The position numbers and the translations under genes were made by a program. The notes beneath the pieces are model-generated. The model was not told the origin of the DNA and searched no databases. It worked only from the letters and a program-made list of their open reading frames with translations. From an uncultured Gemmatimonadaceae bacterium (GTDB taxonomy: Bacteria > Gemmatimonadota > Gemmatimonadetes > Gemmatimonadales > Gemmatimonadaceae): a DNA stretch of 64,000 nt. Location of the stretch: contig CAVUDW010000003.1 in assembly GCA_963740355.1 (NCBI GenBank), forward strand, positions 1,504,001 to 1,568,000, read 5' to 3'. This document shows, piece after piece, positions 1 to 64,000 of the stretch (position 1 is its first letter; every line of letters starts with the position of its first letter).

Positions 1-404
1 GACGTCTCGATCGTTGCACCGCAGGCGCGCACCATGTCGATCACGCCCCCGGGCACTCGATCCAGGTACGGCACCGCGTCGCCCGGCGAATACTCCATGG
101 CGACCCGCTTGCCATCCACCAGCGCACGAATCTCCGACTCCAGCGACTGCCACGACTGGTAGACGCGTCGTCCCCAAGTGGCGGGCCATTTGCGCCACGA
201 GTCGAGCTCGATGGCATGCATGAGGGCCACCGGTGTGCCGCTGGCCGGGATCCAGGCCACGGCCCGGCGCGACGACAACCCCTCGAAGCCGAGCAAGCCG
301 GCGGCGATGGGGTTGCAACCCTTGAATTCGTAGAGCAACCAGCCGTCCAGGCCCGCGGCACGCAGGGCCGTCTGGATTTCGTTCAGGCGGTGGGGTTCTC
401 GCAT
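1..404 (-). CDS. Xaa-Pro aminopeptidase / M24 family peptidase, N-terminal part (runs off window)
   Basis: Manual translation from ATG at 404: MREPHRLNEIQTALRAAGLDGWLLYEFKGCNPIA..., resembling the DGWLLY(D/E)FxGxNP N-terminus of this M24 subfamily; absent from the ORF track because truncated. Confidence 0.65.
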   Translation of the reverse strand, partial: MREPHRLNEIQTALRAAGLDGWLLYEFKGCNPIAAGLLGFEGLSSRRAVAWIPASGTPVALMHAIELDSWRKWPATWGRRVYQSWQSLESEIRALVDGKRVAMEYSPGDAVPYLDRVPGGVIDMVRACGATIET

Positions 405-436
405 CCCCACAAGCTATCAGCCAATGGAGCGAGCGG

Positions 437-1042
437 TCAGGCGCGACCCCACGAGGCCTTCCAGCGCTGCCCCGGTTCCGGCCCATCGATGCGCGTCACG
501 ACTGCGGGAACGCCGGTGAGCTCCTCGAGCATCGTCGAGAATGCCGACGCGTAAAATGCATAGCCGGCGATCACCGAACCTTCGATCGTCACCGGGTCAT
601 GCACGGCGAGAATCACCGTCGATCCGATGCGCTCCAGCCGAGCATCGAGATATCGCTTCGCGATGCGCCGCACGGTGGACAGCGCCATCGGGCGCGACAA
701 CATGCCGGGCAGCCGCCGGATCGCGGCACGTCGCGCGCCGGACACCGTATCGACTGCTTCGCGGGCCAGCAACGATCCGGCCGACTCGAAGACGCGGTGT
801 GCATCCGTCCGACGACCGATCAGGCGCGCCAACGCCGCCGCTTCATCGCGCACCGTGCGTTCGTTGCGCCGCACCGCCTCGCTATACCGCTTGATCTGCG
901 CGTACACCGTGTCGCTGAGCCCAAGGCGCTTCGTGCGAAGCTCCTCGATGTATTCCGCTTCGACGTTGCCTTCCGGCGTGTCTACTTCGCGAACCGCTTC
1001 CAGCAGGCTGAGTGGGAGACGGGCATCAACGGTGGTGGACAT
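437..1042 (-). CDS. Hypothetical protein, possible V4R-like C-terminal region
   Basis: 201-aa ORF with protein-like composition; C-terminal GYAFYASAFSTMLEELTG loosely resembles the V4R helix. Confidence 0.55.
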   Translation of the reverse strand: MSTTVDARLPLSLLEAVREVDTPEGNVEAEYIEELRTKRLGLSDTVYAQIKRYSEAVRRNERTVRDEAAALARLIGRRTDAHRVFESAGSLLAREAVDTVSGARRAAIRRLPGMLSRPMALSTVRRIAKRYLDARLERIGSTVILAVHDPVTIEGSVIAGYAFYASAFSTMLEELTGVPAVVTRIDGPEPGQRWKASWGRA

Positions 1043-1324
1043 CGACGTGGCTCATGAAGGATGCGCCCGCCGCGACGCTGCGGTTCCGGGTCGCAAGACA
1101 GCACACCTGCTCGCAACGCGAGGGCGCACCATGCACGCCCCGAACCTATACCGAAGCAGAAAAACGAACAAGCGAACGGTCCGGATCGACGTTCAGGAAC
1201 CGCCATGCCCCGCAATCGCTTGCGTATATTAGCGAACTGCAAAACCTTCCCTGACACCGGCTCTCTGTCGCATGCTTCGACCAGCTCCCGGCGTTTTGAC
1301 TCCGCAGCCCGGCCAGCCGCATTC

Positions 1325-1609
1325 ATGCTGACACCGCATTCGTCTGACCCGATCGCGCCCCCCCCTGGCTGCGATGTGATCAGGACCGATTTCTTCGCGG
1401 CCTGCGAGGGCGAACTGACGCCGGCCGCACTGCTGGTAATCGAGACCCACCTGGCGCAATGCGAGGGCTGCCGTGAACGCTTCGCGGCAGACGCGGTCTT
1501 TCTTGGCGCCGTGCGTCGGGCAGCGTCGCTCGACATCGCTCCGCAGTCGCTGCGCGACCGTGTGGCACTGACCCTTCACGCGCGCACCACCGAAAACGCC
1601 TCAGCGTGA
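1325..1609 (+). CDS. Zinc-binding anti-sigma factor (zf-HC2/ZAS) domain protein
   Basis: C...EGEL...ETHLAQCEGC (HxxxCxxC) and APQSLRDRV motifs; ATG at 1325. Confidence 0.8.
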   Translation: MLTPHSSDPIAPPPGCDVIRTDFFAACEGELTPAALLVIETHLAQCEGCRERFAADAVFLGAVRRAASLDIAPQSLRDRVALTLHARTTENASA

Positions 1610-2409
1610 TGCTCCCGCCACTGGTCGCGGCAGCACTGGGTCCAGTGGTCGCTGGCATCGTCTGGCGTGCACGCCTGCTCACGAGCAGCGGCGCGATCGC
1701 TGCCGCTGCGCTCGGCAGCGCAGCGGCCCTCGCAGGTCTCGACTGGATGGCGCTGCTGCTCACGTTCTTCCTCACCAGCGTGTTGTTGGGCCGAAACGGC
1801 CGCGCCGAGAAGCAGCGCCGCAGCGCCAGCGTGATCGAGAAGGCGGGCCCTCGCGACGCAACGCAGGTGCTCGCGAACGGTGCCCTGTTTGGATTCGGAG
1901 CCATGCTTGCCGCCGATGGCGTCATCAGCACCGCAGCGGCGGCCGTGGCCCTCGGCGGGTTGGCGGCGGCGATGGCCGATACGTGGGGGACGGAGATCGG
2001 CATGCTCTCGAAGCAGTCGCCGCGATCGATCCTCACCTGGATGCCCCTCGAACCAGGCATGTCGGGCGGCGTCTCGATGCTCGGCCTGATGGCGACAGTG
2101 GGCGGTGCGGCGACGATTGCCGCCGTTGCCGCGCTGCTCCGCTGGCCTGCACACGTCTGCATCGCCGCCGCGATTGGCGGAATCGTTGGCGCGATGGCTG
2201 ATTCAGTACTCGGCGCAACTGTACAACAGCGTCGACGCTCACTCCGGACGGGCCGCATGACGGAACGGATGAAGGATGCCGATGGCACACCGACGGTGAC
2301 GGCTGGCGGGCTCGATTGGCTGAACAACGACGGCGTGAATTTCGCCTCCACGCTGATCGGTGGTGCGACCGCGTTTCAGGTGCACTTCTTCGCAGCCGTG
2401 GTGCGTTGA
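1606..2409 (+). CDS. DUF92/TMEM19 family membrane protein
   Basis: RDATQVLANG, ADTWGTEIG, GMSGGVS, DSVLGATVQ, NNDGVNF motifs; multiple hydrophobic segments. Confidence 0.9.
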   Translation: MMLPPLVAAALGPVVAGIVWRARLLTSSGAIAAAALGSAAALAGLDWMALLLTFFLTSVLLGRNGRAEKQRRSASVIEKAGPRDATQVLANGALFGFGAMLAADGVISTAAAAVALGGLAAAMADTWGTEIGMLSKQSPRSILTWMPLEPGMSGGVSMLGLMATVGGAATIAAVAALLRWPAHVCIAAAIGGIVGAMADSVLGATVQQRRRSLRTGRMTERMKDADGTPTVTAGGLDWLNNDGVNFASTLIGGATAFQVHFFAAVVR

Positions 2410-2411
2410 CC

Positions 2412-3674
2412 ATGCCCCCACTTCGCGAATCGGCGCAGGCGATCGTGGTCGGCGGCGGCCCTGCCGGCTCCGCCACCGCCTGGGCACTGGCATCGCAGGG
2501 CCTCGATGTCATCGTGGTCGACAAGGCGCGATTCCCGCGCGACAAGGCCTGTGCCGAGTACCTCAGTCCGCAGGCGTCACGCATTCTCGATGCGATGGGT
2601 GTGCTCAGCGTGGTCGAGGAATCGGGGGCCGCGCAGCTCTCAGGCATGCGCGTCCGCAGCCCGGACGGTGGCGTCATTCACGGTGAGTTCGCCGCACAGC
2701 ATGGCTTCCGTGGCTTTCGGGACAGTGGCCTCGCGCTACGCCGCCGTCATCTCGATCCGATCCTGCAGCGCGCCGCAAAGGATGCCGGGGCGTCGTTTCG
2801 CGAAGGCAACGCGCTGGACTCGCTGATCATGATCGGTGAGACGGTGTGCGGCGTTCGTGTACGCATCGGCACCACGATCCGCGAGTTGCGCGCGCCGCTG
2901 GTGATTGGTGCCGATGGGCTGCGCAGCGGGGTCGCCCGAAGGCTAGGCCTGGCGGCGCACCTGCCCTGGCCGCGGCGCGTGGCGTTCGTGGCGCACTACA
3001 CCGGTGTGCGCGACATGGGTGCGCAGGGCGAGATGCACGTCGAGCGTGATGGATACGTGGGACTCGCCGATGTCGGCCACGGCGAGACGAACGTGGCCAT
3101 CGTCGTGCCGCGAGCGCTAGCGAAGGACGCCGCCGGCGACAGCGCGGGCTTCATGACGCGATGGCTGGCGCGGCATCCACAGCTAGCCCCGCGGTTCGTC
3201 GATGCCGTGCGCACAGGCCCTGTGCTCACCACCGGCCCCTTCGCATCACATGCGCGGCGCGGCTTTGCGGCCGGTGCGGCGCTGGTGGGCGATGCGGCCG
3301 ACTTTTTCGATCCCTTCACAGGCGAGGGGATCTATGCCGCCCTGCGTGGCGGCGAAATGCTCGGCGCCTACGCCCGCGACGCCATCCTCGCGTCCTCGCC
3401 GCGCGCGGCGCTGGACGCATTGAAGGCATACGACGCCGCGCGCGTGGCCGAGTTCCGCAACAAGTGGCTCGTCGAACGCGTGATCGGTGCGGCGGTGTCG
3501 TCACCGATGCTCATGAATCACGCCGCGCGCGTGCTTGGGCAGCGGCGCGACCTCGCCGATCTCCTGATTGGCGTCACCGGCGACTTCGTTCCTGCCAAGA
3601 CGGTGCTCCGACCGTCATTCCTGCTTCACTTCCTCGACCCGCGGCGTTGGCGCAGCACGCGCACCGCCGCCTGA
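2412..3674 (+). CDS. FAD-dependent oxidoreductase (geranylgeranyl reductase-like / flavin monooxygenase family)
   Basis: VVGGGPAGS, FPRDKAC, IGADG, GDAADFFDPFTGEGI motifs. Confidence 0.9.
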   Translation: MPPLRESAQAIVVGGGPAGSATAWALASQGLDVIVVDKARFPRDKACAEYLSPQASRILDAMGVLSVVEESGAAQLSGMRVRSPDGGVIHGEFAAQHGFRGFRDSGLALRRRHLDPILQRAAKDAGASFREGNALDSLIMIGETVCGVRVRIGTTIRELRAPLVIGADGLRSGVARRLGLAAHLPWPRRVAFVAHYTGVRDMGAQGEMHVERDGYVGLADVGHGETNVAIVVPRALAKDAAGDSAGFMTRWLARHPQLAPRFVDAVRTGPVLTTGPFASHARRGFAAGAALVGDAADFFDPFTGEGIYAALRGGEMLGAYARDAILASSPRAALDALKAYDAARVAEFRNKWLVERVIGAAVSSPMLMNHAARVLGQRRDLADLLIGVTGDFVPAKTVLRPSFLLHFLDPRRWRSTRTAA

Positions 3675-3678
3675 TTGC

Positions 3679-4155
3679 ATGCAAATCGACAAGGATCTCT
3701 TCCGCGCGGTACTCGGCCGCTTCGCGTCTGGCGTCACCATCGTCACCACCGTGGATCGCGACGGCCGCGATCAGGGCATGACGGTGAGTGCCTTTTCGTC
3801 GCTGTCACTCGATCCGCCACTGGTGCTCGTCTGCATCGACCACGGCGCCTCGCTCTGGCCGGTGCTGGAGACGGCGAACCACTTCGCGATCAACATCCTC
3901 GCGTCGGGCCAGGAGGCGCTCTCGCGGCGATTCTCCAGTCGCGAGGGCGAACGGTTCGAGGGGATCGGATTCAGCCGCGGCAGCACCGGCGTCGCGCTGC
4001 TCGATGACACGCTGGCCGCCGTGGAGTGCACGATCACGGCGCGCATCGCACAGGGGGATCACTCGATCCTCGTTGGAAGTGTGGACTACGGCATCGCACG
4101 TGACCTGCAGCCGCTGCTGTATTATCGCGGCGGCTACGCGTCGCTCACGCGCTGA
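3679..4155 (+). CDS. Flavin reductase-like protein
   Basis: FRAVLGRFASGVTIVT, SLSLDPPLV, GDH, PLLYYRGGY. Confidence 0.92.
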   Translation: MQIDKDLFRAVLGRFASGVTIVTTVDRDGRDQGMTVSAFSSLSLDPPLVLVCIDHGASLWPVLETANHFAINILASGQEALSRRFSSREGERFEGIGFSRGSTGVALLDDTLAAVECTITARIAQGDHSILVGSVDYGIARDLQPLLYYRGGYASLTR

Positions 4156-4165
4156 CCTGGCGACA

Positions 4166-4867
4166 GTGGGCTTTCTCACGCCAGCACGCCGCATGGGGCA
4201 CGAGGTGCTCGACGACCCGGGTGTGTCGCCGGCGCTGGTGAGTCGCTCGCATACCGACATCGCGCGCGCCAATGCACTGTTCGGCGGTACGCGCGCCGTG
4301 TTGACCCGTGTGCGTGCGATTGCGCATCGCCTGCCACAGTCCCCGCTCGTCGTCGATGTCGGGGCCGGTACTGGCGACATCCTCGACGCGGTGTGCAACC
4401 TGCTCCGCGAGACCGGGCGGCGCCCCCAGCCCGTCGCGATCGATACGGCGGTGGCGCTCGCGCCGGCCGTTCGGCAGCGGGGCAGTTACTTTGTCTGTGG
4501 CTCCATCTTTGCGCTGCCACTCCCGACGGCCAGTGCCGACCTGGTGATCGCGTCACAGGTCGTGCACCACTTCGATGTCGATGGGGTGCGGGCCGTGATC
4601 GCCGAGTTGCATCGCGTGGCACGTCACGCCGTGCTCATCAGCGATCTGCAACGCAGCTGGATTGCGGCAGCGGGATTGTGGCTCACCAGCTTCCCGCTGG
4701 GGTTCCACCCAGTCAGCCGTCACGACGGGGTTGTCAGCGTGTTGCGCGGCTTCGCGCCTGACGAACTTCGCAGTGCCGTGCTCGCGACGACGGGCGTGCC
4801 GGCCGTCATCGAGACGCACCTCGGCTGGCGTGTCACCGCCGATTGGCATCCTGGCCACGCCGCCTGA
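4166..4867 (+). CDS. SAM-dependent methyltransferase
   Basis: DVGAGTGD motif I, HHF, DLQRS, RHDGVVSVLRGF; GTG start inferred. Confidence 0.85.
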   Translation: MGFLTPARRMGHEVLDDPGVSPALVSRSHTDIARANALFGGTRAVLTRVRAIAHRLPQSPLVVDVGAGTGDILDAVCNLLRETGRRPQPVAIDTAVALAPAVRQRGSYFVCGSIFALPLPTASADLVIASQVVHHFDVDGVRAVIAELHRVARHAVLISDLQRSWIAAAGLWLTSFPLGFHPVSRHDGVVSVLRGFAPDELRSAVLATTGVPAVIETHLGWRVTADWHPGHAA

Positions 4868-4909
4868 CGGTCGCCGGCCAGTGCCGCTTTGTACAACCGA
4901 ACCTTCTCC

Positions 4910-5449
4910 ATGACGACACCGACCACGGAAAAACTCCGCTCGCCTTATCGCCTCGGCCCCATGCCGCTGCAGCGGCACATGATCGTGGTCGACGAGCAAA
5001 CGGTGCGCGCGCCGCGGGAAGCGATCTTTCGCATCGCCGCCGATGTGCTCGCGTGGCCCGAGCATCTGGCGCACTACAATTTCGTGAAGTTCCGCCAGCG
5101 TGCTCGCGACGGAGGAGGCCTCGTCGAGATGAGCGCTGATCGACCATTCGGCGGGCCGCTCAACTGGCCGACCTGGTGGTTGTCGGAAATGTCGGTGGAC
5201 GAGTCGATCCCCAACATTCGCTTCAAGCACGTGGAAGGGATCACACGTGGCATGGAAGTCGAATGGCAGTTCCTGCGGCGCGACGATCCGAATGTCACCC
5301 ATGTTCGTATCGTGCATGCGTGGGATGGGCCGTGGTGGCCACTGATCGGTCGCGTTGCGGCCCTGGCCGTGATCGGCCCGGTCTTCATTCACGGCATCGC
5401 ATCGCGCACGCTGGCCGGCCTGGCGCGTGCAGCTGAGCAGCGCACCTGA
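4910..5449 (+). CDS. SRPBCC/START-family polyketide cyclase/aromatase-like protein
   Basis: VRAPREAIFRIAADVLAWPEHL...GMEVEWQF pattern. Confidence 0.8.
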   Translation: MTTPTTEKLRSPYRLGPMPLQRHMIVVDEQTVRAPREAIFRIAADVLAWPEHLAHYNFVKFRQRARDGGGLVEMSADRPFGGPLNWPTWWLSEMSVDESIPNIRFKHVEGITRGMEVEWQFLRRDDPNVTHVRIVHAWDGPWWPLIGRVAALAVIGPVFIHGIASRTLAGLARAAEQRT

Positions 5450-5480
5450 ACGTTCGCATTTTTCCCTTGCTGAGTCATTG

Positions 5481-6725
5481 ATGTCTTTCCCCCGTCGTGT
5501 CGTCGTTACCGGGCTTGGTGCCATCACTCCGATTGGCATCGGCCTCGACACGGTGCGCGCGTCACTCCGCGCCGAGCAGTCGGCGGTCGGCTTGATCACC
5601 CGCTTTGATCCGAGCCCGTTCCGCACACACATCGCCGCGCAGGTGAATGACTTCCACGCCGAGGATCACCTCGATGCCAAGCGCGTCAAGCGCCTCGATC
5701 GATTTGGGCAGCTGAGTGTGATTGCGGCCAACATGGCGCTCGCTGACTCAGGCATCGACCTCGCCAAGGAGTCGCGCGAAAAGATAGGCGTCATGATGGG
5801 CACGGCGTTGGCGGGTGTGGGTTATGCCGAGGAGCAGCTTGGCCGCTACCTCGTGGGCGGATTGCGCGCCGTCGATGCGACGCTGGCGCTGGCCGTGTTC
5901 GGTGGCGCGTCGAGTTGCAACATCGCGATCGAAACCGGTGTGCAAGGCCCGAACTCCACCAACGCGATGAGTTGTGCGTCCGGCGCAATCGCGATCGGTG
6001 AGGCATACCGGCAGGTGCGCGATGGTTATGCCGACGTCATGATCGGCGGTGGCGCTGAAGCACCTCTCGCGCCGCTCTGCTTTGGCGCGTTCGCGTTGAT
6101 TCGCGCGATGTCCACGCGTAACGACGACCCGACGCACGCCAGTCGGCCGTTCGACGCCGATCGCGACGGCTTCGTGATGGGAGAAGGTGGTGCATCGCTG
6201 ATTCTCGAGGAACGCGACCGCGCCATCGCACGCGGCGCGAAGATCTACGGCGAGATCGTCGGTTTCGGCACTACCAACGACGCCCATCACATGACGGCCC
6301 CGCTCCCAGGCGGCGCGCAGGCTGCACGCGCCATGCAGCAGGCACTCGCGCGCGCCGACCTGACGCCGTCGGATGTGGATTACATCAATGCCCACGCCAG
6401 TGCCACGCCGCTCAATGATCCGACCGAAGCCGATGCCATGCGCACCGTGTTCGGCGAGGCGCTGGAGGACGTCTGGGTCAGCGGCACCAAGGGGTATCAC
6501 GGCCACGCGCTCGGTGCCAGCGGCGCCATCGAGGCGGTGATCTGCATGCTGTCGATGCAGGATGGATGGATTCCGCCCACGGTCAACCTCGACACGAGTG
6601 ATGCGGCATGCGCGGTTCGACACGTGCCGAAGGGTGGCGTACACCTGTCCCCGCAGGTGGTGATGTCGAACTCTTTCGGCTTTGGCGGCATCAATGCCTC
6701 ACTCGTGTTTCGCGCGCCGCACTAA
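5481..6725 (+). CDS. Beta-ketoacyl-ACP synthase (FabF/KS-alpha-like)
   Basis: RRVVVTGLG, catalytic SCASG, NAHASAT, KGYHGHALGA, SNSFGFGG. Confidence 0.93.
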   Translation: MSFPRRVVVTGLGAITPIGIGLDTVRASLRAEQSAVGLITRFDPSPFRTHIAAQVNDFHAEDHLDAKRVKRLDRFGQLSVIAANMALADSGIDLAKESREKIGVMMGTALAGVGYAEEQLGRYLVGGLRAVDATLALAVFGGASSCNIAIETGVQGPNSTNAMSCASGAIAIGEAYRQVRDGYADVMIGGGAEAPLAPLCFGAFALIRAMSTRNDDPTHASRPFDADRDGFVMGEGGASLILEERDRAIARGAKIYGEIVGFGTTNDAHHMTAPLPGGAQAARAMQQALARADLTPSDVDYINAHASATPLNDPTEADAMRTVFGEALEDVWVSGTKGYHGHALGASGAIEAVICMLSMQDGWIPPTVNLDTSDAACAVRHVPKGGVHLSPQVVMSNSFGFGGINASLVFRAPH

Positions 6726-6782
6726 CCGGCTAAGCCCGCTATAGTTCCCGGGAGTCATTCACCATTCGGGAGCTGATCGTTC

Positions 6783-7460
6783 ATGAAGCCTGCACGTGAG
6801 TTTGCCGCCGAAGTCCTCGGCACCTTTGCCCTGACGTTCGTTGGTGGCGCGGCCATCATGCAGACGCGAAACGTCGACGCCGGTGCCGGCCTGATGGAAG
6901 TGGCGCTGGCGCATGGGCTGGTGCTGTTCCTTATGATCAGCGCGCTGATGAAGATCAGCGGCAACTTCAATCCGGCGGTGTCGCTTGGCCTGCTCGTGAC
7001 GGGCCGGATCACGCCGCAGCAGGCCGGCACCTTCATCGCGGGACAGTTCGTCGGCGCAGCGGGTGCGGCACTCTCCCTGAAGGCGCTCTTTCCCGAGGCG
7101 CTTTGGGAAGCGGCCCGCGGCACGCGACAGATGGTGTCGCTCGATGTGACGACGGGTCAGGCCTTCGCGCTCGAAGCCATCGCCACCGGCATCCTGATGA
7201 CGGCCGTAATGGGCACGATCGTGGACACCAAAGGCCCCAAAATCGGCGGCCTCGCGGTTGGCCTTGCGTACACTGTCGGCATCCTTGGCATCGGCCCGCT
7301 CACGGGCGGCAGCATGAACCCGGCACGCACGCTCGGCCCGATGTTGGCGACCGGCGTGTATGAAGGCCTCGCCCTGTACCTCGCGGCGCCAATCGTGGGC
7401 GCGGTCGTGGCCGCGTTGCTCTATCGCCATCTGCTGCTTGACGCCGAGCCTGACGCATGA
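6783..7460 (+). CDS. MIP family channel (aquaporin)
   Basis: Two NPA motifs (GNFNPAV, GSMNPAR), hydrophobic helices. Confidence 0.93.
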   Translation: MKPAREFAAEVLGTFALTFVGGAAIMQTRNVDAGAGLMEVALAHGLVLFLMISALMKISGNFNPAVSLGLLVTGRITPQQAGTFIAGQFVGAAGAALSLKALFPEALWEAARGTRQMVSLDVTTGQAFALEAIATGILMTAVMGTIVDTKGPKIGGLAVGLAYTVGILGIGPLTGGSMNPARTLGPMLATGVYEGLALYLAAPIVGAVVAALLYRHLLLDAEPDA

Positions 7461-7472
7461 TTGCGTCACGTT

Positions 7473-7929
7473 TCAAGGGGTCAGAGATCTTGATCGGGAG
7501 TTTTCGGCCGTAAGACGTTGTGGCTTCAGGCGTTAGGCTCCGATCAAGGGGTCAGAGATCTTGATCGGGGGTTTTCGGCCGTAAGACGTTGTCGCTTCAG
7601 GCGTTAGGCTCCGATCAAGGGGTCAGAGATCTTGATCGGGAGGTTTCGCCCGTAAGGCCCTGTCTCGTATGGCGTTAGGCTCCGATCAAGGGGTCAGAGA
7701 TCTTGGTTTGAGGGGTCAGAGATCTTGGTTATTAGGCTCCGATCAAGGGGTCAGAGATCTTGATCGGGAGTTTTCGGCCGTAAGACCTTGTCGCGTATGG
7801 CGTTAGGCTCCGATCAAGGGGTCAGAGATCTTGATCGGGAGGTTTCGCCCGTAAGGCCCTGTCTCGTATGGCGTTAGGCTCCGATCAAGGGGTCAGAGAT
7901 CTTGGTTTGAGGGGTCAGAGATCTTGATC
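7473..7929. repeat. Tandem array of REP-like palindromic units (71-bp period, nine copies of core AGGGGTCAGAGATCTTG)
   Basis: TCAAGGGG units start at 7473, 7544, 7615, 7686, 7743, 7814, 7885, with extra cores at 7711 and 7910; CCGATCAAG...CTTGATCGG stem. Confidence 0.95.
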
Positions 7930-7931
7930 TG

Positions 7932-7968
7932 AAAAAGCGGGGCGGCCTCACGTCGAGGCCGCCCCGCT
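7932..7968 (-). terminator. Intrinsic terminator for the 7992-8468 gene
   Basis: 14-bp perfect stem AGCGGGGCGGCCTC/GAGGCCGCCCCGCT followed by a T run on the minus strand. Confidence 0.8.
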
Positions 7969-7991
7969 CTGCTTTCCCCTGCGCGCCTGAA

Positions 7992-8468
7992 CTACGGCAG
8001 CTGCCAGGTCACTTCGCTCGACTGCAGCATGTACGAGCTGTTGGCGCCGAACAGCTTTGAACGCGCGCGCAACACCACGGTGGACGTCGAGGAACCGGCG
8101 GCGGCGCGGATCTTGGCTTGATCGGCGACCGCGCTCAGCGTGATCGAGCCGCCGGGCGGCAGCAGCACCGCCTGCGCGGAGCAGACTGCAACGGACGATG
8201 TGACATCCGTCCACGCCGCCCCGGTGCTCGGCCGCGCCTCGATGGTCTGGGCGCAGACACCGCCACTCACATTTTCCTGGAGCGAGCTGGTGACCGTGAC
8301 CTTCATCGTCACCGTCGGGTCGTTGACCGTCGCTGACGGCACCGCGGCAACCGCCGACAAGCGCGTCTCGAGCGGGAGCGTGTCGGCAGGCGCGGTGGCG
8401 CTGTCTGACGCGCAGGCCGACGCGATCAGGGATCCGGCAATCAGTGCAAAGCGCATCGTACGCTTCAT
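7992..8468 (-). CDS. Putative lipoprotein
   Basis: MKRTMRFALIAGSLIASAC signal/lipobox; Ser/Thr/Val-rich beta-type body. Confidence 0.75.
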   Translation of the reverse strand: MKRTMRFALIAGSLIASACASDSATAPADTLPLETRLSAVAAVPSATVNDPTVTMKVTVTSSLQENVSGGVCAQTIEARPSTGAAWTDVTSSVAVCSAQAVLLPPGGSITLSAVADQAKIRAAAGSSTSTVVLRARSKLFGANSSYMLQSSEVTWQLP

Positions 8469-8686
8469 CAATCGTCTCCTTTTTTTCTCGGACCAATCAC
8501 ACCGGCAGCAGCGCCGCGGCGGTCGAACAGGCGAACACGACCAGCGTCAGTACACGCTGTTGTGTCTGTTTCGGTGCATACCTCGTGCCGACTGCGTGAG
8601 TCACAAAATAGAAGCAGAGGTCGCTGAAAGAAATTCAGGCGACCTCTGCTGTACTCCGGACCTCTTTCACTACACAACAAGCGAGC

Positions 8687-9235
8687 TCAGGCGCCAGCGA
8701 ATCCTGCGCCGTACTTCGCGTTGTAGCGATCGATGCTTTCCGTGATGATCCGGCGCGCCTCTTCGGCGTCGTACCAGCCGATGATCTCCACGCGCTTGCC
8801 CTCGAGATCCTTGTAGATCTTGAAGAAGTGCTCGACCTCGCGCAGGAAGTGACTCGGCAGGTCGCCGAGATCGTGCACTTCGTCGTGAATCGGATCGTGC
8901 ATCGGCACGGCGAGCACCTTGTCGTCGGGCTCACCCTTGTCGAGCATCTTCAGGACGCCGACCGGGCGCGCGTCGATCTGGCAGCCGGGAAAGGTCGGCT
9001 CATTGATGCGCACCATGATGTCGAGCGGATCGTTGTCCTCGTGCAGCGTGCGCGGGATGAACCCGTAGTCGCCCGGATAGTGCACGGCCGAGTAGAGCAC
9101 GCGGTCCAGCTTCAGGAGCCCCGTTTGCTTATCGAGCTCGTACTTGTTCCGGCTCTTCGCCGGAATCTCGATCACTGCGGTAACGTGCTCCGGCGGATTG
9201 TCGCCAGGCGGAAGGTCGTGCCAGGGATTGAACAT
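8687..9235 (-). CDS. ppa: Inorganic pyrophosphatase (family I)
   Basis: NKYELDK, YPGDYGFIP, DNDPLD, DDKVLAV, FFKIYKDLE. Confidence 0.97.
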   Translation of the reverse strand: MFNPWHDLPPGDNPPEHVTAVIEIPAKSRNKYELDKQTGLLKLDRVLYSAVHYPGDYGFIPRTLHEDNDPLDIMVRINEPTFPGCQIDARPVGVLKMLDKGEPDDKVLAVPMHDPIHDEVHDLGDLPSHFLREVEHFFKIYKDLEGKRVEIIGWYDAEEARRIITESIDRYNAKYGAGFAGA

Positions 9236-9315
9236 TTACTGGTGTGATCGAGTGGGCCGGCGGCGGCAGCGCCGCGTCGGCACATCAAAATAGCCACTGA
9301 GAAAAGGGTACGGCG

Positions 9316-10398
9316 TCAGCGTGCGGCCGAGATCGCTCGCGCTGCCGTGACAGCGAAGTACGTGAGGATGATATCGGCACCCGCACGGCGAATGGCCAGC
9401 AGGCTCTCCAGCATCGCCCGCTCGAGGTCCAGCCATCCACGTTCCGCCGCGGCGTGCAACATCGCGTACTCCCCGCTCACCTGATACGCGGCAACGGGCA
9501 TCCCGGTCACGTCCTTGACCCGCCGGATGATGTCGAGATACGCACCCGCTGGCTTCACCATCACGATGTCGGCCCCCTCAGCGATGTCCTGCGCCACCTC
9601 ACGCATCGCCTCGTCGGTGTTGGCCGGGTCCATCTGGTACGCGCGACGATCACCAAAAGCGGGGGTGCTTTCGGCGGCCTCGCGGAACGGGCCGTAGAAC
9701 GCACTGGAATACTTCGCCGCGTACGACATGATCGGGATGTGCGAAAAACCATTGGCATCCAGCGCTGCCCGAATCGCGCCCACGCGGCCATCCATCATGT
9801 CGCTGGGGGCGATCATGTCCGCACCCGCTTCGGCATGCATGACCGCTTCGCGAGCGAGCAGCTCGAGGGTCGCATCATTCTCCACCGATTCACCGTGCAA
9901 CACACCGCAGTGTCCATGATCGGTGTATTCGCACATGCAGACGTCAGTGATCACGAGCAGGCCCGGCACGGCGGCCTTGATCGCCCGCACCGCTTCAGCC
10001 ACCGGCCCATGGGGATCGTAGGCGCCTGACCCAACGGCGTCCTTTTCAGCCGGAATCCCGAACAGAATCACCCCTCCGACCCCAGCCGCCGCGGCCGCTG
10101 CCGCATCCTTCACGCACTCATCCACCGACGTCTGCGCACAGCCAGGCATCGATGAGATGGCATGCCGAATCCCGGTCCCTGGACGCACGAACAACGGCAG
10201 GATGAATTGCGCAGGATGCAAGTGCGTCTCGCGCACCAGCGCCCGCATGCTCGGCGACTGCCGGAGCCGCCGCAACCGCACAGTCGGAAACCCGCCCGCC
10301 ACGCCGGCCGACATCGTCGAGGCAGCCACTTTCGTCGTCTTCGCCGGCGCGGTGCCCTCAGCGCTCGCGAACAACAGATCAGAAAATATCGTGTCCAT
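9316..10398 (-). CDS. hemB: Porphobilinogen synthase
   Basis: DVCMCEYTDHGHCG zinc site, APSDMMDGR, FYGPFRE, MVKP, AYQVSGEY; start uncertain. Confidence 0.97.
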   Translation of the reverse strand: MDTIFSDLLFASAEGTAPAKTTKVAASTMSAGVAGGFPTVRLRRLRQSPSMRALVRETHLHPAQFILPLFVRPGTGIRHAISSMPGCAQTSVDECVKDAAAAAAAGVGGVILFGIPAEKDAVGSGAYDPHGPVAEAVRAIKAAVPGLLVITDVCMCEYTDHGHCGVLHGESVENDATLELLAREAVMHAEAGADMIAPSDMMDGRVGAIRAALDANGFSHIPIMSYAAKYSSAFYGPFREAAESTPAFGDRRAYQMDPANTDEAMREVAQDIAEGADIVMVKPAGAYLDIIRRVKDVTGMPVAAYQVSGEYAMLHAAAERGWLDLERAMLESLLAIRRAGADIILTYFAVTAARAISAAR

Positions 10399-10583
10399 AC
10401 CGCTGACATTACCCTCGTTTCAGTAACCGGCTAGCCGCGTCGAATCGCGCCCTCTCGGTCCTACACTACCGATCTGTCGTTAACGGCCTTGACGCAAAAC
10501 AGCCTGGGGGTACTGCGACAGCCGCAAAACTGCCACAGCTGCAAAACTGCAACTGCGTTAACGCAGAGTAGCTGTGTTGAAAG

Positions 10584-12640
<2,057 letters not shown>

Positions 12641-13375
12641 ATGTCGATCTTGTAGTGTTTGTTCGCCTGGGTGATCAGCTCGTCGAACACCTGCAGCTTG
12701 AGATGCGCCTCGGCCAGGGCCTTCTCCAACGCCGCAATCCGATCCTGCTCGCTCTTCATGACCACCTCCACGATGTCGCGTTTCGGCTGGAACCGGCCGT
12801 ACTCCCGCAGCCAGGTCTGCACCATGGCCACGGTGGTCTGCGCATCCCGCGCGGCTTCGCGCATCGACAGATGCCCGCCCTCAATCTCCTCGACGAGCCG
12901 CTGCTTCAAGTCCGGACTGTACTGGTGAAACGATCGGGCCATGGGTCTACGTCTCCAACGGCGGGGGACGTGTAGACGCTAATCAGGACGTGACAGAGAA
13001 CTGCCGATCGTCGTTCGCGTCCTTCACTCCCATCGCGCATTCCATCACCAGACTTTTGGGGAACTGCCCTCGCAGTTGCCGTTCCCAAATTCTTTCAAGA
13101 TCCCCCCGCGCGCACCCAGAGAGCGCCCCCATCGCCGTCCATCTGCGTCCCTCTGCGTCTCTGCGTTTTGCTGTGCCGCTGTTCCGCTCTTCACCCCCAA
13201 CGCCCCCGCAATTCGCTGTTCCGCCCTTCGCCCTTTTGCGGCCGTTCAGTCTCTTGCGGTTCGTCCGTTTAGCGGCGCGCGAAGCGCGCTTGCGATAAGC
13301 AGTTGCATTTGCGGTTGCAGTTCCGCGACAGTTCAGTTCTGCGGCTGTTCCGTTCTGCGTTAAAGCAGTTGCAGT

Positions 13376-14374
13376 TCAGCCCTGCTCTCGCGCCGCAGCC
13401 GTCGTCGCGCGTGCGTCCGCGAGGATCTCCGCCGCACCAGCGTTCCGCAGTTCTGATGCAAGCGCGTGTGCACTGGCCGTGATGTCGTCACCGACGAACG
13501 TGCTCGCGCGCAGCATCGGTGTGCCGTCGAGGCCTGCCACCAAACCATGGAGCGTGCGACGGCCACCGTCGGACTCTGTCATCAGCGCGCCGATCGGCAC
13601 CTGGCAGCCACCGTCGAGCGCGGCGAGGAAGGCACGTTCACAGTTCGTCGCATCCATCGTCGGTTGATGATTGAGCTTCGCGACGATCGCGCTCACCTCG
13701 GCGTCGTCGCGACGCACCTGAATTGCAATCGCGCCCTGCCCTGCAGCCGAGAGCCATTCCGGTGCGCTGAGGAAGCTGCGGATGCGCGACGACAGGCCGA
13801 GGCGATTGAGACCAGCCGCCGCAAGGATCGCGGCGTGACAGAGCCCCTTGTCGAGCTTCGAGAGTCGCGTCCCGACATTGCCGCGCAGATCGACCACCGT
13901 GCAATCCGGTCGCAGTGCCTTCAACTGCGCACGTCGGCGCAGGCTCGACGTGCCGATGATCGCGCCGCGCGGCAGTTCGTGCAGCAAGGCGCCCGGCACG
14001 TCATCACGCACCACCAGTGCATCGCGCGAATCCTCGCGGGGCAACTGTGCCAGCACCGTCAGCCCCTCTGGCTCGTCCGTCGGCAGGTCCTTCAATGAGT
14101 GTACGCAGAGGTCTGTCACGCCTTCACGCAGGTCGCGCTCCAGCTCCTCCGTGAAGAGCCCCTTGCTGCCAATCGCGGTCAGCGCGACATCGAGCCGGCG
14201 ATCACCGACGGTGGTGTACGTGACCAACTCACTCGTCACCCCGATGGCCGTCAGGTGCGCCTGCACCGTGTGCGCCTGCGCCAAGGCGAGGGCAGACGAC
14301 CGGGTACCGATCTTCAGGTGTCGCGGGCCTGACGGTGTGGCGGCGTGCGTGGCTGCTGGCGTCTCTGTGGTCAT
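13376..14374 (-). CDS. hemC: Hydroxymethylbilane synthase
   Basis: IGTRSSALA, KGLFTEELE, VHSLKDLP, GTSSLRR, RGNV, GGCQVPIG. Confidence 0.97.
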   Translation of the reverse strand: MTTETPAATHAATPSGPRHLKIGTRSSALALAQAHTVQAHLTAIGVTSELVTYTTVGDRRLDVALTAIGSKGLFTEELERDLREGVTDLCVHSLKDLPTDEPEGLTVLAQLPREDSRDALVVRDDVPGALLHELPRGAIIGTSSLRRRAQLKALRPDCTVVDLRGNVGTRLSKLDKGLCHAAILAAAGLNRLGLSSRIRSFLSAPEWLSAAGQGAIAIQVRRDDAEVSAIVAKLNHQPTMDATNCERAFLAALDGGCQVPIGALMTESDGGRRTLHGLVAGLDGTPMLRASTFVGDDITASAHALASELRNAGAAEILADARATTAAAREQG

Positions 14375-15195
14375 GAATTCGTTGTCGGGTTTCTGTGTCT
14401 GTCGCGTCGGGACTGCACGGCACGCACCACGGCCGCCACCAGCCCTTCGATGGTGGATGGCATCGCTTCCGCCACCACCCGCATTCCAGCGGCATGCGCC
14501 GCCTGTGTCGTGATCGGACCGATCGAGACCACATCGGCCATGGTGTGCATCGGCGCCATCGCAGCCACCCACGCATCGACTGCACTCTTCGCGGCCAGCG
14601 TCACCACGTCGACCGCGCCCTGCTGCAAAGCAGCGCGCACCTCCACCACATCCTCGTCGGCCGCCACGCTGTCGTAGGCTTCGATGCGATCCACCGTCAC
14701 ACCAAGCTCGCGCAATCCGGCGCACAGTTCCGTGCGTGCACCAGCGGCGGCGGGATACAACATCGTCATGCCACTGACATCCCCGCGCAGTGCAAACGCC
14801 TCCAGCAGCCCCTCGGCCACGAATCGCTCCGGCACGAGAGTTGGCTCGACACCACGAGCGCGAATGGCACTGGCCGTCGCACTGCCGACCGCCGCGATCC
14901 GTGTATGGGCCCAGTGCTCCGACGCGATGCCGCACTTCTCGGTCGCGTCGAAGGTCAGCCCGACCGCGGTGGCGCTGGTGAAGATCACCCAGTCATACCG
15001 CGCGAGGGCACACGCCGCTTGCCGCAGCGCCTCGATATCGCGCGCCACGATGCGTGTAGCAGCATACGTCAGGACGCGTGCGCCAAGCTCCTCGAGCGGT
15101 GTGATCAACTGGTCGGCACGCGACGCCGCACGCGTCACGACAACCGTCGCACCGTCCAGTGGACGCGCCAACACGGCGTCACCGGGCACCATCAT
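14371..15195 (-). CDS. hemD: Uroporphyrinogen-III synthase
   Basis: VVVTRA, YDWVIFTSATAV, AAVGSATA, SIGPITT; overlaps the hemC start. Confidence 0.92.
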   Translation of the reverse strand: MMVPGDAVLARPLDGATVVVTRAASRADQLITPLEELGARVLTYAATRIVARDIEALRQAACALARYDWVIFTSATAVGLTFDATEKCGIASEHWAHTRIAAVGSATASAIRARGVEPTLVPERFVAEGLLEAFALRGDVSGMTMLYPAAAGARTELCAGLRELGVTVDRIEAYDSVAADEDVVEVRAALQQGAVDVVTLAAKSAVDAWVAAMAPMHTMADVVSIGPITTQAAHAAGMRVVAEAMPSTIEGLVAAVVRAVQSRRDRHRNPTTNS

Positions 15196-15220
15196 GCGTC
15201 GAGGCGCGCCGGCAGCCGGA

Positions 15221-15361
15221 TCACGAGCGCGACACGGTGTCGATGGCGTCACCACGTCGCGACATCGCTCGCGCGCGCACGATCAGTGACACGACGTAGC
15301 CGCCAAACACCATCGCCGCGGCGATGTAGGCCGCGAACATGTACCCTGCATTGTCGGGCAT
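15221..15361 (-). CDS. ccmD: CcmD-like small membrane protein (46 aa)
   Basis: Manual translation MPDNAGYMFAAYIAAAMVFGGYVVSLIVRARAMSRR...; TGATG overlap with the ccmC stop; one TM helix followed by basic residues. Confidence 0.7.
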   Translation of the reverse strand: MPDNAGYMFAAYIAAAMVFGGYVVSLIVRARAMSRRGDAIDTVSRS

Positions 15362-16098
15362 CAGGCCTCCCCCGCTTCGATCGATTCGACGCGATCACGC
15401 AGCGCCGCGTACTTGAGCCGCCCGCGAAGCAGCGCCACGAACAGCAGCGTGAACGCGATGAACGCGAGCGAAAGCGTCAGCCCCATTTCCGCCGAGAGCT
15501 TCGGCTTCTCCGGCGTGAGGACGATCGGCTGCGGATGCATGGTGCGGAACAGCCGCACGCTCAAGTGAATGAACGGCACCAACAACGCCGCCAGGATGCC
15601 CAGCACCGACGAATACCGTGCGCGCTGCTGCCGGTCTTCGATCGCACCACGCAACACTGTGTAGCCAAGCAGGATGAACCAGAGGAAGAGCGTGCTGGTG
15701 AGGCGCGCGTCCCAGGTCCACCAGGTGCCCCAGATCGGCTTGCCCCACAACGGTCCAGTCACCAGCACGATGCTGAGGAACACCAACGCGATCTCGGCCG
15801 AACTTTCTGCGAGGCGATCGAGTCGCTCGTCCCGCAACCAGAGATACATGGCACCACCGATCGCGACCAACGGGCAGGCCAGGTACAACCCCACCACGGC
15901 TGACGGCACATGGATGTAGAAGATCTTCTGTGCCTCGCCCTGCAGCGCCTCGGGGGGCGTGAACCAGATCGCGCGGACGAGCACCGCAGCCACCGCCACG
16001 GCGGCCAGTGCGAGCAACCAGTCGAAGACCTGCACCGAGGCCCGAACCGGGCGACCGGCGCCGGCCGCTGGCATCGGGCGGGCGAGAGAGTCAGACAT
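15361..16098 (-). CDS. ccmC: Cytochrome c biogenesis heme-handling protein CcmC
   Basis: IFYIHVP, WGKPIWGTWWTWDARLT (WWD domain), RTMHP. Confidence 0.95.
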   Translation of the reverse strand: MSDSLARPMPAAGAGRPVRASVQVFDWLLALAAVAVAAVLVRAIWFTPPEALQGEAQKIFYIHVPSAVVGLYLACPLVAIGGAMYLWLRDERLDRLAESSAEIALVFLSIVLVTGPLWGKPIWGTWWTWDARLTSTLFLWFILLGYTVLRGAIEDRQQRARYSSVLGILAALLVPFIHLSVRLFRTMHPQPIVLTPEKPKLSAEMGLTLSLAFIAFTLLFVALLRGRLKYAALRDRVESIEAGEA

Positions 16099-16325
16099 GA
16101 GAAACGAAGCGAAAGGACAAAGGTGAATCGGCGTGCAGCTTGAACCGCCCACACGGGCTAAAAGTTACTGCAGAGCCACCAGCAGTCGCGACTCGAGAAA
16201 CCCGGGGCTCCACCGCAACGCGAAGCGCCGAGGATCTTTGATGCCAGCCAAGGCCGAAACCGCGGCGAGACCGGGAGGTATCGCGAGGATTTCCAACGCC
16301 GGGACGGGTCAAAAGGACCGGCGCG

Positions 16326-17021
16326 TCAGTCTTCGATCGTGAATGGAAAGGCCAACACGCAGGCCACGCCGAACATCAGGTCGAACGCCACCAGCAACTG
16401 CACCCAGGGCATGACGGTGGCCAGGTCGGCGCCCACCAGCAGCTTGGCGGAGGCCTGCGCCGCCGGCACGACGACCGGGATGAAAAATGGCAGGGCCAGC
16501 ATCGGCAGCAGCAGCTCGGCAAACCGCGTGTGCACGGTCATCGAGCTGAACAACGTGCCGACCGTCACCAGTCCGAGCGCCGCCAGCAGGCCAATGCCGC
16601 CAAGAATCAGGAGGCCGCTGCCAAACTCGAGGTTGTAGAACAACACGACCGCGGGAATGGTGATCGCCAGCACCGAGGAGACGTACACCAGATTCGCGAG
16701 CGCCTTGCCGAGGAAGATTGCCTCGCGCGGGATCGGGGCGAGCAACAGCCCGTCCATCGCCCGGGTCTGGAGTTCGAGCCCGAAGGCCCGGTGCAGCCCG
16801 AGCATGCCGGCGAAGGCGAAGATCGTCCAGAGCACCCCTGGCGCGACATCGATCGGGCGCACGGCGGTGGGGTCCCACACCATATAAAAGATGCTGACAC
16901 CCAGCAGCGAGAAGACGAGCGAGGCGAAAAACGCGCTCCGGGTGCGGTATTCGATCGCCAGATCCTTGCGCGCGATCATCCACGCGACGGCCATCAGCCC
17001 GGGCGGCCGAAGCTGGCTCAC
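16326..17021 (-). CDS. ccmB: Heme exporter permease CcmB
   Basis: IARKDLAIEYR, PGVLW, DGLLLAP, LLPMLALP; GTG overlapping the ccmA stop. Confidence 0.92.
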   Translation of the reverse strand: MSQLRPPGLMAVAWMIARKDLAIEYRTRSAFFASLVFSLLGVSIFYMVWDPTAVRPIDVAPGVLWTIFAFAGMLGLHRAFGLELQTRAMDGLLLAPIPREAIFLGKALANLVYVSSVLAITIPAVVLFYNLEFGSGLLILGGIGLLAALGLVTVGTLFSSMTVHTRFAELLLPMLALPFFIPVVVPAAQASAKLLVGADLATVMPWVQLLVAFDLMFGVACVLAFPFTIED

Positions 17022-17779
17022 GCCGCCGACTCCAATGCCATGTCCCGGTAGAGCTCGGCATACTCGGCAGGGACGATTCCGGCGGTGGGCTCCATCCGCC
17101 GGATGGTCCCGTCGAGCATGATCGCGGCATGCGTCGCCAACGACAGGCCCTCGTCCACAGAGTGCGTGACTAGCGCCAGTGCAGCGCCGCCATCCCGCAA
17201 TGATAGCAACAGTTGCGTCAGCGCACGTGCTCCTGAGACGTCCAACCCGGTGTACGGCTCGTCCAGCAAAACCAGCGCCGGCCCGTGGACGATCGCCCGA
17301 GCGATGGACACCCGCTGCTGCCACCCACGACTGAGCGCCCGCACCGGCGTCAGCTCACGCCCGCCAAGTCCAAGCCGCGCGATCGCGGCAGCCGTCGCAC
17401 CCGCCACATCCGGCACCCCATGCAGCCGCGCCGCGAACGCGATGTTCTCCGAGACCGTCAGCACATCGTACAGCATGCTCTGATGGCTGATCAGGCCAAC
17501 CTGGCCACGCTCCGCCGTCGCATCACTCTTCAGCGCCCGACCCAGCAGCCGCACATCGCCACTCGTCGGGCGTAGCAGGCCGGCCAGCAATCGCAGCAAC
17601 GTCGTCTTGCCCGCGCCATTGGGACCGAACAGCGCCAGGCACTCACCAGCGTGAATCGCGAGGTCGACGCCCGCCACCGCGCGCCGGCGACCGAATCGTC
17701 GCACCAGCGCCACCGTCTGACAGACGGGAACCCGGTGTGCTGCCGAGGTGTCGGGATTGGCCGGACTGAGCGAATGCAT
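17018..17779 (-). CDS. ccmA: Heme exporter ATP-binding protein CcmA
   Basis: GPNGAGKTT, LSRGWQQR, LLDEPYTGLD; adjacent to ccmB. Confidence 0.92.
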   Translation of the reverse strand: MHSLSPANPDTSAAHRVPVCQTVALVRRFGRRRAVAGVDLAIHAGECLALFGPNGAGKTTLLRLLAGLLRPTSGDVRLLGRALKSDATAERGQVGLISHQSMLYDVLTVSENIAFAARLHGVPDVAGATAAAIARLGLGGRELTPVRALSRGWQQRVSIARAIVHGPALVLLDEPYTGLDVSGARALTQLLLSLRDGGAALALVTHSVDEGLSLATHAAIMLDGTIRRMEPTAGIVPAEYAELYRDMALESAA

Positions 17780-17887
17780 CGCGCCAAGCTAACTCTCCTC
17801 GCCACACTCAGCCGCAGCGGTTGCCCGCTTCCGCGCGCCACTGCAAACTGACGGCTCGACTTACTGCCCCCTCACCTCGCCTGCCTC

Positions 17888-19852
17888 ATGTCCGAGATCG
17901 ACGCGCTGCTCACCGAGAATCGCCGCTTCCCCTCACCGGCGGCCTTTCAGCGCGATGCCCACATTGCCGACGCCTCCTTCGCGCGTGACGCCGCCGCCGA
18001 TCCCGACGCCTATTGGGTGAAGATGGCGCAGGAGCTCGAGTGGATCACGCCCTTCACCAAGGGGCTCGAGTGGGACGCCCCCTTCGCCACCTGGTTCCGC
18101 GACGGCCAGCTCAACGTCTCGGCCAATTGTCTCGATCGGCACATCCGCACAGCCCGGCGCAACAAGGCGGCGATCATCTTCGAAGGGGAGCCGGGCGACC
18201 AGCGCACCCTCACCTATTGGCAGCTCTACACCGAGGTCTGCAAGTTCGGCAACGTCCTGCGCAGCCTCGGCGTGCGAAAAGGTGATCGCGTCGCGATCTA
18301 CTTGCCGATGATTCCGGAGGCCGCGATCGCGATGCTGGCCTGCGCGCGCATCGGCGCCATTCACAGCGTCGTCTTCGGCGGCTTCAGCCCCGAGTCGCTG
18401 CGTGATCGCATCAATGATTCGCAGTGTCGTGTGCTCGTGACGGCCGACGGCGGCTTCCGACGCGGTCAGGTGGTGCCACTCAAGCGCAACGCCGACGCCG
18501 CCATGCAGGATACGCCGAGCATCGAGCACTGCATCGTGGTGCAGCGGCGCGCGGGCGCGATGAGTCAGGAGACCTTCGCCGAGATGCAGGATGGCCGCGA
18601 CTCGTTCTGGCACCGGCTGATGTCGAAGGCACCGCTGACCTGCGAGCCGGCGGTGATGGACAGCGAGGATCCGCTCTTCATCCTCTACACCTCAGGCACC
18701 ACCGGCAAACCGAAGGGCATCGTGCACAGCACGGGGGGCTACCTCACCGGTGTGACTGCGACATCGAAGCAGGTGTTCGATCTCAAGGACGACGACGTGT
18801 TCTGGTGTACCGCCGATGTCGGTTGGGTGACGGGCCATTCGTACGTCGTGTACGGCCCGCTGGCGAATGGCGCTACATGCATGTTGTACGAAGGGGCACC
18901 GGATTGGCCCGACAAGAATCGCATGTGGGACATGTGCGAGCGCCACGGCATCACGATCTTCTACACCGCACCGACTGCCATTCGCGCCTTCATGAAGTGG
19001 GGCGAGAAACATCCCAATCAGCACGATCTCTCCCGCCTGCGATTGCTTGGCACTGTGGGTGAGCCGATCAATCCTGAAGCGTGGATGTGGTATCATCGCG
19101 TGATCGGCAAGGAACGTTGTCCGATCGTCGATACCTGGTGGCAGACGGAAACCGGCGCGATCGTCATTTCGCCGTTGCCCGGCGTGACCGAGACGAAGCC
19201 CGGCAGTGCGACACATGCGCTCCCTGGCTACAGCGTGGAGCTGGTCGACAAGAACGCGACACCGATTCCCGTCGGCGGCGGATTGCTCACGATCACACGT
19301 CCGTGGCCGAGCATGCTGCGCACGATCTGGGGCGACCGTCAGCGCTATGTCGACACCTATTTCAGCAAGTGGCCGGGCCGGCCCGATCTCTATTTCGCCG
19401 GCGATGGTGCGAAGCTCGACGAGGATGGGTACTGGTGGATTCTGGGCCGAGTGGATGACGTGCTGAACGTGGCGGGCCACCGAATCGGGACAATGGAAGT
19501 CGAGAGCGCGCTGGTGGGGCATCCGTCCGTCGCGGAAGCGGCGGTGGTCGGCAAGGATCATGAGTTGAAGGGCCAGGCGATCGCGGCATTCGTGACGCTG
19601 CGCGAAGGCTTTCATCCGTCGTCGTCATTGCGCGACGAGCTGCGTGACTTCGTGGGTGAGAAGATCGGTGCGATCGCGAAGCCGGACGACATTCTCTTCA
19701 GCGCCGACCTGCCCAAGACGCGGTCGGGCAAGATCATGCGTCGTCTGTTGCGGGACATCGCCGAGGGCCGCGCGCTGGGTGATACGACCACGCTTGCGGA
19801 CCCGAGCGTGGTGGCGGGCCTGAAGGAGCAGTACGAGGCGCAGGAATCGTGA
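17888..19852 (+). CDS. acs: Acetyl-CoA synthetase
   Basis: [31 protein letters not shown]. Confidence 0.97.
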
Positions 19853-19907
19853 CGGGAACCGCGGTGGGCGCTGGCACCGGCCGCCCGCCGCGCTTACCCT
19901 TCCCTGC

Positions 19908-20282
19908 ATGAGCCTTCTCGGCCGGTTGTTCCCTGACACGTTGTTTCCCAGAAAGCTCAGCGATGCTGCCGAGCGTCGCCTGCGCCTGGCGCAGGCACGT
20001 GCAGAGGAAGCGGTGCTCGAGACGCATGTGCGCAACGCGTTGCTGTATGTCGACACACTGGCCGGCGAACTGCCCTTCGATCGTGCGATCGAGACGTACA
20101 TCCGCATGATGGGCATCCCGGAGCCACTCGCCAGCACGGTGGCCACCCGTACACTGGTGGTGCTCGGTGATGATGTGGTGCCCGAGCGTACGACACCACT
20201 CGGTGATCACATGGTGGGTGACGATGTGCTGCCGATGGTGCGTATCGCGGCGTCGAACGACGGAACGGCGCGCCGACGCTGA
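19908..20282 (+). CDS. Hypothetical protein
   Basis: 124-aa ORF downstream of acs with helical, protein-like composition. Confidence 0.65.
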   Translation: MSLLGRLFPDTLFPRKLSDAAERRLRLAQARAEEAVLETHVRNALLYVDTLAGELPFDRAIETYIRMMGIPEPLASTVATRTLVVLGDDVVPERTTPLGDHMVGDDVLPMVRIAASNDGTARRR

Positions 20283-20416
20283 GCCATCAGCGGCGATGCA
20301 CGTGACAGCGGGGCGAGCCTCTCAAGGCTCGCCCCGCTTCGTATTCACGTCCCTCGTTCCGCCGACTGCCGCGCGTCGCTGGCCGGCTACGTCGCGGTCG
20401 TCGACTTCGAGGCCAG

Positions 20417-21157
20417 CTACTTCTTGGCCGGCTCCGGCACCGCGGCCGGGATGGGCAGGTTGGCGGCGTTCGCGGCGTCGACGGCAGCCTTGATGTCATC
20501 GTAGTTCGCGGCGCCCTGCATCTTGGTGCCGTTGACGTAGAAGGTTGGCGTGCTGCCCACCTGCTTCATCAGGCCCAGCGAGTAGTTCGCCTTGATGCGA
20601 TCGAGATGGGTGCTGGCGTCCATGCAGGCGTTCCACTTCGGCATGTCGAGACCGAGCTTCTGCGCATAGGTGCTGATCACACCGCGCGGGTTGCTGGTGG
20701 CCTGTCCGTTCCACTCGATCTGCCCGTTGAAGATCGCGTCATGCATTTCCCAGAACTTGCCCTGGTCGTCGGCGCAGGCGGCCGACATCGCAGCCGGAAT
20801 CGTGTTCTGGTGCGCGTTGAGCAACGGGAAGTCATAGAACGTGTAGCGCGCCAGTCCCGTCTCGACGAGGTGCTTCCGCACGTCGGGTTCCGTGATGGTG
20901 GCGAAGCTGCCGCAGGCTGGACACTCGAAGTCGGCGAACTCCATGATCTCGACCGGCGCGGTCGGGGAACCGATGGTGTAGCCGTGCGCCTTGGCAGCGA
21001 GCACCGAATCCGCAATGCTGGGCAGCGCGATCGGCACCTCGGCAGGCTTGTTCTGCGTCTTCCACCAGATGAAGGCGCCGCCGGCGACGACGATCGCAGC
21101 GAGTGCGCCGACGAAGGCGGTGTTGTTGGACTTCTTGCGAACTGGCGCAGCACTCAC
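20417..21157 (-). CDS. DsbA/BdbD-like thiol-disulfide oxidoreductase
   Basis: N-terminal TM, EFADFECPAC, DQGKFWEMHD, GSTPTF. Confidence 0.92.
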   Translation of the reverse strand: MSAAPVRKKSNNTAFVGALAAIVVAGGAFIWWKTQNKPAEVPIALPSIADSVLAAKAHGYTIGSPTAPVEIMEFADFECPACGSFATITEPDVRKHLVETGLARYTFYDFPLLNAHQNTIPAAMSAACADDQGKFWEMHDAIFNGQIEWNGQATSNPRGVISTYAQKLGLDMPKWNACMDASTHLDRIKANYSLGLMKQVGSTPTFYVNGTKMQGAANYDDIKAAVDAANAANLPIPAAVPEPAKK

Positions 21158-21342
21158 GATGGGTCGCCCTCAGTGGTATCGGGTGCACCGAGGGGCGGTG
21201 TCCCGTGACGGATGTCGTTCGGATCGTACAAACGCTGCGCGACGGTCGTGTCGCGCGCGTCAGCCGCCTCGACAGCGGCCCCCAAGGGTAGGTGTACCAC
21301 CAGCAGTCGCGCTAGTTCATCCGTGGCATTTGATGCCGGTCA

Positions 21343-22365
21343 GTGGCAAATCGTGGCATGGCATGGCAGTCGATGTCCTTCGGCGCCGTTCAGCGGCATT
21401 CGCTCGCGTGGTACATTTCCCGAGTGCCGCGCCCGCCCGTCATCGCCACACCACCATTCTCGCCGCTCCCGTCCGTTCAACGACGGCTGCCGTCGACGCG
21501 CTCGGTGTTGCCGTACCTGCCGCCGGATGGCGATTACGTCCGCCTCCCGGTCGGCCCCGGCGCCCTGCACGCGTTGCGGTATGGCCATGGCGGACCGGCA
21601 GTGCTGCTGCTGCATGGCTTCACCACCAGCGCGCCGCTCTGGACGAGGGTGGCCCCGACGCTGCTGGCGAATGGCTGCCAGGTGATCGTGCCGGACCTGC
21701 TGGGTTTTGGTGAATCGGATCGGCCGGTAGGCGGGCCCTACACCGTTTCAGCACAGGCCCGGTACCTCGATCGGGCGCTGGCGCTGCTCCGCGTGAGCCG
21801 AGTGGTGGCGGTCGGACAGGACCTCGGCTGCGTCGTGTTGCGCCGTTTGGCATTGATTCGGCCCGAGCGGATCAGCGCGATGGTGTTCTGCTCGCCGACC
21901 CCAGGGGACAGCACGGGTGGCCCGGAAATCGACGCCGTCCGCGGGCAGACCGGTCCGGCACTGCTCGAGATCTCGAGTCGGCCGCTCGGGGTAGTAGATC
22001 TGCTGGGGCCTGTCCTGCGAGGGGCGGTAACCGAGCGGGAGAATATGCCAGACAAGCTGGTGGCGCGTTTTTCAGCGCCGTACACGGGCAGTCAGGGTGC
22101 CCGGCACCTCCTCGATCTGGCCCGCGCGGTGGGCGAGGAGGACGAAGGTGGCCCTGTGCTCGTCAGCGATATCAGGACGATGCGCGTCACTGGAGAGGAT
22201 GATCCGATGGTCGCGCCGCCGACAGCGCCGGTGATTCGCCTCCCTGGCGCCATGCGGTTACTCCCTGTGGAACGCCCGGGCCCGCTTGCGGCGCTCATCA
22301 TGGAGCGAGTGGAAGCAACACACGATTCGCCGGTCTCGCTGGAAGAACGCGGCGGACTCGACTAG
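21343..22365 (+). CDS. Alpha/beta hydrolase fold protein (true start possibly GTG 21505)
   Basis: LLHGF, PDLLGFGES, GQDLG nucleophile elbow. Confidence 0.8.
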   Translation: MANRGMAWQSMSFGAVQRHSLAWYISRVPRPPVIATPPFSPLPSVQRRLPSTRSVLPYLPPDGDYVRLPVGPGALHALRYGHGGPAVLLLHGFTTSAPLWTRVAPTLLANGCQVIVPDLLGFGESDRPVGGPYTVSAQARYLDRALALLRVSRVVAVGQDLGCVVLRRLALIRPERISAMVFCSPTPGDSTGGPEIDAVRGQTGPALLEISSRPLGVVDLLGPVLRGAVTERENMPDKLVARFSAPYTGSQGARHLLDLARAVGEEDEGGPVLVSDIRTMRVTGEDDPMVAPPTAPVIRLPGAMRLLPVERPGPLAALIMERVEATHDSPVSLEERGGLD

Positions 22366-22395
22366 TTTTCCAGCATTACAGATGCAACCAATGAG

Positions 22396-22815
22396 GTGAA
22401 TTTGACGAAAAAGAATCGACAGCGTCGAGTAGTGACGCCGCCGACACCGTTCGAGCAGGCGCGGGATGAGTTGTTCCAGCAGATCATGCGATGTGAAGTC
22501 ATCGGTGCTTCGCCCGATCATCAGGGCGAGTGGTTCACCGAGACCATGGCTTACTTCGCCGAGCGCTATCCGGAGTTGAAGCCGGCAGATGTGAATGACT
22601 TGCGGAAGTTGGGCGAGCGGTTTGTGCAGCCGCCGAAGGCCGCAGTCGTGACCGAGGATGCACCGGCAGTTGCGTCGGTCGCGTCAACGCCAGAAGAAGC
22701 GGCGATCGATGCGCTGGTCGGAGAAGAAATTGCAGCCGACAGCAGCACCGAGTCCGCAGATGTGACGGCTGATGTGACCGCGGAGTTGGAAGAGGCGGAG
22801 ACCGTTCCCGCCTGA
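22396..22815 (+). CDS. Hypothetical protein with acidic C-terminal tail
   Basis: 139-aa ORF after a GAGG RBS, followed by a terminator. Confidence 0.7.
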   Translation: MNLTKKNRQRRVVTPPTPFEQARDELFQQIMRCEVIGASPDHQGEWFTETMAYFAERYPELKPADVNDLRKLGERFVQPPKAAVVTEDAPAVASVASTPEEAAIDALVGEEIAADSSTESADVTADVTAELEEAETVPA

Positions 22816-22837
22816 TACGCGGTTCGATGCACGCGAT

Positions 22838-22875
22838 ACGCCCCCCGCACTCCAAGTGCGGGGGGCGTTTTGTTT
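22838..22875 (+). terminator. Intrinsic terminator
   Basis: 14-bp stem ACGCCCCCCGCACT/AGTGCGGGGGGCGT plus T-rich tail, between convergent genes. Confidence 0.85.
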
Positions 22876-22939
22876 CCCCCGTCCCACGCGCGGTGCCCGA
22901 TCGAGCACCGCGCGTGGCGATCGCTGCGGCGTGTGTGGC

Positions 22940-25306
22940 CTAAAACCGCGTGCCGATCGAGAAGAACGCCAGGCGACGCGCGCCGGTCAGCATGGTCTGC
23001 GTGTCGCCGGTCAACGTCATGCCGTTCGTCCCGATCGTTCCGATGTAGTTCGCATCGGTGAGATTCAGCACGTTGGCCCGGAAGGTCAATTCGCGAACAC
23101 CCGGCACGTTCCGCAGCGTGTACTCGGCATTGGCATCGAGCGTGGTGTAGCTCGGCACCTTGCCATCGTCACTGTTGAGGATCGAGAAATACCGTTCGGC
23201 CACGTAGCGGCCTCCAAGCTGCGCCACGAAGCCAGCGCGCTGATACCGCACCTGCGCATTGCCGAGCAGGCGCGGCGTGTCGACCACACGCTTCCCCTTC
23301 GAGCGAACCGTGTCCGACGCACCGCTCACATAGTTGTCGTTGATCGTGGCGTCGGTGTATGCCGCGCTGGTGGTGAGCGAGAGACCGTCGGCAAGGCGCA
23401 ACGAGAGCAGGCCTTCAGCGCCGCGTGACGTCACACCGCCAACGTTGGCGAACGAGCTGACGCAGGTGGCGGTGAGTGGGCAGACCGACACACCGATGAG
23501 TCGATTGCGATAGGCCACATTGAACACCGTGAGCGAGGCCTCGACGGGGCCGCGGCGGGTGCGATATCCACCCTCGACCGTGGTGGCGCGCTCTGGCTTG
23601 GTGTTGTCCTTGAAGTACTGGAAACCCACCGGGCTGGTGTTGTACACACCACTCTGCGGGCTGTACGGCAGTGCGTTCACGTTCTCCGAGACGTTGGCGA
23701 AGAATTCATCCTGCTCCGTCGCACTCCAGACCGCGCCGACCTGCGGCAGGAAGCCACCATTGGTCGCAATCGAGAGATTCGGACGGCCGGAGTCCGGCAA
23801 CGTCTTCGCACTCGCGATCGTGCGGTCATTGCTGTTGAAGTCGGCACCGATGTGCAACACCTTGGCGCCGTACGACAGCTTCAGGCGACCATCCAGCAGG
23901 CGATTCGTGTTCTGTGCGTAGAACAGCGTGGTGTTGTACTGACCCGTGCGATCGAAGAACAGCCGGAGGACGTTGTTGAAATCGACCTCGGGGCCGATGG
24001 TGGCGTTCTTCAGGCGCCAGCCAACGCGACGAATCGTCGACTCGTTGTTTTCATACCAGCCACCGATCTCCAGTTCATTGCCAGGCAGGTCGAACGTCAG
24101 CTTCGCATTGCTGCCGAAACGCTGGCTGGCATACTGCGTCTGGCGGAAGTAGATGGGGTCGGGACTCCAGCTCGAACCGTAACTCGGCGCCGTCCAGTCA
24201 CCAGCACCGCGATTGGTGTGCACGTATGGCTGAATCTCGAACCGCGCGACATCGCTGAGCCGGAACATTCCCTTCACGTACCCGATGTTGTCGCGACGCT
24301 GACCATCGGCGGTGTTGTAGTACGCCTCGTCGGGCGTGCTGCTCTGGGCCGCCGCCAGCGCCTGCGACCAGCTGGAGTACTGATCCCAGTCACGACCGCT
24401 CGCGCGCCAGCGCTGCAGCGACAAGTCGGCGTAGTCACTCTCGGTGCGATCGGAGAGGCCGTAGAACGCCACGATCTGGTGTGCCCCAGCAAAATACTGG
24501 ACCTTGGCATTGATCTGGTCCTGCCACGTCTCGCCCACGCCGAACAATCCGCCGCGCGCACCGAGCAGCGCGTTGGCCTCTGGCGCCGCGCGCGTGCCCG
24601 AGCCTTTCCACTTGTCGTTGTCGATGCGGGCGTAGCTCAGGAACGCCTTGATGCCGCTGGTGCTGCTGAGCTGCAGCAGGCCAGTGTCGAAACGCCCTGC
24701 AGTGCGGAACGTGTTCGCCGCGCCGACCATCTGCGACAGCGACAGCGTGCGCTTGCCGAACGGATCGCCCGACGTGTACTGCACGACGCCACCGAGGTTG
24801 TTGCTGGACGACGTGCCGAGTGCGCCGCTGCCCTGCAGGACCGTGGCACCACCGAGGTTATCGGGGTCGATCGCACGGCCAATGCCGAGCCCATTGAAAT
24901 TGCCGTACGACATGTCGCCGAGCGTGATGCCGTCGAAGGTCTGCCCGATCTGCTGCGTCTGGAAGCCACGCATGGTGATGCGGTTCGACCATTCGTAGGT
25001 GCCGAACGGATCGGCGCTCTGCATGTTCACGCCAGGCAGTCGCTCGACCACCTTGAGCGCACTGGTGCCGACTGGTGCGAGTTGCAGGTCGACGGGATCG
25101 ACAGCGCTCCCAGCGCGGGCTTTGCCGCGACCAACGCGCGAGCCGACGACTTCCACGGTTCGCAGTCGCTGCACTGAATCGCGCTGCGTCGTGGTGCGAC
25201 CGGCAGGTGTGGCCTGGCCATGCAAGGATGCGGCGATCGCCGTGCTCAACGCCGCCGCGGCAAGACAGGCGCGTGCAAAATCCGTCGTTGGACGAATGAA
25301 TGACAT
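22940..25306 (-). CDS. TonB-dependent outer-membrane receptor
   Basis: Signal peptide, TVEVVGSR TonB-box-like segment, plug LPGVNM...MRGF, NVLNLTD, C-terminal Phe. Confidence 0.93.
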   Translation of the reverse strand: MSFIRPTTDFARACLAAAALSTAIAASLHGQATPAGRTTTQRDSVQRLRTVEVVGSRVGRGKARAGSAVDPVDLQLAPVGTSALKVVERLPGVNMQSADPFGTYEWSNRITMRGFQTQQIGQTFDGITLGDMSYGNFNGLGIGRAIDPDNLGGATVLQGSGALGTSSSNNLGGVVQYTSGDPFGKRTLSLSQMVGAANTFRTAGRFDTGLLQLSSTSGIKAFLSYARIDNDKWKGSGTRAAPEANALLGARGGLFGVGETWQDQINAKVQYFAGAHQIVAFYGLSDRTESDYADLSLQRWRASGRDWDQYSSWSQALAAAQSSTPDEAYYNTADGQRRDNIGYVKGMFRLSDVARFEIQPYVHTNRGAGDWTAPSYGSSWSPDPIYFRQTQYASQRFGSNAKLTFDLPGNELEIGGWYENNESTIRRVGWRLKNATIGPEVDFNNVLRLFFDRTGQYNTTLFYAQNTNRLLDGRLKLSYGAKVLHIGADFNSNDRTIASAKTLPDSGRPNLSIATNGGFLPQVGAVWSATEQDEFFANVSENVNALPYSPQSGVYNTSPVGFQYFKDNTKPERATTVEGGYRTRRGPVEASLTVFNVAYRNRLIGVSVCPLTATCVSSFANVGGVTSRGAEGLLSLRLADGLSLTTSAAYTDATINDNYVSGASDTVRSKGKRVVDTPRLLGNAQVRYQRAGFVAQLGGRYVAERYFSILNSDDGKVPSYTTLDANAEYTLRNVPGVRELTFRANVLNLTDANYIGTIGTNGMTLTGDTQTMLTGARRLAFFSIGTRF

Positions 25307-25459
25307 GTGGGGAATTCTCCGGAGTGGATTGATGCGGGCATTGCGTCGCCAGCACTGAGCATCTTCTCCGGGTCGTGCACCAATCGCGTGCAGGATACCG
25401 CTACGGCCGTGTCACAACTCGCGGCATGAATTCGTGACGACGGGTTCGGCGCGTGCAGG

Positions 25460-26413
25460 TCAGCGTGGCGACGGCATCGGCGGGAACATCGAGCGCGCCT
25501 TGTTCACCGGCGGTGGCGGTTCGACAGGCTCGTCCCACTCGTCAGGCTCCACGTCCTGCGCGCTGGCAACACTCTCGCTCGGCATCGCCGACGATTCGGA
25601 GCCCTGACCATTCGCGTTCGATTCGGCAGCCGCGGCAACCGCCTCGACGATGTCGAACATGTCGAACGAGCCCTTCGTCGCTGGTGGCGTGCTGGAATTG
25701 GATGGGGCGAACGTGGCGGCGAATGCCGGAGCGCTGGCTGGCACCGGCGCAGGTCGGGTGTTCGTTGCCGCCGTGTTCTCGATCGTGATCATCGGAGGCC
25801 CGGACGACAGCGCTGCTCGTGGCGGGACATCCACGGGAGCGGGCAGCAGCGCCGAGAGATCACCGCTCGTCAGGGCCGCCCGCTGCACCTGCACGCGCGC
25901 CTCCGCTTCCGAGATCTGTTCCTCGACGGAATCGAGCGAGTGCGACAGCTTGTCGAGAATCTCGAACGGGCGGAAACCTGGCACACGCAGAGTCGGCGTC
26001 CAGTCCACGACGTCGCGCACTACACCAACCGGCAGTGTGCGTCCCGGCTCCATGATCAGCAGCAGGTCGCGCGAGTCGGCGGAACGCGCCGAGAACAGTC
26101 GCAATGCGCCATCGCGCCCCAGCAGCAACGCGCGGATCAACATGCCGGTGGCGGTGTTGTGGATCGTGCGATGGAGGATGCGGTGCCGAATGCGGCGGAG
26201 CCCGCGCGCTGATTGCGGCAGCAGTGTGGGGGTGAACTCCACCAGCGGAATCGCGTCGAAGAATGCCGCAGCAGTTCGCGCCAGCACCTGCACCTCGCGC
26301 GCAGTCAGCTCCTGCACCTCGGACTGCGCGCGTCGCAGTTCGCGCGCGCGGTTGGCGAGAGCCGTGGCGCGACCGAGCGCATCGTTCCGGACAGCGGTGG
26401 TGTCAGTGGACAT
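25460..26413 (-). CDS. Hypothetical protein (coiled coil, low-complexity C-terminus)
   Basis: 317-aa ORF, plausible composition. Confidence 0.6.
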   Translation of the reverse strand: MSTDTTAVRNDALGRATALANRARELRRAQSEVQELTAREVQVLARTAAAFFDAIPLVEFTPTLLPQSARGLRRIRHRILHRTIHNTATGMLIRALLLGRDGALRLFSARSADSRDLLLIMEPGRTLPVGVVRDVVDWTPTLRVPGFRPFEILDKLSHSLDSVEEQISEAEARVQVQRAALTSGDLSALLPAPVDVPPRAALSSGPPMITIENTAATNTRPAPVPASAPAFAATFAPSNSSTPPATKGSFDMFDIVEAVAAAAESNANGQGSESSAMPSESVASAQDVEPDEWDEPVEPPPPVNKARSMFPPMPSPR

Positions 26414-26527
26414 CGGGATGGGCTGATGCAGAACCCCGGAGCGGGAGGATCACCGGGCTCAACCATTGAGTATCGGGCGGCCATGTCCAGACTTGAGCCG
26501 CCCTGATCCAACCGGGCGGATCGCCGG

Positions 26528-27043
26528 TCAGCGTCGCTGCGCCGGCGCTCGGCGCAGCGTGAATCCGGCTCGCACACCATCACCCAGTCCTACCTCGACG
26601 CCGGGCACCCACGCGCCGTCACTCGGCCCCTCGATGCCCAGGGTCACGATCGCCACCACTCGGCCCGTGCGGTGCTCCTCGACACGCACGCCGACACCGC
26701 CACCGGCGTTGAGGCCCCAGCGCGATTGCCGGAACGGGTCACTCAGCACACGCGCCAGAAGGTCGACTCGTCCACTGCTTGCCCATCCCGCCGGACGGTT
26801 CACGCCACCGGCGCCGACATCAGCGGCCAGCCGCACGTTGTAGGCGGCGGGAATCGCCAGCCCCACCGCCACCTGCGCACCGGGATCGCGGTCGAGCAGC
26901 GCATCGACGCGCAGCGACGGGCGCAGGCTGGTGGCCTTCGGTCGCGGCAGCGCGGCCTGAGCGACACACTCCGGCACCATGAGGAACGCGATGCTGGCAA
27001 AAATCGCGAGGCGCGTGATCACCCGACCAAACGAATCGATCAC
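26528..27043 (-). CDS. Hypothetical exported protein, possibly beta-barrel-like
   Basis: Signal-like N-terminus, alternating Gly/hydrophobic strands; GTG overlapping the upstream stop. Confidence 0.6.
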   Translation of the reverse strand: MIDSFGRVITRLAIFASIAFLMVPECVAQAALPRPKATSLRPSLRVDALLDRDPGAQVAVGLAIPAAYNVRLAADVGAGGVNRPAGWASSGRVDLLARVLSDPFRQSRWGLNAGGGVGVRVEEHRTGRVVAIVTLGIEGPSDGAWVPGVEVGLGDGVRAGFTLRRAPAQRR

Positions 27044-27624
27044 CCGAGCGCGTCGTGCGTCGGCGTCGTGATCGCGTCCGCTGCGGCTGTCGCTTTTGGA
27101 CCACCCGCCCGGTTGAACCAGAGCATCAGTGTGTAGTCCGTCGTCGCGACGAGCGCGAGGATGCCGCAGGCGAGGGCGAGGCCGGCGACCAGCCGCGGCG
27201 CCTGCAATGCGGCCAGCAGCGTCACGAATTGCAGCACGGTCACGCCCTTGCCGGGCCAGCGTGCCTGAAAGGTGATCTGCCGGAGCCAGGTGACGTTCCG
27301 CGCCACGAACCACCCGATCACGCTCATCACGTCACGCACCAGCAACAGGCTCAGTTGCCAGGGCGAGATCAGTCCTTCGACGGTGACCGTGATGAACGCC
27401 ACCAGCATGAAGATCCGGTCGGCGATGGGATCGATGAGGGCCCCGATCTTCGTCGCGCTGTGCGAAACGCGCGCGATCACGCCGTCCAGCACATCCGACG
27501 CCATGGCCAGCAAGACCACGGTCAATCGCCAGTCGGCATCGCGCACGCCGAGAAACACGCCCGCCATCACGAGACGCGACAGGGAGATCAGGTTCGGTGG
27601 GGTAAGCAGGTCACTGCGGCGCAT
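27040..27624 (-). CDS. CDP-alcohol phosphatidyltransferase
   Basis: PNLISLSR, SDVLDGVIAR...GALIDPIADR. Confidence 0.92.
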   Translation of the reverse strand: MRRSDLLTPPNLISLSRLVMAGVFLGVRDADWRLTVVLLAMASDVLDGVIARVSHSATKIGALIDPIADRIFMLVAFITVTVEGLISPWQLSLLLVRDVMSVIGWFVARNVTWLRQITFQARWPGKGVTVLQFVTLLAALQAPRLVAGLALACGILALVATTDYTLMLWFNRAGGPKATAAADAITTPTHDALG

Positions 27625-27815
27625 ACTGACAAGAAAGCAAGACACGTGCTGGACGGCCAGCAGTTGCCCAGCCAGCACCGTCGGCATAGGCTGCCCCACG
27701 CACCGGATCGCACTGCAGCGTCTGGTGCTCCGCATCCTTCAGCCCGACTTCCGACTCCGTGCGCTCGTCCACCGCCGCATCCTTCGCCACCGCCAGCGCA
27801 ACGCGCACACGACAG

Positions 27816-29362
27816 GTGGCCCGCTGCTGACCGTCGCCCTGCCGCTGACGGCCCTCTTTGCGGCCGCCCTGATGCTGCTGTGGGATGTTGGCCTCGCGGG
27901 ACGATTGGCGCGCGTGGCGGAGGCACCACGCGGCTGGGCGGCACTGACGGCGATCACTGGCCTGCTGCTGTTGCCAGCGGCGTTGATCCGCGTGGTGGGC
28001 AGTTCACTGCTCGACGGCCGGACCGTAGCCGCGCTCGGTTGGCTCTGGCCGCTGGTGCTGACACTCGTGGCGCTGCAAGCGGTCACCACGCTCGCGCGCG
28101 GGCTCGGTGCGCGCACGATCGTGGCGCCGATCATGATCTACGATGCGATCATCGCGGCATCGGCGTGGATCGAATACGCCGCCGGCAACGGAGTGTCGCT
28201 GCCAGCGGCGATGCACGCCATCCCGACCGCCACCGCCGGCGCGATGGGCTATCTGGCCGGCAGTGCCGCACTCTGGTCGCCATTCGCGATCGCGCCGCCG
28301 CTGCTGGCTCCGGCCTATCGCGCCCGGTGGGCCGTGAACGCATCGGTGCGCGGCTTGATCGCGCTCTATTGTGTGGTTGCCGTGGTCGCGTTCGCCAGCG
28401 AGTTGCCGCAAGCGATTCGTGGTGTGCAAAGCTTCTCGCGGTGGACGCTCGCCCCATTGCGCGAACGGCCGCAGGACACGCCGTTGCTGGTCGGCATCCA
28501 GATCCTGCCCTCGTTACGCGGCGCGCCGGCACCACTCGCCCTGCGCTATGACTCCGACCTTGCCGACAGCGCCAACGTCGACGCGATCGCCGTCACGATC
28601 GCCCCGAGCGGTGCCACACCACGTGCACTCGACTCGCTCTCGCGGGCGCTCGAGACCTATCGCGGCGACAGCACGCTGATCGTGGTGACCGTGGGCTGGG
28701 ACATCGCCGAGGCGTTGCGCGTTCGTTTCGCTCCGACGGCGTGGGAGCGTGACCGGATCCAGCTCGTCGACCAGGTGGTGCGGCGCCTCCGTCCCGATGT
28801 GCTGGTGCCGATCGCCGATCCCAACGGACTGGGCGTCCAGATCGTCGGTGAACGCGACCCCATCGCATGGCAACCGCTGCTCACGCAGTGTGCAAAGACG
28901 GCGCACACCGTGCGGCCGCGCACTCGCGTGCTGGCCGAAGTGTCGACATTCGATGATCGCGACAGCGTGATGGTGGCGTGGGCCTCACGCCCCGCATCAG
29001 GGCTCGATGGTGTCGGCTACATCCTGCAGCCTGGCTTTCGCGGTGGTGTGAGCCTCGAGGCGCGATTGCAGGCAGCGGATCGCTGGCGCGCGGTTCGCGC
29101 GAGGCAGGGTGCACGTGCCAGCGACGAGTGGGTGATGCTGGCGGCCGGCTTCCCGTGGACGCAGGGCGAGCAGGCGCAGGATCGCGCCATCTGGGGTGTG
29201 CTCGCATGGGCCAGTGCCCGTCCCACGATCGAGGGGGTGATCGTGGGTGATGCGGGTGACTACGACACGCGTCGCGGGCTGCGCGGCCCGGGCGGTCGCC
29301 TCAGGCTCGCGAATACCTCGCTGCGACGTGCGATTCGTGGCTTGAACGAGGCCACGCGGTAG
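27816..29362 (+). CDS. Membrane protein with N-terminal TM bundle and soluble C-terminal domain; start uncertain
   Basis: Long open frame to the stop at 29362; several hydrophobic segments, then an alpha/beta-like domain. Confidence 0.6.
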
Positions 29363-29433
29363 CGACCCGATTGCCGCACGACACACGGCCTGATTGCGAC
29401 GCACCCCCGCGCCACGACGAGTCGTGCCAATGC

Positions 29434-32037
29434 CTAGGGCTTCGCAACGCCCCGGACGATCGCTTCCACGCGCCGCATCGGGTCACACCATTCGCGCACG
29501 ATGTGCTGCACATCGTCAGCCGTGACCGCGCGCAACTGTGCCACTTCGTCGTCCAGTTCGGACAAGCCGTCACCAACACACCAGGCATCCACCATGTCGC
29601 CGAGCTGCGCACCGGCGCTCTCCTGCCGCAGTGCATGCATGCCGATGGCGTAGGTACGCGCTCGCTCCAGCTCTTCCGCTGACACCGGCGTGTCGCGCAT
29701 TGCCGCGAACTCAGCCAGCAAGCCGGCACGCGCTTCCATCTCACGCTCCGGCGCACAGGCGATGTAGGCCGAGATCATCCCCGCCTCGCGCAGGGTCGAT
29801 GCGCTGACGAAGACGCTATAGGCCAGCGATTGACGGCTGCGCAGCGACTCGAAGAACCGGCCGCCGAGTCCGCTGGCGACGCCGGTCATCAAGGCGGTCG
29901 CGAAGCGGCGATGATCGCGGCGCTTCGGCCCCGGGAAAAGCATCGCGACGGCGCTCTGCTGCTTGGCACGAGGCTCGATGATCTCGATCGGCGCCAGCGG
30001 CACATCCGGCGCGTCGATCAGGTGGCGCGGCGACGGCTTCAGCGCCACGAACGCACCAGCGACCTGTTGCGCCAGCAGGAAGGGGTCGGCGTCACCCACG
30101 ATTGCGAGCACGGCGTCACCGCCCAGGATCGCGCTCGCATGCCATTCGCGCACCATCGTGTCGCTGAGCGCACCCACGCTCTCAGCGGTCCCCATCGCGT
30201 CGAGCCCATAGGTGTGCACACCAAACAACGCCTGGCGCGCCACCGCCAGCGGATACCGCAACATGTCGTCCTTCCGCGCGCGCAGTTCTGTCAACATCTG
30301 TGCGCGTTCAGTGGCGACGGCTTCGGCCGGGAAAACGGGATTCTGCACCACGTCGGCCAGCAACGCGGCTGCCGCCAGCAGGTCGTCGGACGGCACACTG
30401 ATCGACCAACCGACGAGTTCCTTGCTGATCGACGTGGAGACGCTTCCACCAAGTCGTTCGCCATCCTCCGCGATCTGCGCTGCCGTGCGCGAGGCCGTGC
30501 CCTTCACTGACACCCGCGCCATCAGCGTGGTGAGGCCAGCTTCCGCCATCGGCTCGTCGACGGCACCGCCCTGCACGTAGCATCCCATGTGCACGATCTT
30601 CGCGCCTGGCTTGCGACGCACCAGCACCGGAACACCGTGCGCCGTGCGGAACACATGCACGTCACCGATGTGTGCCTCCGCGGTCACGGCGGTTGCCATC
30701 GGTGCTGCCACGATCGGCGCGCGAGACACCACTGGCAGCGGTGCCACCGGTGACGCATTCCAGGCCGCAACGAGCGCGGGACCGTCGGATGCCAATGGTG
30801 CGCTGCTGGACGGCCGATAACTCACCACGCCGACCGTATCCGCGGTACACCAGTTGGTCAGCACGCGGCGCACGTCGGCTGCAGTGACGGCGTCGATGTC
30901 TCGCCAGTATGACTCACCGACGTCGGCACCACCGAGCGCTTCCCATGCCACCATCTCGCTCGCCTGGCCTTCCATCGACTCGTCGGATCGCAACTGGCGG
31001 GTACGCATCACGTGCTTCACGCGCTGCAACTCGTCGTCGGTCGGTCCATCGGCTTGCAGGCGCCGCAACTCGTGCCAGGCGGCGGCGCAGGCCTCGTTGA
31101 TCGTGGCGTCGCTGCCAACCATCCCGACCGCGAACACGCCGAGCTGTGTGGGCGTGTAGTGGTACGCGCTGGCGCTCATCGCCAGCCCGCGCTCACGCAC
31201 CGCACGGTAGAGGCGTGAGGCACGGCCGGTGGACAACACCGACGAAGCCACATCGAGCGCCGGCGTGTCTGGATGGAGCGGGCCCACCGTGCGCCAGCCG
31301 AATGTGGCGTGCGCCTGCTGCACGTCACCCGTGAGCGCGCGATATCGTGCGCCATGCCAGCGCGCCTCTTCCGGGCCGAAGTCCGGCAGCGGATCGCGTG
31401 CGGGCAACGACCCGTACGACGCACCCACGGCGGCCTTGACCGCGTCGGCATCCACATCCCCCACGATCGCGAGGATGCTGTTCGAGGGCGTGTACCAATT
31501 GCTGTAGAAGCCGTGCACCATCTCGCGCGTGAACGTGCGCAAGCCCGCCTCACGCCCGATGCGCCAGCGTCGCATCCGGTGCGTGTCGTGCAGCAGCTCG
31601 TAGAGAGTCTCTGCCGTGACCGCGCCCGGCGTGTCTTCCTTGCGCGCCGCTTCCTGGATGATGACTTCCAACTCGCGCCGCAGTTCGTCGGCATCGATCT
31701 GCGAGTGGGCGAAGGCATCGAACTGGATGTCGAGTCCGCGATCCCAGCTCGCGCTGGGCAACACGGTGATGTAGGTGGTGGCGTCGTAGATCGTGTGGGC
31801 GTTGAGCCAGCCACCCACTTCCTTGGTGGCGGTCGCGATCTCACCCGGGCCGCGCGTAGGCGTACCCTTGAAGTACATGTGCTCGAGCACGTGTGCGATA
31901 CCGATCTCGGTATCGGGCTCGTCGAAGTAGCCGGCCTTCACCCGCGTGACGATCGCCACCACGGGCGCTGCACGGTCTTCCCGGACGAGGAGTGTGAAAC
32001 CGTTCGGGAAGACGGTGCGGTAGGTGCGCAGGCTCAA
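29434..32037 (-). CDS. M16 family zinc protease
   Basis: Inverted HxxEH motif (AHVLEHMYFKGT), two-lobed M16 repeat. Confidence 0.95.
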   Translation of the reverse strand: MSLRTYRTVFPNGFTLLVREDRAAPVVAIVTRVKAGYFDEPDTEIGIAHVLEHMYFKGTPTRGPGEIATATKEVGGWLNAHTIYDATTYITVLPSASWDRGLDIQFDAFAHSQIDADELRRELEVIIQEAARKEDTPGAVTAETLYELLHDTHRMRRWRIGREAGLRTFTREMVHGFYSNWYTPSNSILAIVGDVDADAVKAAVGASYGSLPARDPLPDFGPEEARWHGARYRALTGDVQQAHATFGWRTVGPLHPDTPALDVASSVLSTGRASRLYRAVRERGLAMSASAYHYTPTQLGVFAVGMVGSDATINEACAAAWHELRRLQADGPTDDELQRVKHVMRTRQLRSDESMEGQASEMVAWEALGGADVGESYWRDIDAVTAADVRRVLTNWCTADTVGVVSYRPSSSAPLASDGPALVAAWNASPVAPLPVVSRAPIVAAPMATAVTAEAHIGDVHVFRTAHGVPVLVRRKPGAKIVHMGCYVQGGAVDEPMAEAGLTTLMARVSVKGTASRTAAQIAEDGERLGGSVSTSISKELVGWSISVPSDDLLAAAALLADVVQNPVFPAEAVATERAQMLTELRARKDDMLRYPLAVARQALFGVHTYGLDAMGTAESVGALSDTMVREWHASAILGGDAVLAIVGDADPFLLAQQVAGAFVALKPSPRHLIDAPDVPLAPIEIIEPRAKQQSAVAMLFPGPKRRDHRRFATALMTGVASGLGGRFFESLRSRQSLAYSVFVSASTLREAGMISAYIACAPEREMEARAGLLAEFAAMRDTPVSAEELERARTYAIGMHALRQESAGAQLGDMVDAWCVGDGLSELDDEVAQLRAVTADDVQHIVREWCDPMRRVEAIVRGVAKP

Positions 32038-32057
32038 GTTCGTGAGGTGGGACTTGT

Positions 32058-33170
32058 CTAGTGCAGGATCTTCAGCATGCCCGCGTCGGCACTGCCACGC
32101 AGGAATGCTTCGGCCGAATCGGTCGGGACGCGTTGCCCGGTCTGCGCCTGCACCCGGGCCGCCTCACCAAGCATGAATTCATACAGTGACTTGCCACCGG
32201 CAGTCGCGTCGCGCATCTCGGTCAGGATATCGTCCCAGCTGCCAACGAAGGTGTCGCCGGTGCGCGTCAAGACACTGTGCTCGACGTCGCTGTCCTTCTG
32301 ATCGCGCATCTCGGCCAGCAACGAGCCGAACAACTCCAACTGCCCCTTCGAGTCGGAGTCGTCCTCGCCTTCACCGAGCACGCGCGCCTCGATCTCCGAC
32401 AACATCTCGTCGATGCTGTCGGTCTCGGCGTTCAACTCCTCGAGCTGCGCCTGCCATGGGGCCAGGTCCGGATCGTCGTCGTTGAGGCGATACGCGGCCT
32501 TCTTCAACTCGATCAAGCGCCAGATGCCCAGCTCGTCCCAGTGATCTTCCGGTGACGACTTCTCGAACTGGTACAGCGCCGCCTCGAACTCCTGCTTGTC
32601 GTACAACAGGTTGGCGAGGTAGATGCGGGCCTCGGTGTAATCCGGATCGAGCTTGAGCGCACGACGCAGCGTGGAAATCGCTGCATCGTCCTCGCCGGCG
32701 CGATGCTGGGCGTAGCCCATGCAGCTCACCGCTTCCGCCGAGCCGGGCTCCTGCTGCACTGCGATATCGAAGAACTGCGCGGCATCCTCAACGAGGTTGT
32801 CGCGGAACAATGCACGGCCGACCTGGAGCATCAGCTCCACGTCATCGTGATACCCGAGTTCGAGGATGCGGCGGAAGTTCTTCCGGGCATGATCCACCTG
32901 GCCGAAGCGCAACAGGGTCTCACCCATGCCAGCCAGGCCGTCCTCGTGCTCCGAGTCGAGGGTCAGTGCCTCCTCGAAGCTCCGGCGCGCCCACGCGTAT
33001 TCCTCGCGCGCCAGACGTGCGTATCCCTCTCCGACATGGAGTTCGACCGAGGTCGGATAGAGCACGAGCCCTTCGCGCAGCACCGCCAGCGCGTCGTCAA
33101 AGCGCCCCTCGTTGTAGAGCTGGTGGGCGCGCTCGTCGTACTCTTCGGACGACAGGAATTGCGAGGCCAT
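32058..33170 (-). CDS. Tetratricopeptide repeat protein
   Basis: Repeated TPR helices (ARRSFEEALTLD, LRRALKLDP). Confidence 0.85.
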   Translation of the reverse strand: MASQFLSSEEYDERAHQLYNEGRFDDALAVLREGLVLYPTSVELHVGEGYARLAREEYAWARRSFEEALTLDSEHEDGLAGMGETLLRFGQVDHARKNFRRILELGYHDDVELMLQVGRALFRDNLVEDAAQFFDIAVQQEPGSAEAVSCMGYAQHRAGEDDAAISTLRRALKLDPDYTEARIYLANLLYDKQEFEAALYQFEKSSPEDHWDELGIWRLIELKKAAYRLNDDDPDLAPWQAQLEELNAETDSIDEMLSEIEARVLGEGEDDSDSKGQLELFGSLLAEMRDQKDSDVEHSVLTRTGDTFVGSWDDILTEMRDATAGGKSLYEFMLGEAARVQAQTGQRVPTDSAEAFLRGSADAGMLKILH

Positions 33171-33409
33171 CGCGACAGTCCTCCGGGCAAAGCGTCAGCA
33201 GGGAAAATAGACCGCGGTACACACCGCGAGCCACCCCGCTGAACGGGTAGTACACCGAACTACAGCGATTGGTCGTCCACAGCGCCCACGTTCCTGCGCC
33301 GCCGCTCGTCCTCTGTACCGTACCCAGTTCTATCTAACGAGCGTGACAAGTGTTGCTCCGATAAACGCGTCACGTTCGTGTCCCGTGCCCGATCCTGCAC
33401 CCGTGTGAG

Positions 33410-34318
33410 CTACCGCGCCAGTGTCCCACAGGCGACCGCGATCTGCGCGGCCAGCGTGGCGTTGGATTCCAGCAGCGCCAGATTGGCCGGCAACGACGCG
33501 CCATCGGTGGCGGCGAGCACCGCGCCGAGCAAGAACGGTGTCAATGCGGCGCCGGAAATGCCGGCCTCCGCGGCGTCACGCACAGCGCCCGCCACCGCCG
33601 CGTCAACCGTTTGCTGATCGAGCGCGGCCGCGGCGGGGGGCGGCTGCACTACCAGCACCGCGCTGCGTTCCCCAAGTGCCCAGTGTGCGCGCGCAATCCG
33701 CGCGATGTCTTCCGCTGAATCGGCGCGCTGCGGCACACGAAGTCCCGTGCCGAGGGTGAAGAACCCTGGCAGTTCGTTGGTGCGGTACCCCACCACGGGC
33801 ACGCCAAGCGTTTCCAGCCGCTCGAGTGTGGCCGGCAGGTCGAGAATCGACTTCGCACCCGCGCACACCACGATCACCGGCGTGTGTGACAACGCCGTCA
33901 GGTCGGCCGATTCATCGAACGGTGCGCCCCGATGCACGCCGCCAATGCCGCCGGTGGCGAACACCTCGATGCCGCCGGCATGGGCGAGCGTCATCGATGC
34001 CGCGACGGTGGTGGCACCGTCTGCCCCTTGCACCATACACGTCGCCAGGTCGCGTGCACTCACCTTTCGCACACCATCACGCGCCAGAAAGCGCTTCAGC
34101 TCCTCGGAGGTGATGCCGAGCGTCGCCTGGCCGGCAGCGACGGCGGTCAGCGCCGGCACGGCTCCCGCGCGCTCCACCGCATACACCATGCGGTGTGCGG
34201 CATCGGCGTTGTACGGAATCGGCAGCCCTTGCGACAGGACCGACGTCTCGAGGGCCACGACCGGCGTGCCATTGGCGAGCGCTTCGGCAATGTGTGGCAG
34301 TATGCGCAAGACGTGCAT
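33410..34318 (-). CDS. psuG: Pseudouridine-5'-phosphate glycosidase
   Basis: PVVALETS, ATTVAAS, FATGGIGGVHR, GAKSILD, TPFLL. Confidence 0.95.
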   Translation of the reverse strand: MHVLRILPHIAEALANGTPVVALETSVLSQGLPIPYNADAAHRMVYAVERAGAVPALTAVAAGQATLGITSEELKRFLARDGVRKVSARDLATCMVQGADGATTVAASMTLAHAGGIEVFATGGIGGVHRGAPFDESADLTALSHTPVIVVCAGAKSILDLPATLERLETLGVPVVGYRTNELPGFFTLGTGLRVPQRADSAEDIARIARAHWALGERSAVLVVQPPPAAAALDQQTVDAAVAGAVRDAAEAGISGAALTPFLLGAVLAATDGASLPANLALLESNATLAAQIAVACGTLAR

Positions 34319-34425
34319 GCAATCGGGATGGTCGTGATCGATGAATGCCCGGAGCATTCCAACGAACCGTGCGTCGAACGCCGCAGTCTAGCGCGTGCAC
34401 CACATCACACGCAGCGGCCAGCGAG

Positions 34426-35127
34426 CTACTGCGTCACCGCACCCGGTGCAACCGCCTTTGGCCCCGTTTCCCGCTCGCGCATCGACACCGGCTCGGCGGT
34501 CAACAGCAGGCGGTCGGGGGATGGCCCGACGTAGCGAGTGGGCCAGCAGGTGGTGAGTGTGAGCTGTGGCGTGCGCGACTCGAAGATCACGCGTTCGTCC
34601 TTGCCCACCACGCGACGCTGCGTGATGCGCCACATCACACTCAACATGGGTGTCTGCGTTTCGATCATGTCGCCCACACGCAGGTCGTCGAGTCGATGGA
34701 AGTGACGATCGCGGTGCGCGGAAATGACCGAGTTGCCTGTCTGCCCCGGGAATACCGTGCCAGGCATGTGTCCCGGCCCAGCCCAGAGGTCCTTGTCGCT
34801 CAGCCCTTCCACGACCACTTCGTCGAGGCGGATCGCAGGAATGATCACACGCACGACCGGTGCACCCGACGGCACACGCGTGAGATTGAGGCTTGCAATC
34901 GCGCTCAACGATGCGGACTTCATCACCTTCGTCCACTCGGCGCGCGTCCGCTCGCGAGCCACCGTGCCGCGCAGGTACTGCACACCGACCACCGTCATGA
35001 TGATGGTGCCGATCGCGAGCAGGGCAATGCCAAAGACGCGAGGAGCGCGGCGGCGAGGTGGCCGACCGCGCCCGGGCGCGTCATGGATCCCGACTGGGCT
35101 AGCTCCGAGTGCGGAGAACTGTGACAC
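34426..35127 (-). CDS. Sortase (class D-like)
   Basis: N-terminal TM; ISAHRD (His), LTLTTCWP (Cys), DRLLL (Arg) triad. Confidence 0.92.
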   Translation of the reverse strand: MSQFSALGASPVGIHDAPGRGRPPRRRAPRVFGIALLAIGTIIMTVVGVQYLRGTVARERTRAEWTKVMKSASLSAIASLNLTRVPSGAPVVRVIIPAIRLDEVVVEGLSDKDLWAGPGHMPGTVFPGQTGNSVISAHRDRHFHRLDDLRVGDMIETQTPMLSVMWRITQRRVVGKDERVIFESRTPQLTLTTCWPTRYVGPSPDRLLLTAEPVSMRERETGPKAVAPGAVTQ

Positions 35128-35641
35128 AGCCGATGGCTACGAGACCCGTGCCGAGGAGGAACACGGACGGCAATGGCGTGCCGGTGTTCGGCGCACGCAG
35201 GCCGGCACGCATCGAGTCGGGAGACACTGGCTCGGGGATGTTGCTGCGGTTCATCGATGGTGCGACGCCGCCCGCAGGCGATTCCGCTCCGGCATTGCGC
35301 GCCCCTTCTCGCACGGCGAGATCGGGATCTGCGGCAGCCGGCGCGCGCGTGGCCGGATCGCCGGCACCAGCGTTCGACACGATGAGGTTGGGATTGGTCC
35401 CAGAATCCGGCGTCCGTGCGGCAAACACACCGGGAACACCACCCGCCGCGGCCATCACGCCCAGCAAACCCAGCGGGGCAAGTGCACCGAGATCGCGCAG
35501 ACCACCACGGGAATCGCCGATCGGGCAATCACAGGTGGCCGGCGGCGTCGTTGTCGGAGGCGTCGTCGTCTGGGCGCCGAGCAGCACAGGCGCCGCAGAC
35601 ACCGCTGCCCACGCCGCAATTGTCACCGCTTGCTTGAACAT
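35099..35641 (-). CDS. Secreted protein with LPxTG-like C-terminal sorting signal (probable sortase substrate)
   Basis: Signal peptide; C-terminus APNTG, hydrophobic stretch, RTRS tail. Confidence 0.75.
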   Translation of the reverse strand: MFKQAVTIAAWAAVSAAPVLLGAQTTTPPTTTPPATCDCPIGDSRGGLRDLGALAPLGLLGVMAAAGGVPGVFAARTPDSGTNPNLIVSNAGAGDPATRAPAAADPDLAVREGARNAGAESPAGGVAPSMNRSNIPEPVSPDSMRAGLRAPNTGTPLPSVFLLGTGLVAIGCVTVLRTRS

Positions 35642-35892
35642 TCCAGAGACTCCAGCACTGTGGCGGGTGATACGTATCGCCTCGATCGAAGCGCACCTCA
35701 CATGCCAGCGGATCGGTCAAAACTGCACACCGGAGCGCGAGCTGGACAGAGGCCACAACTGACGGCGCCACCGTCAGTTAGCGAATCCTGTCAGAGGACA
35801 CATTAGTCACGGTTCAAGTAACAAGCGAGCAGGACCATTGGGTTAACGCGTCGGAGTGTGGGATCGGAGCCACACTCAGGGTGGCCAGGTGC

Positions 35893-36858
35893 CTACGGCG
35901 ACGTCGCGACCAGCCGCGGCCACGCGGCCGTGATCACCCGACCGAACTCTGCCATCGTCCGCTGTGGCTCGGAGTCGATGGCCCACCGCTGGTCGACATT
36001 CTCCCGGGTGAAAACACAGGCGACCACCCGGCTCTGGAGGTAGAACACCGCGCACTCGGTGCGCACCGCGTCCGTCGCGCCGGTCTTGTGGGGCGCCCGA
36101 ATCCCCTCGACGTACCGCTGGAGCAGCTGGCCATCCTCGTTGTGGTCGAGCATGTCCAGCAGCAGCGAATCGGCCGCCGGCGAGACGGCCTTGCCGTCGG
36201 CCAGCATCGAGAAGAGCTGCGACATCTCGTTCGGCGTGCTCACGCCCAACCCGTACTTGACCGAGCTGTCCATCGCCACGCTCGCGAGGCGCAGGAACAC
36301 CTTGGAGTGCACCTTGGTCCGCGGCAGCCCCCGCTTCTCCATCGCGTCCCAGACCCGCCGAATCTCCACCCGCGAGAGCAACAGGTTCGTGGCGGTGTTG
36401 TCACTCAGCGTGAGCATCAGCCAGAGCGCATCGCGAATCGTGATCTCCGCGCCGTCGTGCAGGAACTGCAGGACGCCCGCCCCCGGCACCTTCTCGATCT
36501 TGAGCACGGTGATGCGATCGTCGAGGGAGATCTGTCCCAGCGCGACCTGATCCAACAGCGCCACCGCGATCGGCACCTTGATCAGGCTGGCCGTCGGAAA
36601 CGGCTCGTCGCCCAGTCGGGAGAGGCGTTCACCGGTCGCCAGGTTCGTGACTGCGTACCCCACGATGCCATGGTGCGCCGCGCTGATGGAATCGAGCGTC
36701 CGGTGCAGTGTCGCGGTGTCCGCGCGCGCGGGAGCGGCCGTGCGCGAAGCACGCGTCGCTTGCGACTGCGTCGGCGGCGCGAGCAGCATGAAAGCGAGCG
36801 GGGCGATGATGGCCACCGGCCACCACCGCCCCGCTCCCCAACAGCCCGCCACGATCAC
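35893..36858 (-). CDS. Class A beta-lactamase-like serine hydrolase
   Basis: ASLIK (SxxK), SDN and KTG motifs; start uncertain. Confidence 0.88.
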   Translation of the reverse strand: MIVAGCWGAGRWWPVAIIAPLAFMLLAPPTQSQATRASRTAAPARADTATLHRTLDSISAAHHGIVGYAVTNLATGERLSRLGDEPFPTASLIKVPIAVALLDQVALGQISLDDRITVLKIEKVPGAGVLQFLHDGAEITIRDALWLMLTLSDNTATNLLLSRVEIRRVWDAMEKRGLPRTKVHSKVFLRLASVAMDSSVKYGLGVSTPNEMSQLFSMLADGKAVSPAADSLLLDMLDHNEDGQLLQRYVEGIRAPHKTGATDAVRTECAVFYLQSRVVACVFTRENVDQRWAIDSEPQRTMAEFGRVITAAWPRLVATSP

Positions 36859-37088
36859 TCGGCGGCGTCCGGGAATTCGTCGGACTTCTTCGTTGCCACG
36901 AGCTCGCGCTCGGTGCTCGTCGGGTCGTAGAGCGCGAGAATCTTGATCGTCTCGCCCGGATAACAATCGAACTCCTTTCCGGTGCCCTTGTAGACCTTGA
37001 TCTCATGCCCATCCTCGAAGCGGAGCAGCGCGAGAGGATACGAGTCGTTCGTGTACTGCTTGCGGACACGCTTCGGAGCTGTTGACAT
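36855..37088 (-). CDS. Small hypothetical protein (77 aa)
   Basis: MSTAPKRVRKQY...; GAGG RBS; coupled to the downstream gene. Confidence 0.7.
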   Translation of the reverse strand: MSTAPKRVRKQYTNDSYPLALLRFEDGHEIKVYKGTGKEFDCYPGETIKILALYDPTSTERELVATKKSDEFPDAAE

Positions 37089-37135
37089 CGCTGGACGATC
37101 CTCTGAGTGCTGAGCTGGCGGCGACGCGGGGTGCG

Positions 37136-38338
37136 TCAGGTGACCACGGGTCGGTTGGCGGCGAACGCTTCCCACGACCGCGTAGCGAGAATGTCATCGA
37201 GCACCGCCACGGCGGCCTCGATTTCCTCATCGGTCGTGTAGAAGTGCGGTGCCACCCGGATTCCTGCCCCGGGACGGTAATCGATCACAATGTCACGTGA
37301 GAGAAGGGCCTGCGCCACGGCTGGGCCCTGCGGAACGTCAAACGCCACCGTTCCCCCTCGGCGTTCGCCGTCACGCGGGGCGTGCACCTTGAAGCCGCGC
37401 TCGTCAGCGAGGGCGATCAGCCGAGCGGTCTGGCGCTGGCTCTTGGCCCGGATGGCGGCCATCCCCGCCTCGCCCACGATCGTTGGGCCATCCATCGCGG
37501 CATACAGCGCCGGCACGGTCGGAGTGCCGCCAAGCCAGCGCCAAGCGCCATCGGCCGGCGCCAGCGACGGCTCGAACGCGAACGGACGGGCGTGCGCCTG
37601 CCATCCCGTCAGCACCGGCCGCAGCGTTGCCGACTGATCTGGCGACACCCAGAGGAAACAGCCGCCGGGGCCACCGCAGAGCCACTTCAGCACGCCCCCC
37701 ATGTAGAAGTCGGCACCGAGCGCCACGACGTCGACCGGAATCACGCCTACTGCGTGATAGGCATCGAGCAGGACCAGCGCGCCGACCGAGTGCGCCTTCG
37801 CGATGATCGGCGCCACATCCATGATGTACGCCGACTTGAACAACACATGGCTGATCGCCACCAGCTTGGTTCGCGGCGAAATCGCGTCAACCACGCGCTG
37901 TGCATCGATGCTCAGGTTGTCGTCGGACGGCACCACCGTGACACGCGCACCAAGCTTCGGCGCCAACTCATCGGTGACGTACCGCACACTCGGGAAATCG
38001 AGTTCCGTCATGATGATTTCATCACGATCCGGCGAGTACGAAAGCGCCGACACGATCATCGCCTGTGCCTGACTCACCGTCGGCACCATCGACACGGAGC
38101 CAGCCGGCGCGCCCATCAGTGGTGCGACGATGTTGCCGACCTCGATCGGCAACTGCCACCAGCGATCGGCCCACGCCTTCACGCCCAGTGTGGCCCATGA
38201 TTCAGCGTACTCGGCGAGGCGTCCAGCGGTGGACGCCGGCATGGCGCCGAGCGAGTTGCTCACCAGGTACGTGCTGGTGGAAAGGATCGGGAACCGATCG
38301 CGGAAGCGCAGCAGCGGATCCTGTTCTGTCGTCGTCAT
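37136..38338 (-). CDS. kynU: Kynureninase-like PLP enzyme (class V aminotransferase)
   Basis: YLVSNSLG, DAYHAVG, KWLCGGPG, GW, DYR motifs. Confidence 0.8.
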   Translation of the reverse strand: MTTTEQDPLLRFRDRFPILSTSTYLVSNSLGAMPASTAGRLAEYAESWATLGVKAWADRWWQLPIEVGNIVAPLMGAPAGSVSMVPTVSQAQAMIVSALSYSPDRDEIIMTELDFPSVRYVTDELAPKLGARVTVVPSDDNLSIDAQRVVDAISPRTKLVAISHVLFKSAYIMDVAPIIAKAHSVGALVLLDAYHAVGVIPVDVVALGADFYMGGVLKWLCGGPGGCFLWVSPDQSATLRPVLTGWQAHARPFAFEPSLAPADGAWRWLGGTPTVPALYAAMDGPTIVGEAGMAAIRAKSQRQTARLIALADERGFKVHAPRDGERRGGTVAFDVPQGPAVAQALLSRDIVIDYRPGAGIRVAPHFYTTDEEIEAAVAVLDDILATRSWEAFAANRPVVT

Positions 38339-39657
38339 GCGGGTGTAGCCGTCATCGGGGTGAGGGTGCGGCGTGCGATCACGAAGAAGAGGGAGGCGAC
38401 GCCAAGTGTCGCACCAAGCACCGTCCACTCCTCGAGTGTGATCGAGGTCAGGAGCCAGCCGATCAACAGCACCGTGATCACAGGAATCACCGGGCCACCG
38501 GGCACCGAGAAGGGAATCGTTCCCTCTTCGCGAACGCCACGCTTGCGAAGCACCATGGTCGCCAGTGCGCAGCCGGCATAGAGTAACAGTGCCGCGAGGT
38601 TCGAGATCACGGCCAGTTGCTCGAACGAGTTGAAGATCGCCAGAAATGCCACCAGTGTGGTCTGCACGGCGATGGCGACGTGCGGCGTTCGGTACGTTGG
38701 ATGAATGGCACCGATCACGCGTGGCAGCAGCCCATCCTGCGCGAACTTCCAGATCGCGCGGGGCGCGGCCAGCGTCATGCCGCTGACGTAGCCGAACATC
38801 GAGATCGTGGCGCCGATCAGCAGCAGCAGGCGGCCCGGCGTGCCAAGGAACTGCTCGGCGGCGAAGGCCAACGGCGCCGTCTTCACCGTCGCCAGGCGAT
38901 CACCGAGCAGGCCTGCGGCGACGAGATGCACCGAGAGATAGAGCAGCGTCACGCCGATCATCGCGATGGCCAGCGCGCGGGGCACGGTGCGCGCCGGGTC
39001 CTTCACCTCACCACTCGGCACGAGCGCACTTTCGCAGCCGGAGAAGGCGAAGATCAGGATGATCGATGCACGGGCGAGACTGGCCGGCGCCGGCATGTGT
39101 TCGATCACCAGGTTCGACGGCGTGATGAAGAATGCACCGATGCCGACGAACACCAGCAGCGGCAGCAGCTTCGCCACACTCATCACCACGATCAGGTTCG
39201 TGCCCTGTTTCACACCGCGAATGTTGACCAGCGCCAAACCGACGAACGCGGCAACGATGATCGGCGTGCGCAGCGATGGCATCCCGAGCAGTGTGCCCAA
39301 TCCCTCGGCGAATGCCGATGCGACACCGGCCACGGCGGTGGTGCCGATCATCCAGAGCAGCACGCCGGCCATGAAGCCGATGTAGCGTCCGAAGACCGCC
39401 TCGACGTAGGCGTAGGGGCCGCCGGTGAGCGGCACGCGACTGCCCGCTTCCGCAAAACAGAGCACCACGCAGCCGATGACGGCCGCGCAGATCAGGTAGA
39501 CGAACGGCGCAGCGGTGCCCGCAGCGGCGGCGGCTCCGGATGGCAGGCGGAAAATCCCGCCGCCCACCGTGACGTTGAAGATGCTGGCCGCGAGTCCGAA
39601 GACCCCGACGGCGCGCACCAGGCTGGGCGCGGATGAGGTCGACGGTGAGGTAGGCAC
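38335..39657 (-). CDS. APC family amino-acid permease
   Basis: VGGGIF, GGPYAY, FAFSGCE, EVKDP, multiple TM helices. Confidence 0.93.
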   Translation of the reverse strand: MPTSPSTSSAPSLVRAVGVFGLAASIFNVTVGGGIFRLPSGAAAAAGTAAPFVYLICAAVIGCVVLCFAEAGSRVPLTGGPYAYVEAVFGRYIGFMAGVLLWMIGTTAVAGVASAFAEGLGTLLGMPSLRTPIIVAAFVGLALVNIRGVKQGTNLIVVMSVAKLLPLLVFVGIGAFFITPSNLVIEHMPAPASLARASIILIFAFSGCESALVPSGEVKDPARTVPRALAIAMIGVTLLYLSVHLVAAGLLGDRLATVKTAPLAFAAEQFLGTPGRLLLLIGATISMFGYVSGMTLAAPRAIWKFAQDGLLPRVIGAIHPTYRTPHVAIAVQTTLVAFLAIFNSFEQLAVISNLAALLLYAGCALATMVLRKRGVREEGTIPFSVPGGPVIPVITVLLIGWLLTSITLEEWTVLGATLGVASLFFVIARRTLTPMTATPA

Positions 39658-39902
39658 GCGCGCAAGATCGTCCCGAACCGTCGTTGCGGGCAGGGGGGCG
39701 CCGAACCGCGTGACCGCACCCGGCCGGCAGGCGTCGTCCAGACGGGATCGCGAGCTGGACGCGCGGGCCGTCGAGACGTGGTCAGTCGGCGCGGGATGCC
39801 GGTGGTGTATCAGGCGCGATCGGGGTTCGAGTGCCCGCGCTCCCCCGCCAGGTCATCTTTCGTGTCGGTGCAGGAACGACTTCACCTCAGCCTTGGGATG
39901 GC

Positions 39903-40958
39903 ATGACGTCGGACAGACCACGAATCGGACTGGTGCTGGGTGGCGGTGGTCTGAAGGGGTTCGCACACATCGGCGTGCTCGAGGTGTTGCACGCGGCCGG
40001 CATCGCGCCGGTGCTGATGGCGGGGTCGAGCATCGGCTCGCTGATAGCGAGCTCGTACGCACTTGGTACGCCGATCGCGAAGATGCGCGAGCGGGCGATG
40101 ACGCTGCGCCGCAAGGATCTGTTTCGTGTGAACGCGGGTGGCTTTGCGCGCGGCTTGCTGAAGAGCCCGAGCTTTTACGCCGCGGAACCGCTGCAGGCAC
40201 TGATCGCGGGCGTCATTCCCGATCGCCGCTTCGACCAGCTCTCGCAACCGCTGCTGGTCAACACGGTCGACCTCGAGCGCGGCATGCAGGTGGTGTGGGG
40301 TTCGCCTGGCTTCAAGAACGCCTCGATTCGTGAGGCCGTGTACGCGTCCTGCGCGTTGCCTGGCTTCTTTCCGCCGGGGCTGGTCACGGGCCGAGTGTGC
40401 GTTGATGGCGGCACGGTGGACAACATGCCGGTGACGGCCGCCGCTGAGTCGCTCGACCTGCTGATCGCGGTGGATGTCGGCAACAGCGAAGTTGAACACG
40501 CCGCGGATGTGACGCAGGAAGGCATTGCGTCGATCTTCATGCGCTCTGCCACACTGATGATGCGCATGCTGCAACATGCGCCGCTGGCCGCCTGGAACGG
40601 TCGTCCGCCGGTGGTGCTGATCCGACCGCATGTGAGCCGCTACGGCTGGTTCAACTTCGACAAGATCCCCACGTTGATCAGCGCCGGCGCCCAGGCGGCC
40701 GAGGAGGTGCTGGACGCCATTCCGCTGGCCCTGAAGGCCGGGCACGGCATCTTCCCGCGCCAGAACATCCGGATCGCGGTGTCGCGCGACAAGTGCACGG
40801 CCTGTGGGCAGTGCATCGCGATGGCGCCCTATGCCATGACACGCGGCGTGGATGGCAAGGCGGTGCCGCTGCAGTCGCGGTTCGATTGGAGTCCGGTGGA
40901 CAGCGATTTCACGGTGCATTGTCCCACCGGTGCGATCTCGATGCAGCGCGGCGCGTAA
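39903..40958 (+). CDS. Patatin-like phospholipase fused to a C-terminal ferredoxin-like domain
   Basis: GGGGLKG, GSSIG, DGG; C-terminal CTACGQC...CPTGAI. Confidence 0.88.
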   Translation: MTSDRPRIGLVLGGGGLKGFAHIGVLEVLHAAGIAPVLMAGSSIGSLIASSYALGTPIAKMRERAMTLRRKDLFRVNAGGFARGLLKSPSFYAAEPLQALIAGVIPDRRFDQLSQPLLVNTVDLERGMQVVWGSPGFKNASIREAVYASCALPGFFPPGLVTGRVCVDGGTVDNMPVTAAAESLDLLIAVDVGNSEVEHAADVTQEGIASIFMRSATLMMRMLQHAPLAAWNGRPPVVLIRPHVSRYGWFNFDKIPTLISAGAQAAEEVLDAIPLALKAGHGIFPRQNIRIAVSRDKCTACGQCIAMAPYAMTRGVDGKAVPLQSRFDWSPVDSDFTVHCPTGAISMQRGA

Positions 40959-41037
40959 GCGCGGAACGGACCAGGGTCAGCGCTGCAGCACCGACCTTCA
41001 CACGTGGACGAGGGATTTCAGCGCGGGCGCTGGCGAG

Positions 41038-42045
41038 TCAGGACAGCGCCGCCTTCGCCAACCGTTCGTACGCGCCAACCGCCGCCCGCATCTCCGCGAT
41101 CTCGATGAACTCGTGATCGGTGTGCGCGACGTGAATGCTGCCTGGCCCGAACAGATACGGCGTGCCCCAGTTGCTCAACTCGGGCACGTCGGTGGCATAG
41201 GCGACAACATCCGTCTCGAACCCCGCGACTGCCCCCAGCAGCACTGGCTGCACGATCGTCTCGACGTTCAACTGGCCGCGATCGCCGAGCCAGTTGCGAA
41301 GCATCGCGACGACCTCTTCGCCCGGCGTGACAATGCGAATCATCAGACGCGCGGTCGCTTCTGGCGCGATCACATTGTCGGCCACGCCGCCGGCCAGCCC
41401 GCCGATGTTGACCGTCGTGGCGCCGAGCACAGGATGTGTCGGCAGCGTAAGCGCCTCGAGCTCTGTCAGCAGCTTCACCAGGTTCGACGTCGCGCTCACG
41501 CCGTTCTGCGGATAGGCCGAGTGCGCCGCTTTGCCGTGCGTCGTGATCGTGCAGCGCAACGCCCCCTTCGTGCCGATGCCGAGCTTGGACTCGGTGGGTT
41601 CGCCATTGATCAACACCTTGCAGTTGTTCTTCATCGCGTTGGCGGCGCGCGCGCCGTCATGCGGCGCTTCTTCACCAACCACCAGCAACACCCCCACCGG
41701 CATCCCCTCGTCGCGCAGTGCGGTGGCGGCGCAGATCATCGCCGCCGCGATGCCCTTGGCGTCACAGGCGCCGCGCCCCAGCAGCCGATCCCCTTCGATC
41801 GTCGGCGGGATGTACGGCGGCACCGTATCGAGGTGGGTGGAGAAGACCAGTTCCACCGGCTTCGAGCCGTAGGCCAGCAGGTTGTCGCGACCGGGCGTGA
41901 CCGGGATCCGCCGGATGTTCCAGCCGAGTTCGGTAAGGATGCCCTCGGCGACCGTGATCACGCGGCCTTCGCTGCCGGTGGTCGATTCGGTGGCCATGAG
42001 CTGCATCGCAACGGCGAGCACGTCGGGAGCGGGAGGAGGCGTCAT
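41038..42045 (-). CDS. M20 family metallohydrolase (ArgE/DapE-like)
   Basis: THLDTVP, GRGACDAKG, GEE, GEPT, AHT. Confidence 0.92.
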   Translation of the reverse strand: MTPPPAPDVLAVAMQLMATESTTGSEGRVITVAEGILTELGWNIRRIPVTPGRDNLLAYGSKPVELVFSTHLDTVPPYIPPTIEGDRLLGRGACDAKGIAAAMICAATALRDEGMPVGVLLVVGEEAPHDGARAANAMKNNCKVLINGEPTESKLGIGTKGALRCTITTHGKAAHSAYPQNGVSATSNLVKLLTELEALTLPTHPVLGATTVNIGGLAGGVADNVIAPEATARLMIRIVTPGEEVVAMLRNWLGDRGQLNVETIVQPVLLGAVAGFETDVVAYATDVPELSNWGTPYLFGPGSIHVAHTDHEFIEIAEMRAAVGAYERLAKAALS

Positions 42046-42059
42046 CCCTGAAAACTAAC

Positions 42060-42199
42060 GATCAAGATCTCTGACCCCTTGATCGGACCCCTTGATCGGA
42101 CGATCAAGATCTCTGACCCCTTGATCGGATCAAGATCTCTGACCCCTTGATCGCGGGCCCGTTGACCGCACGCCGATCAAGATCTCTGACCCCTTGGTC
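42060..42199. repeat. Cluster of four GATCAAGATCTCTGACCCCTTGATC units (same family as the 7.5-kb array, opposite orientation)
   Basis: Copies at 42060, 42102, 42128 and 42175 (one mismatch), plus a partial copy near 42087. Confidence 0.93.
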
Positions 42200-42323
42200 G
42201 CCTCGCCGCGCTAACTTGCCTCCAGCCTGTCGACTCGGCCTTACGGACGACTCCCGGCAGTGGCTCCATTCATCACTTCGCCCCCGCCCACATCGGGGGC
42301 CCGGTTCCGGAGATCGTCGGACC

Positions 42324-45092
<2,769 letters not shown>

Positions 45093-45130
45093 TACTCGTA
45101 CATCACTTTACGCCTTCACCTCGGAAACTC

Positions 45131-45709
45131 ATGCAGATGAATCGCACCCTGACGGCCGTTGCCGTTGCCGCCTTGCTGGTCACACCAGCGTCGCTTCGCG
45201 CCCAGGCGCCGGCCACCGCCGCTCCGGCTGGTCCCGAAGTTGGACAGATGGCCCCGGACTTCACGATCAATGTGATTGGCAAGGAGGGCGCTGCTCGTCC
45301 GCTGACGTTGTCGTCGCTGCGCGGCCAGACGGTCGTGCTGGCCTTCTTCCCGCGCGTCCGCACCTCTGGCTGCACCACGCAGATGGAGTCGTACCGCGAC
45401 AAGTACGCCGAGTTGTTCCGCAGCGGCCGCAAGGTGACGCTGATCTCGATCAGCACCGACAGCAGCTCGCAGCAGCAGGCGTGGGCCAAGGACGCCAACT
45501 TCCCGATGATGTTCGGCAGCGACATCGGCGGGCCGGTCGGCACGCTCTACGGCGCGTTCATGCCCGCCAACGGCATCGACAACCGCTACCTGTATGTGAT
45601 CGATCCTGACGGCAAGATTTCGTACACGGCCAAGCCGTTCAAGCAGATGACGGATGTGGCGTACACGGATCTTGGTGCGGCAGTGGCAAAGGCAGCCGGG
45701 ACGCGCTGA
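45131..45709 (+). CDS. Exported peroxiredoxin (BCP/AhpC-TSA-like)
   Basis: Signal peptide, APDF, PxxxTxxC (PRVRTSGC), RYLYVID. Confidence 0.85.
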   Translation: MQMNRTLTAVAVAALLVTPASLRAQAPATAAPAGPEVGQMAPDFTINVIGKEGAARPLTLSSLRGQTVVLAFFPRVRTSGCTTQMESYRDKYAELFRSGRKVTLISISTDSSSQQQAWAKDANFPMMFGSDIGGPVGTLYGAFMPANGIDNRYLYVIDPDGKISYTAKPFKQMTDVAYTDLGAAVAKAAGTR

Positions 45710-45732
45710 TCGGTTGACTTGAAGCAGCCTCC

Positions 45733-45769
45733 AATCGGGCACCTCCTTCGCGGGAGGTGCCCGATTTTT
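45733..45769 (+). terminator. Intrinsic terminator
   Basis: 14-bp stem AATCGGGCACCTCC/GGAGGTGCCCGATT plus T tail. Confidence 0.85.
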
Positions 45770-45879
45770 GTTGCAGCATGGCGTGACTGCGGCCGGCGTG
45801 GGAACGAATTGTGGTGCTCACGGCTACGCCGCCCGATCGCCGCTGCGGCACCCTATCTCCCCTGAACGCAATCACCACG

Positions 45880-46500
45880 ATGCGCCTGACTCTGCTTGCA
45901 GGTTCCCTGCTTCTGGCAACGAGCGTTGCCACACCCGCCTTGGCGCAACGCCCAGCGGCACTCGGCCCAAGCGACGGGCGAGACCTGCAGCCGACTGAAA
46001 TCGAACGGGTCGCGATCGGCAGCCGCGCTCCCGACTTCACGCTTCGCAGGATGAGTGGCGGTACCGTGACCTTGTCTTCATTCCGTGGCAAGAAGAACGT
46101 CGTGCTGGTATTCTATCGCGGATACTGGTGCCCCTACTGCATCAAGCAGTTGGCCGGTATGCGTCAGCTGCTCGACAGCGAGATGAAGAAGGGGACCGAA
46201 CTACTGGCGGTGTCGGTCGACGATTCGGCGGGCACGCAACGGACCATCGGTCGCATCAGTGCGGACGGAATCGCGCCTGACTTCGCCTTCCTCTCCGACC
46301 CGGATCATGCGGTGATCGCACGTTACGGAATCTTGAATCCGTCCGGAGGAGACCGCGGGATTCCTCATCCGGCGACGTATGTCATCGATCGTGATGGCGT
46401 GGTGCGCTGGCGCGACATCGAGACTGACTACAAGATCCGACCCACGAACGACGCGGTGCTTGCCGCGGTTCGCGCCCTGCCTACCCCGACAAACCGTTAG
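45880..46500 (+). CDS. Exported AhpC/TSA-family redoxin
   Basis: Signal peptide, APDFTL, FYRGYWCPYC, PATYVID. Confidence 0.88.
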   Translation: MRLTLLAGSLLLATSVATPALAQRPAALGPSDGRDLQPTEIERVAIGSRAPDFTLRRMSGGTVTLSSFRGKKNVVLVFYRGYWCPYCIKQLAGMRQLLDSEMKKGTELLAVSVDDSAGTQRTIGRISADGIAPDFAFLSDPDHAVIARYGILNPSGGDRGIPHPATYVIDRDGVVRWRDIETDYKIRPTNDAVLAAVRALPTPTNR

Positions 46501-47598
46501 ATGGCGCGTCGTGCGTTACGTGTGATGCAACAGCTTGCACGCTGGATGCGAAACGACGCGCCCGCGCGCCTGGCCCTCGCTGGACTTCTCGTCGCCGCGG
46601 CAACGTCGCCAGCTGAGGCCCAGGTGGCGCGCGGCCGCACTGTGACGCAGGACCGAGTGCTGGCCTTCACCCTTGACCGTGACACGCATGCGGTGACGGT
46701 GCACGATCGCCTGAATGACAGCACACTCGCTGTCGTCACCGTGTGTGCCGATGCGACGGGCGGGGCTTTGTCACCAGACGACGTCTCGTTCATCGTCGCC
46801 TGCCGGAATGCACCCTCCATGGCAATCAATACTGCTGCCCTCGTTGCGGGTGCCGTGCCGGCCGCCCCTCCCGCCCCGCGTCGCGCTGCCTTCCGCGCCA
46901 AGAACGAGGTGGTCGTGGTTGGCACCATCCATGGCGAGCATCGCACCAGCACCCGCTATGGCACGCGCGTGTTGCACGACCTGTTGCGTGAGATGCATCC
47001 TGATTTTGTGCTGACTGAAATTCCGCCCAATCGCTTCGCGGCCGCGATGGATGAGTTCCAGCGTACGGGAACCATCACCGAGCCACGGGTGAGCCGCTTC
47101 CCGGAATATGTGGATGTGCTCTTCCCGCTCTCGCGGGAAATTTCCTTGACCATCATCCCGACAGCTGGCTGGACCCGGCCGATGGACCTGTATCGGAACG
47201 CGGCGCTCAAGCGCCTATCCGCCGACCCGTCACGCCGCGTGCAGTACGAGGCACACATCAACGCGCAGAAGCTGGCCGACTCGATCGTGACGGCACGCGG
47301 CAGCGACGATCCCTATTTCATCAATTCGGCCGCCTACGATTCGTTGCAGACGGTCGCGCACATTCCTTACAACCGCTACTTCAATCGCGACCTCGGCCCC
47401 GGTGGCTGGGACAACATCAACGTCACACACTTCGGCCTGATCAGCGCCGCGCTCGACGCACACCGCGGCGAGGGTAAACGCTTCGTGATCACCTATGGCG
47501 CTGGGCACAAGGAGTGGTTCATGCGCCAACTCCGAAAGCGGAGTGATATCGTACTACTCGACGTGAAGCCCTTTCTCGAGCGGATCGGCGCGCGGTAG
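46501..47598 (+). CDS. Hypothetical exported protein
   Basis: Signal-like segment; GTIH...E...YGAGH pattern suggestive of a TraB/Tiki-like metal site (weak). Confidence 0.6.
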   Translation: MARRALRVMQQLARWMRNDAPARLALAGLLVAAATSPAEAQVARGRTVTQDRVLAFTLDRDTHAVTVHDRLNDSTLAVVTVCADATGGALSPDDVSFIVACRNAPSMAINTAALVAGAVPAAPPAPRRAAFRAKNEVVVVGTIHGEHRTSTRYGTRVLHDLLREMHPDFVLTEIPPNRFAAAMDEFQRTGTITEPRVSRFPEYVDVLFPLSREISLTIIPTAGWTRPMDLYRNAALKRLSADPSRRVQYEAHINAQKLADSIVTARGSDDPYFINSAAYDSLQTVAHIPYNRYFNRDLGPGGWDNINVTHFGLISAALDAHRGEGKRFVITYGAGHKEWFMRQLRKRSDIVLLDVKPFLERIGAR

Positions 47599-48087
47599 CG
47601 CGAGCCGCATCGCAACCGCGCTCGCGGGGCAGCCCTGCTTCCACTCGTGCGCCATCATCACCGCGGCCGGTGCGGCATCGCGGGCAGTCCGCGTGAAGCC
47701 AAACCGGGGCCAGTAGTCAGCGGCGGTTTCCGTCAGCAGGTACAGCGCTGCCAGCCGCTCACCTTCCGCCCACGACAGTCGGTCTTCGGTCAGTGCCGCG
47801 CCAACGCCGTGCCCGCGCAATCGCTCGTCGACCACGGCAGAGCGCAGCAGGCCGTAGGTCTCGCCACCGTCGACCTCCGTGTCGCGGTACAACTCCACCC
47901 CGGCTGAACCGATCACCGTGCCCGACGCGACGTCGACTGCGACGGCGAACTGTGGCCCGAACTGGGCGTCCAGCCCATTGGGCGCCAACCTGGCCGCCGC
48001 CAGCAATGCCGAGACCGCACTGAGATCGTCTGCTGAAGCAGGGCGGACCGAAAACGTTGGAGGCGTCTCGATTTGTGAACTCGTCAT
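47554..48087 (-). CDS. GNAT N-acetyltransferase (ArsN2-like)
   Basis: GLLRSAVV, RGHGVG, LYLLTETA, CPASAVAM. Confidence 0.85.
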   Translation of the reverse strand: MTSSQIETPPTFSVRPASADDLSAVSALLAAARLAPNGLDAQFGPQFAVAVDVASGTVIGSAGVELYRDTEVDGGETYGLLRSAVVDERLRGHGVGAALTEDRLSWAEGERLAALYLLTETAADYWPRFGFTRTARDAAPAAVMMAHEWKQGCPASAVAMRLALPRADPLEKGLHVE

Positions 48088-48203
48088 GACTGGTCCCGAT
48101 GGGGTCGCGGTCGTACGGAATGGTGGACGGTAGGCAGCCGGCGACCGCGCTGTCAACGATGCCCCCGCTGCGGTGTCGGCCATATCGCGCTACACTGACG
48201 TTC

Positions 48204-49430
48204 GTGACGACACCAACGCCGCGCCAACTGCTCGAAACGATCTACCACGACGCCATCGCTGCGCTCCAGCCGGAACCAGCCGTCGCATCAGCGCTCGACG
48301 CCGTCTACGGCCCTGGCCACTGGCCCCCATCGATTCACGTGGTCGCGATCGGCAAGGCGTCGCACACCATGGCAGCGGCGGCGTTGGAGTGGTGCGCCGC
48401 GAAGCAGGTGCAGGTGCTCGGCGGGTTGTGCATCGCGCACGTCGCTGGCGGTGCCCCCCTTGGGCCGCTCACCATGCTCACCGGCAATCACCCGATTCCC
48501 GGGCCAGACTCCGCCACCGCAGCCGAGGGTGTCGGGACGTACATCGCAGAGCGTGTGCGTGAGCGCGACGCGGTGCTGGTGCTGCTCTCGGGCGGAACCT
48601 CAGCGCTGATCGGGGCACCGCTCGCCGGTCTATCGCCGGACGAATACGCGTCGACGACGGAGGCACTGATTGGTGGTGGGCTGAGCATCAACGCGATAAA
48701 TCGTGAACGCCGCCGTCTCTCTCGATGGGCACGCGGTCGCCTTGGCGAGGCGCTCCAGGCCCGCGGGGCGACGGTCGAGGTGCTGGTGATCTCCGATGTG
48801 ATCGGCGACGATCTGGCATCGATCGGCAGCGGGCCCTGCATCCCTGATGCAACCAGCGACGCGCCACCGATTCCGCATCGCATCATCAGCAGCAATCGCG
48901 CCGCGCGCGAACTGGTGCTCGCCGCGGCGCAGCGGAACGGCCTGACGCCGGTGCGCGTCGATGAACCGCTGCGCGGCGACGTTGGATACTGTGCCGAACG
49001 GATCGCGCTGGTGCTGCGCACACACGCCATGCACGCGCGCACCGGCTCCCACGCGCACAAGCTGGTGTGCTGGGGCGGCGAACCGACGGTGACCTTGCCC
49101 GGACCGCACGCCCCGCCGGGCGGCCGCATGCAAGCGCTGGCCCTCGCGCTCGCGAAGGAATTGCACAATGCCGGCGCCGATGCCCGCAGCATCACGATCC
49201 TCGCCGCAGGCACGGATGGCCGCGACGGTGCGACCGATGCGGCAGGTGCGGTCGTGGACGGACGAACCTGGTCCGCGATCCGCAGTGTCGGGCGCGCGCC
49301 GGAGCACGATCTGGCGTCGTACCAGAGCCATCAGGCGCTGTCGCTGATCGGCGCGCTGGTTCCGGCCTTCGCGAGTGGCACCAACGTGAATGACCTCGTC
49401 ATCGCGCTGGTCCAGCGCGACGAGGACTAG
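48204..49430 (+). CDS. Glycerate kinase, MOFRL/DUF4147 family
   Basis: IGKAS, HPIP, LSGGTSAL, ISDVIGDD, GGEPTV, GTDGRDG, GTNVND. Confidence 0.92.
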   Translation: MTTPTPRQLLETIYHDAIAALQPEPAVASALDAVYGPGHWPPSIHVVAIGKASHTMAAAALEWCAAKQVQVLGGLCIAHVAGGAPLGPLTMLTGNHPIPGPDSATAAEGVGTYIAERVRERDAVLVLLSGGTSALIGAPLAGLSPDEYASTTEALIGGGLSINAINRERRRLSRWARGRLGEALQARGATVEVLVISDVIGDDLASIGSGPCIPDATSDAPPIPHRIISSNRAARELVLAAAQRNGLTPVRVDEPLRGDVGYCAERIALVLRTHAMHARTGSHAHKLVCWGGEPTVTLPGPHAPPGGRMQALALALAKELHNAGADARSITILAAGTDGRDGATDAAGAVVDGRTWSAIRSVGRAPEHDLASYQSHQALSLIGALVPAFASGTNVNDLVIALVQRDED

Positions 49431-49436
49431 CGGAAG

Positions 49437-50432
49437 CTACGTACCGAGCGCGGCGAGGAATTCTGTCATGTCTTCGATCGCGGAAATGCTGTGCACCTCC
49501 CGGAACACGAGCAGTGCCGCTTCACCACTCGCGCGAGCAGTCCCGAGCTCACGCCGCCTCAACGCAATGTTCGCCTGCATCTGCAGGGCCTGACCCTCCT
49601 GCAGCCGGTGCCCGTGCGTCTGTGCAAGCCGGATCGCCTGCACTAATGCGCCATCGGCACCGAGTGTGTCTCCAAGCTGGTCCGCGGCGTCGGCGAGCAT
49701 CCACCACGCATCTGCCTCGAGGAGGAAGTCGGGCAGCGCGCTGAAAACCTTGATCGCGCGCGTCAGCGTCGCATGCGCCCACGCGGGATCGCCGCGGCGC
49801 AGCGCGATGTCCGCGCGGCCGGCGAGGGCCATCGCTGACAATCGCTCGTCCGGCGCCTCACGTGCGAACTCGATGGCGCGCCGCTCCGCCTCATCCGCTG
49901 CGGTCAGTTCGCCGCGCATCCGATATGCGATGCCGAGATTGTGAGAGCTTTCCGCGAGGCCACGGGCATGCCCGAGCCGCTGGTACGCCGGCATGGCCAG
50001 TTGGTACGCAGCGATCGCGCGGTCTGCGTCACCGTGCAGGGCGGCAATGGCACCGAGGTTGTTGGTTGCCCGCGCCGTGAGTAGCGCGTCGTCGTCCCGC
50101 CGTGACCGCGACAGCGCATCGCCGAAGTGATCGGCGGCGACATCGAGCATGCCGAGCGAGAAAGCCGCAGCGCCCTGCATGTTGATCGCGCGTCGCAACG
50201 CAGGCTGGTCGCCGGAACGATCCAGTAGCGTGGCCGCGCGCGTCAACCATGTCGTGGCGGTCCGAGGATCCCCCGTGCGCAAGCACGCCTCTGCCAGCAG
50301 GATGGCCCGCGCGCCGTCCTGCTCCGTGGCGATGGCGTCCTGTTCCAGGGTTGAACGCACGTCTGCCCACGCCCCGGCAACAGCCGAGACGCGCGCCACG
50401 TTCAACACCGGATCACCGCCGAGAAGCGACAT
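49437..50432 (-). CDS. TPR protein (module copy B)
   Basis: ARATNNLGAIA, AESSHNLGIAY repeats; paralog of 53595-54590. Confidence 0.88.
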   Translation of the reverse strand: MSLLGGDPVLNVARVSAVAGAWADVRSTLEQDAIATEQDGARAILLAEACLRTGDPRTATTWLTRAATLLDRSGDQPALRRAINMQGAAAFSLGMLDVAADHFGDALSRSRRDDDALLTARATNNLGAIAALHGDADRAIAAYQLAMPAYQRLGHARGLAESSHNLGIAYRMRGELTAADEAERRAIEFAREAPDERLSAMALAGRADIALRRGDPAWAHATLTRAIKVFSALPDFLLEADAWWMLADAADQLGDTLGADGALVQAIRLAQTHGHRLQEGQALQMQANIALRRRELGTARASGEAALLVFREVHSISAIEDMTEFLAALGT

Positions 50433-50448
50433 GACTCTTTAGTACGCG

Positions 50449-51084
50449 TTAGTACGCGATGGCGTGCGCGGTGAATGAGAGCAAGTCGGCCTTCACTTCA
50501 CTCAGGTTCCCCGAGATCTCGACCGCGCTGGTCAGCTTGAACCATGGCTGCCCAACGGCTTCCTGCTTCCAGATCGCGAACGACGGCACGAGGTTGGTGT
50601 CGGTCTGGTTGACCGATCCGTCACGATTGAAGTCGGGGTCACAGTTCTTGAAGTCGAGCCGGAGTTCCGCCGGCCGCGAGTCGCTGAACGTGAGCCCACT
50701 CGGCGCAAAGTCCGTGATCAGTTTGGTGAAGTCGCGAACGCGAATCGTGATACGTACCGAATCACCCGCCGCGAAGGCCGAGCCGTCGGGGCGACGAAGC
50801 AACGATTCGTTCCTCACGCGAAAACGCAGGAACCGCACCGAGTCTGTGTTCCCGGGGTTCGGGCGATAGTACATCGCGACCTCACGATCCTGGCCCTTCA
50901 CCGCCCAGAAGCTGACGCTGTCGGTGCGTAGCGCGGTACCCGTCGCGGGCTTGAGAAACCGCAGGCTGGTCTCGGGCGTGCCGCTACCGCCTGGCGTTGG
51001 CGTCGGATTGACCGGGGTGTCACTGGAGCAGGCGATGGCCAGCATCGCCGTCAGGGCGACCGCCGCCCATGTCGTATGTCGCAT
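50449..51084 (-). CDS. Lipoprotein with DxNxDG loop (module copy B)
   Basis: Lipobox LAIAC; DFNRDGSVNQTD; paralog of 54598-55233. Confidence 0.82.
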   Translation of the reverse strand: MRHTTWAAVALTAMLAIACSSDTPVNPTPTPGGSGTPETSLRFLKPATGTALRTDSVSFWAVKGQDREVAMYYRPNPGNTDSVRFLRFRVRNESLLRRPDGSAFAAGDSVRITIRVRDFTKLITDFAPSGLTFSDSRPAELRLDFKNCDPDFNRDGSVNQTDTNLVPSFAIWKQEAVGQPWFKLTSAVEISGNLSEVKADLLSFTAHAIAY

Positions 51085-51085
51085 C

Positions 51086-52459
51086 TCAGAAATCCTCGTT
51101 GAGTTCATCATCGGTCGCGCCAGAAGCCTGCGCATCCAGCAACCGCTGCAACCGCGGTCGGCTGATGCCAAGTCGTCGCGCCGCTTCGCTCTTGTTGCCA
51201 CCGCATCGTTGTAGCATGGCACTGGCCGCACCACGCGCCAGCATCGACAGCGACGCCGGCCATGGCAACTCGCCACCGGCAGCCCCTGCCGCCACCGTGG
51301 CGCCGTCGCCAGCCATGTCCGCAACGTCCATCCGTACCCCATCACAGAGCAGCAGCGCCCGCTCGATGACGTTCCGCAGCTCGCGCACGTTGCCCGGCCA
51401 GGAACGCTCCACCAGCGACCGCTGCGCCGCCGCTGACAACTGCGGCACGGGCATCATGCCATACTCGTGCGCAAACTTGCTCACGAACGCCTGCGCCAAG
51501 CCGACGACATCGTCCGCCCGATCGCGCAGCGGCGGCAGTTCGATCGGCATCACGTTCAGCCGATACCACAGGTCTTCGCGAAATTCCTTGCGCGCCACCG
51601 CTGCCTTCAGCTCGACATGTGTCGCCGCGATCACGCGCACATCGAAGGGAATGGTGCGTGTGCCGCCCACGCGTCGCAGCGTGCGTTCTTCCAGCACCCG
51701 CAACAGCTTGCCCTGCAGGGTCAGCGGCAGGTGGCCGATCTCATCGAGGAACAAGGTGCCGCCGTGCGCCAGCTCGAAGAGCCCAGGCTTCGCCGCGCGG
51801 GCATCGGTGAAGGCGCCCGCTTCGTGACCGAACAACTCACTTTCCAGGAGATTGTCGGGAATGGCGGTGCAGTTCACATCCACGAACGGCTGCTTGCCGC
51901 GTGGTCCGTTGTAGTGGATGGCGCGCGCGAACAACTCCTTGCCGGTTCCCGTCTCGCCAGTGAGCAACACCGTGACATTCGCGTGTGGAATCACCCGTGC
52001 CGCGCGTGTCAGTGCTGCCCGCAAGGCCGGGCTCGAGCCGAGGATTCCGTCAAAGGAGTATTTCATCCCTTCACGTGACGCGAAGGCGGAGCCATCACCC
52101 TGCTCCGCAATGCGCCGCGCCGCATCGTTCACCCAGCTTCGCAAGGCCTCGAGATCGCCTGGCAGCGCGAAGTACTCCTGTGCGCCATGCCGCATGGCAC
52201 TCACCGCCAGCCGATGGTCGGCCACCGACCCGACCACTGCCGTGAACGAGGGCACCGCCACCCGTTCGAGAGCGCTGATCGCATCACGTTCCACGCCGCC
52301 CGCCGCGAGCAGATGTATGGCATCCGGCGTTGCCGACCACGCAGCGAGCCCCTCGCTGGTGGAGGGATGTGCCTGCAGCGACGCGCCGGATGCCGTGGCC
52401 AGTTCCGGCCACAGCATCTCGAACGAATCCGACCAGCCAAGGAGTGCGAGCGTCGTCAC
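51086..52459 (-). CDS. Sigma54-dependent activator with degenerate receiver domain (copy B)
   Basis: GETGTGKE, GAFTDA, LFLDEI, WPGNVREL, Fis-type HTH. Confidence 0.95.
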   Translation of the reverse strand: MTTLALLGWSDSFEMLWPELATASGASLQAHPSTSEGLAAWSATPDAIHLLAAGGVERDAISALERVAVPSFTAVVGSVADHRLAVSAMRHGAQEYFALPGDLEALRSWVNDAARRIAEQGDGSAFASREGMKYSFDGILGSSPALRAALTRAARVIPHANVTVLLTGETGTGKELFARAIHYNGPRGKQPFVDVNCTAIPDNLLESELFGHEAGAFTDARAAKPGLFELAHGGTLFLDEIGHLPLTLQGKLLRVLEERTLRRVGGTRTIPFDVRVIAATHVELKAAVARKEFREDLWYRLNVMPIELPPLRDRADDVVGLAQAFVSKFAHEYGMMPVPQLSAAAQRSLVERSWPGNVRELRNVIERALLLCDGVRMDVADMAGDGATVAAGAAGGELPWPASLSMLARGAASAMLQRCGGNKSEAARRLGISRPRLQRLLDAQASGATDDELNEDF

Positions 52460-52524
52460 CAGTATCGATGGCGCTCGTACCGCGCGCCGAGAGAGGAGTC
52501 ATGTCACGGCACCGGCGCAATCGC

Positions 52525-53370
52525 TCAGCCGTGGCCGCTGCCTTCGTGTCCACGGCTCGATCCGCGACCACTGTCTTCATGGCCATCGCGATCCCGATCG
52601 CCGAAGGCGCGGAAGGACGTCATGATATTCTGGTCGATCGCGGCCTGATTTGCGACCGTCGGGGCCAACAAGGCACCACCAGCGCTCTTGAACCAGGAAG
52701 ACAGATCGAGTGCGATCGAGACATTGTCGTTCACGCCCGACTGCACCACGAGTGAGGGCTCGAACTCGAACTCCACCTCGGCGCGCGCCTTGCTCAGGAA
52801 CGTGAACGCGGTGCCCTTGTAGGTACCGCTCACCTTCACGGTGACGTCGCGAAACTCCGGGTGTGCGGCCAGAAAGTCCTTGTCGGCCTGTGGGGCGTTG
52901 GCGCTCGTGCTGACGTCGTCGATCTCGAACTCGAATTCATGATAGGTGCCCGCAGGCACGGTCACGGCCAGAGGCGACGTGCTGGCACCGCTCAGCGGTA
53001 GATCGAGCAGCATTGGGCCGAGATCGAGCCGCGAGCAGCCGCCCTTGTCCGAACTGCGACCACGCGTGCTACTGACCGTCATCGAGTCTGGGCACGCCGT
53101 CACCCCTTCGCGACGCAGCTTCACGTTGCCCAGCACCAGCTGCACCTTGTTGATCACCATCGTGTCGGAGGACGTGCCGACGATGATGGCATTGCCGGCG
53201 GCGTTGGTCGCCGCGGTGCCGGTGGCGGCAAACGAGACAGACAACGCGGTGGCACCGGCGGACCCGGCGTCGGTGGTCGCGGTCGCGCCATCGCCACAGG
53301 CGGCGAGGGTGCACAGCAACGTGAGAGGCAGCACCCCAAGAGGGCGCGGTGGGAGCAGGCGTGTGATCAT
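52525..53370 (-). CDS. Lipoprotein of unknown function (copy B, first gene)
   Basis: Lipobox LAAC; paired Cys; C-terminal DRDRDG; paralog of 56684-57508. Confidence 0.82.
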   Translation of the reverse strand: MITRLLPPRPLGVLPLTLLCTLAACGDGATATTDAGSAGATALSVSFAATGTAATNAAGNAIIVGTSSDTMVINKVQLVLGNVKLRREGVTACPDSMTVSSTRGRSSDKGGCSRLDLGPMLLDLPLSGASTSPLAVTVPAGTYHEFEFEIDDVSTSANAPQADKDFLAAHPEFRDVTVKVSGTYKGTAFTFLSKARAEVEFEFEPSLVVQSGVNDNVSIALDLSSWFKSAGGALLAPTVANQAAIDQNIMTSFRAFGDRDRDGHEDSGRGSSRGHEGSGHG

Positions 53371-53423
53371 CAGAATCTCCTGAAGAGGGGCGAACTGTCG
53401 GATGGTTCTCGAGGCTGAAGTGG

Positions 53424-53438
53424 GCATGACACGCGCCA
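53424..53438 (-). promoter_or_regulatory. Sigma54 -24/-12 promoter (copy B)
   Basis: Minus strand TGGCGCGTGTCATGC (GG-N10-GC). Confidence 0.75.
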
Positions 53439-53478
53439 TGCCGCCGTTCGCCGGTTGACCATCACAACCCTCTCAGGG

Positions 53479-53490
53479 ACAACGACTTAC
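53479..53490. promoter_or_regulatory. IHF-like site (copy B)
   Basis: ACAACGACTTAC (CAA-N4-TTA), same offset from the promoter as in copy A. Confidence 0.55.
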
Positions 53491-53543
53491 AAGATTCGCC
53501 CGAGGGCGCAGTGGGGCCGCATCGCGCTCGTGGCGTTCCACCC

Positions 53544-53560
53544 TGTATCGTGGCGATGCA
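53544..53560. promoter_or_regulatory. Palindromic upstream activator site (copy B)
   Basis: TGTATCG-TGG-CGATGCA, 106 bp from the -24 box end. Confidence 0.65.
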
Positions 53561-53594
53561 GCGACAGTGACTGCACGGCCCTCCGCCCTGTCGG

Positions 53595-54590
53595 CTACCG
53601 AGGCAGGCTCGCGATGAATGCAGCCATGTCATTCACGGAGGCCTGGCTGCCGACACGGCTGAACGCGTCGAGCGCATCCGAACCGATTCGTGCGGCTGCC
53701 GTCACGTCGCCGCGTCGCAACATGATGTGGGCGTGCGTCTGAAGGATCTGCGCCTCTTGCAAGAGATGCCCGTGATCACGCGCAAGCTGATACGCTTTCT
53801 CCAGCAGGGTGTCGGCCACGACGGGAATGCGGAGCCGGTCGCTGGCATCAGCCTGCACCCGCACCGCGTCTGCCTGCAGCAGGAAATCAGGCACGGTGCT
53901 GAACAGGGTGGCGGCACGCGATGCGTTGGCGCGCGCCCACAGGAAATCGCCACGGAGCAGCGAAATCTCCGCGCGCCCGACCTGTGCCATCGCAACCAGG
54001 CGCAGGTTGCCGGACTCGTTGGCGTACTCGCTCGCACGACGCTCCGCTTCGTCCGCGTCGTCGAGCTTTCCAAGCGAGCGATACGAGATCCCGAGGTTGT
54101 GCCAACTCTCAGCCAGCCCAAGTGTGTGGCCGAGCCGCTGATAGGCCGGAATGGCGAGTTGGTATGCCGCGATGGCCCCGGCCGTATTGCCGCGAAGCGC
54201 CTCGATGGCGCCAAGGTTGTTGATCGCGCGCGCGGTAAGCAATCCATCGCCATCTACGCGTGCCATGTCCAGCGCGGTCCCGAAACTCTCCGCCGCCGCG
54301 TCGAGCCGACCGAGGGAAAACGCTGCGGCTCCCTGCATGTTGATCGCGCGTCGCTCGGCGGGGCGATCTCCGACGCGCGACAGCAGCCCCGTCGCCGTGT
54401 CGAGCCACCGCCGCGCCGTACGCGCATCGCCCGTGCGAAGGTACGCCTCCGCCAGCAGGAGCGCGCTCGCCCCGTCGCGCCCTGCGACCTCGTCGGCGCC
54501 TGCGAGCTTGTCGCGCACCACACCCCACGCGCCGATACCGGCGGCGGCGCGAGCGGACGACAGCACAGAATCGACGGGTGGTCCTGACAT
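53595..54590 (-). CDS. TPR protein (module copy A)
   Basis: ARAINNLGAIE, AESWHNLGISY repeats. Confidence 0.88.
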   Translation of the reverse strand: MSGPPVDSVLSSARAAAGIGAWGVVRDKLAGADEVAGRDGASALLLAEAYLRTGDARTARRWLDTATGLLSRVGDRPAERRAINMQGAAAFSLGRLDAAAESFGTALDMARVDGDGLLTARAINNLGAIEALRGNTAGAIAAYQLAIPAYQRLGHTLGLAESWHNLGISYRSLGKLDDADEAERRASEYANESGNLRLVAMAQVGRAEISLLRGDFLWARANASRAATLFSTVPDFLLQADAVRVQADASDRLRIPVVADTLLEKAYQLARDHGHLLQEAQILQTHAHIMLRRGDVTAAARIGSDALDAFSRVGSQASVNDMAAFIASLPR

Positions 54591-54597
54591 GATCGCG

Positions 54598-55233
54598 CTA
54601 GTAGGCGATCGCGTGGTTCGTGAACGACAGGATCTGCGCCTCGATCTCCCGCAGATCACCTGAAACTTCGGCGCGGCTCGAGAGTTTGACCCACGGCTGC
54701 CCCGCAAATTCCTGCTTCCAGATGGCGAAGTCCGCGATGCGCAGTGAATCGGCTTGCGTCACGGCGCCATCTCGGTTGTAGTCCTCGTCGCAGTTCTTGA
54801 AGTCGAGCCGCAACTCGGCCGGCTCGGCGGGATTGAACACCAAGCCACTCGGCAAGTACTCCGTGATCACGCGTGCGCTATCGCGCACCTTGATCGTGAT
54901 CCGAATGGAATCGCCGAACACGAATGGCGTCCCATCGGGACGGCGCAAGAGCGCGGCGCCGCCAACCTTGAAGCGCAGGAAGCGTACCGAGTCGCTCTTG
55001 CCCGCAGCGGGGCGGAAGTAGAGCGAGACCTCTCGATCCTTGCCACGGACTGCCCAGAAACTGACGCTGTCCTTGCTCAGGACGGCGCCAGGCGCAAAGC
55101 GGAGAAAGGAAAGTTGAGTTTCGGGACGCGTCGGCGATTCCAGACTCGGATCCACCGGAGCGCCATCGCTGGACGCACAGCCGAGCAGCAACAGCGCTGC
55201 CACCGTGCAAAGAAACTTTCGCTGGTCAAACAT
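54598..55233 (-). CDS. Lipoprotein with DxNxDG loop (copy A)
   Basis: Lipobox LLGC; DYNRDGAVTQAD; ends SFTNHAIAY. Confidence 0.82.
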   Translation of the reverse strand: MFDQRKFLCTVAALLLLGCASSDGAPVDPSLESPTRPETQLSFLRFAPGAVLSKDSVSFWAVRGKDREVSLYFRPAAGKSDSVRFLRFKVGGAALLRRPDGTPFVFGDSIRITIKVRDSARVITEYLPSGLVFNPAEPAELRLDFKNCDEDYNRDGAVTQADSLRIADFAIWKQEFAGQPWVKLSSRAEVSGDLREIEAQILSFTNHAIAY

Positions 55234-55234
55234 T

Positions 55235-56617
55235 TCAGTACTCCTCACGGGAATCGTCGTTCGTTGCACCATCAACAGGCGCATCCACGAGTCGCTGCAG
55301 GCGCTGCCGACTGATGCCCAGTCGCCGCGCCGCCTCGCTCTTGTTTCCATTGCAACGCTCGATCATGGCCAGCCCTGCACTGCGCACCAGCACACCCAGT
55401 GTGGACGGCCAGTCCAATTCGCCCGCTTCCACGGCGCTGCGCTTCACGGCCAGGCGCGCGTCGTCAATCGCCACGTCCCCGGCCTCGATTACATCGCCAT
55501 TTGACACCAGCATCGCGCGCTCGATCACGTTACGGACCTCGCGCACGTTCCCGGGCCAGGTGCGCGAAGTCAGCGCGTGGATGGCCCCCTCGGACAACGT
55601 TGGTACCGGGGAGATGCCGTACTCCTTCGCAAATCGACGCACGAACGCACTCGCCAGCTCGATCACGTCCTCCATTCGCTCGCGCAGCGGCGGAAGGACG
55701 ATGGGCATTACGTTCAAGCGATACCACAAGTCTTCACGGAACTCGCCGCGCGCCACCGCGCTATGCAAGTCGACATGCGTGGCAGCAATGATCCGCACGT
55801 CGAAGCCGATGCTTCGTGTGCCGCCCACGCGCCGCAGCGTACGCTCTTCCAGCACACGCAAAAGCTTGCCCTGCAAGACGAGTGGGAGGTGCCCGATTTC
55901 GTCCAGAAACAGTGTGCCGCCGTCGGCCAGCTCGAAGAGACCTGGCTTGGCCGTGCGGGCATCGGTGAATGCACCGGCCTCATGGCCGAACAGTTCACTC
56001 TCGAGCAGCGTCTCCGGAATCGCAGTGCAATTCACCTCGACGAACGGTTGGGTGGCGCGTGGCCCATTGTAGTGAATGGCACGCGCGAATAGCTCCTTGC
56101 CCGTACCCGTTTCCCCGGTCAGCAGTACGGTGACATTCTGCCGCGGAATCACGCGACTGGCGACGGCCATCACGTTCCGCAACGCCGCACTCGAGCCGAG
56201 GATGCCGTCGAAGGTGTACTTGCGCCCTTCTCGCGCAGCAAACGCCGAGCCGGCGAGCGCCTCGGACTGCTGACGCGCGGCGTCATCGATCCAGCTCCGC
56301 AGGGGCTCGAGGTCGCCAGGCAGCGCAAAATACTCCTTCGCTCCCGAGCGCAGCGCACGCACCGCCACGCGATAGTCGATCGTACCGCCAACCATTGCGG
56401 CAGTGCCGAGCGACGTCTGCCGGCCCACCGAGGCGATTGCCTCCATTTCCACACCACCCGCGGCGTGCACTGTGATCGTATCCCGCCTCGCCGCATGCAA
56501 TTCCAGCAGCTCCGGCGACGCCTGCGCCATCTCGAGCGACAGGCCAGACGCTGTGGCCAATTCGGGCCACAGCGCCTCAAACGAGTTTGACCACTGAAAG
56601 ACAACGAGCGATGTCAC
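55235..56617 (-). CDS. Sigma54-dependent activator with degenerate receiver domain (copy A)
   Basis: GETGTGKE, GAFTDA, LFLDEI, WPGNVREV, HTH; GTG start chosen by alignment to copy B. Confidence 0.95.
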   Translation of the reverse strand: MTSLVVFQWSNSFEALWPELATASGLSLEMAQASPELLELHAARRDTITVHAAGGVEMEAIASVGRQTSLGTAAMVGGTIDYRVAVRALRSGAKEYFALPGDLEPLRSWIDDAARQQSEALAGSAFAAREGRKYTFDGILGSSAALRNVMAVASRVIPRQNVTVLLTGETGTGKELFARAIHYNGPRATQPFVEVNCTAIPETLLESELFGHEAGAFTDARTAKPGLFELADGGTLFLDEIGHLPLVLQGKLLRVLEERTLRRVGGTRSIGFDVRIIAATHVDLHSAVARGEFREDLWYRLNVMPIVLPPLRERMEDVIELASAFVRRFAKEYGISPVPTLSEGAIHALTSRTWPGNVREVRNVIERAMLVSNGDVIEAGDVAIDDARLAVKRSAVEAGELDWPSTLGVLVRSAGLAMIERCNGNKSEAARRLGISRQRLQRLVDAPVDGATNDDSREEY

Positions 56618-56683
56618 GTGATGGCTGAACGTCTGACGGTTGCACCGGGTGCAGCGCGAGATCGCGGCACCCGGTGCACGCAA

Positions 56684-57508
56684 TCAAGGCTGTCCCTGTC
56701 GGCTACGCTCGCGACCGCGACCTGAGTCTTCCTTTCCGTCGCGGTTCCGATCGCCGAAGGCATCGAAAGATGTCACGATGTTCTGCTCGATGCGTGATTG
56801 GTTCTCAACCGTCGGTGCGAGCAATCCGCCGGTCTCGCCCCGGAACCAGCGGCCGAGATCGAGCGACACCGTGATGTTGTCGTTGACACCTGCCTCGACC
56901 AACAGCGCAGGCTCAAACTCGAACTCCACTTCCGCCTCGACGTGACTGACGAAGGTGAACGGCACGCCACGATACGTCCCCGTGACGCGAACCGTCACGT
57001 CACGGAACTCGGGGTGCTGCGCCACGAACAGGCTCTCGGCAGCCGACGCACTGCTCCCGGTGCGCACTTTGTCGAGCTCGAACTCGATCTCACGATACGA
57101 TCCTGCGGGGATCGCGACTGCCAGCTTCGACGCGCCAGTGCTGTCGAGCGGCACGTCGAGCAGCATGGGGCCGAGATCGAGGCGAGAGCAGCCGCGTTCA
57201 TCGGAGCTCCGCTCACGATTGGGGCTGACGGGAATGCTGTCCGGGCACGCCGCGACGTCCGCGCGGCGGAGTTCAACGTTGCCCAGAACCAGTTGGACGG
57301 TGGAGATCTTCAGCGTATCACCCGCAGCGCCGACCAGGATTGACTGTCCTGCCGCGTTGGTCGCCAGCGCACCCGTGCTGGCAAATGAGACAGAGAGACT
57401 GGTGGCACCACCACCAGAAGCGAGCGGATCCGTGCCGCACGCTGCCAGGGTTGAGAGGAGCGTGACCGGCATCCAGACGCGGCGTCGCGAGAGGGAGCGG
57501 ATGTTCAT
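56684..57508 (-). CDS. Lipoprotein of unknown function (copy A, first gene)
   Basis: Lipobox LAAC; GCSRLDLGPMLLD shared with copy B; DRNRDG. Confidence 0.82.
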   Translation of the reverse strand: MNIRSLSRRRVWMPVTLLSTLAACGTDPLASGGGATSLSVSFASTGALATNAAGQSILVGAAGDTLKISTVQLVLGNVELRRADVAACPDSIPVSPNRERSSDERGCSRLDLGPMLLDVPLDSTGASKLAVAIPAGSYREIEFELDKVRTGSSASAAESLFVAQHPEFRDVTVRVTGTYRGVPFTFVSHVEAEVEFEFEPALLVEAGVNDNITVSLDLGRWFRGETGGLLAPTVENQSRIEQNIVTSFDAFGDRNRDGKEDSGRGRERSRQGQP

Positions 57509-57567
57509 TTGAAAGCCTCGACAGTAGAAGTTTGCCGACACCAGATTCGATGTCACTGTAGAGCTAG

Positions 57568-57582
57568 GCAACTGAAATGCCA
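57568..57582 (-). promoter_or_regulatory. Sigma54 -24/-12 promoter (copy A)
   Basis: Minus strand TGGCATTTCAGTTGC, near consensus TGGCAC-N5-TTGC. Confidence 0.85.
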
Positions 57583-57605
57583 CGGCAATTCGACTCGAGG
57601 CCAGC

Positions 57606-57634
57606 AATCAAGTCGTTGCGCCACAACGTTTTAC
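57606..57634. promoter_or_regulatory. IHF-like site(s) (copy A)
   Basis: AATCAAGTCGTTG is an exact WATCAANNNNTTR match; ACAACGTTTTAC follows. Confidence 0.65.
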
Positions 57635-57687
57635 GCGAATGCGACGCTCGCCGGCCATTGCCTGAGGTTGTTGCGAAATCATACGGC

Positions 57688-57704
57688 TGTACCATTTTGG
57701 TACA
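57688..57704. promoter_or_regulatory. Palindromic upstream activator site (copy A)
   Basis: Perfect TGTACCA-TTT-TGGTACA, NtrC-box-like, 106 bp from the -24 box end. Confidence 0.75.
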
Positions 57705-57890
57705 ACCGCATTGGATCGGCCGGTTTCGGCAAGCACTCGAAAACAGTCGCGCCACTCCCCGTTCGCGCGTCACCGATCTCTCGTCCAGAGCCCCCGATCT
57801 CAGGGATGCCCGAGACCGGGTGGAGGGCGCGGATGACGTACATTTCCGCCGCGCGAGCCCGCGCCTCCTCCTGACCGACTTCCAGAGATC

Positions 57891-58820
57891 ATGACCGCTT
57901 CGTCCACGTTCACGGTGGGCCTCGTCCAGATGGCCGTCACCGGCGACCGTGCCACCACGGTGACCGCCGCGATCGAGAAGATCCGCGAGGCGGCCGCCCG
58001 TGGCGCACAGATCATCTCCCTGCAGGAGCTGTTCAACGCTCCGTACTTCTGCAAATCCCTGAAGCTGGAACGCTTCGACATCGCGGAGCCCATTCCCGGG
58101 CCGACCGTCGAACTGTTGCAGGGCGTCGCGCAGGAACTCGGCGTGGTGCTGGTGGTGCCGATCTACGAGAAGCAGGCACCGGGTCTGTACAAGAACTCCG
58201 CCGCCGTCATCGACGCCGACGGTGCGCTGCTTGGCACGTATCGCAAGATGCACATCCCGCACGACCCGATGTTCGAGGAGAAGTACTACTTCACCCCCGG
58301 CGACGTCGGCCCCGATCTGCGCACGGATAAGCATCCGGGCGTGAATGGGTTCCGCGTCTGGCAAACGAAATTTGCGAAGATCGGTGTGCTCATCTGCTGG
58401 GATCAGTGGTATCCGGAAGCCGCTCGCATCACCGCCATGCTCGGTGCCGAGGTGTTGTTCTATCCCACCGCGATCGGTTGGCACCCCGCCGAGAAGGCGA
58501 CGTTCGGTGCGGCGCAGGTCGATGCGTGGCGCACGGCACAGCGGGCGCACGCGATCGCGAACGGTGTGTTCGTGGCGGCCGCCAATCGTGTCGGATTCGA
58601 GCCCGAGCCCGGCACGGATGGCCTCGAGTTCTTCGGCAACTCGTTCATCTGCGATCCCATCGGTCGCTACCTGACGCAGGCGGGCACCGATCCCGAAGTG
58701 CTCATCGCGACCTGTGATCGTGCCCTGATCGAGGACACCCGTCGCAACTGGCCGTTCCTTCGTGATCGCCGCATCGATGCCTACGCACCCATCACCCAGC
58801 GGTGGCTCGGTGGCGCCTGA
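57891..58820 (+). CDS. aguB: N-carbamoylputrescine amidase (carbon-nitrogen hydrolase)
   Basis: LQELF, YRKMHIPHDP, ICWDQWYPE; adjacent to agmatine deiminase. Confidence 0.88.
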   Translation: MTASSTFTVGLVQMAVTGDRATTVTAAIEKIREAAARGAQIISLQELFNAPYFCKSLKLERFDIAEPIPGPTVELLQGVAQELGVVLVVPIYEKQAPGLYKNSAAVIDADGALLGTYRKMHIPHDPMFEEKYYFTPGDVGPDLRTDKHPGVNGFRVWQTKFAKIGVLICWDQWYPEAARITAMLGAEVLFYPTAIGWHPAEKATFGAAQVDAWRTAQRAHAIANGVFVAAANRVGFEPEPGTDGLEFFGNSFICDPIGRYLTQAGTDPEVLIATCDRALIEDTRRNWPFLRDRRIDAYAPITQRWLGGA

Positions 58821-58830
58821 TCACGGACGG

Positions 58831-59913
58831 ATGCCACACGTGACACCGCTCACGTCGCCCACACGTCGCATGCCGGCGGAATGGGAGCAGCACGCGGCGA
58901 CCTGGCTGGCGTGGCCGGTGCACGAACCCGACTGGCCCGGCAAGTTCGCGCCGATCCCCTGGGTGTATGCGGAGATCGTCCGTGTGCTGGCGCAATACGA
59001 GCGAGTGGATGTGCTCTGCAACGACGCGCATGTCCGAGAACAGGCGCGCGAGATGCTGGCCGCACATTCCGTCAATCTCGACAATGTGCGACTCCATGTC
59101 GCACGCACCGATCGCGTCTGGGTTCGCGATTCGGGGCCCACCGGTGTGCACCGACCCGACGGTTCGGTGGAGCTGGTGCAATGGGGCTTCAACGCGTGGG
59201 CGAAATACGAGAACTATCTGCACGACACGCAGGTGCCGGAGCATGTGGCAGAGTTCACCGGCCTGCCGATCACGCGGGCACAGCGCGCCGATGGCAACGG
59301 GGCGCTCGTCCTCGAGGGTGGTGGCATCGAGGTGAACGGCCGCGGGCGCATTCTCGTCACCGAGGAATGGCTGCTGACGGACCTCCAGGTACGCAATCCT
59401 GGGTTCGGGCGCGCCGACTACGAGCGTGCGTTTGCGGAATGGCTTGGCTGTCCCGAAACGATCTGGCTCGGTGAAGGCTGCGTTGGAGACGACACACACG
59501 GCCACGTTGACGACATTGCGCGCTTCACCAGCGGCGACACCGTGCTGCTGGCCGTCGAGCGCGATCCAATGGACGACGAAAACCATCGCCGATCCATCGA
59601 CAACCTGCATCGCTTGCAGCGGGTGGGCGGCGCTGCGGGGCCGCTCCGGGTGATCGAGCTGCCATACCCGCGAGCGGTGATGATGGACGGCGTGCGCTTG
59701 CCAGCGAGTTACGCAAATTTCTACGTCGCCAACGGCGTGGTGATCGTTCCGACGTTCAACGATCCGAACGATCGCGTGGCCATGAACATCATCGCCGACT
59801 GCTTCCCGGGTCGCGCCATCGTCGGCATTCACGCCGTCGACCTGGTGTGGGGTCTGGGCACACTGCACTGCCTCACACAGCAGCAACCAGCGGCGCGCAA
59901 CTCGCACCGCTGA
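58831..59913 (+). CDS. aguA: Agmatine deiminase
   Basis: MPAEWE, WVRDSGP, LEGGG, DTHGHVD, SYANFY, GTLHCLTQQ. Confidence 0.93.
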   Translation: MPHVTPLTSPTRRMPAEWEQHAATWLAWPVHEPDWPGKFAPIPWVYAEIVRVLAQYERVDVLCNDAHVREQAREMLAAHSVNLDNVRLHVARTDRVWVRDSGPTGVHRPDGSVELVQWGFNAWAKYENYLHDTQVPEHVAEFTGLPITRAQRADGNGALVLEGGGIEVNGRGRILVTEEWLLTDLQVRNPGFGRADYERAFAEWLGCPETIWLGEGCVGDDTHGHVDDIARFTSGDTVLLAVERDPMDDENHRRSIDNLHRLQRVGGAAGPLRVIELPYPRAVMMDGVRLPASYANFYVANGVVIVPTFNDPNDRVAMNIIADCFPGRAIVGIHAVDLVWGLGTLHCLTQQQPAARNSHR

Positions 59914-59937
59914 TTGGAGCACCGGCCCCGCCCGTCG

Positions 59938-60462
59938 TCACTCCGGCGGGCGCGGACCGAACGGCTTCTTGACCGGGATCGAATCCAGCGGCGGGACAGT
60001 GGCCCGATCGAGCAGTGGATTCTTGTGGGCAATGAAGCCGGCTTCGTAGGCTGTCTTCACCGTGGCAGCCGACGCCGCGAGCGCCGTCACGACAACCGCG
60101 CCACGCAGCCACGATGGCACGACGGGCAGCTCGCCCGCAGGGCCCTTCGACGCCCGCCACAACGCGTAGGCCGCCACACCACCCGCCAGCAGCACGACGT
60201 AGAGCGCCTTCTCGGCCGCTTCCTCGTGTTCCTCGATGGCGTCGTGCTGCACGTACCATCGCTGCATGTCCTGATGCTCGGCGTTGCCACCGGTCCACTG
60301 CACCGGGTAGAACGAAATCCCGGCTACGACCAACGCCGCCGTCCCGAGCTGCCAGATCCAACGGCGCCGGATGAACGTGGCCAGAATGACGAACAGGGTT
60401 CCGAGCAGGCCGGCGAGGATCGGCACGTGGTTGATCATCAGGTGGATCGAAAGTGCGTCCAT
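59938..60462 (-). CDS. Membrane protein, DUF2231-like (His-rich)
   Basis: HLMINHVPI, TGGNAE, IEEHEE, GFIAH; four hydrophobic segments. Confidence 0.7.
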   Translation of the reverse strand: MDALSIHLMINHVPILAGLLGTLFVILATFIRRRWIWQLGTAALVVAGISFYPVQWTGGNAEHQDMQRWYVQHDAIEEHEEAAEKALYVVLLAGGVAAYALWRASKGPAGELPVVPSWLRGAVVVTALAASAATVKTAYEAGFIAHKNPLLDRATVPPLDSIPVKKPFGPRPPE

Positions 60463-60603
60463 TGGTCGGGGCTGGGGTGACGAAGGAGGAACTCTCTGCA
60501 GGATGGCCACCCACGTGTGAGTAGACAACCTCAACCGTGACGTCTGTATGGATGGGTTCGTCTGAGCCTTGCCAGCCTCATCCCCACCGCCCCGCCCCCT
60601 CGC

Positions 60604-61701
60604 ATGGTCTCCGTCCCGGTCCGCCGTCTGAGCGCCCTGCTCTGCTGCCTCGCGCTGCCGGCTTGCGAGCGGTCGTCGCTGATCCGCAGCGGCAACCTGC
60701 AGCTCGGGGCCGCCGGCGCCTGGGAAACAGCCTACGGCGAGATGGCCCATCGCGGCATCGAGCTGGCGGTGGAAGAGCTGAACAAGCAGGGTGGCCTCGA
60801 CGGTCGGCCCGTCAACGTGACATTTCGCGACGATCAGGCCGATGGTGGCATGGCGGCCGACATCGCCCGTGAATTCGTGGATGACCCGAAGATCGTTGGT
60901 GTGATCGGCCATCTCAGTTCCACAGCGATGGTGGCGGCGGCGCGCGTGTACGATGGCGCCCTGCCTGCCGTTTCTCCGTCCACCACTTCGCCCGACCTGA
61001 GCGGTGTGTCACGCTGGCTCTTCCGCCTCAATCCGAGTGACTCGGTCACCGGCCGCAAGCTGGGCGAAATGGCGCGCACGCAGTTCGGCAAGCATCGCGT
61101 AGCAGTGATCTACGACAACACCTCGTACGGGCGTGGCCTCGTCGAGCCATTCCTCGCTGGACTCGGCCAGACGCCCGTCGCACTCGAACCGATCGATCCA
61201 TCGGGCGACAGCATCGCCGTCAACGTGGCGGCCATCGCACGCGAAAAGCCCGACCTGATCTTCGCCGTCGGCACCGTCTCTGGTCCACCGGTCCTGAAGG
61301 CCCTTCGTGCTCAGGGCATCACCGTGCCGGTAATCGCTGGCGACGGATGGAGCGGCATCGAAAATGGCATGGAAGTCCACGACGTAATGATCGCGCTCCC
61401 CTTCAGCAGCACCGAGGAGCGCACCGACGCAAAGCGATTCGTGGCGGCGTTTCGTGCGCGCTACAAGGTCGATCCGGATGCCTATGCGGCGCTCTCGTAC
61501 GACGCGACGATCGCACTGGCGCGTGCAGCCGCTCGCGGCGGCACACGCGCCGGCACCCGCGAGGCACTCGCGACGATGCGCGACACGCAGGGCTACGCGA
61601 CCGGCGCCGTTCGCTTCTCGAAGACCGGCGACCCGATCGGGCGCAGCATGCACCTGCTGCGCATCGATGGTGCGACACGATCATTCGGAGTGATGCAGTG
61701 A
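60604..61701 (+). CDS. Branched-chain amino-acid-type (LivJ/K-like) periplasmic binding lipoprotein
   Basis: Lipobox [33 protein letters not shown]. Confidence 0.88.
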
Positions 61702-63590
61702 CCGAGACAGTGCAGCAGGTCTTCACCGCGAAGACGATCGGCGGACGGCTCCTGCGCGCATTCCTGGTGCTCGCGGTGTTGCTCTCCGGCGCAGGTGTCC
61801 TGGCCTACAACTCGCTTCATTCATCGGCCGCCACAGCCACCGATGCGCTGGAAGTGATCCGTCGCGACGCCCGACTGTCATCGTCATTGTCGGCCACTGT
61901 GGCCGAGGAAATTCAAGCGGCGAGTCACTACCTGCGCGATGGTGACGCTGCCGCGCTGGAGACGTTCCGGCGCCTGATGTTCGAGACTCATCGCATCACG
62001 CGTGCCATGAATCGCCAGGCGACGCGCGAGTCGGATCACATCGCGCTGGTGGCACAGGTGGACCGTGCGCTGTCGAGTGTCGAGGTCACTTACGCCCGCG
62101 CGCACCGGCACCTCGAGATGGGCGACACAGTCGCCGCACGCCGCGAAGAAGCTGCCGTCTCACCGGCGGTGCGCCAGTTGCTCGGCGGAATCGACCGACT
62201 TGGTTCACTGACGGAACGACAGGTCACGCTGGTTGCTGCAGAGATGCGCAGCGAGGCAGAGACGCGCGCCCTCGCGGTGCTGCTGGTGTTCGGCGGTGTG
62301 TTGATCGTTGGCACGTTGCTCGTCGGCGCCACGCTCCGCTCTATCAACGAGCCGTTGCACCAGCTGGTGGAACATGCCGATGCGCTCAGTCGTGGTGCCT
62401 TTGAAGCGCGTACCAGCGGTCGCATGCCCGGCGAGTTCGAGAAGATCGCGGCCGCGCTCAATGAGGCGGGCGCCTCGCTCGGCATCCTGCACACCGCCAC
62501 CGCGGCCACCGCCTCGGAGCTGGCAGGTTCGTCAAGCGAGCTGTCGCAGGTCAGCGATCGAATTGCGCACAAGGCAACCGAGGTCTCGCACGTGATGGAA
62601 AATGTCACGCGCGGCGCCGAGAACCAGGTTGGCATGCTGAAGAAGATCGACGCCGAGTTGGCCGCGAACGGTGAACGTGCGCTCGAGGTCCGTCAGGAGG
62701 CCGGTTCTGTTGCGGCACTCGCCGAGTCGATCGAGCGGGAGGCGATGGAGAAGCGCCAGACGATCGGGCAGGCGATGGCGGTGATGCTGGAGATCCGCAC
62801 GTCGGTGCAAACGGCCAGTCGCACGGCGGAATCGCTGCACGGCGTCACCGAAGGCATCGCGCAGTTCGTGACGTCGGTGGGCCGCATTGCCGAGCAGACC
62901 AACATGCTGGCCCTCAACGCCGCGATCGAGGCCGCACGTGCCGGCGATGCTGGGCGCGGGTTCGTGGTGGTGGCTGATGAGGTACGCAAGCTGGCCGAAG
63001 CCGCGCAGCGCGCAGCCGATGATGTCGCACGCCTCACCAACGCGATCACGGGACGCGTCAACGAGACCGTCAGCACCATGCAGCGCAGCGCTGGGCTGGT
63101 GGGTGAGATCGAGACCGTCGGTCGTGACGTGGGGACAGCACTCGAGAGCATCACTGCGTCGGCGGAACGGACGGTGGCGGCGGCCGCCAACCTGAGCCAG
63201 ATCGCCGCGCTCAACTCGACGCAGATGGCAAGCGTCCAGCAGTCACTGGGCGTCGTGGCAGCGGATGCCGTCGGCCATGCCACCAGCGCGCAGAAGGCCA
63301 ACGCGTCGGCGCAGGAACAGAGCGCTGCCTGTCAGCAGATGAGCGCGGCATCGCAGGTCCTGCATGGCCGCAGCAACCGGCTGCGTGCCCTGGTCGAGTC
63401 GCGCGGCGCCGTGAATACCACGCCTGGGCACACCGCAGAATTCATGACGACGAAGAAGCTCGAAGTGATGTCGTCTCCGCGGGAGGGTGGTACACCCACA
63501 CGCGTGACAGCGGTCACGCCGCTCAACAACCGCGTGTTGAACCGTGCACCGCAGACCAAGCAAGGGCCACCGGGCAAGCGGCACGCCTGA
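61698..63590 (+). CDS. Methyl-accepting chemotaxis protein
   Basis: Two TMs, [42 protein letters not shown]. Confidence 0.95.
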
Positions 63591-63686
63591 GGCTCGACGG
63601 TCGGAGATTCTGCATCACCACAACCAAAGCGAGGGCCATCCGACACTGTCCGGATGGCCCTCGCTTCGTTCGTCACCGCCGTGGCG

Positions 63687-64000
63687 CTACGCGGTGGCGT
63701 CCGGTTCTTTCGTCGTCTTCTTGCGCAGCTTGATGTTGAGCATCTCGGTGATGATCGAGAACGCCATCGCGAAGTAGGTATACCCCTTCGGAATGTGGAA
63801 GCCGGTGCCCTCGGCGACGAGGTTGGTGCCGATCAGGACGAGGAAGGAGAGCGCCAGCATCTTCACCGTGGGGTGTCGATCGACGAACGCACTGATCGGC
63901 GAGGCGGCCAGGAGCATGATGCCGAGCGCGATGATGTTGGCCCCCACCATGATCTCGATATGCGGCACCATGCCCACTGCCGTGATGACCGAGTCGAGAG
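63687..64000 (-). CDS. TerC family membrane protein, C-terminal part
   Basis: LDSVITAVGM, HPTVKMLALSFL, KGYTYFAMAFS. Confidence 0.9.
   Translation of the reverse strand, partial: LDSVITAVGMVPHIEIMVGANIIALGIMLLAASPISAFVDRHPTVKMLALSFLVLIGTNLVAEGTGFHIPKGYTYFAMAFSIITEMLNIKLRKKTTKEPDATA

What the first reader, a model, noticed from the sequence alone, without database searches (positions are those of the whole stretch)
49437..57704. Tandemly duplicated four-gene sigma54 signalling module (lipoprotein, pseudo-receiver activator, lipoprotein, TPR) with no kinase
Seen: two complete, diverged copies with identical gene order. In each, the activator, second lipoprotein and TPR gene are tightly packed, and each copy has its own sigma54 promoter. 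No histidine kinase occurs in the window. Established: sigma54 activators are controlled by phosphorylation, ligand binding or partner proteins. Inference: a self-contained envelope-to-transcription circuit in which two lipoproteins are outputs or sensors and a cytoplasmic TPR protein (no signal peptide or TM seen) controls the activator. I do not recognise this architecture as a described system; it is the best candidate for novelty in the window.
Basis: partly seen in the sequence, partly recalled or inferred. Interest (0 to 1): 0.88.

Follow-up and report, generated by a model that had tools for sequence, protein, structure and literature searches.

The report
Kinase-less sigma-54 lipoprotein module, duplicated
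Two diverged tandem copies of a four-gene cassette, conserved across Gemmatimonadota, pair a sigma-54 activator that cannot be phosphorylated with a cytoplasmic TPR protein and two lipoproteins, and appear to form an undescribed self-activating signalling circuit.

Summary
On the minus strand lie two copies of lipoprotein A, sigma-54 activator E, lipoprotein B and TPR protein T, 52-66% identical between copies. Each copy is preceded by a GG-N10-GC promoter and, 122 nt further upstream, a 17-bp palindrome. No HATPase_c domain lies in the window.

The module is conserved. In 301 sampled genomes of the phylum, B occurs in 89 and E's special N-domain in 88, with almost the same spread over families. 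In 76 fetched loci, T accompanies E in 68 of 69 and B in 60 of 61. A carries the sigma-54 promoter: 21 of 24 A genes against about 2 expected.

E's N-domain is receiver-like, but Asp, Thr/Ser and Lys are replaced. B folds like a ZU5 domain and has an [H/S/G]-F-[S/T/C] self-cleavage-type motif seven residues from its end. A is MbnP/DUF4382-like. T-family TPRs are also fused to HD-GYP-type domains.

My best reading is an autoregulated E-T regulatory pair that drives envelope lipoproteins. T-to-E control is inferred, not shown. I found no published description.

The parts
57688..57704 (-). Upstream palindrome of copy 2, TGTACCAAAATGGTACA (candidate binding site for E)
   Evidence: 10 of 10 on the palindrome score. 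It starts 122 nt upstream of the -24 element; sequence read. Similar palindromes lie 92-125 nt upstream of the promoter in relatives.
57567..57582 (-). Sigma-54-type promoter of copy 2, TGGCATTTCAGTTGCC (GG-N10-GC)
   Evidence: It begins 74 nt upstream of the A2 start. A site at the same position occurs in 21 of 24 A genes examined.
56684..57508 (-). A2: lipoprotein of the MbnP/DUF4382-like family, 274 aa
   Evidence: Lipobox LAAC. 62% identical to A1. Family alignment.
55235..56617 (-). E2: sigma-54 enhancer-binding protein with pseudo-receiver N-domain, 460 aa (GTG start by homology)
   Evidence: Pfam Sigma54_activat 8.6e-69, AAA_lid_14, HTH_8. N-domain profile match 5.1e-37.
54598..55233 (-). 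B2: ZU5-like lipoprotein, 211 aa, tail SFTNHAIAY
   Evidence: Start is 1 nt after the E2 stop.
53595..54590 (-). T2: cytoplasmic TPR protein, 331 aa
   Evidence: Pfam TPR_12 3.9e-19. 58% identical to T1. Start is 7 nt after the B2 stop.
53544..53560 (-). Upstream palindrome of copy 1, TGCATCGCCACGATACA
   Evidence: 9 of 10 on the palindrome score. It starts 122 nt upstream of the -24 element; sequence read.
53423..53438 (-). Sigma-54-type promoter of copy 1, TGGCGCGTGTCATGCC
   Evidence: It begins 68 nt upstream of the A1 start.
52525..53370 (-). A1: lipoprotein of the MbnP/DUF4382-like family, 281 aa
   Evidence: Model pLDDT 77.9. MbnP 7l6g_A Z 8.5, rmsd 4.5, 180 residues aligned. Sub-threshold Pfam DUF4382 and MbnP matches in family members.
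51086..52459 (-). E1: sigma-54 enhancer-binding protein with pseudo-receiver N-domain, 457 aa
   Evidence: Pfam. PDB matches to bEBP AAA+ cores. N-domain profile matches receiver domains. Ala52, Gly77 and Leu99 stand where Asp, Thr/Ser and Lys are expected.
50449..51084 (-). B1: ZU5-like lipoprotein, 211 aa, tail SFTAHAIAY
   Evidence: Model pLDDT 89.4. Ankyrin ZU5 3ud1_A Z 9.8, rmsd 2.9, 119 residues aligned. Start is 1 nt after the E1 stop.
49437..50432 (-). T1: cytoplasmic TPR protein, 331 aa
   Evidence: Pfam TPR_12 7.1e-19. The profile's closest solved sequences are peptide-binding TPR proteins (LGN/Pins, kinesin light chain) and the AfsR TPR region.

Best explanation
Each copy is a self-contained, kinase-less sigma-54 circuit.

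Shown or strongly indicated by sequence:
- E is an NtrC-family AAA+ activator whose receiver-like N-domain has lost the phospho-acceptor Asp and the conserved Thr/Ser and Lys.
- A sigma-54 promoter lies 50-95 nt in front of lipoprotein gene A, with a TGyAnC-N5-GnTrCA palindrome about 100-125 nt further upstream.
- In this window A, E, B and T follow each other on one strand behind that promoter.

Inferred:
- E binds the palindrome and activates A. Read-through then raises E, B and T, which gives positive autoregulation.
- Input does not come from phosphorylation. It comes through T, the cytoplasmic TPR protein that accompanies E in nearly every related locus.
- I think T most likely acts as an anti-activator on E's pseudo-receiver or linker, giving negative feedback as PspA, FleN or HrpV do, and is released when its TPR groove binds a ligand or peptide.
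- A (MbnP/DUF4382-like) and B (ZU5-like) are exported lipoproteins and are the circuit's envelope outputs. B may also feed back (see the section on the most novel reading).

The tandem duplication copied the whole unit, including promoter and palindrome, within this genus' lineage.
For: Module conservation:
- B is present in 89 of 301 sampled genomes and E's N-domain (E<=1e-15) in 88 of 301. The family counts are nearly identical: f1 10 vs 9 of 69, f2 71 vs 71 of 125, f4 1/6, f5 1/1, f6 2/23, f8 3/4, f7 0/47.
- Of 40 loci that I picked among the stronger B hits (39 genomes), all 40 have E and T beside B.
- Of 20 loci from weaker B hits, 20 have T and 13 have E.
- Of 16 loci picked from E N-domain hits with no B hit nearby, 15 have T next to E and 13 are A-A-E-T.
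- Overall T is with E in 68 of 69 loci. The exception is cut by a contig end.

Promoter:
- A site with >=8 of 11 matches lies 48-95 nt upstream of 21 of 24 A genes, against 0.088 expected per region. Twelve of 24 score >=9, against 0.013 expected.
- The same test gives E 5/42, B 11/46 and T 2/45.
- In a second set, all 11 A genes of L041-046 and 11 of 13 first A genes of A-A-E-T loci have a site. None of the 13 second A genes does.

Palindrome:
- 16 of 21 promoters in the set the motif was derived from have a match.
- 10 of 22 promoters in the independent set have a match, against about 0.03 expected per region.
- In A-less operons the palindrome plus a weaker GG-N10-GC site lie in front of E.

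Pseudo-receiver:
- The N-domain profile finds 98 PDB sequences at E<=10. The best are receiver domains (LuxO 4.8e-5, response regulator 8svz 5e-5).
- 0 of 38 members have Asp at columns 50-56. Position 99 is L/M/V/I in 38 of 38. Position 77 is Gly in 35 of 38.
- In the window's own genome, only these two of 10 strong bEBPs carry this N-domain.

Other:
- rpoN is present and no HATPase_c lies in the window.
- T has a signalling role elsewhere: T-family TPRs are fused to HD_5/HD domains in 4 loci, and a GGDEF gene follows T-T in one.
- Duplication: E1, E2 and the same-genus homologue form a 100/100 clade, with E2 sister to that homologue.
Against: - No direct evidence that T touches E.
- The palindrome motif was derived post hoc. 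Only 10 of 22 promoters in the test set match it.
- The window's copy-1 promoter is weak (8 of 11, ATGC at -12).
- E carries GAFTDA rather than GAFTGA in 26 of 38 members. I did not check what this does to sigma-54 contact.
- B-T(-T) loci without E and without recognisable sigma-54 sites exist, so T and B also work outside sigma-54 control.
- No expression data: no RNA run holds the stretch.
- The direction of T's effect (inhibitor or co-activator) is a guess.
Confidence: 0.5

Rival explanations
1. Peptide signalling. B is exported and cleaves itself at the conserved F|[S/T/C] bond. Its C-terminal heptapeptide is released, re-imported through an Opp-type transporter and bound by the cytoplasmic TPR protein T. 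T then switches E, or a fused HD-GYP domain. This is an RRNPP-like or tethered-agonist-like logic in a diderm.
For: - B model matches ZU5 (Z 9.8, rmsd 2.9, 119 aligned), GAIN (Z 5-7.5) and FIIND (Z 5.5) domains.
- A neighbouring Atlas cluster carries PF00791 ZU5 on 51% of its members.
- F-[S/T] lies within the last 12 residues in 157 of 162 homologues, exactly 7 residues from the end in 140 of those 157.
- Divergent paralogues read HFS or HFC. That gives the Ser/Thr/Cys nucleophile set and the HFS/SFS motif described for PIDD, Nup98 and CARD8 (PMC3210808, passages read).
- B and T are adjacent in 60 of 61 loci.
- An SBP_bac_5 gene flanks the module in 13 of 40 loci, 12 of them within 500 nt.
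- T's closest solved sequences are peptide-binding TPRs.
Against: - 13 A-A-E-T loci have E and T but no B, so B cannot be the general input.
- The tail is a buried beta-strand of the fold, so its conservation may be purely structural.
- No RRNPP protein is among the 60 PDB matches shown for T.
- Pfam ZU5 matches none of the 42 B members, even at E<=10.
- The window has no SBP_bac_5 gene beside the module.
- Cleavage is untested.
Confidence: 0.12
2. Export-stress feedback. T senses unexported precursors of lipoproteins A and B in the cytoplasm, for example through their signal peptides. It is titrated away from E when lipoprotein export or maturation is impaired. This resembles the Psp system or a secretion-chaperone co-activator.
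For: - T always sits beside a lipoprotein gene (B or A) and/or E.
- T is cytoplasmic while A and B are exported, so the only shared compartment is the one before export.
- E, B and T are translationally coupled, with gaps of 1-16 nt.
Against: - There is no evidence of binding.
- The signal peptides of A and B are ordinary and poorly conserved.
- It does not explain the conserved ZU5-type tail or the HD-GYP fusions.
Confidence: 0.15
3. E is controlled by an unlinked kinase or a small ligand acting directly on its N-domain. T, A and B are merely co-expressed envelope or assembly proteins with no regulatory role.
For: - The N-domain keeps the receiver fold signature and a conserved face (F13, G55, E57, G92 invariant).
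- The genome has 77 HATPase_c matches elsewhere.
Against: - The acceptor Asp and the conserved Lys are missing in all 38 members.
- T travels with E in 68 of 69 loci, even where gene order and the lipoprotein content change.
- T-family TPRs are fused to signalling output domains.
Confidence: 0.1

Closest known systems
Partner-controlled sigma-54 activators (PspF-PspA, FleQ-FleN, HrpRS-HrpV, FlbD-FliX; mostly recalled. For FleQ-FleN I saw only the search listing and abstract start of PMC8528422)
   Same: An AAA+ sigma-54 activator without phosphorylation input. Its activity is set by a dedicated co-encoded protein. The regulon concerns the cell envelope. The partner is encoded in the regulated operon, which suggests autoregulation.
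   Different: The partner here is a 330-aa all-TPR protein of an uncharacterised family. E keeps a full-length receiver-like domain with Asp, Thr/Ser and Lys replaced. The outputs are two uncharacterised lipoprotein families. No interaction has been shown.
NtrC/NtrC1/DctD-type response-regulator bEBPs
   Same: Receiver-like domain, helical linker, AAA+ domain and Fis-type HTH. A palindromic upstream site of NtrC type lies about 120 bp from a GG-N10-GC promoter.
   Different: No acceptor Asp, no conserved Lys and no linked kinase. All NCBIfam equivalog scores are far below their cut-offs; the best is TIGR02915, 332 bits against a cut-off of 502.6.
ZU5 / FIIND / GAIN / Nup98 autoproteolytic domains (PMC3210808 and PMC3482391, passages read)
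   Same: Beta-sandwich fold (Z 9.8 to ankyrin ZU5, 8.2 to UNC5b, 5-7.5 to GAIN domains). An [H/S]-F-[S/T] motif sits in the turn before the last strand. The model's alignment to UNC5b ends at residue 684 and B1's at 211, so F204 would fall on UNC5b Leu677, the residue that paper equates with the cleavage-site Phe. The inner register of the alignment was not shown.
   Different: B is a 190-aa bacterial lipoprotein that ends exactly with the post-site strand, so there is no UPA, death or 7TM part. It has an extra dockerin/EF-hand-like D-x-D-x-D-G loop (159 of 162). Pfam ZU5 does not match it. It lacks the C-terminal CxH motif that PMC3482391 names for the superfamily. Cleavage is untested.
RRNPP peptide receptors (Rap-Phr, PlcR-PapR; recalled. 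For RapF-ComA I saw only the listing and abstract start of PMC3246441)
   Same: A cytoplasmic TPR protein is encoded next to an exported protein whose C-terminal end could be a peptide signal. Rap proteins act on response-regulator domains. An Opp-type binding protein is a frequent neighbour (13 of 40 loci).
   Different: The phylum is diderm. The 'pro-peptide' would be a folded 211-aa lipoprotein. T has no HTH or phosphatase part. No RRNPP protein appears among the solved sequences shown for T. Modules without B exist.
MbnP / DUF4382 periplasmic proteins (for A)
   Same: Two-sandwich fold: 7l6g_A Z 8.5, rmsd 4.5, 180 aligned, with the next hit at Z 5.7. Weak Pfam matches: DUF4382 in 9 of 24 members (best 7.7e-5) and MbnP in 6 of 24 (best 0.0011). 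Lipoprotein or periplasmic location.
   Different: All Pfam matches are below threshold, and the window's own A1 has none. There is no recurrent MbnH-like neighbour among the families seen in 4 or more of 40 loci. A has its own conserved Cys pair around an acidic insert and a C-terminal D-x-D-H-D-G motif.
PEP-CTERM PrsK/PrsR/PrsT system (NCBIfam TIGR02915; PMC1569441 seen only in search listings)
   Same: A sigma-54 activator encoded with a TPR protein, with envelope-directed outputs. TIGR02915 is E1's best NCBIfam hit.
   Different: The score is below the cut-off (332 against 502.6). There is no PrsK kinase. As I recall it, PrsT is a large TPR lipoprotein, whereas T is small and cytoplasmic. 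I did not look for PEP-CTERM proteins or an exosortase.

Membership tests
Sigma-54 enhancer-binding protein (NtrC family) | Sigma54_activat AAA+ domain with Walker motifs | tested here: met
   PF00158 at 2.1e-68 (E1) and 8.6e-69 (E2) across the full profile. PDB matches to NifA, ZraR, FleQ and NtrC1 cores at 1e-74 to 1e-66.
Sigma-54 enhancer-binding protein (NtrC family) | GAFTGA loop that contacts sigma-54 | tested here: inconclusive
   G, A, F, T and the final A are invariant, but the fifth residue is D in 26, G in 11 and N in 1 of 38 members. Both window copies read GAFTDA. The effect on function is unknown.
Sigma-54 enhancer-binding protein (NtrC family) | C-terminal Fis-type HTH, sigma-54 in the genome and GG-N10-GC target promoters | tested here: met
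   HTH_8 at 3.2e-9 and 2e-7. One Sigma54_DBD match at 1.1e-62. Promoter sites before 21 of 24 A genes.
Two-component response regulator | Phospho-acceptor Asp at the end of beta-3 | tested here: not met
   The aligned position is Ala in the profile alignment to response regulator 8svz. 0 of 38 members have Asp in columns 50-56.
Two-component response regulator | Conserved Thr/Ser (beta-4) and Lys (beta-5) | tested here: not met
   Gly77 in 35 of 38 members. Position 99 is L/M/V/I in 38 of 38 (YFALP where receivers have a Lys-Pro).
Two-component response regulator | Cognate histidine kinase encoded nearby | tested here: not met
   None of 77 HATPase_c matches lies in the window. No kinase family recurs among the neighbours of 40 loci.
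ZU5 superfamily (for B) | ZU5-type beta-sandwich fold | tested here: met
   Model pLDDT 89.4. VIA-align: Z 9.8, rmsd 2.9, 119 aligned to 3ud1_A; Z 9.6 to 3f59_A; Z 8.2 to 3g5b_A. Foldseek E 2e-3 with probability about 1.0.
ZU5 superfamily (for B) | Sequence match to Pfam PF00791 | tested here: not met
   ZU5 does not appear among the families matched by any of the 42 members at E<=10. Only a neighbouring Atlas cluster carries it, on 51% of its members.
ZU5 superfamily (for B) | Autoproteolysis at the [H/S]-F-|-[S/T/C] bond | not testable with these tools
   The motif is present in 157 of 162 homologues and reads HFS or HFC in divergent paralogues. Cleavage itself needs protein chemistry.
MbnP / DUF4382 (for A) | Fold and family profile match | tested here: inconclusive
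   Z 8.5 to 7l6g_A. Only sub-threshold Pfam matches: DUF4382 in 9 of 24 members, MbnP in 6 of 24, and none for A1.
RRNPP quorum-sensing receptors (for T) | TPR receptor fused to an HTH or phosphatase effector part, next to a short pro-peptide gene | tested here: not met
   T is TPR only. Its neighbour B is a folded 211-aa lipoprotein. No RRNPP protein is in the 60 PDB rows shown, out of 124 matches.
PEP-CTERM PrsR regulator | Score above the TIGR02915 cut-off and a linked PrsK kinase | tested here: not met
   332.3 and 330.3 bits against a cut-off of 502.6. No kinase in the window.

The most novel reading that the evidence does not exclude
B is a bacterial lipoprotein that is self-cleaving in the ZU5/GAIN manner. 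Its last seven residues, the strand after the conserved [H/S/G]-F-|-[S/T/C] bond, would be a releasable peptide signal. That peptide is read in the cytoplasm by the TPR protein T, which switches interchangeable outputs: the pseudo-receiver sigma-54 activator here, and HD-GYP or GGDEF enzymes in related loci. This would be a peptide-based envelope-to-cytoplasm signalling system in a diderm phylum. It would combine the logic of adhesion-GPCR tethered agonists with that of Gram-positive RRNPP receptors, and it would need no membrane-spanning sensor in the module.
Probability: 0.12. Interest if true: 0.9.

Novelty: new variant of a known kind. Interest (0 to 1): 0.62.

Why it matters
Sigma-54 activators are normally switched by phosphorylation, by a ligand-binding domain or by a few well-studied partner proteins.

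Here an entire phylum-wide family of activators has given up phosphorylation. It always travels with one family of cytoplasmic TPR proteins, and members of that family are also wired to c-di-GMP enzymes. That points to a modular, unstudied input device in Gemmatimonadota, a widespread soil and sediment phylum that is hardly tractable genetically.

The regulatory DNA (promoter and palindrome) is readable, so the circuit can be rebuilt and tested in a heterologous rpoN+ host.

The B lipoprotein brings a ZU5/GAIN-type self-cleavage motif into a small bacterial envelope protein. If it is active, it would be a simple model for that chemistry and could explain how an envelope event reaches a cytoplasmic regulator.

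The tandem duplicate in this window offers a natural pair for studying insulation or cross-talk between two nearly identical circuits.

Tried and rejected
- Complex prediction of E's N-domain with T (alignments A7 and A6): score 0.00 in both runs and controls not run, so no verdict.
I therefore did not test spread outside the phylum. The Atlas lists only Gemmatimonadota as the commonest phylum for B clusters.
- RNA evidence: no RNA holder is listed for the stretch. No reads were laid.
- Selenocysteine or read-through idea for the '1 TGA/TAG inside' flags on many A hits: rejected. For L032 and L033 the hit coordinates run 15 and 33 nt past the ORF's stop, so the alignment simply extends beyond the C-terminus.
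- Window-wide sigma-54 pattern count is not enriched: 93 matches against 85.7 expected.
- Sigma-70 promoter and terminator scan of 49200-57950: 0 promoters and 2 intragenic terminator-like sites, fewer than in shuffles.
- Sigma-54 sites before the neighbouring SBP_bac_5 genes: 3 weak sites in 13 genes, with no consistent position.
- Sigma-54 and palindrome sites before B in the 15 B genes of the weak-hit set that I scanned (7 in E-less loci, 8 in loci with E): only scattered sites, the best being L056.
- Longer homologues of T: only generic TPR_12 proteins of STAND, SARP or CHAT type at E 1e-14 or weaker. The HD-GYP fusions were found through the loci instead.
- Pfam and NCBIfam on A and B at default thresholds: no match.
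- Foldseek against the PDB for both models gave no hit at E<=0.001. The VIA-align searches gave the usable matches.
- Literature: four full-text searches listed no paper describing a bEBP-TPR-lipoprotein module in Gemmatimonadota. Subscription journals are not covered by this library.

Full report
**1. What is in the window**

Eight minus-strand genes form two tandem units in the same order. The upstream unit is A2 56684-57508, E2 55235-56617, B2 54598-55233 and T2 53595-54590. The downstream unit is A1 52525-53370, E1 51086-52459, B1 50449-51084 and T1 49437-50432.

The copies are 62% (A), 66% (E), 52% (B) and 58% (T) identical. E, B and T are packed with gaps of 1 to 16 nt. A and E are 65-66 nt apart.

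Pfam names E (Sigma54_activat, AAA_lid_14, HTH_8) and T (TPR_12 and relatives). A and B match nothing at default thresholds. A and B each start with a signal peptide ending in a lipobox cysteine. T has no signal peptide or hydrophobic stretch.

The flanking genes are metabolic: DUF4147/MOFRL, CN_hydrolase and PAD_porph. None of the genome's 77 HATPase_c matches lies in the window. One rpoN is present. The genome holds no further copy of the module.

**2. Is it more than chance?**

Source names and Atlas taxa place the family in Gemmatimonadota.

In an even sample of 301 genomes of the phylum:
- B was found in 89 and A in 122.
- E's N-domain profile (E<=1e-15) was found in 88.
- B and the N-domain have almost the same distribution over families: f1 10 vs 9 of 69, f2 71 vs 71 of 125, f7 0 of 47.

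I fetched 76 loci in three sets.
- **Set 1:** 40 loci that I chose among the stronger B hits, from 39 genomes. All 40 have E and T next to B. Thirty-six are ordered E-B-T and 4 are B-E-T. A is present in 21 of them, in varying position and orientation.
- **Set 2:** 20 loci from weaker or second B hits. All 20 have T after B, and 13 have E. The other 7 are B followed by a fused double T of about 670 aa.
- **Set 3:** 16 loci chosen from N-domain hits with no B hit nearby. Thirteen are A-A-E-T without B, two have only E and T, and one is cut by a contig end.

So T is the constant member. It is with E in 68 of 69 loci and with B in 60 of 61. These sets were picked by me from hit lists and related genomes are not independent, so the fractions describe the sample and are not a statistical test.

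**3. Regulatory DNA**

I scored sites against the sigma-54 consensus, requiring the GG and GC dinucleotides.
- Twenty-one of 24 A genes have a site with >=8 of 11 matches, 48-95 nt upstream of the start codon. The expectation is 0.088 per region.
- Twelve of 24 reach >=9, against 0.013 expected.
- E (5/42) and T (2/45) are near background. B (11/46) is modestly enriched, mostly where a gap separates it from E.
- In the later loci, all 11 A genes of L041-046 and 11 of 13 first A genes of the A-A-E-T loci have a site. None of the 13 second A genes does.

The window sites are 57582-57567 (9 of 11) and 53438-53423 (8 of 11).

About 100-125 nt upstream of these promoters lies a 17-bp palindrome, TGyAnC-N5-GnTrCA.
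- I derived it from the first set, where 16 of 21 promoters match. That count is post hoc.
- In the independent second set, 10 of 22 promoters match within 75-145 nt, against about 0.03 expected per region.
- In the window both palindromes start exactly 122 nt upstream of the -24 element: 57704-57688 (10 of 10) and 53560-53544 (9 of 10).
- In A-less operons, the palindrome and a weaker GG-N10-GC site stand in front of E.

This is the standard geometry of an enhancer-dependent promoter. It places A, and here by read-through E, B and T, under E's own control. That last step is inference.

**4. The proteins**

*E.* The AAA+ core matches solved bEBPs at 1e-74 to 1e-66. A profile of its first 128 residues finds receiver domains in the PDB, the best being 4.8e-5 (LuxO) and 5e-5 (response regulator 8svz). 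In those alignments the acceptor Asp is Ala, the Thr/Ser is Gly and the Lys is Leu. Across 38 members there is no Asp in columns 50-56 and no Lys at position 99. Within the genome, only these two of ten strong bEBPs carry this N-domain. The sigma-54 contact loop reads GAFTDA in 26 of 38 members.

*T.* It consists of about eight TPR motifs. Its closest solved sequences are LGN/Pins, kinesin light chain and the AfsR TPR region. T-family TPRs are fused to HD_5/HD domains in four loci, and a GGDEF gene follows T-T in one. The family therefore feeds several signalling outputs.

*B.* The model is confident (pLDDT 89.4) and ZU5-like: Z 9.8, rmsd 2.9, 119 aligned to ankyrin ZU5; Z 8.2 to UNC5b; Z 5-7.5 to GAIN domains; Z 5.5 to FIIND. 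A nearby Atlas cluster carries Pfam ZU5 on 51% of its members, although Pfam ZU5 itself matches none of 42 members.
- F204 is one of seven invariant columns.
- F-[S/T] lies within the last 12 residues in 157 of 162 homologues, and 7 residues from the end in 140 of those 157. The residue before F is S, G or H.
- Divergent paralogues read HFS or HFC.
- PMC3210808 (passages read) describes exactly such SF|S and HF|S sites at the end of ZU5-like domains: a buried Phe, a Ser/Thr/Cys nucleophile and a following strand.
- PMC3482391 (passages read) predicts autoproteolytic ZU5 domains in bacterial surface proteins.
- B also has a dockerin/EF-hand-like D-x-D-x-D-G loop in 159 of 162 homologues.

*A.* The model (pLDDT 77.9) resembles MbnP: Z 8.5, rmsd 4.5, 180 aligned, with the next hit at Z 5.7. 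Family members give weak DUF4382 and MbnP Pfam matches. A has a conserved Cys pair around an acidic insert and a C-terminal D-x-D-H-D-G motif.

**5. Mechanism**

My best-supported reading, at confidence 0.5, is a kinase-less, positively autoregulated sigma-54 circuit. E binds the palindrome and fires the promoter in front of A. T, E's obligate genomic companion, supplies the input by protein-protein contact with the pseudo-receiver. I think T most likely acts as an anti-activator that gives negative feedback.

- Shown: the domain content, the missing phosphorylation residues, the conserved promoter and palindrome, and the co-occurrence.
- Inferred: E binding the palindrome, read-through into E, B and T, any T-E contact and its sign, and the signal. 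The one complex prediction gave no verdict.

Rival readings:
- **Peptide signal from B's tail (0.12).** It is attractive because of the HFS-type motif, the B-T adjacency and an SBP_bac_5 neighbour in 13 of 40 loci. It is weakened by the 13 modules that lack B.
- **Feedback from unexported lipoprotein precursors (0.15).**
- **Control by an unlinked kinase or a direct ligand, with T as a bystander (0.10).**

**6. Duplication**

In a maximum-likelihood tree of 38 E proteins, E1, E2 and the same-genus homologue form a 100/100 clade, and E2 is sister to that homologue (100/100). The whole unit, regulatory DNA included, was therefore duplicated before those two species split. The sampled relative shows only the copy-2 type.

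In one search, three pairs of B homologues list the same longest-contig length. One pair has source locus tags 15550 and 15570, consistent with tandem copies in other relatives. I did not check this.

**7. Comparison and novelty**

The module works like partner-controlled bEBP systems (Psp, FleQ-FleN, HrpRS-HrpV, FlbD-FliX; recalled). It is not a member of any curated equivalog, since every NCBIfam score is below its cut-off. It fails the defining tests of a two-component response regulator.

Four full-text searches found no description. The library omits most subscription journals.

Two earlier notes of this scan, on other genomes, describe the same kind of cassette. I read them after reaching my own reading (note). 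They agree with it but are not independent evidence.

I rate the finding a new variant of a known kind, with interest 0.62.

Noticed in passing
window 51800-51817 (E1) and 55958-55975 (E2): The sigma-54 contact loop reads GAFTDA instead of the canonical GAFTGA. Across the family the fifth residue is D in 26, G in 11 and N in 1 of 38 members.
   Followed up: partly
L048:15703-17358, L049:10910-12718, L052:7112-8734, L060:9593-11575: T-family TPR domains are fused to HD_5/HD (HD-GYP-type) domains inside B/T gene clusters. In L058 a GGDEF gene (9643-10455) follows the double T.
   Followed up: partly
L061-L070, L074-L076: A variant module, A-A-E-T, has no B gene. Its sigma-54 promoter sits only before the first A.
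   Followed up: partly
L047 (G112:C75), L049, L040: There are local expansions of B, with up to six tandem B genes, several T genes and two E genes in about 11 kb. Their tails read HFSG[YF]A[VI]A[WY].
   Followed up: no
13 of L001-L040 (e.g. L027:9894-11663, L024:1209-2864): An SBP_bac_5 (Opp/Dpp-type solute-binding protein) gene flanks the module, in 12 cases within 500 nt and often divergent from A. No consistent sigma-54 site precedes it.
   Followed up: partly
window 61993-62007, minus strand: Another close match to the sigma-54 consensus, TGGCACGCGTGATGC (1 mismatch), lies outside the module. I did not examine what it precedes.
   Followed up: no
own genome G000:C3:446513-447130: A remote third paralogue of lipoprotein A (30% identity, E 1e-5) lies far from the module.
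   Followed up: no
L012:8380-9505: In one relative the E gene is split into three overlapping reading-frame pieces. This is a likely frameshift or an assembly error.
   Followed up: no
window 57891-59913: Directly upstream of the module, on the other strand, lie a CN_hydrolase gene and a PAD_porph (agmatine deiminase-type) gene whose reading frames overlap. This looks like a polyamine pathway pair.
   Followed up: no
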